The position numbers and the translations under genes are program-made. 64,000 nucleotides of DNA from Arenicellales bacterium (GTDB lineage: Bacteria; Pseudomonadota; Gammaproteobacteria; Arenicellales; Poriferihabitantaceae), in assembly GCA_965116595.1 (NCBI GenBank), contig OZ220708.1, positions 1,078,875 to 1,142,874 of the forward strand, read 5' to 3'. The notes under the pieces are model-generated. The model was not told the DNA's origin, did not search any database, and was given only the letters and a program-made list of their open reading frames with translations. Positions 1 through 64,000 of the stretch are shown here, piece after piece (position 1 is the stretch's first letter; each line of letters starts with the position of its first letter).

Positions 1-678
1 GGATACCGGCACTTTTTGTGCCAGGGTAAGTTGTGTATCACCCGTTCCCGGCGGCATGTCCACGATCAGATAATCAAGATCATCCCATTGAGTATCGTTA
101 AGAAGCTGTTCCAGCGCCTGGGTGACCATTGGCCCCCGCCAGATCATCGGTGATTCCTCATCGACCAGAAAACCAATTGACATCGCCTGCAAATGATAGC
201 TGTTCATCGGTTCCAGGGTCTTGCCGTCCTTTGAGGTCGGCTGCCCGCTCACACCCAGCATCCTGGGCTGACTCGGGCCATAAATATCCGCATCCAGAAT
301 GCCCACCCTTGCCCCTTCTCCAGACAATGCGAGGGCAAGATTGACAGATACGGTGGATTTTCCGACTCCCCCCTTACCGGAAGCCACTGCAATGATATTT
401 TTCACATTCCTTAATGGCTTGACTCCTTCCTGCACCTCGTGGGAAACCATGTTCGAACGGACTGTCACTGTCGCTTCGGGCACTACCGCTTCGATGAGTT
501 TTTGCAGTTCCGGCTCCCAGCTTTTTGCCGGATAGCCTAAAACGATGTGAATTTCCAGATCATCCCCGTTGATTTCGATTCGATTGACCGACTTGCCTGA
601 AACCAGGCCCTTGCCGGTATGAGGGTCAATCACCCCTTCGAGAAGTGCTTCAACCGACTCCTTACTCATTGCTGTCAT
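1..678 (-). CDS. apbC: Mrp/ApbC-type Fe-S cluster carrier ATPase. The N-terminal ~226 codons are in the window; the 3' end runs off the left edge.
   Basis: My reverse-strand translation from ATG 678 (alternative 669) reads [26 protein letters not shown]...[26 protein letters not shown]...[11 protein letters not shown]...[11 protein letters not shown]. It has the deviant Walker [10 protein letters not shown]. It is divergent from metG, as is common. It is absent from the ORF track because it has no stop codon in the window. Confidence 0.85.
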
Positions 679-809
679 AGCGCTGTAACCTGTTTGGGGG
701 AAAAGATGGTGTTTAAATCCAACCGTTCAAGGGTGACATCAAATATAATACATTGTATCTCAATACGATCATCGACTGACGCAATTTTTTCTGATCCTTA
801 AGGTTTCCC

Positions 810-2834
810 ATGATATCCCAAGAGAATCATCGCACAAGAAAGATAATGATTACCTGTGCATTACCGTATGCCAATGGGAAGGTCCATCTGGGTCACCTCC
901 TGGAACATATTCAGGCGGATATCCAGGCTCGATTCCAGCGCATGCGTGGCAATTGCTGCTACTTTATTTGCGCAGATGATGCCCATGGCACACCGATCAT
1001 GTTGAAAGCGGAAGAGGAAGGGATTTCTCCCAAACAACTGATTGATCGGGTCCTGGTCGAACATAAGCGTGATTTCGATGATTTTCTGATTTCATTTGAT
1101 AACTACTACACCACCCATTCCCCGGAAAACCGGTTTTACGCTGAATTGATTTACAGCCGGTTGAATGAAAACGGACATATCAATCGAAGAACCATCAAGC
1201 AGCTTTATGATCCGGAAAGGAAAATGTTCCTGCCCGACCGATTCGTCAAGGGAACCTGCCCTGTATGCCGTGCGGAAAATCAATATGGTGATAATTGCGA
1301 AGCATGCGGCAGTACCTATTCTTCCTCGGAGTTGATCAATCCTGTCTCTGCCGTGTCCGGCGCCACGCCGCAGACGCGGGAATCCGAGCAACTGTTTTTC
1401 AAACTGGGTGATTTCAAGGACTTCATGACCGAATGGTTTGAACAGGGGCATACTCAAAAAGAGATCGCCAATAAACAAATGGAATTGTTCGCGCAGGAAT
1501 TGGTCGAATGGGATATTTCGCGCAACGCCCCGTACTGGGGTTTCGAAATACCGGGTGAGAAAGATAAGTATTTCTATGTCTGGCTGGATGCGCCTATTGG
1601 CTATCTGGCGAGTTTCAAAAACCTGTGTGATCGGGAAAACCTGGATTTTGATGAGTTCTTCCGCAAGGACAGTGAATGTGAACTGTATCATTACGTTGGC
1701 AAGGATGTTGCACGCTTTCATGCCCTGTTCTGGCCAGCCGAGCTCCATGGCGCCGGGTTTCGCACCCCCAGCGCAGTATGGGTGCATGGCTTTTTGACCG
1801 TCAATGGCCAGAAGATGTCGAAGTCCAGGGGAACGTTCATCATGGCTGAGACCTATATCAACCACCTGAGCCCCGAATATATTCGATACTACTTTGCCGG
1901 CAAGCTGGACAATACGATTGATGACATTGATCTCAATCTGACCGACTTCCAGACTCGGGTGAACTCGGACCTGGTCGGCAAGCTGGTCAATATCGCCAGC
2001 CGTTGCGCTGGCTTCATCACAAAGACGTTCGATGGAAAGCTGAGTGATGCCCTTGACGATGTAACCATGTTTGAGGAATTTGCCGAAGCCGGAGGAAAAA
2101 TCGCGGCATCTTATGAAAGTCGCCGTTACAGCCGTGCAATTCGTAATGTCATGGCTCTGGCTGATCGGGCCAACCAGTACATAGACGCTGCAAAACCCTG
2201 GGTTTTGGTGAAAAATGACGATACCCGCGGCCAGGTACAGTTAATCTGCACCCAGGGTCTGAATCTTTTCAGATTATTGATGATTTATCTGAAACCCGTA
2301 TTGCCGAAAACTGCCGGTAATGTGGAGTTGTTCCTGAATGTTCCACCATTAAAATGGGAAGATGCCGGGCAGCCGCTGCTGAACCATCGAATCAACAGAT
2401 TCAAACCCTTGTTGACCCGGATCGAAGACAAACAGATTGAAGCTATGGTTGAAGAAACCAGGGCAGAGCCAAAACTTTCCGGGCCGCTCACTGACATGCC
2501 TGTAGCCGATCAAATCAGCATCGATGATTTTTCCAGAGTAGATCTGCGAGTCGCGAGAATTGTGGACGCGAGCCATGTCGAGGGGGCGGAGAAACTGCTC
2601 CAGCTTACGCTCGACCTCGGCGGAAAGAACCGGAATATCTTTGCAGGGATCAAGTCCGCCTACCGGCCCGAAGACATCAAGGGAAGGTTAACCGTGGTGG
2701 TAGCCAATCTGGCGCCGAGAAAAATGAAATTCGGGACATCGGAAGGCATGGTGCTCTGCGCCGGTCCCGGCGGCAAAGACCTGTTTCTGCTCAGTCCCGA
2801 CGAAGGCGCCATACCCGGAATGCGTATAACCTGA
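810..2834 (+). CDS. metG: methionine--tRNA ligase
   Basis: 674 aa. It has [22 protein letters not shown] (HIGH-type motif), QKMSKSRG (KMSKS), a zinc knuckle [18 protein letters not shown], and a C-terminal tRNA-binding domain ([20 protein letters not shown]). Confidence 0.97.
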
Positions 2835-2893
2835 TGACTGAAAATTGCACGAGTGGCCTGCCTGACCACGGACTGAATAGACGGACTGAATAG

Positions 2894-4375
2894 TCAGCGC
2901 ATCACGAAAGGATTTGCCATCGGCTGGCTTGATGTATTGATCCAGACTGTTTTTGTCCGGGTATAGTCCAGCACCGCCTCAATGCCTGCTTCGCGGCCAA
3001 ATCCACTGTGACCAAATCCTCCGAAAGGCGCAATAGGGGAAATTGCGCGATAGGTATTCACCCACAGGATTCCTGAGCGGATTTTCGAACTCACCCGATG
3101 GGCCCGCGCCAGATTTTCTGTGAAGACACCCGCCCCCAGTCCAAATTTTGTGTTGTTGGCCATGGCTATCCCTTCATCTTCATCCTTGAACCTGAGTGCG
3201 CTCAATACAGGACCGAACATTTCATGCTGGACGGTTTCAATTTTCTGATCAGGACAACCCAGGATAGTGGGTTCGTAATAAAATCCCTTGTCGAATGAGT
3301 CAGGTCGCCTGCCCCCATAATGCAGTTCGGCGCCTTGTTCGCAGGATTTACCTACTGCCGCGACAATACGATCCAATTGCGCCCTGGTTGCCAGAGGACC
3401 CATCTGGGTATCGTCCGCCAACGGGTCACCGATCCGGATCTGTTTCGCCCTCTCTACGACACGAGCAATGATTTCGTCGTGAATTCCTTCCTGTATGAAC
3501 ACCCGTGACCCGGCTACACAGCTTTGCCCGGAAGCGCCGAAATTGCCAGCGATAATGCCATTCACCGCGCCTTCCGGGTCCGCGTCGTCAAACACTACGA
3601 TAGGGGATTTCCCGCCCAACTCCAACGAAACCAGGGCATAGTTGCGACTGGTATTTTCGATCACTCTCGAAGCCGTCCCCGGTCCGCCGGTGAAGGCCAC
3701 CTTGGCCACATCGGGGTGGCTGGTCAGGGCCCGGCCACAGGGTTCGCCATAGCCGGTAATGATATTGATCACCCCGGGCGGGAAACCTGCTTGATCGACA
3801 ATTTTTGCGAACTCGAACATCGGAGCGGGCGCATCTTCGGAAGCCTTCAAAACAACCGTATTACCCGCCGCCAGCGCAGGACCGAGTTTGGTTGCGGTCA
3901 AAAACATCTGTGCATTCCACGGTACCACTGCAGCGACTACACCGACCGGTTCACGCGTAGTAAAAACATGCATATCGGGCTTGTCAATCGGCAGCGTTGC
4001 GCCTTCGATCTTGTCGGCCATGCCAGCGAAATAGTGATAATAGTCACAGACATATCCTGTTTGACCCCTGGTTTCCTTGAGCAATTTTCCGCTGTCCCTG
4101 GTTTCAATATCGCCGAGATGATCCGCCTTACCCGCAACCAGGTCACCCAGCCTGTGCAGGATTCTCCCGCGGGCAGTCGGTGTCATGTTTGACCAGGGAC
4201 CGTCAAAGAGCGCGTGTTTAGCAGCATCGACCGCCCGGTTCACATCGTCTTGCGTAGCGGCGGGAGCCTGTGCCCAGGGTTCTTCATTGGACGGATTTGT
4301 CGAAATCAGAGTCCCTCCGTCTGAAGCATCACTCCATTCGCCATTAATATAATGCTGATATTTCTGCATGGTCAA
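2894..4375 (-). CDS. NAD(P)-dependent aldehyde dehydrogenase
   Basis: 493 aa. ALDH motifs LELGGKSPIVV and the catalytic-Cys region FGASGQSCVAGSR are present. Its start overlaps the upstream gene's stop by 4 nt. Confidence 0.93.
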   Translation of the reverse strand: MTMQKYQHYINGEWSDASDGGTLISTNPSNEEPWAQAPAATQDDVNRAVDAAKHALFDGPWSNMTPTARGRILHRLGDLVAGKADHLGDIETRDSGKLLKETRGQTGYVCDYYHYFAGMADKIEGATLPIDKPDMHVFTTREPVGVVAAVVPWNAQMFLTATKLGPALAAGNTVVLKASEDAPAPMFEFAKIVDQAGFPPGVINIITGYGEPCGRALTSHPDVAKVAFTGGPGTASRVIENTSRNYALVSLELGGKSPIVVFDDADPEGAVNGIIAGNFGASGQSCVAGSRVFIQEGIHDEIIARVVERAKQIRIGDPLADDTQMGPLATRAQLDRIVAAVGKSCEQGAELHYGGRRPDSFDKGFYYEPTILGCPDQKIETVQHEMFGPVLSALRFKDEDEGIAMANNTKFGLGAGVFTENLARAHRVSSKIRSGILWVNTYRAISPIAPFGGFGHSGFGREAGIEAVLDYTRTKTVWINTSSQPMANPFVMR

Positions 4376-5190
4376 TTTTCGCCTGTTTGATGTTTGTTGA
4401 GAAATGATAACACTTGAGTGGCCAGTAAATCGGCGTGCTCAACCGGCGCCATATGATAATGCCCGGGATTGATAATCAACTCCGGGTGAGACAGGTCAAA
4501 AGCCAGCGCCTGCGACATCTCGGGAGTGGACCCGGTCTCAGCCGAGCCTGTGATCACCAGGGCGGGGCGTTCAAACTGATTCAACGCATATCGCTTCATT
4601 TCAGCTTCCGCGTAACAAAAGAAATAATAGGCTTTCAGGTAGCCATCGTCATTGTGTTGCGAAAATATTCGACGGATGTCATCCATTATATCCGGATTGC
4701 GGTTACTGTATTCTTCGCTGAACCAGCGCTTGATCGCCAACTCGACCGTCGCCATCGGACCCTGATCCCGGGTAATCAGATAACGGCGTCTGACCGCCTC
4801 GCATTGCGCCTCGGTTCTCTGATATACACTATGCAAAAACACTGCATGGGTCAATCTGGAACCATACAACGATGCCACTGCCTGGGTAACCACGGCGCCG
4901 AGCGAAAACCCGATCAGCGCAAATTGGTCAATTCCAAGATAATCGACCAGATCCATGAGCTGATCGACAAAATCCCCGGCAGAACGAGGCCCGTCGGGAT
5001 TGACTGAATGACCATGTCCGAACAGGTCAAAAGTCAGCACATCATGGTCTTGCGATAAAAGCGGAATCCATGTCTGCCACATGTCCTGATTCAATCCTAC
5101 ACCATGTATCAGAACAATAACCGGTTTTTGCCTGTCTTGTCCGGTCAGCCTGTAGCAGGTTCCCCGGTGAAACTGTACCTCGGCGCTCAT
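4372..5190 (-). CDS. alpha/beta-fold hydrolase
   Basis: 272 aa. It has the oxyanion region VLIHGVG, the nucleophile elbow GFSLGA and a C-terminal His (GHYHMAPVEH). Confidence 0.85.
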   Translation of the reverse strand: MSAEVQFHRGTCYRLTGQDRQKPVIVLIHGVGLNQDMWQTWIPLLSQDHDVLTFDLFGHGHSVNPDGPRSAGDFVDQLMDLVDYLGIDQFALIGFSLGAVVTQAVASLYGSRLTHAVFLHSVYQRTEAQCEAVRRRYLITRDQGPMATVELAIKRWFSEEYSNRNPDIMDDIRRIFSQHNDDGYLKAYYFFCYAEAEMKRYALNQFERPALVITGSAETGSTPEMSQALAFDLSHPELIINPGHYHMAPVEHADLLATQVLSFLNKHQTGEN

Positions 5191-5207
5191 ATAACCTGAG
5201 CCTTCGA

Positions 5208-6248
5208 TCAGGTTGAAAATGCGGGCATGACCTGATCAATGAATAATTGCAGTGTTTTCTTTTTTTGTGCGTGATCCATGCCATTGTCCAGCCATATCGA
5301 AAATTCATCATAGCCGAGGGATTCATAAAACTTTAATCGTTCAATCACTTCATCAGGGGTTCCGATAATGAGATTCCTGCGCATGTTTTCCGGTGAAAAC
5401 ATTTCGATTTGGGCACGTTCCTCAGCGCTCACTGGCTCCATTGAGCCATTATTGACTTCACGATTATTCTTGAACCAGCCTCCGAAAGTGCAATACCATT
5501 TACTCAATTGTTCAGAGGCCAGGGTCAGGTCAGCCTCAGTTTCACCCACATGGATATGTCGTAATACCATGATTTGAGGTCTTGGAACATCCGGATTGTG
5601 TGCCAACGCCGTGTTGAACTTTGCCATCAGATTCTCTACTTCATGATCGCCCTGCCATAACGGCGTAACTTGCAGACTACAACCGTTGGCCACTGCAAAA
5701 TTGTGCGTGTCCGGGTCGCGCGCGGCAATCCAAAGCGGCGGATGGGGGGTCTGTACGGGTTTCGGGATCGAAGTCGTGGCAGGAAACTGCCAATGCTTTC
5801 CGTTATGAGCATAATCTCCCGCCCACATTGCCTGCAATGTCGGGATCATTTCCCGCAATTTCTCGCCAGCGGTCCAGGCATCAAGTCCCGGATGCAGTCG
5901 TTCGTATTCAAACTCGTAAGCGCCTCGGGACAGACAGATATCGAGACGGCCATGTGTAATGATGTCTACCATGGAACTTTCGCCCACCAGCTTGATTGGA
6001 TGCCAGAATGGAGCGACTACAGTGGCTGTACCCAGACGTACATTACGGGTTTTATTCGCCAGATCGCAAATCTGGGAAAACGGGTTTGGCGCAATCGTGA
6101 AATCCATACCATGGTGCTCACCAATCCAGATTGTACTGAAACCATTCTGGTCCGCCATCCGGCATAACTCGACGAAATTCGAGTACAACTTCTGATGGGA
6201 TGCAAGCTCATCTGTTCTTTCCATGTGAGCAAACAAGGAAATTTTCAT
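5208..6248 (-). CDS. LLM-class (luciferase-like) flavin-dependent monooxygenase
   Basis: 346 aa. The N-terminus MKISLFAHME...FSTIWIGEHHG is typical of the bacterial luciferase-like family. A flavin reductase gene lies immediately upstream. Confidence 0.85.
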   Translation of the reverse strand: MKISLFAHMERTDELASHQKLYSNFVELCRMADQNGFSTIWIGEHHGMDFTIAPNPFSQICDLANKTRNVRLGTATVVAPFWHPIKLVGESSMVDIITHGRLDICLSRGAYEFEYERLHPGLDAWTAGEKLREMIPTLQAMWAGDYAHNGKHWQFPATTSIPKPVQTPHPPLWIAARDPDTHNFAVANGCSLQVTPLWQGDHEVENLMAKFNTALAHNPDVPRPQIMVLRHIHVGETEADLTLASEQLSKWYCTFGGWFKNNREVNNGSMEPVSAEERAQIEMFSPENMRRNLIIGTPDEVIERLKFYESLGYDEFSIWLDNGMDHAQKKKTLQLFIDQVMPAFST

Positions 6249-6285
6249 CGTGTCATTGCTCCAGTATCAAGATTTTAACTATTGC

Positions 6286-7209
6286 CTATTCCGTGAGTGT
6301 CCTGACCGCACCATCACGGTGGCCGCCGAAATATACGCCATATCTACCACATTCGGATTCTGAAATATATCGTTGAAGCATGGTATGAGTAGCAGTGGAT
6401 TTGATACGGCGCCACGGAATTTCTTCGGGCGACCAGAAATCACTCCCTGATAATTCAGTGCTTGCCTTAGCGCGATAGTAAATGAACTGCTGCCCGGATT
6501 GTTCGTGCTCAAAGACCGCAAACAACGAACTGATACTGATCTCGATACCCAGGTTCGACAGGATTCTGTGCAGCTTGCTCAAAGACCCGGGTTCCCCACT
6601 CATCCCGCTTGCCGGAACAGTTAATTCTCCCGTCTCGGCATCGTTGATCAATAATAATTTGCCCTCATACTCGACAATTGCCCCGACAATCACATCTGCA
6701 CTTGCAGCAGCCGCCTTTAACGCGGATTGCTCCAGGCCCAGCCTGAGGTAACCGCCGCGCATATAACCCAGGCCGATCTTGTCGTTATAATCAAAACTCA
6801 AAATCTCGCCCAGAATTATGACATGGTCCCCGGCATCGATTACCTGACTACGCCGGCAATCGAACCAGGCACAGGACCCATTCAACAGAGGGTAACCGGT
6901 TAAGCTTTCAGTCCAGCCTGTAATATCAAATTTATCCGGCCGTTTCGAGGCAAACAGTCCCGATGTCTCGATCTGTTCCTCGGCCAGTATGTTGACAGCA
7001 AACCCCGGGGATTCCGTAAACACCCTGAAACTTTCGGCGGTTTTGTCTACGCACATCAACAATATGGGCGGATCCAGCGAAACTGAAGTAAAGGAATTGG
7101 CAGTAAATCCACGGGGAATGCCTCCTTTTTCCCGGGTCGTTACAACGGTCACTCCGGTCAGGAATGTGCCAAAGGCGTTTCTTAAATCAGTTAAGTCAGG
7201 CTTTCTCAA
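6286..7209 (-). CDS. flavin reductase domain protein with a C-terminal degenerate Nudix-like domain
   Basis: 307 aa. The N-terminal ~160 aa read FGTFLTGVTVVTT...GFTANSFTSVSLDPPILLMCV (flavin reductase/HpaC-like). The C-terminal ~130 aa have a Nudix-fold-like pattern (GAIVEYEGKLLLIND...VPASGMSGEPGSLSKLHRILSNLGI) but lack the REx2EE catalytic box. Confidence 0.8.
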   Translation of the reverse strand: MRKPDLTDLRNAFGTFLTGVTVVTTREKGGIPRGFTANSFTSVSLDPPILLMCVDKTAESFRVFTESPGFAVNILAEEQIETSGLFASKRPDKFDITGWTESLTGYPLLNGSCAWFDCRRSQVIDAGDHVIILGEILSFDYNDKIGLGYMRGGYLRLGLEQSALKAAAASADVIVGAIVEYEGKLLLINDAETGELTVPASGMSGEPGSLSKLHRILSNLGIEISISSLFAVFEHEQSGQQFIYYRAKASTELSGSDFWSPEEIPWRRIKSTATHTMLQRYISESECGRYGVYFGGHRDGAVRTLTE

Positions 7210-7375
7210 AATCCGCAGCCATTTATTATCGTCATCAAATAGTCAAACCGGGGTGTAATTCGATTGCGGGAATCACCCTGTCATATTCCAGGATTCAGGA
7301 CATATTCTAACCGATTTATAAATTATTAAACATTTGTGTGATATTCTCCCACCCGCATCCATCAAGGCATAGGAC

Positions 7376-7675
7376 ATGACAGAAGACAACCGCAAGGCGC
7401 GTGTCGTAATGGCGACAGACAGCGAATGGCAGATTATCGGCGAGCGGGCGGAGAAGGCCCGCATGTCAACTTCAGGCTTCATCGGTGACCGCGCCATCGC
7501 AGCCGCGCAAGGAGAGTCCGATGACAACCTGCCGACACCGATTTGGCGCAGGGTAGCGCGGGATGTGCTGCTCCTGTCCCGTGTCGAGGAGCTACGCTAT
7601 CAGGAAGCGGGTGAGACCGGGGCATGGGAGGAGATCGTCGCCGCAGCCGAAGCGCCCCTCACGCCTCCCTCGTAA
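7376..7675 (+). CDS. ribbon-helix-helix protein, MobC/CopG-like (orphan)
   Basis: 99 aa. The segment KARVVMATDSEWQIIGERAEKARMSTSGFIGDRAI follows the beta-strand/helix/helix pattern of MobC-type RHH proteins. No relaxase is nearby. Confidence 0.55.
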   Translation: MTEDNRKARVVMATDSEWQIIGERAEKARMSTSGFIGDRAIAAAQGESDDNLPTPIWRRVARDVLLLSRVEELRYQEAGETGAWEEIVAAAEAPLTPPS

Positions 7676-7790
7676 TCTGGTCTGATTACCAAGGAATTTC
7701 AATCATACAAGTGATTCCCACACCCGCTAACACGGACAGGCAGTGGCCTGAGGTGTACTGACTTTGGTGGACCGTTGTATTAAGCGTTGC

Positions 7791-7850
7791 GTAGGGGCGG
7801 GTCCCCGTGCCCACCCGCCAACCTTGGATTCCCGCTTACGCGAGAATACC
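7791..7850. repeat. REP-like intergenic palindromic element, copy A
   Basis: It contains gtaggggcgggtccccgtgcccacccgcc followed by attcccgcttacgcgagaat, an imperfect ATTCCC-N8-GGGAAT palindrome. Related modules recur at 23120-23233 and 51118-51150. Confidence 0.5.
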
Positions 7851-7860
7851 CCCAACCGGC

Positions 7861-10800
7861 TCACCACAGCAACCGCAGTCCCAGTCCGGCGCCCAGGTCC
7901 GTCTCCTCCCCGACCGGTTGATCCATACCCAAATACAGGTCCAGTTGCAGATCAACCACCGACTCGTTACTCCGCCCCGAAGATACCCGGTAACCAAACC
8001 GCACTTTCTCCGGATGATCGTCTCCGGCCAGCGTCAGATACGGACTCCCCACCCGTCCGCGCCCGTAGGTGTGCATTCCGTAAGCCGCCTGCGCCCGCCA
8101 TTGCCTTTGGGTGTCGTCGAAGTCCCGGTCATTCCAAAATCCCTCGTCAAACAGCAGGGACGACCCGACATCGCCGGCATCCAGTCCCAGGCTCGCGGAA
8201 AGCCCCAGGGCGCTGCCCGGCCTGGGGTCCCAGTCCACTGACACCGACAGGGATCGGTCTTGCAGTTCTTCCTGTGACCGCAGGGTCACTGTGCGCCCTT
8301 GCATCGAACCCCCAAGTCCACTCGGGTTCGACCAACGGATTCCGGCGCCAATCTCTACTCCCCGGCCTCTCTCGGCGTCCCCGCCGTCCCGACGCAGTCC
8401 AATCTCCAGAGACGGTCGCACGGTAGCGCCATTCCCCAATTCCTGTGTCTTGCTTCCTTCAATACCCAGTCGCGCACGGGTGACTCGTCCCGATGTAGAA
8501 CCAATTCCACCAACCGGGTCGGACTGCGTCCGGGTGCGGCGGACGTCTCCGTTCAGGGAGAATTCGACTCCGTCCAGAAACAGCCCTTGCTCGGTCAACC
8601 GCTCACTATCGAGGTTACGCCGGAATCCCGCCGCCAGCATCCGCCAGGCCGTGTCGGTAGTAGTTGATTGATCCGCGCTTTGAATCTCCATATCACCCCG
8701 GCCCCAACCCAGGGCGCCCCACAGCCGAAGGTCTTGCGACAGTTCCATGGAGCCATACGGAACCAGAGTCGTCAGACTGTGTTCGACTTGTCCCCGGTCT
8801 TTCGCCACCAGCCAGTCATCCTCGCCGAGATTGCGGGACAATAAAGCGCCCGCTAGCCAGGGTTGACCTCCCGACAATCGTCCGCTCATATCGTGACCCA
8901 GAAATACGCTGGTCACTTCCCCGTCTACTCGAATCCCGTCTTCTTCGCCTTGATAATTACCCAGGGCGCCGTTCCCCCAGAAACCCGCCAGATGGCCGGT
9001 TCGGGCACGACTCGACAGGGTGAATGCCGCTCCTTGCAGCAGGTCCGAGCGCGTGACTTCAAGACCTTCGGCGCCGACCCGGCCCAAGGATTCTACCCGC
9101 CCAAGAACGCCATCCAGAACCTGGCCGGTTACGGTACGGCCAAAACGCAACAGGGATACCGAGGACGATGTCGTCGCCATCGGTTCGATTGGCTTTGCGG
9201 GCTCTGGTTCGGGTTCGGGTTGTGGTCGCGTTCCCGAATCGTTGTCAGTGACGGTCAATGTGTGTTCGATGTTTGCGCTCTGGTTCAGCGTGTAGCCTTC
9301 ACCATCGACCAGGGTCAGGATTACAGTCTCGTCTGACTCGGCTTCTTCATCGTCGGTCAGGGTGACCGGGATGACCACGCGGCTCTGCCCGGCTGCAACC
9401 ATCACCGAACCGATGCGCGGGAGGATCTGGAAGTCCGCGTCTGTACCCATCGAGGCGGTGCCCGCTACGGTGTAGCGGAGTGTCACGGCATCAGTGGGCG
9501 CCGGAGTCAGCAGAATCTCGACTTCAACCTGGCCATCATCTTCGGTAACCCGGTGCGACACGGAGCCGAACGAGACTTGTGGAACCTGCGGGTCGGTCGG
9601 GTCAGTCGTCGGGCCGGTCGGACCGGTCGTAGTCGTGTCGTCATCATCATTGATCGTCACGGTGGCCGAGGACGGGCTGCCTTTGGTGATTCCGAGCGGT
9701 ACAGTCCCGATAGCGATGTTGAATGTCTCGTTGTCCTCGTCTTCGTTGTCTTCGGTAGTCGGAATGTTGAAGGTGGCAAAGCCGGTATCGGCCGGAATGG
9801 TGACGCTGGTCTGACTGTTGTTGTAGTCGCTACTGCCCGCCGTGCCGTTGGTATAGGTAATCGGGAGGATCGTGGCGGTACTGCGCTGCGGATTGATGTT
9901 GACCCGGACTCTGATCTCGTCGCCTTCGTTTCCACTGTAGGCCGAACTGCCGAAACTCACGGTCGTGGCGGTCGTGCCATCATCATCATTGATCGTCACA
10001 GTGGCTGTGGACGGGCTGCCTTTGGTGATTCCGGACGGTACAGTCCCGATAGCGATGTTGAAGGTCTCGTTGTCCTCGTCTTCGTTGTCTCCGGTAGTCG
10101 GAATGTTGAATTCGGCAAAACCGGTATTGGCTGGAATCGTGACGCTGGACGGGCTTTTGCTGTAGTCGCCGTTGCCCGCCGTACCGTTGGTATAGGTGAT
10201 CGGGAGGATCGTGGGGGTACTGCGCTGCGGACTGATGTTGACCCGGACAGAAACCGGATCGCCTTCGTTTCCACTGTAGGCCAAACTGCCGAACCTCACG
10301 GTTGAATCGTCGTCATTGATCGTCACGGTGGCCGAGGACGGGCTGCCTTTGGTGATTCCGAACGGTACAGTCCCGATAGCAACAGTGAAGGTCTCGTTAG
10401 CCTCGTCGGCGTTGTCTTCGGTAGTCGGAATGTTGAAGGTGGCAAAACCGGTATTGGCCGGAATCGTGACACTGGACGGGCTTTTACTGTAGTCACCGTT
10501 ACTCGCCGTGCCGTTGGTGTAGGTGATCGGGAGGGTCGTGGCGGTATTGCGCGGTGGACTGATGTTGACCCGGACGCTGATGCCGTCGCCTTCGTCGCCA
10601 CTGTAGGTCGAACTGCTGAAATTCACGGTCGAAGTGGGTAGTGGGCCGTCATTGTCGGTGACGGTCACCGAAGCCGAGGAAGGGTTGCCTATCGTGTAGA
10701 GAGCGCCAGGTAGAACTTTTACCGTAATCGGTCCGTTCAGCTCGGCGGTGGAGTCGGCATCTGTTTGGACAAAAAATTGTGTTCTGGAGGTTCCACCCAG

Positions 10801-11160
10801 GAAAGGACGTGTCCTCGCCCCCTCCCCCTCACTCCCCGACGAAAGGAAGTTTGCGTTCGGCGCGTCCGTGACTTGCAGATTCACGGCAAATGACCCGTTG
10901 TGTGGCGATGACAAACTCACCCAGAAACGTATTCTCGTACCCTCTGCCACTGACGCGGGACCATCCCGAGTGATGGTGACCGACGGCAGTGTCTGGGCGA
11001 AGACATTCGGCGCGAAAGCGCTGAGCAGAGGGAGAATGAACAAGACTGACAACAGGCCAAGCCGCAACCCGTGCAGGGTGGAACCGGCGTTGGCGAGAAT
11101 GCCCCGGCGCCCCGAAGCAGAAACCGGACGGTATGGAGTCCCCCGATCAGGGGCGCTCAT
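7861..11160 (-). CDS. type Va autotransporter with a Calx-beta repeat passenger
   Basis: 1099 aa. The signal peptide is LRLGLLSVLFILPLLSAFAPNVFA|Q. About five Calx-beta-like modules are present, three of them near identical (VSFGSSAYSGNEGD..VRVNI.PQRST.TILPITYTNGTAG..DY....SVTIPA.TGFA.FNIPTT.DNEDEDNETFNIAIGTVP.GITKGSPS.ATVTINDDD). A PEPEPEP linker follows. The C-terminal ~400 aa show an alternating beta-barrel pattern ending ...GLGLRLLW (terminal aromatic). The start is uncertain: a TTG at 11067 would give MRLGLLSV..., a textbook signal peptide. Confidence 0.85.
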   Translation of the reverse strand: MSAPDRGTPYRPVSASGRRGILANAGSTLHGLRLGLLSVLFILPLLSAFAPNVFAQTLPSVTITRDGPASVAEGTRIRFWVSLSSPHNGSFAVNLQVTDAPNANFLSSGSEGEGARTRPFLGGTSRTQFFVQTDADSTAELNGPITVKVLPGALYTIGNPSSASVTVTDNDGPLPTSTVNFSSSTYSGDEGDGISVRVNISPPRNTATTLPITYTNGTASNGDYSKSPSSVTIPANTGFATFNIPTTEDNADEANETFTVAIGTVPFGITKGSPSSATVTINDDDSTVRFGSLAYSGNEGDPVSVRVNISPQRSTPTILPITYTNGTAGNGDYSKSPSSVTIPANTGFAEFNIPTTGDNEDEDNETFNIAIGTVPSGITKGSPSTATVTINDDDGTTATTVSFGSSAYSGNEGDEIRVRVNINPQRSTATILPITYTNGTAGSSDYNNSQTSVTIPADTGFATFNIPTTEDNEDEDNETFNIAIGTVPLGITKGSPSSATVTINDDDDTTTTGPTGPTTDPTDPQVPQVSFGSVSHRVTEDDGQVEVEILLTPAPTDAVTLRYTVAGTASMGTDADFQILPRIGSVMVAAGQSRVVIPVTLTDDEEAESDETVILTLVDGEGYTLNQSANIEHTLTVTDNDSGTRPQPEPEPEPAKPIEPMATTSSSVSLLRFGRTVTGQVLDGVLGRVESLGRVGAEGLEVTRSDLLQGAAFTLSSRARTGHLAGFWGNGALGNYQGEEDGIRVDGEVTSVFLGHDMSGRLSGGQPWLAGALLSRNLGEDDWLVAKDRGQVEHSLTTLVPYGSMELSQDLRLWGALGWGRGDMEIQSADQSTTTDTAWRMLAAGFRRNLDSERLTEQGLFLDGVEFSLNGDVRRTRTQSDPVGGIGSTSGRVTRARLGIEGSKTQELGNGATVRPSLEIGLRRDGGDAERGRGVEIGAGIRWSNPSGLGGSMQGRTVTLRSQEELQDRSLSVSVDWDPRPGSALGLSASLGLDAGDVGSSLLFDEGFWNDRDFDDTQRQWRAQAAYGMHTYGRGRVGSPYLTLAGDDHPEKVRFGYRVSSGRSNESVVDLQLDLYLGMDQPVGEETDLGAGLGLRLLW
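9640..10629. repeat. three tandem ~327-339-bp DNA repeats encoding the near-identical Calx-beta modules
   Basis: Protein residues ~178-507 form three units of 109-113 aa with very high identity. The ORF track also shows periodic 92-aa shadow ORFs at 9657, 9996 and 10323. Confidence 0.85.
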
Positions 11161-11186
11161 GACCGACGCACGGGCGCGGGTTGGGC

Positions 11187-11322
11187 CGAACCAGCGAACC
11201 AGCGAACCAGCGAACCAGCGAACCAGCGAACCAGCGAACCAGCGAACCAGCGAACCAGCGAACCAGCGAACCAGCGAACCAGCGAACCAGCGAACCAGCG
11301 AACCAGCGAACCAGCGAACCAG
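11187..11322. repeat. octanucleotide simple sequence repeat (CGAACCAG)x17
   Basis: I counted 17 perfect head-to-tail copies directly in the sequence. The tract starts 27 nt upstream of the autotransporter ATG (11160), in the divergent intergenic region shared with the DrmA-like gene. Confidence 0.97.
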
Positions 11323-11826
11323 CCGATTTTATGCTACCTCCACCCTTTGTCAACCCCTGGAAACCCGTTTCTCCCGAACTCCGACAACTGAGTAAACGAA
11401 TAAATCGTGAATACCGGCCCGTCATCAACCTACCCTCAATGAATATGAATCAAAAAAGCAGATCGGCTTTTCAGCCCCATCTGCCCACAGAGCGGAATCT
11501 ATCACAAAAAACCGGACATTTCTATTTGCTCTTAACACCGTCGAGGAGGCGGATGTGATATTGCTGACCGATGCGACCATCGGCCGATTCTACACGCGAT
11601 TGTGGGGAAAAGATTGTGTGGCTGCAAATCCGGACAATCCGGGTATTTGTCGGCATGGCCCACAATCTCCTTGCAGTCATCCCCGGTCTGTGACATATAT
11701 CGGTCAGGCGCCGCCGGACACAACGGGACACAACGTTCACGGCAGTGGCTAACCAACAGGAATGGGAGAGATGGACGATTTGGAAGAAATTCGAATGCCC
11801 GACTTCTTTTATAGAGCCGATGGCCG

Positions 11827-14800
11827 GTGGTGAATGCCGCCCGCGCCTGGATCGCGCTTGAACATCCATCCCCGGACAGCAACCCCGCCTTTCCCGGCTG
11901 TACACTCGAACTGAACGGACCGCCGAGCCTGTTTTCCGCGATCACGGAACACGACTGGATACTCGTGGTTACGCCGGATGGTGAATTCGTACGCACCGGG
12001 CAGGTCCTTCGTGTTCGTACCGATACCGATAAGGCAACCGTTTATTTCTATCGCCTGCTGAGCGCAAGCAACCAGGTTGCAGTCAAGACCGCCGGTCTGA
12101 TATTGCCTGAGATTGCTGTCCGTCGTCTGCAATGGGATACTTTTGCAAGGGCTGTGGAGATGCTTGCCGGCAGGGCCGTTGACGATGCCCTCCTGATTGA
12201 AAATCAAGCCTATATCAGGGAGTTGCTTCAGCTGGCGGTGATGGACGAGCTGCTTGGACCGGCCAACGGGCCAATTGAACAAATCGTCGATATGAATGTA
12301 CGCGACCGGTATCTGGTCGGTAGACTCTCGCCAATGAAATCAGGCATTGCAGGAGAAGAGCCATTATCCATCGAAGCCGACGAGGGAGAGCCCGGTGATC
12401 CTGATGTGCATAAGGGCAACCAATCTCTCGTCCCGTCCAGTTTCGGAATGACCGTTTGCGTCGACAGCAAAGTCGACATCATTGAAGTCGAGGCGCGATG
12501 GGGGCGTTACCGCCGCGACTACGAAATCGAAGTTTTCAAGACAAAAACAGATCACGACACCAAAGACAAAAATCATGAACACAGAGCGAAGGTATGGCAA
12601 CGCGTCCCCTGCGGAGGCGTCATCAGTATCGACTTGCGGGAAGGGCCGGTCCAGCAAGTGTCGCCAGACGCCGACAACCCGAAAGTTCGCATCCATGGCA
12701 CAGTGCGCGGTAACAGCGTAAACGGCGATCGTCTGGTTACGTTATTTCTCGTCAACACACAGAAAGAGCCTGATGAAAACAAGGACATTGCCTGGGTATT
12801 CCAACCGGAGCTGATCGTTCGCACACCCGCCGATGCGCGCCGGAAAAACGCATTCTGCCGCAAAGTGTCGGTTCACAGGAATGCCGACGACCCGGAGCAT
12901 GATGCACTCGAAATGATTTACCGCAAACATGTCGAATTCGCGGTTGGTCACGGCGTCGCCGTACATGCCGAAACTGCCCCCGGGGAAACTGATCGCGTGA
13001 TCGAGGTGCGCACCGTCGTAATACCCCAATACGAAGTTCCGGTAGCCGAGACGCCAGGACTTCGTCCCGGGGACCGCGCCGCGATGCGGGAGATGGTCGA
13101 GAACGGATTTCTCGATATGGCGCAGCTCGCCGGGATGGACAGGCCGAGGCTGATCAAGGCCCTGACCATTCTTGCAGACGACTACAGGGCATGGATAGAA
13201 GAGCAGCGCGACCGCATTGGAACTGACGTCTTTGGTTTTGGCGAACACGCGGATGCAGCCCTGGAACGTTGCTCTGACATTCACCAACGCCTCGAAAAAG
13301 GCATTAGCCTACTGGACGCTGAGGGAGATGGAACGGCCCTCGAAGCGTTCAGATTTGCCAATCGCGTGATGGCTGAACAACGTATACACAGTATCTATTC
13401 ACTGGCACGGCGGCGCCGGGAAACAGTCGAACTCAAGGATTTCGACGAACCCGGCAACCGGTCGTGGCGTCCGTTCCAGCTTGCCTTCATCCTGCTCTGC
13501 CTGCCGTGTCTGGCCGATCCGGCGCATGCCGACCGAACCAGTCCGGAACAGGCGTTGGCCGATTTACTCTGGTTCCCTACGGGTGGTGGCAAGACCGAAG
13601 CCTACCTTGGTGTCGCTGCCTTCGCGATGGCGATTCGACGCTTGCAGGGCGTAACCGGGGGATACGACAGCAGTCGTGGTCTGGCAGTCATCATGCGTTA
13701 TACGCTCCGCCTGCTGACGTTACAGCAGTTCCAGCGTGCGGCGACGCTGATCTGTGCCATGGAAGTCGTTCGGAAAAAAGCGCTCGCCTCCGGTGACGAC
13801 AAGCTTGGCGCCGAACCCTTCACGGTCGGCTTATGGGTCGGAAACACGGTCACGCCTGGTACGACAGCAGGCATCCACTCGGCAATAGAACGCATTCGTG
13901 ATTCAGGTAAATACGATGCAAGCCGAACGTCGCCGGCACAATTGACGAGCTGTCCATGGTGCGGCACGGAAGTATCGGACAGGCGTGATGTTGAAGTTGA
14001 CAAAATTGCCCTGCGCACGAAGATCTACTGCGGCGACAAGAAGGGGCTATGTGCCTTCTCCAGGGGGCAGTCGAGCAACGAAGTCCATCCCGGCCTGCCG
14101 ATCCTCGTCGTCGACGAAGAGATTTACCACCGTCCGCCGACCATGATGATCGCCACTGTCGATAAGTTCGCCATGATGGCCTGGCGTGGCGAAACACGTA
14201 CCCTGTTCGGGCGTGCGACAGAGGAGTGTCCACGGCACGGCCTGCTCTGGCCGGATGCGAAATGCACCGGAAACCACCACACACAGGGCGGCCTGCCAGC
14301 GACCAGAGTCAAGAGCATCCGGTCGATCCGTCCGCCGGATCTGATCATACAGGACGAATTCCATCTTATCAGCGGACCGCTCGGTACCATGGTTGGCCTC
14401 TACGAGACAGCTGTAGACGAACTCTGCGCCTGGAATCTCGGTGACAAGATCGTAAAACCCAAGATTATCGCTTCAACCGCGACAGTCCGAAAAGCGAAAG
14501 ACCAGGTCAACAACGTCTTTATGCGACGGAGCTCAATCTTCCCACCGAGTGGGCTCGACGTTGCGGATAATTTCTTCTCCGTACTAAGACCCATCAGCCA
14601 GAATCCGGGGCGCCGATATGTAGGCCTCTGTTCTCCCGGAAGCTCGCGCCCGGCGATTCTTATCCGAATTTACACGGCCTTTCTGACCGCTGCACAGGCG
14701 CTGTTCGACAGGTTCGGCCAGATAGCCGATCCCTACCTGACGACGGTTGGCTACTTCAATTCGCTGCGCGAACTCGGGGGCATGAAACGCCTTGCGGAAG

Positions 14801-15750
14801 ACGACGTGCAGACCCGGTGTTTCCGGGTCCAAATGGGCCTGGTTGATCGCCCCGGTCTCGCCCAGCGTAGTGTACGTCATATCCGGGAACTGACATCCCG
14901 TGTTTCGAACCGGGACATCCCCGGATATCTCGACCAATTGGAAGTAAAGTTCAAAGCTGATTTCGACAACGTGAAGGGGAAGTTCATCACACAATGGGAT
15001 GAAGGTGAGACTCGCTCCATCGACATTGTCCTGGCCACGAACATGCTTTCGGTCGGCGTTGACGTGAATCGACTCAGCCTTATGGTCGTCAATGGGCAGC
15101 CGAAAGGAACGGCGGAATATATCCAGGCTACCAGCCGAGTCGGCCGATTCTTTCCGGGGTTGATCTGCACGGTGCTTGCCTGGGCACAGCCGAGAGACCT
15201 GTCCCATTACGAAACCTTCGAGCACTACCACTCGACTTTCTACAAGCATGTCGAAGCCCAGTCGGTAACACCGTTCTCGCCCCGCGCCATGGACCGCGGC
15301 CTGACCGGAGCAATGCTGAGCGTCCTCAGACTCGAAAACACCCGATTCAATTCCAACACAGGAGCGGGCGCACTCAATCGCGCCGACATGGACGAAGTCG
15401 TTCACGTCATCGACGTAATGGTCAGGCGCGCGTGGTTCATATCCGGGCAATCCGCCGTCGGAGAACGCGCTTGTGCCGAGATCAGGGAACGTATCGACGA
15501 ATGGGTCACAGAAGCGGACAAGGGCGGCCGAACCCTGGCCTATGAAAAGAAAGGCAGAAGCAAGGACATGATAGTGCCGCTGCTGCACCGGCCCGGTATT
15601 AAGCCGCGGAATAATTTCACGATCCCGATATCGATGCGCGAAGTCGAGCCCGGCGTACGGTTGGTCATGAACTCGACAAGGTTCGATAATCACGGCCCTG
15701 CCTGGACGCCGCCACCGGCAACCGGTGATGAGGGGGAGGACATATCGTAA
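11827..15750 (+). CDS. drmA: DrmA-like SF2 DExH helicase (DISARM-type large helicase)
   Basis: 1307 aa. It has a ~560-aa N-terminal region. Motif I is LWFPTGGGKTEAYLG, motif II LIIQDEFHLISGPLG, motif III IIASTATV and motif VI YIQATSRVGR. Cys-rich inserts lie between motifs I and II (CPWCGTEV...YCGDKKGLC; CPRHG...AKC). A DUF1998 gene follows it. The GTG start is uncertain. Confidence 0.7.
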   Translation: MVNAARAWIALEHPSPDSNPAFPGCTLELNGPPSLFSAITEHDWILVVTPDGEFVRTGQVLRVRTDTDKATVYFYRLLSASNQVAVKTAGLILPEIAVRRLQWDTFARAVEMLAGRAVDDALLIENQAYIRELLQLAVMDELLGPANGPIEQIVDMNVRDRYLVGRLSPMKSGIAGEEPLSIEADEGEPGDPDVHKGNQSLVPSSFGMTVCVDSKVDIIEVEARWGRYRRDYEIEVFKTKTDHDTKDKNHEHRAKVWQRVPCGGVISIDLREGPVQQVSPDADNPKVRIHGTVRGNSVNGDRLVTLFLVNTQKEPDENKDIAWVFQPELIVRTPADARRKNAFCRKVSVHRNADDPEHDALEMIYRKHVEFAVGHGVAVHAETAPGETDRVIEVRTVVIPQYEVPVAETPGLRPGDRAAMREMVENGFLDMAQLAGMDRPRLIKALTILADDYRAWIEEQRDRIGTDVFGFGEHADAALERCSDIHQRLEKGISLLDAEGDGTALEAFRFANRVMAEQRIHSIYSLARRRRETVELKDFDEPGNRSWRPFQLAFILLCLPCLADPAHADRTSPEQALADLLWFPTGGGKTEAYLGVAAFAMAIRRLQGVTGGYDSSRGLAVIMRYTLRLLTLQQFQRAATLICAMEVVRKKALASGDDKLGAEPFTVGLWVGNTVTPGTTAGIHSAIERIRDSGKYDASRTSPAQLTSCPWCGTEVSDRRDVEVDKIALRTKIYCGDKKGLCAFSRGQSSNEVHPGLPILVVDEEIYHRPPTMMIATVDKFAMMAWRGETRTLFGRATEECPRHGLLWPDAKCTGNHHTQGGLPATRVKSIRSIRPPDLIIQDEFHLISGPLGTMVGLYETAVDELCAWNLGDKIVKPKIIASTATVRKAKDQVNNVFMRRSSIFPPSGLDVADNFFSVLRPISQNPGRRYVGLCSPGSSRPAILIRIYTAFLTAAQALFDRFGQIADPYLTTVGYFNSLRELGGMKRLAEDDVQTRCFRVQMGLVDRPGLAQRSVRHIRELTSRVSNRDIPGYLDQLEVKFKADFDNVKGKFITQWDEGETRSIDIVLATNMLSVGVDVNRLSLMVVNGQPKGTAEYIQATSRVGRFFPGLICTVLAWAQPRDLSHYETFEHYHSTFYKHVEAQSVTPFSPRAMDRGLTGAMLSVLRLENTRFNSNTGAGALNRADMDEVVHVIDVMVRRAWFISGQSAVGERACAEIRERIDEWVTEADKGGRTLAYEKKGRSKDMIVPLLHRPGIKPRNNFTIPISMREVEPGVRLVMNSTRFDNHGPAWTPPPATGDEGEDIS

Positions 15751-15815
15751 ACGATACAACCCCCGTCGGCGAAATCCGCTCAAGTCAAATACTCTGGAAC
15801 TACGGCCCGGGAGCA

Positions 15816-17438
15816 TTGATCGAACTGCCCAACCTGTCCGTGGTCACGATGGGGACCGATCGATGGCAAAAGGACCGGTGCATACAAATCGAGGAAGCCC
15901 GACTATTGTCGGCGGTTCAAAGTGTGCTCGGTCACCAGGTGGAAAGCCTGCGCATGCCTCCGTCCAACAGAAGTGAGGACGATCATCAAAACGACGAAGT
16001 ACTGATTGGTATCCCGGTCAGACCATTTCCGCGCTGGCTGCGCTGCGTCAAATGCGGCCTGTTATCCGAGTTTGATCTCGGCCTCTTCAAGATCAGGAAG
16101 AATCGATTCCGCCCGGAGAACACGCGGTTTGTTCACGGGAACTGCAAGGGATCAAAAGGTAACCTGCCCTCCAGAGACGCGGATGCCGTGCCAGCGCGAT
16201 TCCTGTTCGCCTGCAGAAACGGTCACCTCGACGATTTTCCGTGGCGCTACTTCGTGCACAGTGGACCATCAGCCTGCACGGGCACGTTGCGATTCTTCGA
16301 GAGCGGCGCATCTCTGCAAACCGGAAATCTGTGGGTCAAATGCGACCAATGCAGTACTTCGCGCAACATGGCCCTTGCTTTCGGTAAATCCGGTGAGGAA
16401 AACCTGCCACGATGCCGCGGGCGCCACCCGCATCTCGACCACTACGACGATGATTGCAGGGAACAGGCGCGGACCGTACTGCTGGGCGCAACCAACAGTT
16501 GGTTCCCGATCACACTGTCCGCGCTGGCGATTCCGGTCTCGCGGGATCCGGTCCACCAGCTTGTCCGCAATTGTGGGGATTATTTCAAAGCGGGAATCAA
16601 GGGACCCGAGTGGGAGGCGCTGACCGATCCCGCCCCGTCCAGGGGCGGGCCACATTTCCTGAGCAAACCGGCGCCCGTGCCGACCGGATTTGAGAACCGG
16701 ATTTCCGGCATCCTGTTGCTTGAACGGTTGAGAGAAGTGAATGCGTTGCTCGGTTTCACACGGGTCGAAGCGCCAGAAGAGGGCGGTCCCGACGAGCGTC
16801 CGCTCATGGCCAGACTTTGCAGTGGAGCGCCAACATGGGTTCCCTCCGGCCAAGTGCACGGTGAAGGAATATTCATCCGTTTCGATGAAGACGCACTTCG
16901 GAAATGGGAACAACGGGACAGCGTCCGGGCGAGGGAGATTAAACTGGTATCCGGACACAAGAGCTGGCGGAACTCGCGAAAACTTGATCCCAACGAGGAC
17001 TATCCAGGTGTTCGCTACACGCTGTTGCATACGGTCGCGCACCTGCTGGTTCGTGAACTCGCTCTTGAATGCGGCTATAATTCCGCCAGCATTCGGGAAC
17101 GAATATACGCCGATAACGATAGCGAACAACCGCAGGCCGGTATTCTGGTTTACACCGCTGCCATCGACTCCGACGGCACGCTTGGCGGGCTGGTAGACCT
17201 TGGCAAACCCGAGAATCTCGGCAGACTTCTTATGCAAGCCCTGTCGCGAGCCGAAGTTTGCTCGTCAGATCCGCTCTGCGCGGAACACGAACCGGACAAA
17301 GACCGATCACTGCATGCCGCCTCCTGCCACGCATGCTCTTTCGTTTCGGAAACCTCTTGCGAACGCCAAAACCGTTACCTGGACCGTGCGCTGGTCGTCC
17401 CCACACTGGAAGTTACCGATGCGGCATTTTTCTGTTGA
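15816..17438 (+). CDS. drmB: DrmB-like DUF1998 (MrfA-type Zn-binding) protein
   Basis: 540 aa from a TTG. It has Cys clusters RWLRCVKCG, CRNGHLDDFPW and CDQCS. The C-terminal DUF1998 signature is HAASCHACSFVSETSCERQNRYLDRALV. Coding-like sequence (VGEIRSSQILWNYGPGA) continues upstream of the TTG, so the true start is probably earlier. Confidence 0.7.
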   Translation: MIELPNLSVVTMGTDRWQKDRCIQIEEARLLSAVQSVLGHQVESLRMPPSNRSEDDHQNDEVLIGIPVRPFPRWLRCVKCGLLSEFDLGLFKIRKNRFRPENTRFVHGNCKGSKGNLPSRDADAVPARFLFACRNGHLDDFPWRYFVHSGPSACTGTLRFFESGASLQTGNLWVKCDQCSTSRNMALAFGKSGEENLPRCRGRHPHLDHYDDDCREQARTVLLGATNSWFPITLSALAIPVSRDPVHQLVRNCGDYFKAGIKGPEWEALTDPAPSRGGPHFLSKPAPVPTGFENRISGILLLERLREVNALLGFTRVEAPEEGGPDERPLMARLCSGAPTWVPSGQVHGEGIFIRFDEDALRKWEQRDSVRAREIKLVSGHKSWRNSRKLDPNEDYPGVRYTLLHTVAHLLVRELALECGYNSASIRERIYADNDSEQPQAGILVYTAAIDSDGTLGGLVDLGKPENLGRLLMQALSRAEVCSSDPLCAEHEPDKDRSLHAASCHACSFVSETSCERQNRYLDRALVVPTLEVTDAAFFC

Positions 17439-17469
17439 GGATCGATTGAAGTACTGACCTTCGTCAGCT

Positions 17470-18198
17470 TTAACTTAAGTTCTCAAGCTCGGCTTTATGG
17501 GCCTGTGCCATGTCAAGCATACTATTGAATACGAAATCGTATTTCGGCATTTTACCCGGATTCATCGTTGCGCCAAAGCCCTCCTGGTCATGACGTCTGT
17601 AGATCCAGCAGTTCGCAAGACCATGTTTATTTGCCGGTGCATGGTCATGGAACATGCTTTCCGCTGTATGCAGTATGTCTTTGCGTTCAAGTCCGAGTGC
17701 TGCAAGTCTATCCAGAAAATAGTTGAAATTGCGATCGGAAGGTTTGTATGACCCACAATCTTCAGCAGTGTAAACAGCATCGAATTTAACTTGCAGACGG
17801 GCGTTGCTATAGGCGAAGCTTGCATTGTCGACGTTAGACAGGATGATCAATTTGAAATGTTGCTTCAGATAGGTGAGCGCCTCGACGGAATCTGAAAAAG
17901 CAGGCCAGCGCTTCACCGATTGGCCGTAAGTTCTGGCTTCCTCGTGCGTATGATCGACACCCCATTCTTCGGCGAGGCGCTTGTAAACGATGGATAGTAA
18001 ATCCTGATACAGCATTCCGGGTGTCTGCGCTTGTTGCGCAGATTCGTAGCGGGCGTGCGCTTCCAGAACGACGTCGCGTGACAGGGTGAAATCAGCTTTC
18101 TCTATCAATGAAGCCAGGCCCGTCATCATTCCTGATTCCCAGTCTATCAGAGTACCATAGCAATCGAATACCAGCGCTTTGTAATCAGATAGTTTCAT
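17470..18198 (-). CDS. haloacid dehalogenase type II / HAD-superfamily hydrolase
   Basis: I trimmed the start to MKLSDYKALVFDCYGTLIDWE (DxYGT HAD motif I; ATG at 18198). The longer track ORF (to 18444) would overlap rpsI. SNVDN and the YKP region are consistent with L-2-haloacid dehalogenases. Confidence 0.85.
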   Translation of the reverse strand: MKLSDYKALVFDCYGTLIDWESGMMTGLASLIEKADFTLSRDVVLEAHARYESAQQAQTPGMLYQDLLSIVYKRLAEEWGVDHTHEEARTYGQSVKRWPAFSDSVEALTYLKQHFKLIILSNVDNASFAYSNARLQVKFDAVYTAEDCGSYKPSDRNFNYFLDRLAALGLERKDILHTAESMFHDHAPANKHGLANCWIYRRHDQEGFGATMNPGKMPKYDFVFNSMLDMAQAHKAELENLS

Positions 18199-18256
18199 AT
18201 CTCGACTGCGTAGTTGAGAGCAGACAGTAGGCGGTGTCGGGCCGACGGGCCCGGGT

Positions 18257-18655
18257 CTAACGTTTGGAGTACTGTGGACGCTTTCTGGCCTTGTGCAAGC
18301 CCACTTTTTTGCGTTCAACTTCCCGCGCATCGCGGGTAACAAATCCTGCCTGCCGCAAGGAACTGCGAAGCTCTTCATCGTAAGTGATGAGTGCACGGGT
18401 GATGCCGTGTCGAATAGCGCCAGCCTGACCACTGTTGCCGCCACCGCTTACATTTACCCTGACATCCACCTTGTCGAGCATTTCAACCAGTTCCAGAGGC
18501 TGGCGAACAATCATTCGCGAGGTCTCGCGTCCAAAGTATTCTTCCAGAGGAACCTTGTTGACAACAATGCTGCCGGCGCCGCGTTCAAGATAAACTCGAG
18601 CTGTTGAAGATTTACGACGTCCGGTTCCCCGCCAGGTTTCTTGAGTCTGTGCCAT
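18257..18655 (-). CDS. rpsI: 30S ribosomal protein S9
   Basis: 132 aa. It reads [14 protein letters not shown]...[19 protein letters not shown]...[11 protein letters not shown]. Confidence 0.97.
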
Positions 18656-18699
18656 ATCAAATACGATAACGTTTGATTTAATTCTGAATTTTCATTCTG

Positions 18700-19128
18700 T
18701 CAGATTTCCAGAACCCTGGGTTGCTGGGCCTGATGTTGATGCTGCTCTCCTGCATATACCTTGAGTTTTGAAAACATGGCCCTGCCAAGCTTGTTGCGCG
18801 GCAACATGCCTTTAACTGCACTTTCGATCACACGGGCAGGGTGATTTCCGATCATCTCACGAAATGAAGTCTCCTTGATCCCTCCCGGGTATCCTGTGTG
18901 GCGATAATACTTCTTCGCATTGGCCTTATTACCTGTCACCGCAATCTTCTCTGCATTCACTACGATAACATAATCCCCGGTATCGACATGGGGGGTATAT
19001 TCAGCCTTGTGCTTGCCTCTCAAGCGATGTGCGATTTCAGAAGCCAATCTACCCAAAACCTTGTTATTGGCATCAATCACGAACCAGTCGCGTTTTACTG
19101 TTTGAGGATTTGCTGAGAACGTTTTCAT
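18700..19128 (-). CDS. rplM: 50S ribosomal protein L13
   Basis: 142 aa. It reads [52 protein letters not shown] and lies upstream of rpsI, as is canonical. Confidence 0.97.
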
Positions 19129-19244
19129 TTGTTATAAACGAAATTCAGGTAAAAAACGGAGCGCGGATCATACTAAAGACAGAAGCGTGATACAAGTATC
19201 CCGTAACTTTTTTCAGGTATTTAAACTCAAATGCGCCACACAGG

Positions 19245-20456
19245 CTATATCAATAACTCAATCCAGTGCTTGACAGGCTCAGAACTGACATTGTTCAAGT
19301 GAACCTGGCAACCGACATTTGCCGTGCATACGATATCGGGATCGTTCTCCTGTAACGCAGCGATTTTACTGGTTTGCAGTTGTCCTGACAGTCCCGGTTG
19401 CAACAGAGAGTATGCGCCAGCCGAACCACAGCATAAGTGGGAATCCTCCACTGCACAGATCTGATACCCTGCGCGCTCCAGAATTCGTTCTACCTTACCC
19501 TTGATCCTCTGACCATGCTGAAGCGTACAGGGGGAATGAAAGGCTACCTTTGATCCGGCAGCCTTCACCCGATGGATCGAGTCGGGCTCTCTCTCGACCA
19601 CCTCCGAAAGATCAAGGGTTTTCCCGGATATGAGCCGGGCCTTTTCATAATATTCTTCATCCTCCGAGAACAAATTTTCGTATTCCTTGATCGTGACAGC
19701 ACATCCACTGGCAGTCACAATAAAACCATCCACTCCCTGATCGAGGTAAGGCCACCATGCATCAATCAGTTTGCGTGCATGTTGTCTGGCCTTGCGCTCA
19801 TTGGTCGTATGCAAGTCCAGGGAGCCACAACACCCGGCAGCCTTCGCTTCAATCAATGATATTCCCGACCTTCCCAGTATCACTGCGGCTGCGGCATTGG
19901 TATCCGGTGTCAGGGTTCCCTGCACACACCCGGCCAGAACGATCATTTTTCTGGAATGCACCGGCTTTGGCCATCGAATTCGATCTTCGGCCAGGGGTTT
20001 CGGTATCTTGTTTTTGAGTATCCCGGGCAAAACCGGCCTTACAAATTGTCCTGCCCGAAGCAAAAATGAAAACAGTCCCGGACGCGTGATTATTGCAGCA
20101 AGCACAGCCCTTGAATAATTTTCCGACCGCTTTGCCGGCACGCGTTTGTCTAAGAAATACCGCCCCGTTTCCAGTAACTTCCCATATTCCACCCCTGATG
20201 GACAAGTCGTCTCACACGCCCGACAGGTCAGGCAACGATCAAGATGTACCCTTGATGACTTGTTCACCTGTTCACCTTCAAGTAATTGCTTGATCAGATA
20301 GATTCTTCCCCGCGGACCATCTCTCTCGTCTCCCAATAGCTGGTAGGTGGGGCAGGTTGCATTACAAAAACCGCAATGCACGCATTTGCGGAGAATCCGG
20401 TTCGCGATTTTACCTTTGGAGGTAGCCGCAATTTCGCTTGTCAATGACGTTTGCAT
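19245..20456 (-). CDS. glcF: glycolate oxidase iron-sulfur subunit
   Basis: 403 aa. It has two ferredoxin-type motifs (CVHCGFCNATCP, CLTCRACETTCP) and CCG-domain cysteines (CCGS, HLCCGSAG). It lies downstream of glcD and glcE. Confidence 0.9.
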   Translation of the reverse strand: MQTSLTSEIAATSKGKIANRILRKCVHCGFCNATCPTYQLLGDERDGPRGRIYLIKQLLEGEQVNKSSRVHLDRCLTCRACETTCPSGVEYGKLLETGRYFLDKRVPAKRSENYSRAVLAAIITRPGLFSFLLRAGQFVRPVLPGILKNKIPKPLAEDRIRWPKPVHSRKMIVLAGCVQGTLTPDTNAAAAVILGRSGISLIEAKAAGCCGSLDLHTTNERKARQHARKLIDAWWPYLDQGVDGFIVTASGCAVTIKEYENLFSEDEEYYEKARLISGKTLDLSEVVEREPDSIHRVKAAGSKVAFHSPCTLQHGQRIKGKVERILERAGYQICAVEDSHLCCGSAGAYSLLQPGLSGQLQTSKIAALQENDPDIVCTANVGCQVHLNNVSSEPVKHWIELLI

Positions 20457-20458
20457 GG

Positions 20459-21523
20459 TTATAAATCTGCGTACATTCTCCCGGGATTCAGAATCCTGTC
20501 CGGATCAAAGGCATTCTTCAGGCGTTGATGGTATTTCATCATTGCCGGATCAATTGGATCGAACACTTCCCTTGCTCTGTCAGCATTCCTGAACCGGGTA
20601 ACATGGCCCCTGTGTGAACGGATGTGTTGCTCGAAATCGCTTTTATCCTGATCACCGCAAACCCATCGTACCGCCCCTCCCCAATCGATCAGTTGTGGCG
20701 ATAGCGGACAATTCACTGGAGTTGCAGGCGCCACCGAACCGCGTACGACCTGCTCGCTGTTTTGAAAAAACTCATGACTGTGTTGCCGGACACTGTCCCA
20801 GAACGAGGCCCCCTGGTCATCCACCTCACCTCCAATCTGTCTTATCGCCGAATCAACCCCGGCATCCGAGCCTGACAGCCGCAATCGGGTCCTTCCCCCG
20901 ACCCAGCAGGCCGCTGAAACCGGTAAAGGTTTGCGTGCCAGTGAACTGATCAGTTCCAGTGACTCATCGGGCTGCGCATGTTCCAGTCTGACTGTGGTTT
21001 CACGCAGCGGACACGGCAACACCTTGAGCGATACTTCCAGAATGACACCCAGGCATCCCATGGCGCCGACCATCAATCGGGAAACATCAAAACCGGCCAC
21101 ATTTTTGATTACCTGGCCTCCGAATCGAAGCACCTCCCCTTTCCCTGTCAACACCTTCATACCCAGAACAAAATCACTCACCGACCCGGCGTAGGGACGA
21201 CGGGGCCCAGCCAGACCGGTAGCAATGGCTCCGCCCAGAGTCGCGAATGGTGAAAACAGGGGTGGTTCGAAACCCAGCATCTGATTCTGACTGGCCAGGG
21301 TTGTTTGAATTTCTTCCAGTAATGTTCCCGCCCGTGCAGTGATCACCAGTTCCGTTGGATGATAATCAAGGATCCCGCCATGCTGCCTGGTTGAAAGCGT
21401 CTCTCCTGTTATTTCCCGGCCATAAAAATCCTTGCTCCCGCCACCGCGAATCGCCAGAGGCGTGGATTCCCTGTGAGCACGGAATACACACTCCTGCAAT
21501 TCCTTTTCCTGATCCCCCCCCAC
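20459..21523 (-). CDS. glcE: glycolate oxidase FAD-binding subunit
   Basis: 354 aa with an FAD_binding_4-like N-terminus (PLAIRGGGSKDFYG). It sits between glcD and glcF, and its start overlaps the glcD stop. Confidence 0.88.
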   Translation of the reverse strand: MGGDQEKELQECVFRAHRESTPLAIRGGGSKDFYGREITGETLSTRQHGGILDYHPTELVITARAGTLLEEIQTTLASQNQMLGFEPPLFSPFATLGGAIATGLAGPRRPYAGSVSDFVLGMKVLTGKGEVLRFGGQVIKNVAGFDVSRLMVGAMGCLGVILEVSLKVLPCPLRETTVRLEHAQPDESLELISSLARKPLPVSAACWVGGRTRLRLSGSDAGVDSAIRQIGGEVDDQGASFWDSVRQHSHEFFQNSEQVVRGSVAPATPVNCPLSPQLIDWGGAVRWVCGDQDKSDFEQHIRSHRGHVTRFRNADRAREVFDPIDPAMMKYHQRLKNAFDPDRILNPGRMYADL

Positions 21524-22989
21524 TAAAAACGATCCAGTTCGGGGAAAGGCAGTTCTCCTGCATGGACATGCATGGCATTATGCTCTGCACATCTGGCAAG
21601 GGTGGGTATGGCTTTCCCCGGATTGAGTAACCTGGCCTGATCGAAGCATTCACGTACTGCATGGAATTGCCCACGCTCCTGATCGTTGAACTGGATGCAC
21701 ATTTCACCGATTTTCTCTACACCCACGCCATGCTCGCCGGTGATGGTGCCGCCCACCGCAATACACAATTGAAGAATTTCACTGCCCAGTTTTTCGGTTT
21801 TTTCCAACTCCCCGGGCTGGTTGGCGTCATAAAGAATCAGCGGATGCAGATTGCCGTCCCCCGCATGGAACACATTGGCAACCGGTAACTGATACTGCTC
21901 GGAGAGACTGTTAATTTCAGTCAGCACGTGGCCCAAAGATTTACGCGGAATAGTGCCATCGATACAATAATAATCCGGTGAAATCCGACCGACCGCAGGA
22001 AATGCGGCCTTTCTGCCTGACCAGAACAACTCTCTCTCGTGCTCATCCCTGGCAACCCGACTCTCGACAGCGCCATTTTGATCAAACATTTGTTTGACAC
22101 GCTCAATTTGATCATCCACTTCAGTCGGCGTGCCATCGAGTTCACACAACAATATCGCGCTGGCCGCGGTTGGATAACCTGCCTTGACAAAGTCTTCGGC
22201 AGCGCATATCGCCGGGTTATCCATCATTTCAATACCCGCTGGAATGATGCCATTACCGATAATGTCAGCCACGCTGTCCCCGGCATTCTTAACCGAATCG
22301 AACACCCCCATGATGACTTTCGCCGTATCCGGTATCGGCAATAATTTCACGCCCACTTCAACCACAACACCCAGCATTCCCTCGGACCCTATCATCAGTG
22401 AAAGCAGGTTGAATCCCGGATTATCCAGGCTGCATCCACCGATCTCAACAAGATCACCTTCCATGGTCGCTATCTTCAAACAGGTAATGTTGTGTAGTGT
22501 TAATCCATATTTCAAGCAGTGTACCCCACCCGCATTTTCTGCGACATTTCCACCGATGGTGCATGCGATCTGGGATGAAGGGTCCGGTGCATAATAGAGC
22601 CCGTGTTTTTTGACCGCATCAGAGATTGCAAGGTTTCGTATCCCCGGTTCAACCCTTGCAGTGCGGTTGGCCAGATCCAGCTCCAGCATCCGATTCATTT
22701 TTGCCAGACTCAGAACAATACCCTCCCTGTGGGGCAAGGCGCCCCCCGACAGACTGGTTCCACCCCCCCTGCTGACTATTGGAAGAGAGTGTTCCCTGCA
22801 GATTGCCATGGTCCGTTGAACCTGCTCAACGCTATCGGGTAATACCACCAGCTTTGGGATTTGCCTGTAGGCGCTCAGTCCATCGCACTCATAAACCCGC
22901 AACTCGGTCTTGTCTGAAACGATGGACTCCGATGGCAGGACATTTTCGAACAGTCCCCTGATTTCATTTGTGTTCATTGAAGTCGTCAA
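21523..22989 (-). CDS. glcD: glycolate oxidase subunit GlcD (FAD-linked oxidase)
   Basis: 488 aa. It has an FAD-binding PCMH domain (IVSRGGGTSLSGGALP) and a C-terminal FAD-oxidase domain (GTITGEHGVG). Confidence 0.92.
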   Translation of the reverse strand: MTTSMNTNEIRGLFENVLPSESIVSDKTELRVYECDGLSAYRQIPKLVVLPDSVEQVQRTMAICREHSLPIVSRGGGTSLSGGALPHREGIVLSLAKMNRMLELDLANRTARVEPGIRNLAISDAVKKHGLYYAPDPSSQIACTIGGNVAENAGGVHCLKYGLTLHNITCLKIATMEGDLVEIGGCSLDNPGFNLLSLMIGSEGMLGVVVEVGVKLLPIPDTAKVIMGVFDSVKNAGDSVADIIGNGIIPAGIEMMDNPAICAAEDFVKAGYPTAASAILLCELDGTPTEVDDQIERVKQMFDQNGAVESRVARDEHERELFWSGRKAAFPAVGRISPDYYCIDGTIPRKSLGHVLTEINSLSEQYQLPVANVFHAGDGNLHPLILYDANQPGELEKTEKLGSEILQLCIAVGGTITGEHGVGVEKIGEMCIQFNDQERGQFHAVRECFDQARLLNPGKAIPTLARCAEHNAMHVHAGELPFPELDRF

Positions 22990-23119
22990 GAATATTTACG
23001 TTTCCCCTGTCTTTGGTTTGTGTTTGCAGGATATAACAGGAGAGGAAGCAGAGCAAATCCCTTTCCCTGGACCACGACGAAATTTCGATGTAGGCCAGAG
23101 CCTGCCCCCAACCGTAATC

Positions 23120-23233
23120 GTAGGGGCGGGTCCCCGGCCCCCGATCAGGCCGAGGGCAGGCCTTGATCGGGGAGCGGGTCTCCGTGCCCGCCCACAGAAT
23201 CCCATAACCCGCCCCAAATTTCGTCATTCCCGC
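23120..23233. repeat. REP-like element, copy B, with a nested hairpin insertion and a half dRS3-like site
   Basis: The sequence is gtaggggcgggtcccc / 38-bp palindrome (ccccgatcaggcc...ggccttgatcgggg) / gcgggtctccgtgcccgcccac ... aaatttcgtcattcccgc. It shares modules with copies A and C. Confidence 0.5.
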
Positions 23234-23299
23234 AATAGCCTACCTTACCCTCGCGAGGAACAATCAGGTATCATAAACACCAATCCACCCTATGAAGCG

Positions 23300-24012
23300 A
23301 TGGATGGATTATCCATTCAGCGGAGACTTCCAACCATCCCGGAATCTGAATGTATTGACGAACCCGCCTCCCAGCGGCAACACAATGAAGACCGGATGCG
23401 CCGCGCCGACGCCTGGATCAAGCGCAGCAAGCAGGATGATACGGAAGACATCGAGCGCTTCATGTTTTTCTGGGTTGCTTTCAATGCGGCCTATGGCAAT
23501 GAGGCGGCACTGCGTGATTTCGTCGATGGGGAGGAAGGAAGGGAGAGCGAATCCCACTACTTCATGGTATTTCTCAAGAATATTGTGGAACAGGATGTAT
23601 CAGGCGCCTTGGAAAGAATCGTATGGGGAGAGTTCTCCGGCCCGATCCGGACAACCACTACGTGTTCCACCCCTTCTGGAAGTCGGTCTGGGACCTCAAG
23701 CCGGAACGTGACTGGAAGAGACACTTCAAGAGCGAAAAGAACAGAGTGAGGAAGGCCCTGTCGAGACGGGACGTCCTTCCCATCCTGTCGGTCGTGTTCC
23801 GCCGTCTCTATACATTGCGCAACCAGATATTCCATGGTGGCGCAACCTATCCCAGCGGCTTCGGTCGCACCCAGATCCGGGACGGAAGCCGGATCATGGC
23901 CTCCCTCGTGCCGGCGATCATCGACATCATGAAGCAAGATCTCAGCCGCGACTCAGACTCGGAAACCTGGGGAAAGGTCGCGTATCCGCGTATCAACGCT
24001 GAACCGGAATAG
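23300..24012 (+). pseudogene. HEPN-domain protein gene disrupted by a frameshift
   Basis: Two overlapping ORFs lie in different frames. One is MDGLSIQRRL...FMFFWVAFNAAYG...ERIVWGEFSGPIR. The other is ...DNHYVFHPFWKSVW...LYTLRNQIFHGGATY and carries the Rx4H HEPN motif. The frames switch at about 23640-23652, and the span of 713 nt is not a multiple of 3. Confidence 0.55.
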
Positions 24013-24254
24013 CATCCTTCGTTCGCCTGGCGCCAATCACACCAAACCCTCCGGGAATCCACCGCCCGCAAGATACACACCCGCCATCACCACCGCCCCG
24101 CCACCCGAACCCCGAGGCGGTGCGGCGGCGGGGCGTTGCCGTCACCGTGACCGTCGCTATGCCATCCGAAATCGGGAGACTCACCGGCAATCCTCCGACG
24201 CCACTGCTCAAGTCTGAATAGTCAAAAGCGGGCAATGAAGGTCAGCCCGACTTC

Positions 24255-24640
24255 GTGTTGCGGCCGGGTTCCCGCTGTACTGCCTGCCTTACTCCGTTGC
24301 GTTTCCACCAGAATATCCCGATAGCCAGCTTTATCTTTTTGTCCGGCAGGTGTGGATTTTGCGGCATTCGAATTTCGCCGCGTTATCCGGTCGTCGAGAT
24401 GATCTCTGCGGTGATGGCCGTCACGCTCGGAGTCGTATATGAGCCTGACTGGCAACTTGCAGCCGTGATGGTTTTTGTCTGTACCTTGCTCACATTGAGC
24501 CTGATCGATATGGATCACCAGGTCTTGCCGGACCTGATTGTCCTGCCGCTGCTGTGGGCCGGAGTGCTGTTCATTTCCCTGTCTCTTTTTGTTGACCTGC
24601 ATTTAGCGGTATGGGGCGCGGTTGCCGGGTATCTGGCGCA
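24255..24640 (+). pseudogene. pilD: internal fragment of prepilin peptidase/N-methyltransferase
   Basis: LRPGSRCTACLTPLRFHQNIPIASFIFLSGRCGFCGIRISPRYPVVE is the PilD Cys-box region, and LIDMDHQVLPD is the first catalytic Asp motif. The first ~65 aa and the C-terminal half with the second Asp are missing. Similarity ends near 24640 (AGYLAQCLSLFVPNERF). Confidence 0.7.
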
Positions 24641-25520
24641 ATGTTTGTCTTTATTTGTGCCAAATGAACGGTTTGCGGCTCAGATCAGTGGTGATATCGG
24701 AGACATTCATGACTTGTGGCACCATCTCTATGGTAAGCTTCCTGGCCTCTTTGTATCGACTAAACCGTTATCTGAATTCGATATATCGTCCTGCAATTAT
24801 CATTTCTTTTCGCTTAAAAGACCTTGGCGAGGGGAGCGAAGTGGAAGCTATGGGCGAATTTCACCATTTGGGAGACAAACAAATTCGTTAGCGCCGACAA
24901 AACAACACAAAGGAGATATAAGAAAACTTTGGCGATCAAGACGAAAATACCAGTAGAGGATGCTCCTTGGCAGCGTCAGAATGTTTGCCGATTGCGAGTC
25001 CTGCCGCACCCTTTCCTGAACTAGGCCGGAGGTTGAAACCTCCCCAAATTTATTGATCAAGCTTCGTCTCTCTTTCCTGATGAATGGGTTTGCGGGGAGA
25101 ATATTGAAACTGGGGTTGACAGAACTGAACGGCGACCTAGTCGATGTGATCGATCATAAATTGTCGAGATCGCCAATGTAAATGATCGTCTATAGAGTCG
25201 CCTAGAGGAGTTGCCGGAATGTAGTCAACACTGGTCTCGAACTTCATTTAACCGTTATCCTTGTGCATTTATTTGTTATTTCTCAGCCTGCCAGTACAAA
25301 GTTCTGGTTGTTCAATGCTGGCTCACGTCGCCTTCGAACCGCTTACCCTGTGATACAATTTCAGGGCGAAATTATTAACACTGCCAACTAAGGAAACGTT
25401 TCTTGAAAAGGTAAGTTGTCTAACCGGAGTAACCTAGAACCAAATCGACGCGGAGATCAAATCACCAAACGCATCAGACTTGGTGATAGTTAGCCATTAA
25501 AGCAGATAAGGAGTGACACA

Positions 25521-26651
25521 TTGTACAACGATGAATTAACCGAGCAAACAATCTCCATAGACAGTCTATACTTGGACCCGAACAATCCAAGGTTTTGGGA
25601 TCAGCAGAGCCGTCGACAGATTCCTGATACCCGGGCAACAGAAGAAACAATTCAACGACGAGTCGAACAGTCCATCCGGCGCCATGATATCGAAGAGCTT
25701 CAGTTTAGCATCTTAAGGAATGGCTTCCTTCCACTAGATAGGATTGTTGTTCGTCCACTAGAGTCGCACGACGATAAATTTGTAGTAGTTGAAGGAAATC
25801 GTCGTCTTGCCGCCCTGAAGCTCTTACGAGAAAGAATCAGAGAGGGTCTTGTCGCAGAGGAAAATATTTCTGAAGAATACTTGAGTAATCTGTTAGATCA
25901 AACAAAAGAACTTTCGGTTCTAGTTTATAACGGTTCCTATTCCAATGATATTTCCTGGATTTTCCAAGGAATCAGGCATATCGGCGGAATACGGCAGTGG
26001 GAGCCGGCTCAACGCGCAAAACTAGTTGCCGACCAATTTGACAACGGTTCCTCCACCTTTACTGAAACCGGGCAAAAATTCGGACTTAGTGCCAGAGCCG
26101 TGGGACGATTGTATCGCTCCTACAAGGCTCTTGAACAAATGCGAGCGGATGATGAGTATGGCAAGAAAGCCAGAAACAACTATTTCAGTTTGTTCGAAGA
26201 AGCCTATCGAAATGCGGACGTCCGAAAGTGGCTAAATTGGGATGAAGAAGAGTATCACTTTCAGCATCTCGAAAACCTTCGTATGTTTTATGCTTGGATC
26301 TGCCAGGACGAAGAGGATGAACCAGAACAGAGACGAAGAATCCACAACCCGAAGCAAGTAAAGTGCCTAGGGACTTTGATAGCTGGCGATCATCAGGCGC
26401 TTATATCGAAAGTAGATCGCCACGAAGTTCCCATTGAAACAGCGGAAATAACTGCACTCAATGTACAACCAGCGGATTCGTGGAAGGAACGCCTATTAAA
26501 CAGCCTGGATGTGATTCGATCACTTCCAACCGAAGTGATTACAAAAAATCCTAGGGATTATGGTGAATTATTGGCGGATATGATCAGAGAAATCCAGCAG
26601 TACAAGGTTATGGCAGATGCATTGTTGGTTGGGGATGATGAATCTGAATAA
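25521..26651 (+). CDS. ParB/Srx-fold N-terminal domain protein with an HTH
   Basis: 376 aa. The TTG start lies 7 nt after AAGGAG. ISIDSLYLDPNNPRF and VVVEGNRRLAALKLL match the ParB box II GxRR motif. An HTH-like segment follows (TFTETGQKFGLSARAVGRLYRSYKAL). The gene has lower GC than its neighbours. Confidence 0.7.
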   Translation: MYNDELTEQTISIDSLYLDPNNPRFWDQQSRRQIPDTRATEETIQRRVEQSIRRHDIEELQFSILRNGFLPLDRIVVRPLESHDDKFVVVEGNRRLAALKLLRERIREGLVAEENISEEYLSNLLDQTKELSVLVYNGSYSNDISWIFQGIRHIGGIRQWEPAQRAKLVADQFDNGSSTFTETGQKFGLSARAVGRLYRSYKALEQMRADDEYGKKARNNYFSLFEEAYRNADVRKWLNWDEEEYHFQHLENLRMFYAWICQDEEDEPEQRRRIHNPKQVKCLGTLIAGDHQALISKVDRHEVPIETAEITALNVQPADSWKERLLNSLDVIRSLPTEVITKNPRDYGELLADMIREIQQYKVMADALLVGDDESE

Positions 26652-27516
26652 TTCGAGTCGGACTTTTTTGATTTCCAAGTTGGTTCCGTGCGTGGTCTCT
26701 CCCTCCGCACCAAAAGTCTTGAATTTGTTTGACGCGTTTATAGCTCATGTGAGTGAGGAGAAGAAATGGGGGCCCATTCGCTCCACTGAATTTGTGACAA
26801 AGCATTTCGGCCATTTGTGTGATTTATTAGAGAGGCATTTTAGTGATTGGGATGTGCAAGGAATTCCTCGACCGATCGCGCAAACTGACCAAGAACGTGT
26901 ATTTGTTGCGTGGCCACACGAACAATTTCGACGCTTTTCCGGTTTGGAGGAAACCATTGATAGGAATTTCTGCGAAGTATTCGAGTTTATTCAAAGCTTG
27001 AGCGGGAGGCCATTCCTGATAATTTGCGCATTATGGCTAAAGTGTATGAAGTTTCGAACAATTTACATAAGTGATGCAAAAGGGGATGAAGGAGTAGACT
27101 TGCTTGGCCTGCTTGATCAAGGTGGGCTACGGGCGTTGATTGCTGTTGTTCAGGCTAAAACCTCAAACGAGGCAGTAACAAAAGGCACAGTGATGGCGGA
27201 GTACGGAAAGTACAAGTCCCTCATTCATACCGAAAAGTATATGGAATACCGTAAAGCCTTGGATATCGATGGTAGTATTCAGGGCAGCACATGGACTTAC
27301 GTCATTATGGCGAATCAAGCGTTTAATGGCCCAGCTCGTGTGGCCGCGCGTCAATTGGGGATACTGCTGCGGTCCCTTCATCAGATTAGTTTTGACATAG
27401 CGAAAGAATATACAAAGAGTCAGATTGAGTCCGAAGTAAATAGGATAGTGAACGCGGAAGAGGGTGCGCCGAGAGTGGACTTGACGACAAACTTTTATAA
27501 TCAACTGAGGATATAG
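26617..27516 (+). CDS. Mrr-cat (PD-(D/E)xK) restriction endonuclease-like protein
   Basis: 299 aa. The nuclease core is ISDAKGDEGVDLLGL...ALIAVVQAKTSNEAVTKGTV (D...D...QxK). It overlaps the upstream stop. ATGs at 26617, 26635 and 26638 are all possible starts. Confidence 0.7.
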   Translation: MHCWLGMMNLNNSSRTFLISKLVPCVVSPSAPKVLNLFDAFIAHVSEEKKWGPIRSTEFVTKHFGHLCDLLERHFSDWDVQGIPRPIAQTDQERVFVAWPHEQFRRFSGLEETIDRNFCEVFEFIQSLSGRPFLIICALWLKCMKFRTIYISDAKGDEGVDLLGLLDQGGLRALIAVVQAKTSNEAVTKGTVMAEYGKYKSLIHTEKYMEYRKALDIDGSIQGSTWTYVIMANQAFNGPARVAARQLGILLRSLHQISFDIAKEYTKSQIESEVNRIVNAEEGAPRVDLTTNFYNQLRI

Positions 27517-28187
27517 TTGAGCATGCGTAGACCGGCGCAATTGCAAATATAAAACGCGCGGATAGTGGAACAGCGCACTAGACCATGGCTGCCGCTTGTA
27601 TAGATTTGACTAGGCTGGGGTTCAGTTGAAACCTACACCATCGAGGGCGCGGGGGCATGAGGGTCACACACAGATGAAAAGGTTCCGGGAACTTGAACAG
27701 GTAGAGGAACAGGTCGCCAACGAGACTATACAGGGTGGCGGTGGCAAGTACGAAAGCGACACCCGGTGGGCGAGGAGGGTCGTGCGGTGATTCTGAGGGA
27801 GGCGGCAGGTTCCTTGCGATGTGCCTCCACATTGACGAAGTTTAGGACGGCAATCAGGACGGAAACGGGGAAGGCTCTCATCCTCATACTATTTCAACCC
27901 ATACACCATGCGGAGAAGGTCGGCTGCCTCGTCCCGGTTGAAGGGAACGTCAAGTCTCCCGGGGACTGTCTGATGGACCATAACCACCTATTAGATGAGT
28001 TTGTCTCTATGTCCATCCCCGGCCAGCACGTCATCGAGATCAGATTTGGCCAGCCTCGGCTGCGCGTACAGTCACGCCGAGTCTCCCGCCGTCATATCGC
28101 CAGCCTCGATGGCAGTGTTGCGCTCACGGCTGGATTGTCTGAGTTGCCTAGAGGCGAGGTGAAGCAACGAACTGTGGAACGTTTCCC

Positions 28188-29144
28188 ATGACGCCTAACC
28201 AGTTGCAGAGTCTGTTCGCCAATCTCAAGGTTTGGCACGTGCAAGGATGGCGGGCTCCAAACAAGCCCTTACTTGCATTATGGGCGATTGGGCGGTGTCT
28301 ACGGAACGAGGCGCGTCTGGTGCCATACGATGAGATCGCCCATGAACTGGGGGGCTTGCTGCGTCGTTTCGGGCCACCGCGTAAGCGCGTAAACCCGGAC
28401 TTGCCATTCTGGCATCTACAGCACGATGGTGTCTGGGAAGTACCGGAGGCCGGCCGTATCACTCAGACACTGAGCGGCCACGCGCATATCGCCTCATTGC
28501 GTCGGGAAGGGGCGCGGGGCGGATTGCCAGCTGATGTGTTTCTGTCGCTTCAGCAGGATAGAGTAACGGCACTCGACATTGCGTATTCACTGCTCGACGC
28601 CCACTTTCCGGATACCCTGCATATTGACATACTGCGCGCGGTTGGGATTGACACTGGGTATGTGGCACCCGGTGTGTCGGATGTCGGCATCCAGGGAAGA
28701 CAAGGAATCGGACAGGACTTCAAGCAAGTTCGGCGCAGGTTGCGTGATCCGGCGTTCTCCAAGGCGGTTCTGGGCGCATATGGCGAACGGTGCGCCGTAT
28801 GCGCCTTCTCCGTTCGCCTGCATGGTGTGCCGGTGGCGCTGGATGCAGCGCATATCAGGTGGCACCGGGCTGGTGGCCGTGACCGAGACAAGGTAAGCAA
28901 TGGGCTTTCGCTATGTGCCTTGCATCATCGGCTATTCGATGCCGGTGCATTCACGCTCTCGCCGAGTTATACGGTCGTTATTGCGACTGCAGCGGTGGGC
29001 CCCGGTGCAGACCGAACCCTTGAGAAGTTTTCGCACTGCTCGATCCTACTGCCCGAAAACACGGAAGACTATCCAGATTTGAGATCCTTGAAATGGCATC
29101 ACCGCGAAGTCTTCGGTCCCGTCATTGAGAGCGTCGACTATTAG
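28188..29144 (+). CDS. phosphorothioate-DNA-sensing restriction endonuclease (SBD + HNH, SprMcrA/ScoMcrA-like)
   Basis: 318 aa. The N-terminus WRAPNKPLLALWAIGR...RVNPDLPFWHLQHDGVWEV matches my recollection of the sulfur-binding domain family. The C-terminal HNH region is CAVCAF...LDAAHIRWHRAGG...NGLSLCALHHRLFDAGAF. Confidence 0.7.
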   Translation: MTPNQLQSLFANLKVWHVQGWRAPNKPLLALWAIGRCLRNEARLVPYDEIAHELGGLLRRFGPPRKRVNPDLPFWHLQHDGVWEVPEAGRITQTLSGHAHIASLRREGARGGLPADVFLSLQQDRVTALDIAYSLLDAHFPDTLHIDILRAVGIDTGYVAPGVSDVGIQGRQGIGQDFKQVRRRLRDPAFSKAVLGAYGERCAVCAFSVRLHGVPVALDAAHIRWHRAGGRDRDKVSNGLSLCALHHRLFDAGAFTLSPSYTVVIATAAVGPGADRTLEKFSHCSILLPENTEDYPDLRSLKWHHREVFGPVIESVDY

Positions 29145-29735
29145 GTAGGAGTCTGGCGGCTTCCCTTCATCCCGCAGGCACTCGTCCCCACCGGAACCAA
29201 GCCGGAGGGATTTCTGCGCTTTCCTACCTTCACGCTCGGAACGACCCAAGAATTACTAGGCACACAGGGTAGCCACAAGTACGCTGTCGGCCCTCGGCGA
29301 CAAGTCGATTTGCACACGAATTCGTCTTCTCGGTAGCAGATCGATGTAATAGTCCTTCACGTATTCCAAGCGCAGGAACTGGATATCGGACGGTCGGCAA
29401 CGTGTCAATGTCCGTTCGTGCCGTCGCGCGGAATTATGGAGATGACGGGTAACCGCAGGAATTCGAGTTGAGTCTATTACAATGATATATTGATCCGCCG
29501 CTCCGGATACGAACCAGTCTTCCCGCCTCGTCTAGGAACCGTGTTAAGACTAGGTGGAAGTGAGCATTCCCAAGTGCAGATTGTGCACAGTTGATACCGA
29601 AGACGGAGAATAGAGAAGTCTCAAGGTTCAGAGTGACAAACGCCTACGGTCAACGTAGGTCTAAGGTTCTATGGGTTTAAATTTTATTTGACTTCCAAAC
29701 AGACTTCCATTAACTTCCATCAAAGGAAGAAAGCC

Positions 29736-30824
29736 ATGAGCAATTTCTATTCATTTTCAGCAATTCGAGGGATGCAAGCAGGTCATCCATATTACACAGT
29801 GATGATTCCGCTATGTCAGGTACCGCGAATTTTCAGTTTTGACGATGAGACATTACCGCCAGACCTGCGAACCCAGCGTGTGCTCTCGAAGGCTCGGGTT
29901 CCCCAGATCGCCGACTACCTGTCGACGAACTGGGATAATTACATTCTTTCATCGCTCTGCGCGTCGGTGGATGGAGACCTGAATTTCAAGTCGGCGTCCG
30001 ATGATCTCTCGTTGCGCAATGTGGGAATTCTAACCATTTCCATGGACGCTCGCATTCTCCTGAACGACGGACAGCATCGCCGTGCCGCAATCGAAGAGGC
30101 ACTCAAGACGAGGCCTGAACTTGAAAATGAGACTATTTCCGTTGTGCTGTTCGCTGATCGCGGACTGGGGCGCTGTCAGCAAATGTTCGCCGATCTCAAC
30201 AAAAACGCGGTGCGTCCGTCTGGCTCACTGAACGTCCTCTTCGATCACCGCAATCCCCTGGCTCGTCTGTCGGCGCATGTCCTGAGCGAGGTTGAGTTTT
30301 TCAGGCGCTTCACCGATTTAGAACGCAGTTCCATCCCGAACCGGGGGACGGCTCTCTATACGCTTTCCAGCCTCAACCGCGCCAATGAATGGCTCGCAGG
30401 GAAGACCGCAGACCGCTTTGGCGAAGACACTCCCGCACTCGCGGCGGCCTATTGGGGTGCGCTCTACCAAGCAATGATCGACTGGCAGCGCCTTGATGCG
30501 GGGTCCTTAAAATCCTGCGATCTGCGTCAAGCGACGGTCCACGCCCATGGCGTGTTGCTGCAGTCCTTCGGACTCCTTGGTAGACGTCTCCTAGCCGAAA
30601 AGCCGAAATCGTGGCGCAAATACCTTTCAAGCCTCAAATCCTTGGACTGGTCGCGCCGGAATGCCGATCTCTGGGAGGGTCGAGTGATGAATAGCGCGCG
30701 GATGAACGGCCAAAAGCGGGCGGTCCTGCTCGGCGCCAATGTACTCTGCCAAACTGTTGGTCTGCCCCTCGACGAGCGGGGTCGCCAAGCCGAGTCGAGC
30801 TTTGGTGAAAAGGAGGCTGCGTAA
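29736..30824 (+). CDS. dndB: DNA phosphorothioation regulator/associated protein DndB
   Basis: It carries the DGQHR-domain signature LLNDGQHRRAAIEEA. I chose the ATG at 29736 (preceded by AAGGAAG) over the upstream TTG in the ORF track. Confidence 0.9.
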   Translation: MSNFYSFSAIRGMQAGHPYYTVMIPLCQVPRIFSFDDETLPPDLRTQRVLSKARVPQIADYLSTNWDNYILSSLCASVDGDLNFKSASDDLSLRNVGILTISMDARILLNDGQHRRAAIEEALKTRPELENETISVVLFADRGLGRCQQMFADLNKNAVRPSGSLNVLFDHRNPLARLSAHVLSEVEFFRRFTDLERSSIPNRGTALYTLSSLNRANEWLAGKTADRFGEDTPALAAAYWGALYQAMIDWQRLDAGSLKSCDLRQATVHAHGVLLQSFGLLGRRLLAEKPKSWRKYLSSLKSLDWSRRNADLWEGRVMNSARMNGQKRAVLLGANVLCQTVGLPLDERGRQAESSFGEKEAA

Positions 30825-30825
30825 G

Positions 30826-32268
30826 TTGGCGACCTTGATTGACGACTTTGATTCGACATCCGAATCCGAAGTTCCCGGCCGCTCCATTATGGACATCGTA
30901 GAAGAAGTCCGCTGGCTCTATGGCAGCGATGACCGCCCTTGGGTGATCGGTTATAGTGGCGGCAAGGATTCGACCTGTGCACTGCAACTCATCTGGTCGG
31001 CCTTGTCAGGATTGCCGAAGAAAAAGAGAAAGAAGCAGGTATATGTCTTGAGCTCCGACACACTGGTCGAGACGCCTGTCATCGTCGACTATATCGATAA
31101 TACGATCTCCAACATCAACGCAGCTGCCAAGGCGCAATCGATCCCAGTTGAGGCACACAAGGTGGTACCGGATATTTCCGACAGTTTCTGGGTTAACTTG
31201 CTGGGACGCGGCTACCCGGCTCCATCCAAACGATTTCGTTGGTGCACAGAGCGGCTAAAGATTGATCCTGCAAATGCGTTCATCAAAGAGAAAGTGGCAG
31301 AGTTCGGCGAGGTCGTCATGGTGCTGGGTGTACGCCGCGCCGAAAGCGCAACCCGCGCCCAAGTTATGTCACTTCATCGGATCAAGAACAGCGTTCTCTC
31401 CCGCCATACGACATTGCTCGGTGCCTATGTATATACGCCAATTGAAGCATTTAGTACTGATGATGTATGGAGCTATTTACTCCAGAACAGTAATCCGTGG
31501 GGCGGAGACAATCGCCATCTCCTCGCAATGTATCGGAATGCCCAAGCGGGCGAGTGCCCACTCGTGGTGGATAAGAACACTGAAAGCTGCGGCAACTCCA
31601 GATTCGGTTGTTGGGTCTGCACTGTGGTCACGAAGGACAAGGCCATGGAGGCTATGATCGACAATGGCGAGACATGGCTAGAACCTTTGCTTGACCTTAG
31701 AGATGAACTCGCGGCTACCCAAGACCCGTCGGAGAAGTCGAAAGTCCGCGATTTCCGACGGCGGAACGGAAGTGTGACCTTTAAGGCTGGCAGCAATGAG
31801 ATGATCCCGGGACCCTACCGGATATCCTTCCGAAAGAGCTTCCTGAAGAAACTTCTGGAAGCGCAAATGGAGGTGAACCGGAACGCTCCGCCAGGAGAAA
31901 AGACAATACTCATTCATGATGCAGAACTTCTGGAAATCCAGCGCCTTTGGCGATCCGAAGCTGGCGATTGGGACGACACTATCGCAACTCTTGTGCACGA
32001 GGTTCTCGGCCGTGAGTTGCCCATCGAAGACGACGGCGCTTACAAGTTCAACGGCGAAGACGGTGCAATCCTGGAAGAGGTGTGCGAGGAATATTGTGTG
32101 CCGCCGGCACTCCTTGCTCAACTCTTGGAGGTTGAACGATCCGTCCGTGGTTTGAAACGTCGAGCCGCCGTCCACCAGAAGATCGGCGCAGTGATGGAGC
32201 GCGAGTGGCGCGCTGAGGACGACGTGATCTCCGAGCGTAATATAAGGATGCGAAAAGGTGCGTCATGA
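30826..32268 (+). CDS. dndC: DNA phosphorothioation protein DndC (PAPS-reductase-like ATP pyrophosphatase, Fe-S)
   Basis: It has the PP-loop WVIGYSGGKDST and the Cys cluster CGNSRFGCWVC. The start is set to TTG 30826, which lies 9 nt after AGGAGG and 2 nt after the dndB stop. GTG 30805 and ATG 30889 are alternatives; the track ORF begins at 30739. Confidence 0.92.
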   Translation: MATLIDDFDSTSESEVPGRSIMDIVEEVRWLYGSDDRPWVIGYSGGKDSTCALQLIWSALSGLPKKKRKKQVYVLSSDTLVETPVIVDYIDNTISNINAAAKAQSIPVEAHKVVPDISDSFWVNLLGRGYPAPSKRFRWCTERLKIDPANAFIKEKVAEFGEVVMVLGVRRAESATRAQVMSLHRIKNSVLSRHTTLLGAYVYTPIEAFSTDDVWSYLLQNSNPWGGDNRHLLAMYRNAQAGECPLVVDKNTESCGNSRFGCWVCTVVTKDKAMEAMIDNGETWLEPLLDLRDELAATQDPSEKSKVRDFRRRNGSVTFKAGSNEMIPGPYRISFRKSFLKKLLEAQMEVNRNAPPGEKTILIHDAELLEIQRLWRSEAGDWDDTIATLVHEVLGRELPIEDDGAYKFNGEDGAILEEVCEEYCVPPALLAQLLEVERSVRGLKRRAAVHQKIGAVMEREWRAEDDVISERNIRMRKGAS

Positions 32269-34208
32269 TCCTCGAGACGCTGACTCTCAATAATTTTGGC
32301 CTGTACGGCGGCGAGTATCAGTTCAATCTGTCTCCGGCCACCGATGACGAACGCCCCGTGATCCTCGTACTCGGTCACAATGGCGGTGGCAAGACGACTT
32401 TCCTCGAGGCGGTTCGACTCGCCCTCTACGGCAAGCGCGCCCTTGGCGCTCGGGTGGCGCGCTCCGACTATGAAGCCTATCTCCTGCGGCGCATTCATAT
32501 TCTCGCTGAAGAACGGGCCGCCTCTGTGACATTGTCGTTTTCGCGCCATGAAGAAGGGCGTACTGTGCATTATGAAGTTCAGCGTGCTTGGGCGGCACGC
32601 GACACATCAGTCATTGATTCCATCGAACTCACCTGCGACGGCATGCTGGTCAATGACATTCCACCCGAGGATTGGGATCATTATTTAGAAGATATGATCC
32701 CGTCGGGTATCTCGCAGCTCTTCTTCTTCGACGGCGAGAAAATCCAGGACATCGCTGACGACACCTCCACGGATGGGGTGAGAGATTCAATCCGTTCCCT
32801 TCTTGGCCTAGACCTGATTGATCAACTCCGCAGTGACCTTGCGCTTTATACCGCGCGACGGAATCCATCAAGGGCAAATGTGGACCTCGAAGCGATTGAG
32901 CGCGATTTGAAGGCGGCAAAGACAGAGCTTGTCGTCCTGGAAGAAAATGCAGCCCAGGACCGCGCCGACCGTGGCCGGGCCGATCGGCAGATCGCTAAAG
33001 CGCAAATGGCGTTTAACACCGAGGGTGGGGCCGCCGCGCTGGACCGGACTGGGCTGAAACAGACCTTGCAAGAAGTGGAGAAGCGGATCGACTGGTTGCA
33101 AAGCGATTTAAAACGTCTCGCCGAGAGCACGTTGCCTCTCGGTCTTGCCCCGAATCTGTTGGGTCGATTGAACGACGTTGTTTCCCAACGTGGTTTTTCA
33201 GCCAGTACAGAGGCGATTGGGGAGTTCCTCGACGCTTTTCAGTCCAGCGACAGAACCAAGGCGTCAAAGCGACCGTATTGGACCAAGAGCCATTTCTCAG
33301 CCCTAAGTGCATTCCTCGACGAGGCTTGCGATGATTCTGACGACATCACGCTCGACGCAGATCCGGCCTGGGTCAAGAACCGAATCGATGTGATCGATAT
33401 GGGTTTGAGGGGCCAAGCGGCTGATCTTGGCAGAGAGTTTGATGCGGCGCGGCACCGCCAAGCATGGCTTAAGAAACAGCTACGGAACTTCGATGAGAAC
33501 GCGGCGCACGAGACTCTCGAGATCCTGAGGACGGCCGAATATGAGCGTGGGCGTGCCGAGGCGCAACTGATGGAAAAGGAAAAGGCAATCTCAAGTCTGC
33601 GTTACCGGATCGGTCAACTTGAAAAAGAGCGGGACCGCGCGCTTGATGTGGAACTCGACACAGCGCTGGCGTTTCACAAGATCGATCTAGGCGAACGCGC
33701 TAGAGCCGCCCTTGCGGTCTATGAGTCTCGTGTCCTCGAACGGCGGATTGTTTCGCTTTCCAAGCATTTCGTGGAGTGTTTTAATGGGCTGATCCGGAAG
33801 AAACGGCTTCTCAGCAGTGTGCAGATCGATCCGAACACGTTCGACATCACGCTTATCGGGGCCGAAAGCGTCGAAATCCCCAAAGAGGCGTTGTCGGCAG
33901 GTGAGCGGCAGATCTTCGCGATCTCCATGCTTTGGGCGCTTGGCAAGACCTCGGGGCGCGATTTGCCAATGATTATCGACACGCCTCTGTCACGGCTCGA
34001 TCAGGCGCACCGGAAATCTCTTATGCGCGATTACGTGCCCGTGGCGAGCCGGCAGATAATCCTTTTGTGTACCGATAGCGAGTTGACGCCGGATCTCGAT
34101 AAACTGATCTCGCCCTTCGTGGCTCGCCGCTATGAGATCGGCGTTTCCCTGAGCGATCATCGAACCCACATAACGCCACACTCGCCGGATGTAGTAAATG
34201 CACATTAG
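32265..34208 (+). CDS. dndD: DNA phosphorothioation protein DndD (SMC/ABC-like ATPase)
   Basis: 647 aa. It has Walker A LGHNGGGKTT, a long coiled-coil middle, the signature LSAGERQIFAISML and Walker B PMIIDTPLSRLD. An ATGA overlap joins it to dndC. Confidence 0.9.
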   Translation: MILETLTLNNFGLYGGEYQFNLSPATDDERPVILVLGHNGGGKTTFLEAVRLALYGKRALGARVARSDYEAYLLRRIHILAEERAASVTLSFSRHEEGRTVHYEVQRAWAARDTSVIDSIELTCDGMLVNDIPPEDWDHYLEDMIPSGISQLFFFDGEKIQDIADDTSTDGVRDSIRSLLGLDLIDQLRSDLALYTARRNPSRANVDLEAIERDLKAAKTELVVLEENAAQDRADRGRADRQIAKAQMAFNTEGGAAALDRTGLKQTLQEVEKRIDWLQSDLKRLAESTLPLGLAPNLLGRLNDVVSQRGFSASTEAIGEFLDAFQSSDRTKASKRPYWTKSHFSALSAFLDEACDDSDDITLDADPAWVKNRIDVIDMGLRGQAADLGREFDAARHRQAWLKKQLRNFDENAAHETLEILRTAEYERGRAEAQLMEKEKAISSLRYRIGQLEKERDRALDVELDTALAFHKIDLGERARAALAVYESRVLERRIVSLSKHFVECFNGLIRKKRLLSSVQIDPNTFDITLIGAESVEIPKEALSAGERQIFAISMLWALGKTSGRDLPMIIDTPLSRLDQAHRKSLMRDYVPVASRQIILLCTDSELTPDLDKLISPFVARRYEIGVSLSDHRTHITPHSPDVVNAH

Positions 34209-34575
34209 CAAGTTTCGCGTGTCCAGTGAGGCGACCAGCCGCCTGCGCGTACTGCGTCAGCGAGCAGCGCTTACGCCTAACCTCCTTTGCCGTATGGCCA
34301 TGGCTATGTCTTTCGAGATGGGCAAGGTCGGTCCGGCCTCGGAGATCGAGGAAGGTCAGGAGTTCAACGCCTATACGCTTTTCGGCGGAGACCAGCCGAT
34401 CTACATCACGCTGCTAAGATGGGTGGAAACCGAAGACGGGGAAGAGGTCGATGACCGAGAATTAGTCCTCCGTTTGCGTACACATATTGATCGGGGTCTG
34501 TCAGCAATTTTTACGCGGGTGAAGTCTCCGGGTGACGCCGCACGGCTCTTGGCAGGAGATTCGGCAGCCCGATGA
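34198..34575 (+). CDS. dndE: DNA phosphorothioation protein DndE
   Basis: 125 aa. It sits between dndD and the cysteine desulfurase gene and overlaps both neighbours. The N-terminus is FRVSSEATSRLRVLRQRAALTPNLLCRMA. Confidence 0.85.
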   Translation: MHISKFRVSSEATSRLRVLRQRAALTPNLLCRMAMAMSFEMGKVGPASEIEEGQEFNAYTLFGGDQPIYITLLRWVETEDGEEVDDRELVLRLRTHIDRGLSAIFTRVKSPGDAARLLAGDSAAR

Positions 34576-35738
34576 CCAGCCCGGTCTATCTCGATCACAA
34601 CGCTTCGACACCAATGGACTCCGTCGTCATCGACGTGATGACGGAGGCCATTCGCACCCATTTTGCCAATCCGTCGAGCGGTGAACATGCGGCTGGTGCT
34701 GCCGCCTCTCAGGCAGTCGAACATGCTCGGGGAACCATCGCAAAGGCCATCGGCGCCCGTCCGACGGAGATCATCTTCTGCAGTGGATCAACGGAAGCGA
34801 ACAATTTGGCACTCATGGGGGCATTCCCTGATTTGAAGGCAAAAGGAAAGACCCAAATCATTACCTCCGCCATTGAACACCCGTCGGTCATGGAACCACT
34901 AAGGCAGCTCGAGGCTGTAGAAGACGCGGAGATCGTCCGTGTGGCGGTAGGTGAAGATGGTCGGGTGTCCCCAGGTGCAATCGAAGAAGTCCTAGGCAAG
35001 AACACCGGCCTGGTAACTATCATGGCAGCGAACAACGAGACCGGGATTCTCCAACCCATCGATCAGATTGGCGCCCTCTGTACAGAGCGCAATATCCTAT
35101 TCCATACGGACTATTCGCAGGCTACCGCCTACCGTGCGCTCGATGTCCTAGCAGCCAATGTTCATCTTGCGAGTTTCTCTGGGCACAAAATGTACGGGCC
35201 GAAGGGCATCGGGATCCTTTATCGGCGCTTACGAAAACCGCGCGTGGAAATCACGTCCATCATTCACGGCGGCGGCCAGGAGCGAGGCCTACGATCAGGC
35301 ACCTTGAATACGCCAGCGATTGTCGCTTTGGGGGCAGCGTTTGAACAAGTCATCCGGTTTCGCGCTAAGGATGTGGAGACCATTGCGGAACGACGTGATG
35401 AACTCGTTGATGGATTGCTCCAGATTGGGGGAGTCTACACAAACGGTGACCGCGCCCAGGTCTTGCCGAACACGGTTTCGCTTTCGGTGGAAGACATCGA
35501 ACCGCTAGCATTGATGCGTTTGTTGAAGAATGAAGTCGTATTCTCCGCATCGAGTGCATGTTCAACGGACCGCATAGAAACGTCTCACGTGCTGAAGTGT
35601 ATGCTTGGCGACACGCTGCGGGCGCGTCAGGCATTTCGATTGGGTCTTGGGCGCGGTACCACCGATGCGGATATTGAGCGGGCAGTCTCCGCGTTCACGT
35701 GGGGCGTCACCCGACTTCGATCAGGACGCTTAACCTGA
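34572..35738 (+). CDS. dndA: cysteine desulfurase DndA (NifS/IscS-like)
   Basis: 388 aa. It reads VYLDHNASTP, SGHKMYGPKGIG (PLP lysine) and SASSACS (catalytic Cys loop). Confidence 0.9.
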   Translation: MTSPVYLDHNASTPMDSVVIDVMTEAIRTHFANPSSGEHAAGAAASQAVEHARGTIAKAIGARPTEIIFCSGSTEANNLALMGAFPDLKAKGKTQIITSAIEHPSVMEPLRQLEAVEDAEIVRVAVGEDGRVSPGAIEEVLGKNTGLVTIMAANNETGILQPIDQIGALCTERNILFHTDYSQATAYRALDVLAANVHLASFSGHKMYGPKGIGILYRRLRKPRVEITSIIHGGGQERGLRSGTLNTPAIVALGAAFEQVIRFRAKDVETIAERRDELVDGLLQIGGVYTNGDRAQVLPNTVSLSVEDIEPLALMRLLKNEVVFSASSACSTDRIETSHVLKCMLGDTLRARQAFRLGLGRGTTDADIERAVSAFTWGVTRLRSGRLT

Positions 35739-36212
35739 AACGGTGTCGTCGCCAGACCGCCAAAGATCGGCATAGGCAACGAGGAATTCATCGACGCTGC
35801 GGGGTCCACCCATGGCGTCCCGGAGGATTTCGAACCCTTTAGCTGCGTAACGGTTCATGAACCTTACCCCGTCCTCGCTCAGACCCAAAGGAGAGCGAGG
35901 GTCGAGCAGTTTGACGGTCTCCTTCTCGATTAGATCGCGGTTATTCGAATCGAGCTTGCGCCTGCGGATTTCCGCCTCAACTAAGAGCCCGAGCAGGTAA
36001 CTGTCATAGGCTTGGTAGGCCTCTGGATACTTCGCGCCAGCCGCAATGAAAGGCTGCATAAACTGGGAGTCGCTCGCCATCTGACCAGCGCGAAGCCCCA
36101 GCATGAGGCATGAGTAGAATTTGTCGATGTCCAGGAACCGAACACCTTTAATCGAGTGATCATGGATCTTGGAAAAAAACGCGTCCGCGTCTTCGGTCAA
36201 CCGGAGGCTCAT
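35730..36212 (-). CDS. hypothetical protein, last gene of the convergent 4-gene module (PbeD-like position)
   Basis: 160 aa with no motif I recognise. Its start overlaps the upstream stop by 4 nt, and its 3' end overlaps the dndA stop by 9 nt. Confidence 0.6.
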   Translation of the reverse strand: MSLRLTEDADAFFSKIHDHSIKGVRFLDIDKFYSCLMLGLRAGQMASDSQFMQPFIAAGAKYPEAYQAYDSYLLGLLVEAEIRRRKLDSNNRDLIEKETVKLLDPRSPLGLSEDGVRFMNRYAAKGFEILRDAMGGPRSVDEFLVAYADLWRSGDDTVSG

Positions 36213-38161
36213 GTGGTTTCCCCATCGGTCGTTTGGCGTCTGAATTCTTCAAGTCCATAATGGGTCTCGACACGTCCATTCGCAGTTTGTCTAAGCGTGA
36301 TGAACTGTGCGTCTTCACGCTCGTAAAAATTCTCTGCAAAGGCAGCTTGTTCGCTTGAAATCACAAACAGGATCATCTGTTCGAACAACGTTGGAATGAC
36401 GCGGCTGACCTCTTCGCGCACCTCAAGATCGAGCGAGACGGCCGGACTGTCAACGATGAAAGGCAATTCAAATGGCGCCTTTGAAAGAAGGGCCGTCAGG
36501 AAGGCGTATGCGACCGACAGGCTCTGTCCCTCGCTCACATCGTCCTTACTCGACGCTTTGTTTGAACTCAGTTCCAACGCGCCGTCGATCCGTTCAACAC
36601 GAAGGTCTTCCATCTGAACAAGGGTTGCGAGCCGATCATTGGTTTCTTTACGAATGACTTCGCGCAGGCCTGTTAGCGCCTTTGCCTCGACACGCTCCAG
36701 CTGATCAAGGAGTCGGTCGCGCCGCAGTGACAGATGATAGGAGGCTTCAACCTCATCAAGGGTCGCTTTGCAGTCATCGCAATATCGGCGGGCAAGCGGG
36801 ATATTGGTTCTTTTGGTGCATTGGTGCGCCCTCTGTTTCACTGGATCAGCAGTTTCAAGACCTCCAATCTCTGTTTCAAGCGCCGTCAGTTTGACCTTTA
36901 TTTCACCTTCTCGCTCCGTGAGCGGGCGCATATCCTCATCACCGCGTTCTTCGGCCTCCAGTTTCAAACGCGCCATCGCCTTCTCATTGGCTTGGCGATC
37001 TTCTAGCTTCTCTTGAAGGATTTCGCAGGAGTCGAGAAAGCTAGTCTCGGTCGCCGCACTAGAATTGAGGCGTTCTTTCATGGTCGCGATAGCAGATATC
37101 TGATCCTGCGCCAGATATTGTTCCTTTCGCTGGATAAGCACAGCGCGTTCCGCCGGTCCGATTGGTCGACCGCAGATGCACTCGCCTTCGTCAGCAACCT
37201 CCTCGAAAAAGTCCGAAGATACGCTTTTCGGGAGCCGCGCCCGAGTCAAGGTTGCCCCAAGATCCGTGAGGCAAGACGTAATAACCGATGAAAGCGTGGC
37301 GGGATTTCGATAAGCCAGGATTGCTTGGCTTGTCGATGACTGAATATCGCCAGCAAGATCTTCGGCTTCGGCAACCAGCTTAATACGGCGTTTCTCTAGG
37401 TCGCCGTTACGCGCAATGTGTGACTCAATTTCCGTGCGGACCCCTTCCAGTACTTTTTCGAGTTCGACGTAAGCGGATCTTTTTTCTCTCAGAGATTCTT
37501 CCAGTGTCCTTAATTGATGCGTTGCATCATCCACCAACTTCCGATACCGCGAAACTGCCTTTTTCGTTTTTCCCGAGGTGCGCTCCAAAGCATCTTGACG
37601 CTTCGTCACCACGTGAGCAACATGCTGCCGTAGAGTAGCGATATCGTCGAGTTGATATAGCGTTCGAATCGCGCGATCGGCGGCCGCCTTGTTGAGGTCG
37701 CGGATATCGCGCGCCAGTTCACCATCAAAAACGAATAGCCTGATGAACTCCGATTTCAAGATGTGTTTAAGGTCGGGAGGAAGAACCAATCCACGCTCAT
37801 GGCCACCACCGCGCTCTACGGCTCTCAAGGTCGAATACTGATAGCTCCCGTCTCTGAAATCGAAATTAGCGGTCAGACGATAATGGTTCGGAGGTCCGCC
37901 GCGTCGTCCTTCGATGAGCAAACCAAGTTCGAATACGCCGGTTTCGACAGCGTCACTGGCCCTAAAGCCGCAGACTTTTTCGGGGCTGAGCTTCTCCTCG
38001 CCTAGCACTGCGCGGATAAGGGTCATGGTGGAAGTCTTGCCGAGCCCATTCGGCATCTGAATGAGCGACCAGCGCGCTGGGGGATTGCCGAGCTCAAAGG
38101 ACTCAACCCCTTCGCCAATCCGCAGGTTTTCGCATCGCCAGTCCGTGATCCTAATCTTCAT
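36209..38161 (-). CDS. SMC/DndD-like P-loop ATPase (PbeC-like position)
   Basis: The start is trimmed to MKIRITDWRCENL. It has Walker A MPNGLGKTS, a ~350-aa coiled-coil region, the signature-like SEGQSLSVAYAFLTALL and Walker B PFIVDSPAVSLD. Confidence 0.8.
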   Translation of the reverse strand: MKIRITDWRCENLRIGEGVESFELGNPPARWSLIQMPNGLGKTSTMTLIRAVLGEEKLSPEKVCGFRASDAVETGVFELGLLIEGRRGGPPNHYRLTANFDFRDGSYQYSTLRAVERGGGHERGLVLPPDLKHILKSEFIRLFVFDGELARDIRDLNKAAADRAIRTLYQLDDIATLRQHVAHVVTKRQDALERTSGKTKKAVSRYRKLVDDATHQLRTLEESLREKRSAYVELEKVLEGVRTEIESHIARNGDLEKRRIKLVAEAEDLAGDIQSSTSQAILAYRNPATLSSVITSCLTDLGATLTRARLPKSVSSDFFEEVADEGECICGRPIGPAERAVLIQRKEQYLAQDQISAIATMKERLNSSAATETSFLDSCEILQEKLEDRQANEKAMARLKLEAEERGDEDMRPLTEREGEIKVKLTALETEIGGLETADPVKQRAHQCTKRTNIPLARRYCDDCKATLDEVEASYHLSLRRDRLLDQLERVEAKALTGLREVIRKETNDRLATLVQMEDLRVERIDGALELSSNKASSKDDVSEGQSLSVAYAFLTALLSKAPFELPFIVDSPAVSLDLEVREEVSRVIPTLFEQMILFVISSEQAAFAENFYEREDAQFITLRQTANGRVETHYGLEEFRRQTTDGETT

Positions 38162-38333
38162 CTGTGCGATCCCCAACATCGATTTGGTCCAAAAGATCGT
38201 GAATGTCGGATGGATCGAGATTGTCGAGCATCGCATTCTCGATAAGTGCCGCTAACGCATTCTTATAAGTCTCGTCCATACCGTCTTCGTTGCAAACGAC
38301 CTCGACCGCCTCGCGGACTGCTTTGTCGATCAT
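38151..38333 (-). CDS. small acidic protein (PbeB-like position)
   Basis: 60 aa: MIDKAVREAVEVVCNEDGMDETYKNALAALIENAMLDNLDPSDIHDLLDQIDVGDRTDED. GGAGG lies ~10 nt upstream of its ATG, and it overlaps the next gene's start by 11 nt. Confidence 0.5.
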   Translation of the reverse strand: MIDKAVREAVEVVCNEDGMDETYKNALAALIENAMLDNLDPSDIHDLLDQIDVGDRTDED

Positions 38334-38359
38334 GATGAATTGGCCTCCACACTCTCCAT

Positions 38360-40318
38360 TCAAACCGCCGCCAGCCCTTGAAACCAAGCGCGCCGCTTGT
38401 CGTCTGTCGACAAAGGTGCATCGGGCGGCAGTGGCTCATCGTCATCGTAGGTCCTGATGAAATCGACGACCGTTGCGCGCTTGTTCCTGTTTTTGGGATC
38501 GATTCGAAGGCATCGTCCAACCCGCTGTACGGTTTCGATTGGTGCCTTTGCGGTCGCGAACAGCACGATGTTGTTTACGGACTGGATATCAATACCCTCA
38601 GAAATTCGCTTGCAGGCAATAAGACAATCTAGCTCGCCTCGGGCAAAGCGTTTAAGATTTTCCCGGTCATCATCACCGTAATATGTATGATAATCAATCC
38701 GCTCTTGCAGCAAAAGTGGTTGCAGTAGTAATCCGTAATCAGCCTGTTCGACAAACAAGATGCATCGTCGAAGGATACCAGGATTACGTGCGACATAGTC
38801 TTCAAAGAGCGGAACCTTCTCCTTGGATAGCTTCTTAATCCGAGCGAGGTCCATGTAGAGCTGCTTGCGATCAGTATCACCGTCGGATTCACGTCCGTGC
38901 TGCCGAACGAAAGCAGCTTGTACCTCGGCTCGATCATCGTCAGAGTACTGAAACTCAATGGGGTGGTAATCCAGTTCGCATAGAATGCCGCGTCGGATCG
39001 CATCATGGATTTCGAACCGGAAGATGACAGGTCCGATTTCACGCTCGATGAAATCGTTCCCTTCGTCGTCGTATTCGCGCGTTGGAGTCGCACTCAGTCC
39101 TAATCGGTAGGGGAATTGCCTAAGTTTTTCATTTAGAGATGTGACCAAGCTGCTTTCGCCGAAACCGTGTACCTCGTCGCAAATGATTAGTGTTTCCGAA
39201 ATACGTTTCGGTGATAAGCGAGGAATGATATCAGCGAGCTTGCGACGGTTCGTTAACAGGCAGGCAGGCCGCTTCGACAGCCGGAACTTGTCAGCCTCGT
39301 AATAGTTTCCGTAGGCTCGATAAACCAAGTCGACCTGATCATGCTTAACAAGTTCGCCGTACCACTGATCGAGCAGGTCAGTACCATATGCCGCGATGAT
39401 AGTCGAGCGTACGAGTGCGCGTTCTCTTAATTCGGCGTCTATTATAAGTGCCGTCCGGGTTTTCCCCGTGCCGGTTGCCATGGCGAGGACGCCGGCGCGC
39501 GCTTTCATGAACGCGGCTAAAGCGTCGTTTTGATGCCGCCACTTGCTCTGGGCCGAAAGCTTTAAGCGCTTCGGGAGGACGTAAGGGCGCACAGTCTTTT
39601 TTGCGAACTTGACGAGTCTCTTCTGAATCGCAGTAGGGAGTTCATAGCTACGCACATTTGGGTCGTGTTTGTTCCAGATCCGATCAAACGTCTTCGCTAT
39701 CGAATTTGCGTGAGCCGCATCACGGTCGTCCGTCCAACCAAGATGGATGTGCAATTTCTCGAAATTCTGGAAACCTCCGACAGTTTCGTTCGGTGAACCA
39801 TTGAAGGCGATGTAGTTGCCCTGTGAGTCTTCGAAAACGCCGATCTTTATGTGGAAGTCACCGCTAAGTTTCGCTGTGGGGATAGCGATGCGCATGTCGA
39901 GGAACCCGTCGGCGATCATCCATGCCAATACCCTGAGTGGTTCTGATTTCGCTACACCTTCCAAATCGTCGATCACGCCGTTGAGCGTGGAAAGTATCTG
40001 GGGGTCGGACTTAGCGTCCTCTCCCTGCTTCACCGCGCTCCAGTCTTCTGGGGAAAGATACGGGCTGGTAATGAGTCGCATTTTGCCGCCGTTCTCGGCG
40101 AAGGTTGCGAGGCCTTCAGCAACGTAGGTTAGCCACCCAGAGGTAAAATAGCCGACGCCCCGGTCATATCGAACTGCAGTGCTCATGGCGGGCATGTATA
40201 AATCACCGACAACATCATCTTCAGACGTGTCGAGCGACTCAGGGAGATCAAGATCACGCAGACTACCCGGCCCACAACTCTCTTCCGCTTGGTTTTCGTC
40301 GTTTTGCTCTGCCCTCAT
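38360..40318 (-). CDS. PLD-family (HKD) nuclease domain fused to an SF2 (res-subunit-like) helicase (PbeA-like position)
   Basis: 652 aa. It reads YDRGVGYFTSGWL and HIKIGVFED...AFNGSPNET (HxK...GSxN). The helicase motifs are I AMATGTGKT, II LIICDEVH and VI QRVGRCLR. Confidence 0.85.
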   Translation of the reverse strand: MRAEQNDENQAEESCGPGSLRDLDLPESLDTSEDDVVGDLYMPAMSTAVRYDRGVGYFTSGWLTYVAEGLATFAENGGKMRLITSPYLSPEDWSAVKQGEDAKSDPQILSTLNGVIDDLEGVAKSEPLRVLAWMIADGFLDMRIAIPTAKLSGDFHIKIGVFEDSQGNYIAFNGSPNETVGGFQNFEKLHIHLGWTDDRDAAHANSIAKTFDRIWNKHDPNVRSYELPTAIQKRLVKFAKKTVRPYVLPKRLKLSAQSKWRHQNDALAAFMKARAGVLAMATGTGKTRTALIIDAELRERALVRSTIIAAYGTDLLDQWYGELVKHDQVDLVYRAYGNYYEADKFRLSKRPACLLTNRRKLADIIPRLSPKRISETLIICDEVHGFGESSLVTSLNEKLRQFPYRLGLSATPTREYDDEGNDFIEREIGPVIFRFEIHDAIRRGILCELDYHPIEFQYSDDDRAEVQAAFVRQHGRESDGDTDRKQLYMDLARIKKLSKEKVPLFEDYVARNPGILRRCILFVEQADYGLLLQPLLLQERIDYHTYYGDDDRENLKRFARGELDCLIACKRISEGIDIQSVNNIVLFATAKAPIETVQRVGRCLRIDPKNRNKRATVVDFIRTYDDDEPLPPDAPLSTDDKRRAWFQGLAAV

Positions 40319-40642
40319 TTGTCATTCCGGCAACGTGAATTGGGGTAAGGTGGATACGCTCTCTACTACCTGAGGCAGGATGTCGTATTATCACATACTA
40401 ACATCAGGAGCGTACCCACCATGTCAGTGTCGCAACATCCCCCCGCTTCGCCCACTGATGTTTCGGACCTACCGCTCCGAATAGTAGAGGCGGTTGTGCG
40501 GATGCCTGCGATTCCCTTGATCAAATTGAATAAACACATAGTCTGCTTTTTTCCAAAATATCAGACACATGCCTTATACTTATTCCCAGTCCTCGCGTCC
40601 CTCCGAAGGGAGGAACGTCTACACGCCCTGAACGCTATATTG

Positions 40643-40855
40643 CTACTTTGAATTTTTGGCACCGCTCAGATCAAATTTAGTATCCGAGGTGACGACTGGC
40701 CGTGCAGGAAAGCAGACATACTCTCGCCCGGATTCATCCTGCATTGCCCGGATGTTCCGGAAGATTGCCGCTAAGTCATAGCCGAAACGGGTTGCTTGCG
40801 CGTCGTGCACGGCCCTCACCTCAGAGATGACCGGGTCAGTCTGTTGATTCAGCAT
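40643..40855 (-). CDS. small hypothetical protein
   Basis: 70 aa: MLNQQTDPVISEVRAVHDAQATRFGYDLAAIFRNIRAMQDESGREYV. It resembles a widespread small-protein family that I cannot name. Confidence 0.45.
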   Translation of the reverse strand: MLNQQTDPVISEVRAVHDAQATRFGYDLAAIFRNIRAMQDESGREYVCFPARPVVTSDTKFDLSGAKNSK

Positions 40856-41176
40856 GGTTCACTTCCATCAGTTCGTTTGGTGTGCAGATGACTGGTGCTC
40901 ATAGCCTGCTTGTCGTGTCGATGCTTTCAATCCACGGCCTACCCAAGTTGCGACTTTGCATCCCCAAACCTGGAATCCCTTGAATTTCTTGGAAGTTCGA
41001 TTTCCTACACTCATTTTTCCCAACTACAGTTCATCAAATTTGTTTAAGGGCCGATTAACTGTCAGCCGATTGCGAAACATCGTTTCGGGTTGCGTGTCAT
41101 CCTGGGTAAGCAGTAATAGCACTCCGTGTAACAAAGTAATCGACACTGACGTAAAGGGGAAAACCCCACAACCGGC

Positions 41177-42442
41177 TCAGTCTCTACTTTCCCCGGCCGC
41201 GAGAAAATCGCTGTAAGCCTGGTCCCAATCGATGAACGGAAACGCTTCTTTGATCGCGTCGATAAATTCCTTACAGTTCAGCGTCTCGAAAGTCACGTCC
41301 TTGTAGTTCACATCGAGCTGCATCTTCTGAAGGAGATTCCGGGCTTTTGGAAAAATCCGTTCCAGTTCTCTGTTGAGCCAGACCCTTGCCTCCTTCTCCC
41401 CGATTACCAGAAACTGGCCACGCATCGCTTCAGGCGGATCATTGCTCACTTTCGGCACGTAATAATCAACGATTTGCTTCCGCGACTCGACGAGTTTTTC
41501 TTGCAATTCATTTTCCACAGTTTCCTGGTGGGTCTTCAAGTCCTTCCGAAACTGGTCAAGCCTTTCCTCAAGATCCGCCTTTGCAATCTTCAGCACAACG
41601 CGCCCATGGACCTTGCCGAGCGAGGGCGTGAAATTCCTCCGTATCTCATTCAGACTAATTTCAAGTTTTTTGGACGACAATCTGCCATCCTTTTCAATCA
41701 GATCGAATGTTGTCTTTAGCCGACCCTCAAGGTCCTCTGAACCACCTAATCTCTGGATGCTCGGCGGAATGGCAAGGCGGTGACGCTGAATGGCTGCACC
41801 ACTCAGCTTGATTTCGACATATTGCATGTACGCACTGTAAACACGGACTTGCCGGGCAACATCGAAATTTACAGGCGGTGCTTCCTCCAGACTTTTCTGG
41901 ACATTTTCGAAGTCTGTGTCCTCAACCTTTTCAGATGGCATTTCCACGGCCTGTTCGTGTATCCGTTCACGCTCCTCATCTGTCTTAGCCATCGCAACGG
42001 CAATGACCTTTGCACTTGGGGATAGTCGGGCAAGAGCTTCCTTTACCTGCTCTTCGGATAATCTCATCGCATTTTTTGCCGTGTCGGGTTTCTTATCCGC
42101 CTCGAGATACAAGGCATTGGGGGTGAAGATGTACCCGGTATCGTCGATGACCATCAGTCCTGTACGTAGACCCGATATTGTGCGAATCTTAATCCCGGCA
42201 TCCCGCAAAACCTTCACAGCATCGAGGGTCCCGAATCCCATCCGCATTACACGCTCATCGAAGTCGAGACAAACGGTGATCATATCAGGGCCGATTTTTC
42301 GGGCGCGAGCAGCGAGTGCCTCGGCTGGCTCTTCCTGTATTCCGGGTGCTGCATAACAGACGTTTTGCACAGCCCGCGTGATTTTACGCGCCAGTTGACT
42401 CGAATCGAGTGACAGAAACAGATTTTCAGGCATATCAGTCAA
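41177..42442 (-). CDS. hypothetical protein (421 aa)
   Basis: It is a long clean ORF. The N-terminal ~130 aa have a PLD-like beta-alpha pattern (ITVCLDFDERV...VLRDAGIKIRTISGLRTGLMVIDDTGYIFTPNA) but no HxK motif. The middle is coiled-coil rich. No confident family call is possible. Confidence 0.65.
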   Translation of the reverse strand: MTDMPENLFLSLDSSQLARKITRAVQNVCYAAPGIQEEPAEALAARARKIGPDMITVCLDFDERVMRMGFGTLDAVKVLRDAGIKIRTISGLRTGLMVIDDTGYIFTPNALYLEADKKPDTAKNAMRLSEEQVKEALARLSPSAKVIAVAMAKTDEERERIHEQAVEMPSEKVEDTDFENVQKSLEEAPPVNFDVARQVRVYSAYMQYVEIKLSGAAIQRHRLAIPPSIQRLGGSEDLEGRLKTTFDLIEKDGRLSSKKLEISLNEIRRNFTPSLGKVHGRVVLKIAKADLEERLDQFRKDLKTHQETVENELQEKLVESRKQIVDYYVPKVSNDPPEAMRGQFLVIGEKEARVWLNRELERIFPKARNLLQKMQLDVNYKDVTFETLNCKEFIDAIKEAFPFIDWDQAYSDFLAAGESRD

Positions 42443-42883
42443 GTTTTCTCTGCCAATATTCCTATCACAACTGCATCACACTATTTTTGGAGCAATCATT
42501 TTCGCGGAATGAATTTTACGTTGTGCCGGACGAAGTATCCCTTGTGAAGAAGATACTCCTCTACAATCTGCTCCAATATGTCCTCTTTCGTCGCCATTAT
42601 TTCTGGTACTCAATAGTCAATTTCAATTTCAGCCACAACTGCATTAATAAGACTGCGTATTCGAGAACGAAGTCTATCGGACCGCGCATAATAAGGCCAA
42701 TGATCGTCGTAATCTCGGTTCGAATTAGCCGTGACCGTGACCGCATCGTGACCAAATCCTATCTGGAGCGTGGATTTTGTTCAGGACCGTCTGTTCCGGG
42801 GTTTCTTCCAGTCCGCACCACAGGGTGAATTGAAAAGAGGAAGTGTATCCCAGGGTAACAATCTAGCGTCAAATGTACATCAT

Positions 42884-43684
42884 TCACTCAAGCCAGCCGG
42901 ACACCTTTAATTTCGCCTCGACAATATTCTTGTATAAATCCATACTGGCTACCTTTCCGCATTGTTTTGGCAGATCTATCACGATCTTCTTGAACCCTCG
43001 AACCATCTCGATCAGTTCATATTTCTCGTCAGTGCTTAGGCCCAATTCCTTGTACTTGGCTCGCGTGTCCAGATCGTCGCAGAACTCTTCGAAGATGGCT
43101 GATCGGGCCTGATCTGCGGTCATTACACCCTTGAAGTTTGGTGGAAGGGGAATATCTTTTGCATTCTCCAAGTCAGACCACATCTTGGAGATCAGTCTCT
43201 TCACCTCGTGGGTCTCCGTTTCCTTTCCGCGTTCCCGGATCCTCGCGGCAATGACATCCTTGAGTTCCTGCTGGGTGTCCAGCAACTTGCGCAAATTCCA
43301 CCTGATTTGTTTGAACTGTCGTATGTCGAAGGGAATTTGACCGACAAGATCCTCTCGACACATCCAGATCACCGGCTTTTTGTAGTATGCGTATCCCGCC
43401 TCGAATATCACGCTTCCCCTCAGACCGGTTTTGCGATCGTGGGTCAAATCGACGACCATCATGTCGGACTTGTCGATTTCAGCCAAAATAGTTTCGTCTA
43501 TCTTGTCTACTGCTGGATCGTGATCGACTCGGTAGGGCTTCAGGCCGTGGTGCTCCAAGGCCGGCTTGATCACGATGTCAAAGAGTTGATTCATCTCGTT
43601 TGTAGAATCTTCGTCGGACCCGAACCACATGGCCGCGAAGCATTGGGGTCTATCGTCACGTTCGATGTTATCGCTGTCATTCAT
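42884..43684 (-). CDS. nucleoside 2-deoxyribosyltransferase-like / TIR-like Rossmann domain protein
   Basis: The start is set to MNDSDNIE (ATG 43684, an ATGA overlap with the upstream ORF). The segment CFAAMWFG...IVIKPALEHHGLKPYRVDH...ILAEIDKSDMMVVDLT...SVIFEAGYAYYKKPVIWM follows the CF(V/A)xMPFG...DLT...NV.YE.G pattern of that fold. The C-terminal ~110 aa are unknown. Confidence 0.6.
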   Translation of the reverse strand: MNDSDNIERDDRPQCFAAMWFGSDEDSTNEMNQLFDIVIKPALEHHGLKPYRVDHDPAVDKIDETILAEIDKSDMMVVDLTHDRKTGLRGSVIFEAGYAYYKKPVIWMCREDLVGQIPFDIRQFKQIRWNLRKLLDTQQELKDVIAARIRERGKETETHEVKRLISKMWSDLENAKDIPLPPNFKGVMTADQARSAIFEEFCDDLDTRAKYKELGLSTDEKYELIEMVRGFKKIVIDLPKQCGKVASMDLYKNIVEAKLKVSGWLE

Positions 43685-44028
43685 CTTGTAGTGGGCAGAA
43701 TCCCTGTTTTTCCATACTGGTTGTACCTGTTTGATTGTGGCCCAGGCTGATTGTACCTGCAAATGACCATAACCCGGTATTCGGGCATCCTGACCAGTCC
43801 GAAAATATCCGGTTTCCTGTAAGCCCGCTCATGGGCTTTTCCCGCCCGGCCCCTTGCCACGGCATGGTTGAAATCCGGTTCCGATAGCGATTCGCGGCCT
43901 ACAATCCAGAGCTTGGCGCGGGGAATGCTATCACCGGATCCGGTAGGCCGGCGCCGATCGTGCGAGCTGAAGAACATTTGCGATAGTGTTTTGCACCGCC
44001 GACACAAACCCGGGACAGAGCGGTTCAA
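43681..44028 (-). CDS. doubtful basic ORF linking the two flanking genes
   Basis: 115 codons from a TTG. The TTG overlaps the upstream TGA (TTGA), and its own TGA overlaps the downstream ATG (ATGA). The composition is Arg/Cys rich with no motif, so this could instead be an untranslated spacer. Confidence 0.25.
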   Translation of the reverse strand: MNRSVPGLCRRCKTLSQMFFSSHDRRRPTGSGDSIPRAKLWIVGRESLSEPDFNHAVARGRAGKAHERAYRKPDIFGLVRMPEYRVMVICRYNQPGPQSNRYNQYGKTGILPTTR

Positions 44029-45050
44029 GACCGCCTCAGGTACCCCCGGGCAAGGAGCCGCATGAAAGAATCTCGACCGCAGAACACGAAGGGTACGTGA
44101 TAATTTTTCGAAAGTTTGCCCATCTGCTCTTTGAGGTCTTCTGAGGCTTCCGCGTCGGTAACCAACAGCACCACGGCAATCACCTGGTTCGCCTCGTTTC
44201 GCGAGCGGAACGCGGTCTCAAGTTGCTCGGCGACATCCCCGCCAACCTCGCCGCCATAGTCCTTGACCTGCACCGGGATTATCCAATCGCGATTCTCTTC
44301 GAACGGATTCGGTATCACGATCTCGATATCCGCACCGCGCTCGTCCCGCCCACCGGTATGGTGTACGGATACCGGGAACAGGGGCTCAAGCGCCGACTGC
44401 AGAACGCGCTCCCACTCTTCGCTCCGCACCGTACTTGGCAGATTCGCGCCGATCCGCTCCGCCATCAGGTTCAGAGGCTCCGTGATCAACTCCGAGACCA
44501 CACTTTCGGCCTGTTCGGCCGGTTCGACTCCTTGAGAGAAATCTCCCGGTTGCCGTTGAGCTTTAAGGATGGTGTTCAAGCATTTCCGATGCGGCGTGAT
44601 GTTCCACATTCGCGACTGACAGCGAAAACTCCGGCGAAGAGCTGCGTGAACTAACTCATGGGTGTTGGCTACGCCCCCCTTCGGCCCCACGACCTGCACC
44701 GGACGAATGTGACCAAAGTCATCGTGATTCCGGTCAATCCTGAAATCGTACTCGCCCGTAATCCTGCAAATCGTGAACAGCCCATCCACCGGCATGTTGG
44801 GAACCACGACTAGGTCGTTGACCTGCATGTAATCTTCTCCTGCACCGTTTCCCATCCGCCAGTGCCTACCCGCTTCCCGCTGTTCGGGCGTCAATTCAAC
44901 GCTGTTCGCCCAACTGGTTTCGATAACCCGAAGATCCTGACTCTCGTCCGACCCCCATCCCTGGCGCAGTCGTCCTGCGCTCAGCTCATCCTGTATAAAC
45001 CGCCTCGACTTCTCATCATCGCGGCACGTGCGCATTGCCCAATAGTTCAT
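44025..45050 (-). CDS. PUA/EVE-like N-terminal domain fused to an Mrr-cat restriction endonuclease domain (candidate type IV enzyme)
   Basis: 341 aa. The N-terminus MNYWAMRTC...GRLRQGWG...VNDLVVVPNMPVDGLFTICRITGEYDF...FGHIRPVQVV has a PUA-like reader pattern. The C-terminus GGRDERGADIEIVIP...WIIPVQVKDYGG is a D...(Q)xK nuclease core. Confidence 0.7.
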   Translation of the reverse strand: MNYWAMRTCRDDEKSRRFIQDELSAGRLRQGWGSDESQDLRVIETSWANSVELTPEQREAGRHWRMGNGAGEDYMQVNDLVVVPNMPVDGLFTICRITGEYDFRIDRNHDDFGHIRPVQVVGPKGGVANTHELVHAALRRSFRCQSRMWNITPHRKCLNTILKAQRQPGDFSQGVEPAEQAESVVSELITEPLNLMAERIGANLPSTVRSEEWERVLQSALEPLFPVSVHHTGGRDERGADIEIVIPNPFEENRDWIIPVQVKDYGGEVGGDVAEQLETAFRSRNEANQVIAVVLLVTDAEASEDLKEQMGKLSKNYHVPFVFCGRDSFMRLLARGYLRRS

Positions 45051-45058
45051 GCCACCTC

Positions 45059-45150
45059 CTAAAATTGTAATTGTTCATAACCAACCTGAACCGTGATTCT
45101 CCAAACGAATGAAGCCTTCCAGTCCCGGATCGGCATTGTCCATTCTTCGA
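45059..45150 (-). mobile_element. 3'-terminal remnant of a second IS256-family element
   Basis: It encodes ...EEWTMPIRDWKA. The stretch 45113-45143 is the reverse complement of 47236-47266 in the intact IS transposase gene, with 30 of 31 nt identical. Confidence 0.5.
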
Positions 45151-45485
45151 TGCGTTTGTCAACGTGATTATCAGAGCCTTGACATCCTCCCCGACCTGAA
45201 GGCCGGAGATTCCTACGGCGCTCCAAGCGCGGGGCATTGAGCGATGGCGCGGGAAATGCCATCGCCGGAGGCGGGCCAATGATCGTTCATATTGTCTGGT
45301 GCATCCAGATGGCCACCGTGACCGGCTCGGCCATCGTCCTACTGATCGCCGGGTTGCTGGTCGCCCTGGTGGGATGGGTCCACGGGATTTGTGTCATGCT
45401 GGGCTTCGGGGGGTGGTTGTGAGCCAGCGATCAGAGGGTGGCCGAATGTAACAGCTTAACAACATAACAACTAGCTGTTAAGGTG

Positions 45486-45734
45486 TTACTTAATCGACGG
45501 GTACCCATACTTCCTGAACAGGTCGTTTATAGCCTCCCGAAACAGCTCTGCCTGTGTTGTATCTTCCCCATGAGCGATCAGTTTCAACTGCTTTTTAACG
45601 GCCGGGTCGATATAGGTTACCAGGGTAACCGGCCCTTTCCTGGTGGTCTGGCCGGTCACTTTATTTTCGTAGAAACTATTAGGAAGTTTACCCTCACTCG
45701 TACTAGTCATAATCTCGAACAACTCTCGATCCAT
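45486..45734 (-). CDS. ribbon-helix-helix (ParG/Arc-like) protein, antitoxin-like
   Basis: 82 aa. The C-terminal half PVTLVTYIDPAVKKQLKLIAHGEDTTQAELFREAINDLFRKYG fits an RHH strand-helix-helix pattern. No cognate toxin is evident. Confidence 0.55.
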   Translation of the reverse strand: MDRELFEIMTSTSEGKLPNSFYENKVTGQTTRKGPVTLVTYIDPAVKKQLKLIAHGEDTTQAELFREAINDLFRKYGYPSIK

Positions 45735-46019
45735 AGGTACTACTCTTTATCAGATGGAACTAATTGTTAAAAACATGGAAGGCAAGAGACTCAAATTACA
45801 GGGAATTGGTGTCATAATGAAATCATGGAAAAACTTGCTCAATGGATCACGCAAGAAGCTATTAACTTCGGTGCACGTTCTTTTAAGGAATAGAGAATGA
45901 AGACTATTAAATTACCTAAGGGTTATAAGCTCGGTAAGGTCATAGAGCCTCTTCCTGAGTGGAACCCAGAATTGATCCAAGAAAATGGATTAAATGGGAT
46001 AAGGACTGTGAGAGTTGGT

Positions 46020-47354
46020 GAGGGTGTAAACAAAACTGTGTAAATGGTCATCCATTATAATTTCTCTTTTAGGAGGAGACGATGACCAAGCCCAAGCGAA
46101 CTGAAAAACAAGCATCCCTGCTCGACGAGCTAGTGGAAGATTTCAAAGGAGACCCGGAAGCGATTATGGGTCAACATGGTCTGATGAACGAATTGCGGAA
46201 GCGCGTAGTGGAGGCCATGCTGGATGGAGAGATGACCAGTCACTTGGGTTATCGTCGCCACGACCGGTCGGGTCATGGTGGCGGGAATTCTCGCAATGGT
46301 CATTCTACGAAGAAGGTTCAAAGCAAAGACGGTGAATTGGAGTTGGAGGTTCCGCGGGATCGGAACAGCCGCTTCGAGCCACAGGTTGTGCGCAAAGGAC
46401 AGCGCTGTATGCAGGGTATAGACGAGGTCATCATTGCCTTGTACGCCAGGGGGTTGAGTACCCGGAGTATTCAGGAGGAGTTGAAGGAGATGTACGGGGC
46501 GGAGGTATCTGCGACCCTGATCTCGAATGTGACCCACAGCGTGCTGGAAGAGGTACAGGCCTGGCAGACGCGGGCTCTGGACCCGGTCTACCCGATTCTT
46601 TACTTTGACTGCCTGTTTGTAAAATCACGTCAGGACGGCAGTATCCGTAACCAGGCGGTGTATCTGGCTCTTGGCATCAACCTGGAAGGCGAGAAGGAAC
46701 TGCTGGGGATGTGGCTGGGTGAGACCGAGGGCGCCAAGTTCTGGCTTAACGTGTTCAACGAGCTGAAGACCCGCGGGGTACAGGACTGCTTCATCGCCTG
46801 TGTGGATGGACTCAAGGGACTGCCGGAAGCCATTGAGACCGTGTATCCGCATACCCAGGTTCAGTTGTGTATCGTGCATCAGGTTCGCAACAGCTTGAGG
46901 TATGTCACCTGGAAAGATCGCAAGCGGGTAGCCGCTGACCTGCGGGCGATCTACACAGCGCCTACGGTGGAGGCCGCCAGAGTGGCCCTGGGTGCGTTTG
47001 CCGAACACTGGGATAGACAGTATCCGGCAATCGCGCCGGGCTGGGAGCGGAACTGGGAGCGCCTGACGCCGTTTTTTGGCTATCCGCCGGAGATCCGCAA
47101 GGGGGTCTACACCACCCATGCCATTGAGTCGCTGAATTACAGTCTGCGCAAAATCATCCAGGGGCGAGGGGCCTTTCCCCACGATGACGCGATCCGGAAA
47201 TTATTGTACCTCGGGTTGAAAAACGCATCAAAAAAATGGACCATGCCGATCCGGGACTGGAAGGCTGCACTGAATCAGTTTATTATTCTATTCGGTGACA
47301 GAGTGCCTCTCTGACATGATCCACGACCATTTACACAGAAATCTTTATACCCTC
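46020..47354 (+). mobile_element. IS256-family insertion sequence (about 1.34 kb)
   Basis: The imperfect 30-bp terminal inverted repeats are gagggtgtaaacaaaactgtgtaaatggtc (46020-46049) and the reverse complement of 47325-47354, gagggtataaagatttctgtgtaaatggtc. It has a single transposase ORF. I found no matching flanking direct repeats. Confidence 0.8.
46082..47314 (+). CDS. IS256-family (Mutator-type) transposase
   Basis: 410 aa. It reads GDPEAIMGQHGLMNELRKRVVEAMLDGEMTSHLGY...RNGHSTKKV...ELEVPRDRNSRFEPQVV...DGLKGLPEAIETVYPHTQVQLCIVHQVRNSL. Confidence 0.95.
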   Translation: MTKPKRTEKQASLLDELVEDFKGDPEAIMGQHGLMNELRKRVVEAMLDGEMTSHLGYRRHDRSGHGGGNSRNGHSTKKVQSKDGELELEVPRDRNSRFEPQVVRKGQRCMQGIDEVIIALYARGLSTRSIQEELKEMYGAEVSATLISNVTHSVLEEVQAWQTRALDPVYPILYFDCLFVKSRQDGSIRNQAVYLALGINLEGEKELLGMWLGETEGAKFWLNVFNELKTRGVQDCFIACVDGLKGLPEAIETVYPHTQVQLCIVHQVRNSLRYVTWKDRKRVAADLRAIYTAPTVEAARVALGAFAEHWDRQYPAIAPGWERNWERLTPFFGYPPEIRKGVYTTHAIESLNYSLRKIIQGRGAFPHDDAIRKLLYLGLKNASKKWTMPIRDWKAALNQFIILFGDRVPL

Positions 47355-47578
47355 GTCCGATAAGGCCCCTGTCTATGGTAAGCAGCCTGAGGCTCTCCTC
47401 CTGGGTCTGGACAAGCAGCAACTAATCAAATGGATCCTTGTGGCCGAGTGGCGTCTTTAGTGCACGCGCGGCATGGTACATGGTCATTGGCAGAAGCGTT
47501 ATGTTCTGATCTTCCAGTGCTTCGAGCACGTCCTCTGGGAGAAACGGCTCTTTTGTGCCCCCGACGGGTGGCGGGCAT
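47355..47578 (-). pseudogene. decayed PIN-domain (VapC-like) toxin gene abutting the IS256 end
   Basis: My minus-strand translation is ...PFLPEDVLEALEDQNITLLPMTMYHAARALKTPLGHKDPFD*LLLVQTQEESLRLLTIDRGLIG. The HKDPFDRLLIAQA-type motif is interrupted by an in-frame TAG (47422-47424), and a further stop lies upstream. The reading frame runs into the IS inverted repeat at 47354. Confidence 0.45.
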
Positions 47579-47725
47579 TATGCTTGAGCCGTATTTCCCA
47601 GATTGACACCGCACTTACATATAACTCTGTCTCGGCTATCCGTCGTCGAGACCCAGCACGCGTCGGCTGAAGGGAGCTGCGACAGCACTGACGAAACTAC
47701 CGGTCTGCCCACGCATGGAGTCGGA

Positions 47726-50632
47726 TTACCCGGCGACGCTTTTGCCCTGTGCCCTTTTAAACCTAATCTTCCGGGTATAGCCGCAAGCCGGGAAACCCGC
47801 ACATCCCAGGAAGCGGCCGTACCTGCCCATCCTGGCTTCCATCCAGTTGTCGCATTCAGGGCAGGCCTCGATGGACTGGCCGCAGTCGCGGCACTTGAAT
47901 TTCTCGCCGGTCTTGACCAGCAACCCTTCCCGGCATACCGGGCACGGCCGTTGACTGTACTCGCAGTAGGGATAGTTCGAGCAACTGTAGAAAACACTTC
48001 CATTCTGTCTGTTCTGACGTCTTATTAGCCGTCCCTCGACGCAGATCGGGCAGGAAACATCACGCTCCGGCGGCCTGCCGAAGACCGTGACGTCGTAACC
48101 GCCTCCAGTCAGTTCCGTTGCAAAAGAAGAAGGCGGACCGCCCTCGGCGAGCAGGAAGGTATGGCGTCTGGCGCGGGTGATGGCAACATAAAGCAAGCGC
48201 CTCTCTTCAGCGTTCGCATGCGCTTCCAGCGCAGCAAGCACCAGGTCGAGCAGCGGGTCGTCTGTAATTTCGGCAGGAAAGCCGTATTTTCCGGAATACA
48301 ATCCAAGCACCACGACATAGTCCGCTTCCAGCCCCTTGGACCTGTGCACGGTCTTGTACGTGAATTGCAGGCCGGGGTACTGTCGCACCAAGCTCGACAG
48401 GTTGGGTGGTCGCAGATGGTTATACCGTCCCAACAGCAATACGGTCGGGATTTCGTCGTATCCGGCGGCATCCTCAGCAATCCGGTCGAGCGCCTCTTTC
48501 AACAGTGAAAGTTTTTGTTCGCCCGGAAGTGCGATGTGGACACATGGACCTTCGGCCCGATGTATTGATCGGACCGTCTTTTGGATCTGCGCCGGGTTGC
48601 GCAGGATGAAGTCGGTGGCGACCGCGGCGATGCGGTCGGTGCAGCGGAAAGTGGTCTCCAGAGAGAGCCGTTCGCTGTCGCCGAAATGCTGCGAGAACTC
48701 CCGCATGATGCCGATGTCCGATCCGGCGAACCGGAATATGGCCTGCCAGTCATCCCCCACGGCAAACAGTTGTGCGCCTGGCGAACCATCGAGCAGCGCC
48801 TTCAGCAATCGAGCCCTGTCGGCTGAGATGTCCTGGAATTCATCGACCAGGATGTAGCCGAACGGACTGCGGTAGCGGCCGGCCTCGACATGCTCCGTGG
48901 CTCTGGCGATCATATCGTAAAAATCGATCTGCCCTGACTGTGCGAGCGTCTCCTCATGGCGCTCGAAGATTGGCCTGAACACCGCCAGAAAGGCTTCGGC
49001 CCGTACCCGATCCTTCATGTTCGCGGCTCGTTGCTTGACCTGTTCATGCGATAGCCGCGCGCCCTTGAAATACCGAAGGAAAGTCGCCACCAGACGCATG
49101 AACGGATCAATCCAGCCTTGTTCTTCCAAAGTGGCAAATGCCTCGGCAGGCGGGATCGGAGACAGGGTCACGCCGCAGGCCCGGAGTTTCTTCTCAAGAT
49201 TCCGAAGCAATGTACCGGCGGCGCACTCATGGCTGAAGGTTTCGACCAGGATGGTGCCGCGCTTCTCGTGCAACTCCTTTTTCCACGCCATCGACTCCAG
49301 GTACTCTTCCTGTGGCACATACGGAGCGGTCTTGCCTTCGGCGTCGATTCCAAAATGCTCGATCCAGATACCAGCATCCGGCAAAAAGAAGTCGGGTCGA
49401 TACGGCCCCTTCTCCGATGTGCCGGTCTCGTGTTCATAGGGACGTTCGTACTCGTAGTTGACGCCGTTGAGGTACAGGTAATTAGCGATCTCGCACTCCT
49501 CGAAGCTCTTGACCTGCTCTCCCTTCAGCGACCGGATTTCGTAGCGGCGGATGTAGTCATAATATGCCCCCCAGGTCTTGAACTCGTGCGGGCTGTGATA
49601 AGGTGCGAACTGCTCCCGGAACCAGGCCAGTATGGTTTGGGAGATACTCCGGTCGGCGATCAGTTCGGCGACGATTTCTTTCAGCAGACCAATCAGCGCC
49701 TGCTCATCTGCGGCCACCCTGGTCAACGCCGGACGCTGGCCCTCCACTTTGCCGATGATCGCCAGGCCCAGGCCGTGGAAAGTGCTCACCGTGATGCCCT
49801 GCGCCGAGGGGCCGTCGAGCCGCTTGCGGATCCGCTCCTCCATCCCCTTGCGGGCGTCCCGTGCAAAAGCCATCAGTAGCAACTCCGAAGGGCGCCGGTA
49901 GCCCCTGTGCAGCAGCCAGCCTGCCTTAGCCACAATCACCGAAGTCTTGCCGCTGCCGGCGGCGGCGATGACCAGGTTCCGGTCATCATCGACGACGACT
50001 GACTTGCGCTGCTCCCCGGTGAGCGGCCGTGACTCGATTCGATCGAACAATTCCTGCGACCGTTTCAATTCGTTCGCGACAAAAGCGGCGTTGGCCTGCC
50101 CCCGAAAACGATCAGGGTCCTCCAGAAAGTCCAGTATCACTTTCAGCATCCGGAATTCCGGCGTATCCGACAGCGCGTTCGGCCAGCAGCCCGTGAATGG
50201 TCCTGCCGCGCTTTGCGCTTCATTCCTGAGTTGGTTGAACGCACTGTGCGTCAGGTAAGTCGCAGGCTCTGCAAGCTGCGCCAGCCTGTCGCAGACCGAA
50301 CGAATTATCCCGATCTGAGGTGCAAGCTCCCGCTGCCACCAGCGGGTTCTGGCAATCTCCAGTGCCTTGACAAAGTCCTGTGCGACGTCTGACGACAAGC
50401 CCGACACGACTGACTCGCCACCGTCATGACAAAGTTGCACTGTGGACCAGATCCAGCCGGTTTTGATTTCGGCGGACTCGATCTTGCCAAGAGAGATTTC
50501 CGAAGAGCGGGATCCGTACTCCAGCCGCAAAGCGTTCGCATCCATCGTAACGGCTCTGGCGTACCGCGGATGCAGGATCGCGAACAGCAACGTCGCCAGT
50601 CCAGTACAGGCGACCCTATGAACTTTTATCAT
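47726..50632 (-). CDS. HelD (helicase IV)-like UvrD-family helicase with an inserted PD-(D/E)xK-like module and C-terminal topoisomerase-type zinc ribbons
   Basis: 968 aa. It has Walker A VIAAAGSGKTS, then ILVDEFQDIS and LLYVAITRARR. The insert is FEECEIANYLYLNGVNYEYERPY...YRPDFFLPDAGIWIEHFG. The C-terminus is CPICVEGRL...YSCSNYPYCEY...CPVCREG...CRDCG...CPECD...LGCAGFPACGY. Confidence 0.85.
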   Translation of the reverse strand: MIKVHRVACTGLATLLFAILHPRYARAVTMDANALRLEYGSRSSEISLGKIESAEIKTGWIWSTVQLCHDGGESVVSGLSSDVAQDFVKALEIARTRWWQRELAPQIGIIRSVCDRLAQLAEPATYLTHSAFNQLRNEAQSAAGPFTGCWPNALSDTPEFRMLKVILDFLEDPDRFRGQANAAFVANELKRSQELFDRIESRPLTGEQRKSVVVDDDRNLVIAAAGSGKTSVIVAKAGWLLHRGYRRPSELLLMAFARDARKGMEERIRKRLDGPSAQGITVSTFHGLGLAIIGKVEGQRPALTRVAADEQALIGLLKEIVAELIADRSISQTILAWFREQFAPYHSPHEFKTWGAYYDYIRRYEIRSLKGEQVKSFEECEIANYLYLNGVNYEYERPYEHETGTSEKGPYRPDFFLPDAGIWIEHFGIDAEGKTAPYVPQEEYLESMAWKKELHEKRGTILVETFSHECAAGTLLRNLEKKLRACGVTLSPIPPAEAFATLEEQGWIDPFMRLVATFLRYFKGARLSHEQVKQRAANMKDRVRAEAFLAVFRPIFERHEETLAQSGQIDFYDMIARATEHVEAGRYRSPFGYILVDEFQDISADRARLLKALLDGSPGAQLFAVGDDWQAIFRFAGSDIGIMREFSQHFGDSERLSLETTFRCTDRIAAVATDFILRNPAQIQKTVRSIHRAEGPCVHIALPGEQKLSLLKEALDRIAEDAAGYDEIPTVLLLGRYNHLRPPNLSSLVRQYPGLQFTYKTVHRSKGLEADYVVVLGLYSGKYGFPAEITDDPLLDLVLAALEAHANAEERRLLYVAITRARRHTFLLAEGGPPSSFATELTGGGYDVTVFGRPPERDVSCPICVEGRLIRRQNRQNGSVFYSCSNYPYCEYSQRPCPVCREGLLVKTGEKFKCRDCGQSIEACPECDNWMEARMGRYGRFLGCAGFPACGYTRKIRFKRAQGKSVAG

Positions 50633-50817
50633 TCATTAAGCAGGCAATGTATTTTTCCTGGAGAATCATAAACGATATTTTTAAACAAGTAATAAAGTAA
50701 AAAAGTTCGTTTTTGGTGTACTGCTTTGATTGATGGCCCCAGGCCCGCAAAGAGTTGTACAGGGAAATTATCCGTCAGGATAGTGAGATCATCCAGCAGT
50801 CGTGATAAGATCAAGCA

Positions 50818-51060
50818 ATGAGCGACAAAATCGATAATCTGGTCCTGGAACACCTGAAGGCCATTCGCGCGGATACAGGAAACCTCTCTGCCGATATGCG
50901 AGACGTAAAGGAGCGGCTTACTGAATTGGAGCGGGGCATGGCCATGGTGCTGTCCGGTCAGGCCGATGGATACGGCTCCCAGGTTCGCCAGCAGTCCACA
51001 ATTGACCGGCTGGCCGAACGCATTCAGCGGATCGAGAAAAGGCTGGAATTGGCCGACTAG
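50818..51060 (+). CDS. small coiled-coil hypothetical protein
   Basis: 80 aa: MSDKIDNLVLEHLKAIRADTGNLSADMRDVKERLTELERGM...IQRIEKRLELAD. It has heptad-like periodicity. The antisense 145-aa ORF looks non-coding. Confidence 0.5.
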   Translation: MSDKIDNLVLEHLKAIRADTGNLSADMRDVKERLTELERGMAMVLSGQADGYGSQVRQQSTIDRLAERIQRIEKRLELAD

Positions 51061-51117
51061 AACCACGAACTCCCGCGCTGTCAGACCCAGCGTTTCCGGT
51101 CCTGGGACATCCAGCCC

Positions 51118-51150
51118 GTAATTTCGTCATTCCCGCGCAGGCGGGAATCC
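51118..51150. repeat. REP-like element, copy C (perfect ATTCCC-N8-GGGAAT palindrome)
   Basis: The sequence is gtaatttcgtcattcccgcgcaggcgggaatcc. The 17 nt aatttcgtcattcccgc (51120-51136) are identical to 23217-23233. Confidence 0.55.
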
Positions 51151-51331
51151 ACATTACGATCATCAACCGCACTCGCACCGGCAGCTCCCGCTTATCCGTT
51201 GATTTCGTCTGTTCCTACGGTTCCGGTTCCGATTTAGTCGGGCCCAGAGACGCCATAAGCGTGTCAGCGTGCTCCTCACCAGACGACGCCTGAATTGGCC
51301 GACTGGTTCATATCCTGATACACTATATGTT

Positions 51332-52000
51332 ATGGAAAATCAACGTCAGTACAGCCGTCTCGATCATCTTGTCATCTGCGCCTCCCGGACACTCGATACG
51401 CTGTGTGTCAAAACCCGATCAAAGCCTGCCCCCGACCTGATCGGGGGCCGGGAATACCCCGCCACCGCCGCCGAAGACGCTCACATGAGCGCCCGCGACC
51501 GTACCCTGGCGGGTCGATACATGCGAGTCAACCATGTTGGTGAAATCTGTGCCCAGGCGCTGTACCAAAGTCAGGCTTTCACGGCCCACAACGATACAAC
51601 CCGTAAACAGATGCAACAGGCTGCTGTAGAGGAAACCGATCATCTGGCCTGGTGCGAGCAGCGCCTCGATGAACTTGGAAGCCGTAAAAGTGTTTTGAAT
51701 CCATTCTGGTATGGGGCTTCGTTTACGATTGGAGCCGTAGCCGGAATGGCTGGCGACAAATGGAACCTCGGCTTCGTTGCGGAAACCGAAAAACAGGTGG
51801 TTGCCCACCTGGACGATCACCTCGGCAGACTGCCGGACAAGGATGAGCGAAGTCGTCAGGTCATATCACAAATGCGGTCGGATGAAGCCAGCCATGCAGA
51901 GCAGGCTGTCAATGCAGGAGCCGCCGAGCTACCCACTGCAATCAAGGGATTGATGACACTGGCATCCAGATTCATGACCCGCACCGCCTACTGGATTTAA
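51332..52000 (+). CDS. coq7: 2-polyprenyl-3-methyl-6-methoxy-1,4-benzoquinone hydroxylase (Coq7 family di-iron hydroxylase)
   Basis: The start is trimmed to MENQRQYSRLDHL. It reads RVNHVGEICAQALYQSQ, EETDHLAWC and SDEASHAE (ExxH di-iron motifs). Confidence 0.88.
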   Translation: MENQRQYSRLDHLVICASRTLDTLCVKTRSKPAPDLIGGREYPATAAEDAHMSARDRTLAGRYMRVNHVGEICAQALYQSQAFTAHNDTTRKQMQQAAVEETDHLAWCEQRLDELGSRKSVLNPFWYGASFTIGAVAGMAGDKWNLGFVAETEKQVVAHLDDHLGRLPDKDERSRQVISQMRSDEASHAEQAVNAGAAELPTAIKGLMTLASRFMTRTAYWI

Positions 52001-52090
52001 CCCGGATCCTGGACGAACAAAGAAGTAAGGCTGCGAGTAAGCGATAATGCGGAAAACAGCTCAACGGGAAAATAGCTGATTGAGTACAGA

Positions 52091-52167
52091 TTGGTCGGGG
52101 TGAGAGGATTTGAACCTCCGGCCCCTGCCTCCCGAAGGCAGTGCTCTACCAGGCTGAGCTACACCCC
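52091..52167 (-). tRNA. tRNA-Pro (anticodon CGG)
   Basis: The reverse complement CGGGGTGTAGCTCAGCCTGGTAGAGCACTGCCTTCGGGAGGCAGGGGCCGGAGGTTCAAATCCTCTCACCCCGACCA folds as a cloverleaf. It has a 7-bp acceptor stem, a GCTC/GAGC D stem, a CTGCC/GGCAG anticodon stem with loop TTCGGGA, a TTCAAAT T-loop and an encoded CCA. Confidence 0.93.
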
Positions 52168-52428
52168 GATCCGTGTTGACGTTATAACGCCTTAACCGCC
52201 TTGCATCAAGTCACAGGGGTGCGATCAGCCGGGCAGGCACAGGGACTGATTCAGTACAGTCTGTACCATACCGGCAGTAACAATGGTATCATGGGCTGTC
52301 TGAGTTTACGTCGGTTATGCTGCTGGTTGCTGGCTGAAACGGGATGATATGTTTCGTCAAAACCCAGTAACAGCCCGTTCGGAGGAAACACAGCATTTTG
52401 AACAGGAACCCTGGATTTTAGCCAAGCC

Positions 52429-53058
52429 ATGCCCGGCATATTGATTCTTTCCGCGCCATCCGGTGGCGGGAAAACCAGTCTTGCCAAAGCACTGGTGGCA
52501 TCGCGCAACGATGCAGGTATCACGGTATCCCATACTACCCGCAAACGGCGTCCGGGAGAAAAAGACGGTGTTCACTACTATTTCATCGACAAACAGACAT
52601 TCGAAAATATGATGGAACAGGGTGATTTCATAGAATACGCCACTGTTTTTGATCATTATTACGGAACTTCGGTAAAATCGATCAAACACCAGATTTCAAG
52701 CGGCAGGCATGCTATTCTGGACATTGACTGGCAGGGCGCCAGAACGGTTCGGGAAAAGTTTCCCGGCGCCGTGTCTGTGTTCGTGATGCCACCCTCACTC
52801 GAGGCGCTTGAACGGCGCTTGTTGGAACGGGGACAGGATGGCGAGGGTGTGATAGCGAGAAGAATGAAAGAGGCGGCTGACCAGATCAGCCACAAAGACG
52901 AATTTGATATAATAATTGTGAATGACAATTTTGAAAATGCACTGAAGGAACTGGCGGATATTCTTGGTCGGCTCGCAAACCTGAACACATCCGGGATGAC
53001 CGGGGATTCTCAAGTCATGAATAATCAGGTCATGACAGATAATGAACGATTAATTTGA
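52429..53058 (+). CDS. gmk: guanylate kinase
   Basis: 209 aa. It reads [31 protein letters not shown] and YGT. Confidence 0.95.
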
Positions 53059-53074
53059 TTCAAGAGGTTTTATA

Positions 53075-53425
53075 ATGGCGCGTGTTACTGTAACCGATTG
53101 TCTGGAGCATGTAGACAATCGATTTGATCTTGTTTTGATCGCAACAAAAAGAACAAGACAATTGACCCTGGGGGCCGAACCCCTGGTCGAGCCGGAAAAT
53201 GACAAGCCGACGGTGATTGCCTTGCGGGAAATAGCGGAAGGCCTGGTGACCTCATCGATCCTGGATGAGGAGACCACTATCCCGGGGCTTCAATTTGATG
53301 ATGATGGAGAAATGATCAAAATGGATGATGAAGCAATGGAAGAAGCCATACGTCAGGCCATGCTTGGGCACACCGATGGAAATGCAGATGGTACTGGCCC
53401 AGAGGTGGAAGAAAAGACTAAGTGA
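53075..53425 (+). CDS. rpoZ: DNA-directed RNA polymerase subunit omega
   Basis: 116 aa. It reads [30 protein letters not shown] and sits between gmk and spoT. Confidence 0.95.
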
Positions 53426-55577
53426 CCTTCTGGAGAGGCACAGTTCCGCTGCCTCCCCACAGAAGGACAACCTGTTCAATGACCTGAACGGGGTACTGGA
53501 AAGCTATCTTGACGAGTCTGTTGTCCTTGAGATATATCGGGCAACCATTTATGGCGCCGAAGCCCATAAGGGCCAGAAGAGAAAAAGCGGCGAAGACTAT
53601 ATTCACCATCCTATTGCGGTTGCGCGAATTCTTGGAGAGATGCGCATGGACAGTCGTACCATCATCGCTGCAATCCTGCACGATGTGGTCGAAGACACCG
53701 ACATCACCTTGCAACAAATATCGCAGGAATTCGGAGAAGACATATCAATTCTGGTTGACGGGGTCAGCAAGGTCAGTCAACTGGAACTCGAATCAAGGGA
53801 GCACGCTGAAGCCGCCTCTTTTCGCAAGATGTTCATGGCCATGGCCCAGGACATCCGGGTGATTATTATCAAACTCGTCGACCGCCTGCATAACATGCAC
53901 ACCCTGGCATCATTGGACGACATCCGCAAACGCAGAATCGCACGCCAGACCCTGGAGATTTATGCGCCTATGGCCAATCGTCTCGGGATGCGTGAACTGG
54001 CGCAGAAACTCGAGGATTTGAGCCTGATCAACCTGTACCCGAAGCGTTTCAAGGCAATCGAGAAGAAACTCAGGACTTCCAGACGCGGTAGAAAATCCGT
54101 GGTCAACGAAGTCTGTAAAAACTTACAGAAAAAGCTGGAAATGAACGGCCTTGTTGCAGATGTCTACGGCCGCGAAAAAAATATCTACAGTGTCTATTGC
54201 AAGATGCAACAGAAAAAACTGTCACTCAAGGATGTCAAGGATATCAATGCAATTCGAGTCATTACTGAACGCCGACCGCATTGTTATCAGGCGCTGGGGG
54301 TCATTCATCAGCTCTATAAACCGAGGCCCGAAAGCTTCAAGGACTATGTTGCAATTCCCAAGATAAACGGCTACCAGTCGCTGCATACAGTGGTTGTCGG
54401 ACCGTATGGACAACCGGTGGAAGTCCAGATTCGAAGTCGGTCGATGCATCGAACTGCGGAAAAAGGGGTGGCATCCCATTGGCTTTACAAAACAGCAACC
54501 ACCGGGGAGCACGCACCACAGCAACTGGCGCAGCAGTGGCTGAGCAGTTTTCTTGAGTCCCAATCCATGTCGAGTGATTCGGGAGAATATCTTGAACATC
54601 TCAAAGCGGACCTGTTTCCGGATGAGGTCTATGTGTTTACACCAAAAGGAGATATCAAAAGGCTGCCCCGGGGTTCGACGGCGCTGGATTTTGCCTATGC
54701 CGTACACTCTGATATCGGTGACCATTGTGTGGGTGCACAGATCAATCAGGCGATGGTCCCTCTGCACGAAATTCTCTCGAATGGGGATCATGTCGAAGTA
54801 AAAACATCGCAATCTTCACGACCGATCCCTTCGTGGCTTGACTATGCGGTCACTTCCAGGGCCAGGGCTTCAATTCGCCATTATCTGAATCAGCAAAAAA
54901 AGAAGGAATCCCTGAGGCTCGGTCGAAAACTGCTCCGTTCCGCGCTTACCAACCAGGGTTATCGCCGGCCCAGGATTTCGAAATCCGATAAGGTCAACCT
55001 GTTAAAGCATCTCGGACTGGATGATTGGGAGCAACTTCTGATAGACATCGGTTTTGGCAGGCGATTGCCCAGACTGGTAGCAAAACAATTGATCGCGGAG
55101 TCTGCGGCGCAACATCACCCCGAATTACCTGAGCACAAGAGCCCTGCGTTGACCATAAGGGGAACCGAACGATTGTTGATCACTTATGCCAATTGTTGCA
55201 ATCCGGTCCCTGGGGATAAAATCATCGGAACCACAACCAGTGGCAGGGGACTCGTCGTCCATCGCTCCACTTGCAAGAACAGTAAAATTATCTTCCGCCA
55301 TCCCGACAACCTGTTTCATCTCAACTGGTCGGATGACACCAAAGGCAAATTCCAGGTGCAGATCAACGTAGAAGTGAAAGATACGCCCGGTGTACTTGCC
55401 AGGGTGAGCAATATCATTGCCAAATTCAATTCCAATATAAACAATGCCTCGGTGGATCAACGGCATAATACTTCCTTCATGACGTTCACTATTGAAGTCT
55501 CGGACCGGCAACACCTGGCCAGTATCATGCGGCGACTGCGCAACGAATCCAGTGTTGTCAAACTGGCGAGGGCCTGA
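53325..55577 (+). CDS. spoT: bifunctional (p)ppGpp synthetase/hydrolase SpoT/RelA family
   Basis: It has an HD domain ([21 protein letters not shown]...HDVVEDT), a RelA/SpoT synthetase domain (YSVYCKM...[16 protein letters not shown]), a TGS domain (VFTPKGD) and a C-terminal ACT domain. The track start overlaps rpoZ by 100 nt. The true start is probably just downstream of 53425, and no canonical start is obvious there. Confidence 0.92.
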
Positions 55578-55583
55578 CTGAAC

Positions 55584-56060
55584 ATGTCGCCACATAAAAT
55601 TATCTTTGTCTGTCTGGGTAATATATGCAGATCCCCCACAGCGGAAGGAGTGCTCAGGAAACAGGTATCCGAAAGGGGGCTGGAGAATCTGTTCGAAATC
55701 GATTCAGCGGGGACAGGTGACTGGCATCTGGGACATCCTCCTGACAAACGCGCCATTGAGGCCGCCCTGGCCCGGGGTATCGACTTGTCACCCCTGCGCG
55801 CGCGACAGATCACCGCCAGCGATATGCTTTATTACGACACCATCATTGCGATGGACAATCAGAATTTTTCCAGACTGAAATCTTTGGCGCCGGCCGATCA
55901 CCGACACAAGATCCGGCTTCTTTTACAGTACGGAAACTCTGGAAATCGGGAGGTACCCGATCCCTACTACGGAGGCGACCACGGATTCGACCTGGTGCTT
56001 GACCTGATTGAAGAGTCCTGCCAGGAATTGCTGGATCACCTGTTACCCGATCGACGATGA
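55584..56060 (+). CDS. low-molecular-weight protein-tyrosine phosphatase
   Basis: 158 aa. It has the CX5R(S/T) P-loop VCLGNICRSPTAEG and a DPYYG Asp loop. Confidence 0.9.
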   Translation: MSPHKIIFVCLGNICRSPTAEGVLRKQVSERGLENLFEIDSAGTGDWHLGHPPDKRAIEAALARGIDLSPLRARQITASDMLYYDTIIAMDNQNFSRLKSLAPADHRHKIRLLLQYGNSGNREVPDPYYGGDHGFDLVLDLIEESCQELLDHLLPDRR

Positions 56061-56548
56061 CCGCTGGCATCGCTCTTGATATTGATATCGGCGATCAAAC
56101 GCTGAAAGTGATTGATGAAAACGACTGCGTTTGCAAGACCTATCCTGTTTCGACAGCCGCACGTGGAGCGGGGCAACAAATGGATAGCGAATGTACTCCC
56201 ACAGGCAAACACGTCATCCGTGCCAAGATTGGGGCCGGCCAGCCGCTGAATACTGTTTTTCGTGGTCGCAGGCCGAGCGGTGAAATATACCGGACAGGCA
56301 TGCAGGACGCCGAACCCGGCAAGGACTGGATTCTGACCCGGATCCTCTGGTTAAGCGGATGCGAGCCTGGATTTAATCGTCTCGGAAATGTTGACAGCAT
56401 GCGTCGATATATTTACCTGCATGGCACACCTGATGAGGTTGAAATGGGTATTCCGGGTTCACACGGTTGTATACGGGTTCGTAATCATGATCTGCTTGAA
56501 CTGTTTGACATGGTTTCAGTAGGCACCATTGTCACTATCCGTGCCTGA
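56057..56548 (+). CDS. L,D-transpeptidase (YkuD) domain protein
   Basis: 163 aa with the catalytic motif HGTPDEVEMGIPGSHGCIRV. Confidence 0.8.
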   Translation: MTAGIALDIDIGDQTLKVIDENDCVCKTYPVSTAARGAGQQMDSECTPTGKHVIRAKIGAGQPLNTVFRGRRPSGEIYRTGMQDAEPGKDWILTRILWLSGCEPGFNRLGNVDSMRRYIYLHGTPDEVEMGIPGSHGCIRVRNHDLLELFDMVSVGTIVTIRA

Positions 56549-56553
56549 ACCGG

Positions 56554-57537
56554 ATGCGCAAGCCGATTGACCTGCCTTTGGGGCCGCTGATGGTGGATGT
56601 GGGCGGACTTGAACTTACCGACGATGACTTTGATCTACTTTCATTGCCTGCTGTCGGTGCGGTGATTCTGTTCAGTCGAAACTTTGAATCCCGGCCGCAG
56701 GTATCAGCGATGATCAATCGGATCAAATCAATTCGCAACCCCGCTTTACTGATCGCGGTGGATCAGGAAGGGGGCAGGGTGCAGAGATTCAGAAAGGGCT
56801 TTTCAGCCCTGCCCGCTGCCCTCGAATTCGGCAGGATTTACGACCATGACCCGGACCAGGCACTGGCGATGTGTCAGGATACAGGTAAGGTGATGGCCCG
56901 GGAACTGATTGAAGTCGGTGTCGATTTCAGTTTCGCACCGGTACTTGACTGTGCAAACAGCAATAGCAGCGTGATCGGCGATCGTGGCTTTCATCATCAC
57001 CCGAAAGTGATTTCGGAACTGGCCGGCGCCTTTATCAACGGTATGAACACCGGGGGAATGGCGGCCATCGGCAAGCACTTTCCGGGACACGGTGGAGTCA
57101 TTGAAGACTCGCACGCAGAGTTGCCGGTCGACAATCGCACCATGAAGGAACTGGAGGGCTGTGACCTGATACCCTATAAAAGTCTGGTTGACAGACTGGG
57201 GGGTATCATGACCGCCCATGTGCTTTTTCCGAATATCGATGTTGAGTTGCCGACTTATTCACCATTCTGGATACAGTCGATACTGCGGAAAAATCTGGGA
57301 TTCAGGGGCCTGGTTTTCAGCGATGACCTGAGCATGAAAGGAGCCGAGGGCGCCGGCACACCCCTGCAGCGGACACAACGTGCATTGCAGGCCGGCTGTG
57401 ACATGGCGCTGCTCTGCAATGACCGTCCGGCCGCCAATGAAGTCGCCCGAAAACTGGGAATACCGGAGCCAGGCACGCAAGACCCGGCCAAAATCAATCG
57501 CATCGAAAGAATGCGCGCCTCTGGCGCCGCCTCCTGA
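56554..57537 (+). CDS. nagZ: beta-N-acetylhexosaminidase (peptidoglycan recycling)
   Basis: 327 aa of GH3 type. It reads GAVILFSRNF, LIAVDQEGGRVQRF, KHFPGHG and VFSDDLSM. Confidence 0.92.
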   Translation: MRKPIDLPLGPLMVDVGGLELTDDDFDLLSLPAVGAVILFSRNFESRPQVSAMINRIKSIRNPALLIAVDQEGGRVQRFRKGFSALPAALEFGRIYDHDPDQALAMCQDTGKVMARELIEVGVDFSFAPVLDCANSNSSVIGDRGFHHHPKVISELAGAFINGMNTGGMAAIGKHFPGHGGVIEDSHAELPVDNRTMKELEGCDLIPYKSLVDRLGGIMTAHVLFPNIDVELPTYSPFWIQSILRKNLGFRGLVFSDDLSMKGAEGAGTPLQRTQRALQAGCDMALLCNDRPAANEVARKLGIPEPGTQDPAKINRIERMRASGAAS

Positions 57538-57690
57538 CATGGGCTGTTAAGGGCTTGTCCCCGACCCGGTCAGGCAGTATACTGACGAACATAGCGAAAG
57601 TGCATTCCGGGCAGTTCGCATATCCACGTCGGGTTGTAGTATGCACTTGATTCTTCGATAATTTTTCCATCTTACAAGAGGAGGCATACC

Positions 57691-58767
57691 ATGCGATTTT
57701 TCGCAAAAATCCCGGCTTTCATCGTTGCGGTCACTATGGGCATAACCACCGCCGCACAGGCGGAATCCCTACGGCTCCTGACCTGGGGTTCGTACGCTCC
57801 GGAAGAGTTGATTCAGAAATTCGAGGCGGAGTATCCAGACATTGACGTAGAGATCACCTATTCAAACAATGAAGAGATGATCGCCAAATTGCGGGCCACA
57901 GGCGGCGCCGGTTTCGACCTGGCGCAACCCAGCCATGACCGCATCCATGCCGCGCATCTGGAATACAACATTTACAAACCACTGGACTTGTCCCGGATCA
58001 ACACCGATGTCATGGAACCAGGTCTTCTGGACGGCGTGAAGGCGAATACCACGATTGACGGTGAAGTGTACGCGGTTCCGCATCAGTGGGGGACTTCCGG
58101 ATTGATGGCGGACATTTCCAAAGCCCCTGACCTGAAAAGCTGGGCGGATCTGTGCGACCCAAAATATAAAGGCAAGACTTCCATGCGCCTGAAGCGAACC
58201 ATTCTGCTCGGTACCGCATTCGCCATGGGCGAAGACCCGTTTGCGGCGTATGCCGACTTGGACAAGTATCAGTCGATTCTCGATGCGGCTGTCGAAAAAC
58301 TGATCGCCTGCAAGGACAATATCAAGGCTTACTGGGTAGGCGGTGACGACCTGTCGGCAATGATGCTGTCCGGCGAAATAGTCGCTTCTGAAACCTGGGA
58401 CTCCACTGCCTACAGACTATTCGGCCAGAATGAAAATATCGTCTTCGTCCCACCTGAAACCGGCGCATTGGCATGGATTGATACTTTCGCCCTGCCGCGC
58501 AAGGGCGAAGCCGATGATGCCGCATACAAGTGGATCAACTTCGTATTGAGGCCGGAAAACGTCACTGTGATGTCTGCGAGCTCCGGAGCTATTGCAGCGG
58601 TCAAGGGTGGTCCCGACCTGTTGCCGCCCGACAAGAAAGCGGCGGTGACTGCCGCCTTCAGCCCGGAAGACATTGCCAATCTGCAGTTCTTCGCGAACAT
58701 TCCTCCGGGCATCGAAGACATGGAAGGAAAGGCTCTTGAAAAAATCAAGGCGGCCACTGGTAACTAG
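57691..58767 (+). CDS. ABC transporter periplasmic substrate-binding protein (PotD/PotF polyamine-type)
   Basis: 358 aa. It has a signal peptide (AFIVAVTMGITTAAQA), a family-1 SBP pattern and PotABC-like genes downstream. Confidence 0.85.
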   Translation: MRFFAKIPAFIVAVTMGITTAAQAESLRLLTWGSYAPEELIQKFEAEYPDIDVEITYSNNEEMIAKLRATGGAGFDLAQPSHDRIHAAHLEYNIYKPLDLSRINTDVMEPGLLDGVKANTTIDGEVYAVPHQWGTSGLMADISKAPDLKSWADLCDPKYKGKTSMRLKRTILLGTAFAMGEDPFAAYADLDKYQSILDAAVEKLIACKDNIKAYWVGGDDLSAMMLSGEIVASETWDSTAYRLFGQNENIVFVPPETGALAWIDTFALPRKGEADDAAYKWINFVLRPENVTVMSASSGAIAAVKGGPDLLPPDKKAAVTAAFSPEDIANLQFFANIPPGIEDMEGKALEKIKAATGN

Positions 58768-58858
58768 AATTATTTGACTGTCTGTTCGGAGACGTTGTGC
58801 CCGATTTCATGTCTGCGCAACGACTCTCCGGACAAACTCATATTTTCCTGCCCGGTGG

Positions 58859-59992
58859 ATGTGCGCCTTGACCTCTTCCACAGTCCGAGACCTCGAATGC
58901 ATTGATCTTTGCAAGGACTTCGGCTCCATCCGCGCAGTGAAGAATGTCTCGTTTGACATTCCACAAGGATCGTTTTTCTCAATTCTCGGACCTTCCGGTT
59001 GCGGCAAGACGACCTTGATGAGAATGGTTGCCGGATTCGAGACCCCTGATTCCGGAGAAATCAGGATTCGCGGCAAATCTGTTGTAAATACACCGGCGAA
59101 CAAGCGTAACGTCAAGATGGTGTTCCAGCATCTCGCTCTTTTCCCGATGATGAATGTTTATGAGAACATTGCGTATGGCCTGAGGTGCAACGGCGTGCAG
59201 AAAACCGAAATAGAACACAGGGTGAAGGATGTTCTGAAACGGGTCGCACTGCCGGATGTCGCGGAACGGGAAATTCACGAATTGTCCGGCGGACAGAAAC
59301 AACGTATCGCGATCGCCAGGTGCATGGTCCTGGACCCGGACGTTCTGTTGCTTGACGAACCGCTTGGCGCACTGGATCTGAAGTTACGCGAAGCCATGAA
59401 GATTGAACTGAAACTGTTACAGCACCAGTTCAACACGACGTTCGTCTATATCACTCATGATCAGGGCGAGGCATTGGTGATGTCAGATCACGTGGCCATT
59501 ATGAACCAGGGTGAATTCGAGCAAGTAGGCACGCCCCAGGAGTTGTACCATGCCCCCGATACCGCCTTTGTAGCGGGGTTTGTGGGTGAAAGCAACCGCT
59601 GGACGGGACAGGTGGTCAATTTTGACGGAGAGACCGTAAAGGTCGATACGGACGGCGGACTGAGCCTGATCTGTAATGCGTCCGGATTAACCACGAGACA
59701 AATCGGGCAATCGGTAAAAGTGTTCGTGCGACCTGAATTCATTCGGTCCGGGCGGGTTGGGGGAGCATCGACAAATTCGCGGGAGGCAAAAGAGAACACC
59801 CACAAGGGCAAGGTGGACAGTCTTTTGTTCAACGGCGCCAACAGCCGGATTCTGGTTCGGGATCGGTCCGGTCAACTGATTGAAGCCGATGTAACCCTGA
59901 CCGGCGGAACCGACGACTTTCGTCCGGGTGAAGAAGTCAGGCTGGTCTGGTCTTCAGGCCAGACAATGTGCTTCGCGGCGCAATTTGACTGA
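58859..59992 (+). CDS. ABC transporter ATP-binding protein (PotA-like)
   Basis: 377 aa. It has Walker A GPSGCGKTT, the signature LSGGQKQRIAIAR and Walker B LLLDEP. Confidence 0.9.
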   Translation: MCALTSSTVRDLECIDLCKDFGSIRAVKNVSFDIPQGSFFSILGPSGCGKTTLMRMVAGFETPDSGEIRIRGKSVVNTPANKRNVKMVFQHLALFPMMNVYENIAYGLRCNGVQKTEIEHRVKDVLKRVALPDVAEREIHELSGGQKQRIAIARCMVLDPDVLLLDEPLGALDLKLREAMKIELKLLQHQFNTTFVYITHDQGEALVMSDHVAIMNQGEFEQVGTPQELYHAPDTAFVAGFVGESNRWTGQVVNFDGETVKVDTDGGLSLICNASGLTTRQIGQSVKVFVRPEFIRSGRVGGASTNSREAKENTHKGKVDSLLFNGANSRILVRDRSGQLIEADVTLTGGTDDFRPGEEVRLVWSSGQTMCFAAQFD

Positions 59993-59995
59993 GCC

Positions 59996-60859
59996 GTGCA
60001 TCAGGATCTAAAACGACTCTCGCTGTTCTTGCTGTTCCTTCCCTTCGGATTGTGGATTACCCTGTTGATCGTAGTACCGCATATCGGCATGGCTGTCCTG
60101 TCATTACGCGAAAAGGTGGCCCCCCGGGTGTACGAGTACGGGCTGGGCAACTACATCGAATTCATCAACGAGCCAATCTACTGGAACACGCTGTTGCGGA
60201 CTGGCTCCATGTCGCTGATTGTAACGATTCTGGCGTTATTGATCGGTTTCCCGATCGCTTACTACATCGCGAAGGTCGCCGGATACCGGACACGGGGCGC
60301 CTTGTTTCTGTTTTGCCTCATTCCTCTTTGGGTCAGCGACCTGATCAGGGCATTCGGGTGGATTCTATTACTGCGGGAGACCGGAGTGATTTCCGGGTTT
60401 TTGCAGTGGTCGGGGATTGTCGCTGAGCCGGTGGAGTTTCTGTACAACGACGTCACCGTCATTATCGGCCTCATCTACACGGTCATTTTGTTCATGATCG
60501 TTCCGATTGCTTCGACTCTGGACGGCATGGATAACTCCATGATTGAAGCCGGCTACAATCTGGGTGGCAGCGGGTTCACTGTGTTGAGACGCATCATCAT
60601 TCCCTACGCCATGCCGGGCATCGCCTCCGGGTGCATCGTCGTTTTCATGCTGACTGCGGGAAGTTACCTGACCCCGATTCTTTTGGGCGGCAAGAACTCA
60701 AGCTGGTTTACCGAGCAAATCTATGACCAGTTCATAACACGGTACAACTGGGAGTCGGGAGCGGCATTCGGCTTTTTCCTGCTGGCGTTTACGTCCATTG
60801 TCGTCTGGTTGGGATTGAAACTGACGGGTCAGACGCTGACCAACACGGTAGCGAGATAA
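59996..60859 (+). CDS. ABC transporter permease (PotB-like)
   Basis: 287 aa with multiple TM segments and an EAA-loop-like region (IEAGYNLGGSGFTVLRRIIIP). Confidence 0.88.
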   Translation: MHQDLKRLSLFLLFLPFGLWITLLIVVPHIGMAVLSLREKVAPRVYEYGLGNYIEFINEPIYWNTLLRTGSMSLIVTILALLIGFPIAYYIAKVAGYRTRGALFLFCLIPLWVSDLIRAFGWILLLRETGVISGFLQWSGIVAEPVEFLYNDVTVIIGLIYTVILFMIVPIASTLDGMDNSMIEAGYNLGGSGFTVLRRIIIPYAMPGIASGCIVVFMLTAGSYLTPILLGGKNSSWFTEQIYDQFITRYNWESGAAFGFFLLAFTSIVVWLGLKLTGQTLTNTVAR

Positions 60860-60871
60860 TCAGGACAGCCC

Positions 60872-61732
60872 ATGCCTCGAATCGACAACCCCGGCAGGTT
60901 TATCTGGTTATACCGGGCCTATATCCTGGCTTTCCTGATCTTTCTGGTCTCTCCGCTGGTGGCCGCAAGCATATTTGCGTTCAATGATTCCCTGTTTCCG
61001 ACCCTTCCATGGCAAGGCTTCACCCTGAACTGGTTTTTCAACGATTCAGAACCGCAGTTGGGCGTGTTTCATGACCGTCGATTACTTCGGGGACTCTATT
61101 ATTCATTCATTATCGCGCTGGCGGTTTCCACGTTGTCCGTATTCGTCGGCGCTTGTAACGCATTCCTGTTTGAGCGTGGCAATTTCCCCGGAAAAAACTT
61201 TTTTTATATCATGATGATCCTGCCGCTGGTGATTCCGGGGGTCATCTTGGGAATATCCATCCTGGTTCTGGCGAGCGTCGTCGCCAATGGCCTTGAGGAC
61301 AACTACAACATCGAATTCGATTTTTTGCGCCCCGGGATTTTCCTCGTCGTCTTTGGCCAGTTTTCATTCATAACGACCATAACCACCCTGATCATCGCGG
61401 CCAGATTGAAAAAATTCGATATTGCAATGGAGGAGGCCGCCCTGAATCTGGGCGCCAGTTGGAAGCGGGTACTGGCAACCGTGACCTTGCCGTTTCTTCG
61501 TCCGGCGATGATTGCGGCGGGAATTGTGGCGTTTCTGGTATCGTTTGAGAATTTCAACACGACCTTGTTCCTGGTCGGGTCAGAAGCTCCGCTTACGATC
61601 ACAATGTATGACCGCATGGCCAAAGTAGGTTCCACGCCGGCGCTCAACGCCATGTCGTTCCTGCTGATCGTGGGCTCGGGAATGCTGGCGCTGTTTTCCG
61701 TAGTGGTTCAGAGGGACAAATCCCGAAAATGA
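60872..61732 (+). CDS. ABC transporter permease (PotC-like)
   Basis: 286 aa with multiple TM segments and an EAA-loop-like region (MEEAALNLGASWKRVLATVTLP). Confidence 0.88.
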   Translation: MPRIDNPGRFIWLYRAYILAFLIFLVSPLVAASIFAFNDSLFPTLPWQGFTLNWFFNDSEPQLGVFHDRRLLRGLYYSFIIALAVSTLSVFVGACNAFLFERGNFPGKNFFYIMMILPLVIPGVILGISILVLASVVANGLEDNYNIEFDFLRPGIFLVVFGQFSFITTITTLIIAARLKKFDIAMEEAALNLGASWKRVLATVTLPFLRPAMIAAGIVAFLVSFENFNTTLFLVGSEAPLTITMYDRMAKVGSTPALNAMSFLLIVGSGMLALFSVVVQRDKSRK

Positions 61733-61883
61733 TCAAACAGTCCGACGGAGTACACGGTAACCGAAGCCGAATTCTAATAGCGCACCCCCGGACTGCGTCC
61801 ATTTCGCTTGCCTGCATCCCCAGCGCTCGAAACATACTATCTTGCCGGGCAGGAGATGCAGTTCAGATTATTCGATCATCGTA

Positions 61884-63068
61884 ATGAGCGCCGCCAATCT
61901 CCCTTTCGAGCAATCGGAATACGATGCCCGTATCGCCAGAACCCGCGCTGAAATGTCTGCGCGAGCTTTGGATACCCTGATCGTCAGCGACCCGTCGAAC
62001 ATGAACTGGTTGACCGGTTACGACGGCTGGTCATTCTATGTCCATCAATGCGTGATTCTGCCGATGGAGGGGAATCCGGTCTGTTTCGTTCGCGCACAGG
62101 ATGCCAACGGCGCAGTACGCACAGTCTGGATGCCCGATGAGGATGTTCACGGCTATGACGAAATACGGGTGCAGAATCCACCCCTTCATCCGATGCAGGA
62201 GCTAGCGGAAGTCCTGAAGGAGCGCGGCCTCGAATCAGGCCGCCTGGGGGTCGAAATGGACAATTACTGGTATTCCGCACGCGCCCATGCTGAACTGACC
62301 AGCGGATTGCCCTTCGCCGTCCTGACAGACAGTACCGGCCTGGTCAACTGGCAACGTGCGATCAAGAGTGAGAGGGAACTGGGATACATGAAAATCGCAG
62401 GCCGGATCGCGACCCGGATGCACGAACATATTCTGGAGCGTGTGCAACCGGGACTACGCAAAAACGAGATGGCCGCAGAGATTTTTCACACCGGTTGCAT
62501 AGGGGTAGATCACCACGGCGGAGACTACCCTGCAATTGTGCCATTGCTGTCTTCCGGCGCGGACGCCTCAGCGCCGCATCTGACCTGGACCGATGATCCT
62601 TTCAAAAGCGGAGAAGCGACGTTTTTCGAGATAGCGGGCTGCTACCGGCGCTACCATTGCCCAACCTCGCGCACCGTGTTCCTCGGCACGCCCCCGAAAA
62701 AGTTCCTGGAAATGGAAAAGGCGGTGGTGGAGGGCATCGATGCAGGGCTGGAAATGGCTCGACCCGGCAATCAATGCCAGCAGGTCGCGGAAGCGTTTTG
62801 CCGTATTCTGGAAAAACGCACCGGCATCAAAAAAGCAAGCCGGTGCGGCTACCCGATCGGCATTTCCTATCCCCCGGACTGGGGTGAACGCACCATGAGC
62901 CTGCGGCCGGGAGATGAAACCGTCCTCGAATGTGGAATGACGTTTCACTTTATCCCTGCCGTCTGGCAGCAAGACTGGGGCATGGAGATTACCGAAAGTT
63001 TCGTCGTCACCGGGCAGGGCGCCGAAACTCTCGCCCATGTCCCCCGCAAAATGTTCGTGAAAAAATAA
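61884..63068 (+). CDS. M24-family metallopeptidase (creatinase/Xaa-Pro peptidase/ectoine-hydrolase-like)
   Basis: The start is trimmed to MSAANLPFEQSEYDARI. It has a creatinase_N-like N-terminus and a C-terminal pita-bread fold with metal ligands (HTGCIGVDHHGGDY, FFEIAGCYRRYH, MTFHFIP). Confidence 0.85.
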   Translation: MSAANLPFEQSEYDARIARTRAEMSARALDTLIVSDPSNMNWLTGYDGWSFYVHQCVILPMEGNPVCFVRAQDANGAVRTVWMPDEDVHGYDEIRVQNPPLHPMQELAEVLKERGLESGRLGVEMDNYWYSARAHAELTSGLPFAVLTDSTGLVNWQRAIKSERELGYMKIAGRIATRMHEHILERVQPGLRKNEMAAEIFHTGCIGVDHHGGDYPAIVPLLSSGADASAPHLTWTDDPFKSGEATFFEIAGCYRRYHCPTSRTVFLGTPPKKFLEMEKAVVEGIDAGLEMARPGNQCQQVAEAFCRILEKRTGIKKASRCGYPIGISYPPDWGERTMSLRPGDETVLECGMTFHFIPAVWQQDWGMEITESFVVTGQGAETLAHVPRKMFVKK

Positions 63069-63100
63069 CCCACACGAAACCGCCGTGCTATAGTACGGCT

Positions 63101-63271
63101 ATGTTTAATCCGACCACAATACGCGAGGACATTCGCCGACTGGGAGTTATCCTTACTTCCGCCGGCCTGTTGAGCGCTATCCTTGAAGGTGGAAGGCTAC
63201 TGGTAGCCGCTGTCTTGGTGTCAGGTGGTGTGCTGACGCTGGTAGTTGGCAACCTGGAGATAAAATCATGA
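63101..63271 (+). CDS. possible small membrane protein
   Basis: 56 aa: MFNPTTIREDIRRLGVILTSAGLLSAILEGGRLLVAAVLVSGGVLTLVVGNLEIKS, with two hydrophobic stretches. A second tiny hydrophobic ORF follows at 63268. Support is weak. Confidence 0.3.
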   Translation: MFNPTTIREDIRRLGVILTSAGLLSAILEGGRLLVAAVLVSGGVLTLVVGNLEIKS

Positions 63272-63415
63272 ATGTAACGTTGTTAATGGCTGGGGCGATT
63301 GTGTTTGCCGGGGTACTGCTACTCGCTTGGTTGGCGTACCGCGAAGAACGCCGTAACAAATCCTCCTGATTCTCGGCAACAGGACGAATACCGTAAACGG
63401 CAAGTTCTAGCCTGT

Positions 63416-63838
63416 TCATGACTCGTTGCCAAGCGTATGTGCGGTGGATTTGATTTTTGCCACCATGTTGACCAGACCATTGGATCGGGCTGAGGACAGA
63501 TGCTCCCTTAATCCTATCTGATCAATGAAATAGAGCTCCGCGCCGCTTACTTGATTGACCGGCTGGTTGGACAGAACGCGAATCAATAACGCGATTATTC
63601 CCTTGGTAATAATGGCGTCGCTGTCTGCGGTAAATCTGATCCTGCCCTGTTCGAGTTCGGCATGCAGCCAAACCCGGCTTTGACAGCCCGGAACCAGATT
63701 GCCTTCGTGCCGGTATTGCTCCTCTATGAGTGGCAGTTTCCTGCCCAGGTCGATAATATATTCATACTTGTCCATCCATTGGTCAAAAATACCGAACTCT
63801 TCGATTATATCGTCCTGTATCTGGTCGATGGTCGCCAT
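63416..63838 (-). CDS. sufE: cysteine desulfuration (sulfur acceptor) protein SufE/CsdE
   Basis: 140 aa. It reads YIIDLGRKLP, VPGCQSRVWLHAE (the conserved Cys) and ADSDAIITKGIIALL. Confidence 0.9.
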   Translation of the reverse strand: MATIDQIQDDIIEEFGIFDQWMDKYEYIIDLGRKLPLIEEQYRHEGNLVPGCQSRVWLHAELEQGRIRFTADSDAIITKGIIALLIRVLSNQPVNQVSGAELYFIDQIGLREHLSSARSNGLVNMVAKIKSTAHTLGNES

Positions 63839-63865
63839 TTTTCTGTCCAGTCACAACTAACCGGT

Positions 63866-64000
63866 TCATAATAACAGCGAAGCGGCCTTGTTAATACCAG
63901 CAACCAGATGATCGATATCATCACGATTGTTGTACATGGCAAAAGAGGCGCGCGCTGTCCCCTGGATACCGTAAAAATCCATCAACGGCTGGGTACAGTG
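63866..64000 (-). CDS. sufS: cysteine desulfurase SufS/CsdA, C-terminal 44 codons (the 5' part lies outside the window)
   Basis: My reverse translation is HCTQPLMDFYGIQGTARASFAMYNNRDDIDHLVAGINKAASLLL*, the typical class V group II desulfurase C-terminus. It lies upstream of sufE. Confidence 0.8.
   Translation of the reverse strand, partial: HCTQPLMDFYGIQGTARASFAMYNNRDDIDHLVAGINKAASLLL

Follow-up and report, generated by a model that had tools for sequence, protein, structure and literature searches.

Does a chain of overlapping reading frames in a bacterial defence island encode one composite defence system, or have unrelated genes come to lie next to each other? The question arises at a minus-strand locus in a 64,000-nucleotide stretch of Arenicellales bacterium contig OZ220708.1 (the whole stretch analysed is referred to here as the window). 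A preliminary description of this locus recognized a PUA/EVE-like reader fused to an Mrr-type nuclease (341 aa), a basic 115-codon linker and a 266-aa protein with an NDT/TIR-like domain, and proposed that the three are co-translated as a composite type IV restriction and nucleotide-processing system. We consider it highly probable that the locus is not a three-gene system and that two single-gene modules, each acquired horizontally and independently, have come to adjoin in a defence island. Within such an island, chained stop/start overlaps and suggestive domain pairs do not amount to evidence of a system. A single synteny check removes the composite-system claim, and this negative result is the one that matters most.

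Two conserved genes and a non-coding junction

The elements between the two large genes, and those that precede the first of them, are as follows.

45135..45162, minus strand: sigma-70-like promoter TTGACA-16-GACAAT (10/12) upstream of the 341-aa gene, a consensus match only
45054..45061, minus strand: Shine-Dalgarno sequence AGGAGGTG, 3 nt upstream of the 341-aa ATG, read from the sequence
44025..45050, minus strand: 341-aa ORF, ATG at 45050 to TGA at 44025, read from the sequence
43681..44028, minus strand: 115-codon ORF, TTG at 44028 to TGA at 43681
43685..44024, minus strand: non-coding spacer (junction) that the 115-codon ORF crosses by chance, as judged from the lack of homology at 43788-44019, the codon score and the lack of a family match
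43980..43999, minus strand: weak terminator-like hairpin, 26 nt past the 341-aa stop, with a 6-bp stem containing 3 GC pairs
43685..43787, minus strand: leader of the 266-aa gene, common to its closest relative (locus L023; 95% and 81-87% identity, two copies there)
42884..43684, minus strand: 266-aa ORF, ATG at 43684 to stop at 42884

The coordinates of the three chained ORFs, the overlaps between them (TCTTGA, with its TTGA, between the 341-aa and 115-codon ORFs, and ATGA between the 115-codon and 266-aa ORFs) and the peptide motifs quoted in the preliminary description are all confirmed in the sequence. The two large genes are real and conserved, with at least 210 homologues of matching length (~340 aa) for the 341-aa protein and at least 88 (~260 aa) for the 266-aa protein. 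The longest ORF in the frame of the latter starts at TTG 43762 and would yield 292 aa; because the homologues are about 260 aa long, the ATG at 43684 is taken as the gene start.

The 115-codon ORF, previously read as a linker gene, does not behave as one. Its codon score is −0.09 per codon, as against a mean of −0.05 for a null set of 30 off-frame ORFs (100-170 aa, inside ~33 kb of well-supported window genes) and 0.13-0.38 for real genes, and its GC2 is 0.52-0.62 compared with 0.31-0.42 in real genes. Pfam, PADLOC, NCBIfam and PHROGs returned no family match. A search of 5.8 billion protein clusters found exact matches to both flanking proteins and none to the 115-aa product, for which there was one partial match (P0209) over 32 C-terminal residues, explained by leader DNA that both have in common. 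The overlaps themselves have simple origins: the start overlap is produced by the ORF lister, which opens an ORF at the first TTG that follows a stop, and the stop overlap is no more than the TGA that arises from the ATGA with which the 266-aa gene begins. The overlap chain is not beyond chance, and the 115-codon ORF is spurious, like many others of about its size.

Whether the middle segment, given as 260 bp in the preliminary description, is coding or a structured RNA was also checked, and neither holds: the codon score is non-coding, Rfam has no match in the spacer, and RNA folding gives nothing unusual (MFE z-score 0.20). The 232 bp at 43788-44019 have no blastn match in the window, the fetched loci or plasmids, and the idea that the spacer is a decayed gene or a known mobile element was dropped on the same searches.

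The leader contains two 13-nt direct repeats in exact register (CAGGTACAAYCAG, at 43717-43729 and 43747-43759, 30 bp apart); within the window this 13-mer occurs only in the leader, with 0.11 matches expected by chance. Together with the duplication of the leader in L023, the repeats are consistent with control of the 266-aa gene by a small protein or regulatory RNA peculiar to this lineage, such as an antitoxin-like element. We regard such a regulator as very improbable, given the Rfam and folding results, a middle part that matched nothing searched, and a leader that is conserved with L023 alone and not with the other relatives compared (L025-L028). Besides its duplicated leader, L023 carries an integrase followed by a same-strand run of small ORFs, an arrangement that prompted the idea of an integron cassette; it was dropped because the spacer has no attC-like inverted repeats.

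Linkage and module boundaries

Across 33 related loci, the nuclease family is found in 20 and the NDT-like family or its domain relatives in 13, and no locus carries both. Neighbouring genes differ from locus to locus, and none recurs across either family. Homologues of the two large genes are thus unlinked in the loci compared, the outcome that the preliminary description itself named as refuting its composite restriction and nucleotide-processing system. The same discontinuity is seen at the DNA level. Homology to L024 and L009, whose nucleases are 82-89% identical in protein sequence, covers 44020-45128 only and stops 5 bp past the nuclease stop codon, while homology to L023, which carries the closest relative of the 266-aa protein (89% identical), covers ~42669-43787 only and begins at 43764/43787, that is, 80-100 bp before the 266-aa ATG. 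Relatives of either gene at 82-89% identity have neither the partner gene nor the linker sequence. The 340-bp non-coding junction is composed of ~5 bp of nuclease-module tail, the 232 unmatched bp and an 80-100-bp leader belonging to the second module.

The upstream edge of the nuclease module is marked by the debris of an insertion sequence.

45110..45163, no strand assigned: 54-bp IS256-family transposase 3′-end remnant, inverted (blastn, 89% identical to 47215-47269)

The remnant peptide WTMPIRDWKA is encoded within the ORF at 45059-45262. An HgcC match nearby (45166-45263) reaches 27 bits, well short of the gathering score of 50, and was treated as chance. Both genes lie beside a Dnd-Pbe phosphorothioate cluster and IS256 remnants in the defence island.

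An alternative reading takes reader-nuclease, basic 115-aa linker protein and NDT/TIR-like protein as one translationally coupled unit. In its favour, the ORFs do overlap, by 4 bp and by 1-4 bp, all three share one strand, and the terminator scan found no strong terminator between the 341-aa and 266-aa genes. Against this, the linker ORF shows the statistics of non-coding DNA and is without homologues, neither the sequence that follows the 82-89% identical nuclease genes nor that preceding most 266-aa relatives contains it, and the two large families never occur together in the 33 loci. Co-translation as argued from the chained overlaps is not supported, and we consider a three-gene composite scarcely credible.

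A less demanding version would dispense with the linker protein: the two genes could be a recently joined, genome-specific pair, co-transcribed by read-through from the nuclease promoter and giving a layered defence in which restriction is followed by abortive infection. Defence genes are often found in clusters and may cooperate, and several features of the junction are compatible with such a pair. The genes have the same orientation and are separated by a 340-bp gap containing only the weak hairpin at 43980-43999, which is not above shuffle expectation. Also, the 266-aa gene has no obvious Shine-Dalgarno sequence, and no sigma-70 consensus promoter in its leader passed the scan; a TTGCAG-N17-CACAAT element (8/12) was read there by eye and was not called by the promoter scan. 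For the region as a whole, the two sigma-70-like consensus sites compare with 2.2 expected from shuffles. However, elsewhere each family stands as a singleton behind an upstream region of its own, there is no sign of physical or regulatory coupling, and the juxtaposition amid IS256 debris points to an accident of island assembly. We therefore hold a functional pair to be improbable and retain the reading of two independent modules.

Other candidate associations were followed with similar outcomes. A 421-aa downstream ORF was rejected as a partner of the 266-aa gene, as none of the 33 loci contains a homologue of it. The 266-aa gene of L031 matches in length only and is unrelated to the 266-aa protein of the window. 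On plasmid pNHAL01, a distant nuclease relative lies 1.2 kb from a 261-aa 'nucleotide-binding protein'; this is a CAP12-type TIR protein with no BLASTP similarity to the 266-aa protein and was set aside as a relative.

A probable PUA-like reader on an Mrr-type nuclease

The 341-aa protein is made up of two domains, as proposed in the preliminary description.

44556..45050, minus strand: probable PUA-like (EVE/YTH-like) reader domain, residues ~1-165 (order of strands and helices in the AF2 model, Foldseek, invariant residues)
44028..44420, minus strand: Mrr_cat/PD-(D/E)xK nuclease core, residues ~211-341 (Pfam, Foldseek, invariant columns)

The fusion is supported by an AF2 model (pLDDT 89.6), by structural matches, by conserved catalytic residues and by family-level Mrr_cat matches. 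In a Foldseek search of the PDB, the N-terminal domain matched the EVE-HNH enzyme VcaM4I (E 4.4e-3) and several YTH domains (TM-score on target 0.37-0.53). Residues R7, T8, R29-Q30-G31, G33, D79, N85, P87, F92, Y101 and H114 are invariant in alignment A1, and the invariant polar and aromatic residues of the domain include R7, T8, R29, Q30, W32 and H114. The Pfam EVE, ASCH and YTH models gave no match to the 341-aa protein at E<=1 or to 30 family members at E<=0.1.

The nuclease core matched the FokI cleavage domain (Foldseek PDB, E 6.7e-4), as well as EcoT38I and EcoO109I, and its invariant residues are E237, G239, D241 and Q261-x-K263-D264 (alignment A1). Among these, E237, D241, Q261 and K263 are invariant in 30 of 30 aligned sequences and constitute a catalytic D...(E/Q)-x-K motif on a restriction-endonuclease-like core. 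Pfam Mrr_cat (PF04471) scores 18.3 bits on the 341-aa protein (E 0.0027), below the gathering score of 21, and matches 23 of 30 family members, with a best E of 9.7e-8. Further, relatives of the nuclease carry the newer Pfam family PF28530. The nuclease family profile found no sequence relatives in the PDB.

Several known groups of enzymes provide a frame for this protein. A type IV restriction role has already been put forward for the EVE-PD(D/E)XK architecture (Bell, Wolf and Koonin 2020, PMC7641849; PMC6765204), and EVE-HNH enzymes such as TspA15I and VcaM4I (PMC6765204) belong to a wider set of EVE/PUA-superfamily fusion nucleases that are predicted or shown to be modification-dependent. 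The 341-aa protein resembles these fusions in placing a probable N-terminal PUA-like reader and a C-terminal nuclease on one ~340-aa polypeptide, in its stand-alone, defence-island context with no cognate methyltransferase and, as far as the predicted structure goes, in its likeness to VcaM4I and YTH domains. It differs from them in that its reader domain has no Pfam EVE match, and from the EVE-HNH enzymes in carrying an Mrr-type PD-(D/E)xK nuclease rather than an HNH one.

With the Mrr/Mrr_cat type IV endonucleases the 341-aa protein has in common the PD-(D/E)xK core with D...QxK and the family-level HMM matches, whereas its scores fall below Pfam gathering and its N-terminal domain is probably PUA-like. 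E. coli Mrr has an N-terminal winged-helix DNA-binding domain.

A third point of comparison is the PADLOC candidate PDC-S02 (model PDLC04815). Like the 341-aa gene it is a single gene of similar length, and the alignment is full-length (residues 1-310 to profile positions 1-303 of 346); however, the match is weak (28.4 bits, E 2.3e-7, with no curated cutoff), and PDC-S02 too has no more than candidate status. When others tested one of its representatives, cells were not protected against T7, T5 or T4. Because the HMM match is weak, the 341-aa protein may represent a sister family of PDC-S02.

We thus describe the 341-aa protein as a predicted, stand-alone, modification-dependent (type IV) restriction enzyme of an EVE-PD(D/E)XK-type architecture that is already catalogued; the window adds one more such PUA-like-Mrr protein. 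The PUA-like domain would probably flip out and read a modified base in invading DNA, which would bring the Mrr-type PD-(D/E)xK domain (D241, Q261, K263) to cut nearby. The gene has its own Shine-Dalgarno sequence and a promoter-like site.

An NDT/TIR-like domain with a helical extension

The 266-aa protein likewise divides into two parts.

43295..43657, minus strand: NDT/TIR-like flavodoxin-type domain, residues ~10-130 (Foldseek, BFVD, weak Pfam, alignment A3)
42887..43294, minus strand: conserved all-helical C-terminal domain, residues 131-266 (AF2 model, family alignment)

An NDT/TIR-like N-terminal domain, as suggested in the preliminary description, finds support in the fold matches, the AF2 model (pLDDT 81.5) and an invariant glutamate in a FEAG motif. 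The top Foldseek PDB matches of the domain are NDTs, DNPH1 and BcmB (E 5e-4 for NDTs to 2e-2, probability 1.0), which indicates a flavodoxin-like NDT fold, and the protein also matches the TIR domains of RPP1, SARM1 and TIR-STING (E 1e-3 to 1e-2). BFVD matches include NDTs, a CAP12-type TIR and a CMP/hmCMP hydrolase. The best HMM match is the PADLOC 'Effector TIR' model PDLC00733 (E 4.8e-14), and PHROGs 16139 (1e-17) and 3634 (2e-16) match as well. Pfam PF05014 (Nuc_deoxyrib_tr) scores 17.7 bits, below its gathering score of 28.8; weak matches to it occur in 22 of the 31 members of the family, and a 32%-identical relative from Bacillus mycoides passes the gathering score at 33.9 bits. No match was obtained with the Pfam TIR, TIR_2, CAP12 or DUF4062 models, and profiles A1, A2 and P0208 found no sequence relatives in the PDB.

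Invariant positions of the NDT/TIR-like domain are D79, T81, H82, G87, R89, E95-A96-G97 and W107-M-C-R110. E95 does not vary among the 31 members of the family or among 10 distant relatives of the domain, and it lies in a G-x-x-x-x-E-x-G-x-A motif that falls within the part of the protein aligned to PF05014 positions 47-98. The catalytic Glu of NDT and DNPH1 sits in this motif, and E95 may be the counterpart of NDT E98 or E88. The helical domain has its own invariant residues (H159-E160, D177, K212, Y222-E223, R229, G263-W264) and matched no known family or structure. The full architecture is present in only about 11 clusters at 50% identity (E<=1e-30), and in most of the 8,547 related clusters (50% identity) the enzymatic domain is C-terminal, whereas here it is N-terminal.

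Comparison with the NDT superfamily (PF05014; NDT, DNPH1 and the BcmB/MilB CMP N-glycosidases) shows a similar modelled fold (Foldseek probability 1.0, E 5e-4) and the invariant Glu95 in its motif. Unlike that superfamily, the 266-aa protein scores below Pfam gathering and adds a conserved 135-aa helical domain, and its family occurs in defence and mobile settings, not in those of nucleotide salvage. The affinity with antiphage TIR and TIR-like effectors lies in the match to PDLC00733, a CBASS effector model, and in the structural matches to SARM1, RPP1, TIR-STING and CAP12-type TIR; the protein differs from CAP12/Pycsar TIR and DUF4062 proteins in matching none of the corresponding Pfam models. 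Depletion of NAD+ or adenine nucleotides has precedents in the NDT-like effector of retron Ec86 (bioRxiv 10.1101/2023.08.16.553469) and in the DUF4062 protein 'Swarozyc' (bioRxiv 10.64898/2026.05.01.722283). Both resemble the 266-aa protein in combining an enzymatic and an accessory domain in one polypeptide.

On these grounds the second module would be an NDT/TIR-like N-glycosidase, with Glu95 in the motif of the NDT catalytic nucleophile and the helical domain as a putative sensor or oligomerisation module. Its activity would most likely be a trigger-dependent hydrolysis of NAD+ or (deoxy)nucleotides that stops phage replication, as in abortive infection. More specifically, the family may be an uncharacterised single-gene abortive-infection system in which the helical domain senses a phage component and switches on hydrolysis of NAD+ or nucleotides, a proposal that we put forward tentatively and with some doubt. 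The family would then be an N-terminal-domain variant of a very large superfamily (the 8,547 clusters), the other members of which have no assigned function. The window thus adds one member to a large NDT/TIR-like family that recurs among defence and mobile genes. Of the two genes this one is the more useful lead, as an activity assay on it could reveal what thousands of related proteins do.

By its genomic context, the 266-aa gene is a candidate for defence on its own. Of six close relatives, the window included, five are surrounded by restriction-modification, toxin-antitoxin, CBASS, helicase or transposase genes. CBASS, retron and Thoeris effectors differ in having an adjoining CD-NTase, retron RT or Thoeris partner; no CD-NTase, cyclase, ThsB or RT-ncRNA partner adjoins the gene in the window or in L023, L025, L026 and L027. 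In L028, a CBASS operon lies near the 266-aa relative, but it is convergent with it and interrupted by an IS66 element.

The chained reading frames and the DNA between them

The 341-aa, 115-codon and 266-aa reading frames form a real chain on the minus strand, but the chaining is coincidence. Their geometry, with TCTTGA and ATGA overlaps, is as the preliminary description gave it (ORF table and sequence), and all the peptide motifs it quoted are found in the sequence.

45162-45135, minus: promoter-like site of the 341-aa gene
45054-45061, minus: strong Shine-Dalgarno of the 341-aa gene, AGGAGGTG
45050 (ATG) to 44025 (TGA), minus: 341-aa gene
44028 (TTG) to 43681 (TGA), minus: 115-codon ORF
43717-43729 and 43747-43759, minus: direct repeats of 13 nt, CAGGTACAAYCAG, two copies at a spacing of 30 bp, within the 266-aa gene's leader
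43684 (ATG) to 42884, minus: 266-aa gene

The longest ORF in the frame of the 266-aa gene has 292 aa, from TTG 43762; ATG 43684 is supported as the start because homologues are 259-267 aa long and begin at the equivalent Met.

Module edges were set where DNA homology to related loci ends. Homology with the loci of the closest relatives of the 341-aa gene (L024 and L009) covers 44020-45128 and stops 5 bp past the nuclease stop codon, and homology with L023, which carries the nearest relative of the 266-aa gene, covers about 42669-43787, starting 80-100 bp upstream of the ATG of that gene. The 232 bp between them (43788-44019) have no match in the window, fetched loci or plasmids.

The spacer between the two large genes is non-coding junction DNA, and the linker gene proposed there is unsupported. 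The 115-codon ORF scores -0.09 per codon, compared with 0.13-0.38 in real window genes and a mean of -0.05 in 30 comparably sized spurious off-frame ORFs, and its GC2 is 0.52-0.62 (genes, 0.31-0.42). Among 5.8 billion protein clusters, which include exact matches to the window's 341-aa and 266-aa proteins, there is no exact match to its product; the sole match is a 118-aa ORF with 32 C-terminal residues in common, which is explained by leader DNA common to L023-like loci. Pfam, PADLOC, NCBIfam and PHROG gave no match to this product. The alternative of a structured RNA fares no better, with no Rfam match to the spacer and a fold no better than shuffles (z = 0.20). Only a weak hairpin lies 3' of the nuclease gene, so the nuclease and 266-aa genes may be co-transcribed here by read-through; their co-translation as one unit is not supported.

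Neighbourhoods of the two gene families

The composite three-gene system that had been suggested is likewise unsupported. Through genome, metagenome, plasmid and exact-protein look-ups, 33 loci were sampled, 20 with the 341-aa family and 13 with that of the 266-aa protein or relatives of its domain. The two families never occur together in these 33 loci, the nearest relatives included, and none of the loci has the 421-aa neighbour of the target. After the nuclease gene of L024 (82% identical) come Sel1 fragments and a ParE/RHH pair, and the 264 bp downstream of that of L009 (89%) are unrelated. Upstream of the NDT-like genes of L023, L025 and L026 (89%, 83% and 81% identical) there is no nuclease gene.

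Neighbours vary, and none recurs across either family among the collected loci. Near nuclease-family genes lie, among others, WYL-WCX regulators accompanied by AAA+ ATPases, a Cas3-like helicase, N6/N4 methyltransferases and a BglII/MT-A70 restriction-modification pair; genes of the NDT-like family have, for example, toxin-antitoxin pairs, GmrSD/HNH, a pair of SNF2 and DUF1156, a CBASS operon or ordinary housekeeping genes beside them. In L028 (7424-12780), a 66%-identical 266-aa relative is convergent to such a CBASS operon; an IS66 element interrupts the operon, which encodes a DncV-like CD-NTase and an E1/E2-like Cap2.

Some PUA-like-Mrr genes may be part of a conserved module of several genes, one that the window lacks. 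In three non-redundant loci (L010:5846-11017, L018:6659-10990, L031:2535-6026) the gene lies just downstream of a WYL-WCX regulator, accompanied by a 455-aa protein or by a double AAA+ ATPase of 711-742 aa, and in L013 and L014 it follows a 1397-aa Cas3-like helicase/HD protein. On the Nitrosococcus halophilus plasmid pNHAL01 (L029; NC_013958.1, 39901-44806), a 31%-identical relative annotated 'restriction endonuclease' opens a same-strand run of a 190-aa ORF, a CAP12/Pycsar-type TIR protein, an AbiU2 HEPN protein and an HNH protein. BLASTP gave no similarity between this TIR protein and the 266-aa protein of the window.

The leader of the 266-aa gene is common to L023 only, and the upstream regions of L025-L028 differ. 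Across the 64-kb window the CAGGTACAAYCAG repeats occur only in this leader (chance expectation, 0.11), and both are conserved in L023; as a conjecture, they might be an operator. L023 has two copies of the ~100-bp leader (6321-6433 and 7952-8118; identity to the window 81-95%), and a 47-aa ORF follows the second. The same locus holds an integrase and then a series of small ORFs on one strand; this suggested an integron-like array, which was not established.

The nuclease and the NDT/TIR-like protein

The domain calls made for the two large proteins largely hold. The 341-aa family comprises at least 210 proteins of ~340 aa. E237, G239, D241, Q261, K263 and D264 are invariant in a 30-member alignment and make up a PD-(D/E)xK D...QxK site. 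Pfam Mrr_cat matches 23/30 members (best 9.7e-8), the window protein at 18.3 bits, under the 21-bit cutoff. Its AlphaFold model is confident (pLDDT 89.6), and Foldseek against the PDB retrieved the FokI cleavage domain (6.7e-4), EcoT38I and EcoO109I, the EVE-HNH enzyme VcaM4I (4.4e-3) and several YTH domains (TM-score on target 0.37-0.53). An earlier catalogue lists EVE-PD(D/E)XK proteins as putative restriction enzymes of type IV (PMC7641849), and similar EVE-HNH enzymes have been characterised (PMC6765204). The PADLOC single-gene candidate PDC-S02 matches weakly over the full length (E 2.3e-7); one representative of it gave no protection from T7, T5 or T4 in E. coli when tested by others. 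We regard the 341-aa protein, with reasonable confidence, as a putative stand-alone modification-dependent nuclease. Its PUA-like pocket would recognise a modified base, its Mrr-type core would cleave nearby, and the host's own phosphorothioate marks would have to be tolerated.

The 266-aa protein has 88 homologues of ~260 aa. Invariant residues include D79, T81, H82, G87, R89, E95-A96-G97 and W107-M-C-R110 in the N-terminal domain, and H159-E160, D177, K212, Y222-E223, R229 and G263-W264 in the helical C-terminal domain. Its structure model (pLDDT 81.5) matches, at probability 1.0, PDB entries for nucleoside 2-deoxyribosyltransferases, DNPH1 and the CMP N-glycosidase BcmB, as well as TIR domains (RPP1, SARM1, TIR-STING). 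Matches among viral structures point the same way (CAP12-type TIR, CMP/hmCMP hydrolase, NDTs). Sequence models are consistent and weaker: PADLOC CBASS 'Effector TIR' at 4.8e-14, PHROGs 16139 and 3634 at about 1e-17, and below-threshold Pfam Nuc_deoxyrib_tr matches in 22/31 members. An NDT-annotated Bacillus mycoides plasmid protein (32% identical) passes the Pfam cutoff. In an exhaustive profile search the domain occurs in 8,547 clusters at 50% identity, mostly proteins of 310-360 aa with the domain C-terminal, and the full architecture in only ~11 clusters (E<=1e-30).

Glu95, invariant also in distant domain relatives, lies in a G-x-x-x-x-E-x-G-x-A motif that in NDT and DNPH1 carries the catalytic Glu, and is the putative counterpart of that residue. 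Tentatively, the protein could be a trigger-activated N-glycosidase that would hydrolyse NAD+ or nucleotides, with the conserved helical domain as a possible sensor or assembly module. This reading draws on the precedents of the NDT-like retron Ec86 effector (bioRxiv 10.1101/2023.08.16.553469) and the TIR-like DUF4062 NADase (bioRxiv 10.64898/2026.05.01.722283). The NDT/TIR-like family is the sole lead here that merits experiment.

The defence island and its insertion sequences

The window is a defence island, with the following features around the target.

28188-29144, plus: 318-aa HNH protein, just upstream of dndB
29688-30824, plus: dndB (PADLOC)
30739-32268, plus: dndC (PADLOC)
32265-34208, plus: dndD (PADLOC)
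34572-35738, plus: dndA (PADLOC)
35730-36212, minus: 160-aa ORF
36209-38236, minus: PbeC-like ATPase (PADLOC)
38360-40318, minus: PbeA (PADLOC, E 1e-186)
41177-42442, minus: 421-aa ORF between the target and PbeA
45110-45163: 54 bp from the 3' end of the transposase gene, inverted (89% identity), adjoining the 341-aa promoter region
45166-45263, minus: sub-threshold Rfam match to HgcC RNA
45486-45734, minus: 82-aa ORF, flanked by the IS256 fragment and the transposase gene
46082-47314: intact IS256-family transposase gene, upstream of the target
47726-50632, minus: 968-aa UvrD/helicase-IV-like protein upstream of the target, with two C-terminal topoisomerase-type zinc ribbons

The intact transposase gene and the inverted fragment just upstream of the nuclease gene indicate that IS activity shaped the locus. 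The HgcC match, which adjoins the fragment (E 0.0013; 27.4 bits, where the gathering score is 50), is probably chance. The 82-aa ORF has good coding statistics (0.29 per codon) and a weak NCBIfam match to RepA regulatory protein, and its C-terminal part looks like a ribbon-helix-helix fold.

The phosphorothioate cluster (29688-40318) is complete-looking, its minus-strand Pbe part convergent to the plus-strand dnd genes; no PbeB or PbeD model gave a match. The 421-aa ORF has good coding statistics (0.33 per codon), no significant match in Pfam, PADLOC or NCBIfam and one weak PHROG (E 0.003). The 968-aa helicase strongly matches PADLOC models of GajB and a DRT-associated helicase, and no GajA-like partner was seen. 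Further, PADLOC models of type IV methyl-directed restriction enzymes match the N-terminal part of the 318-aa HNH protein (E 5e-7), and this protein may be another modification-dependent nuclease.
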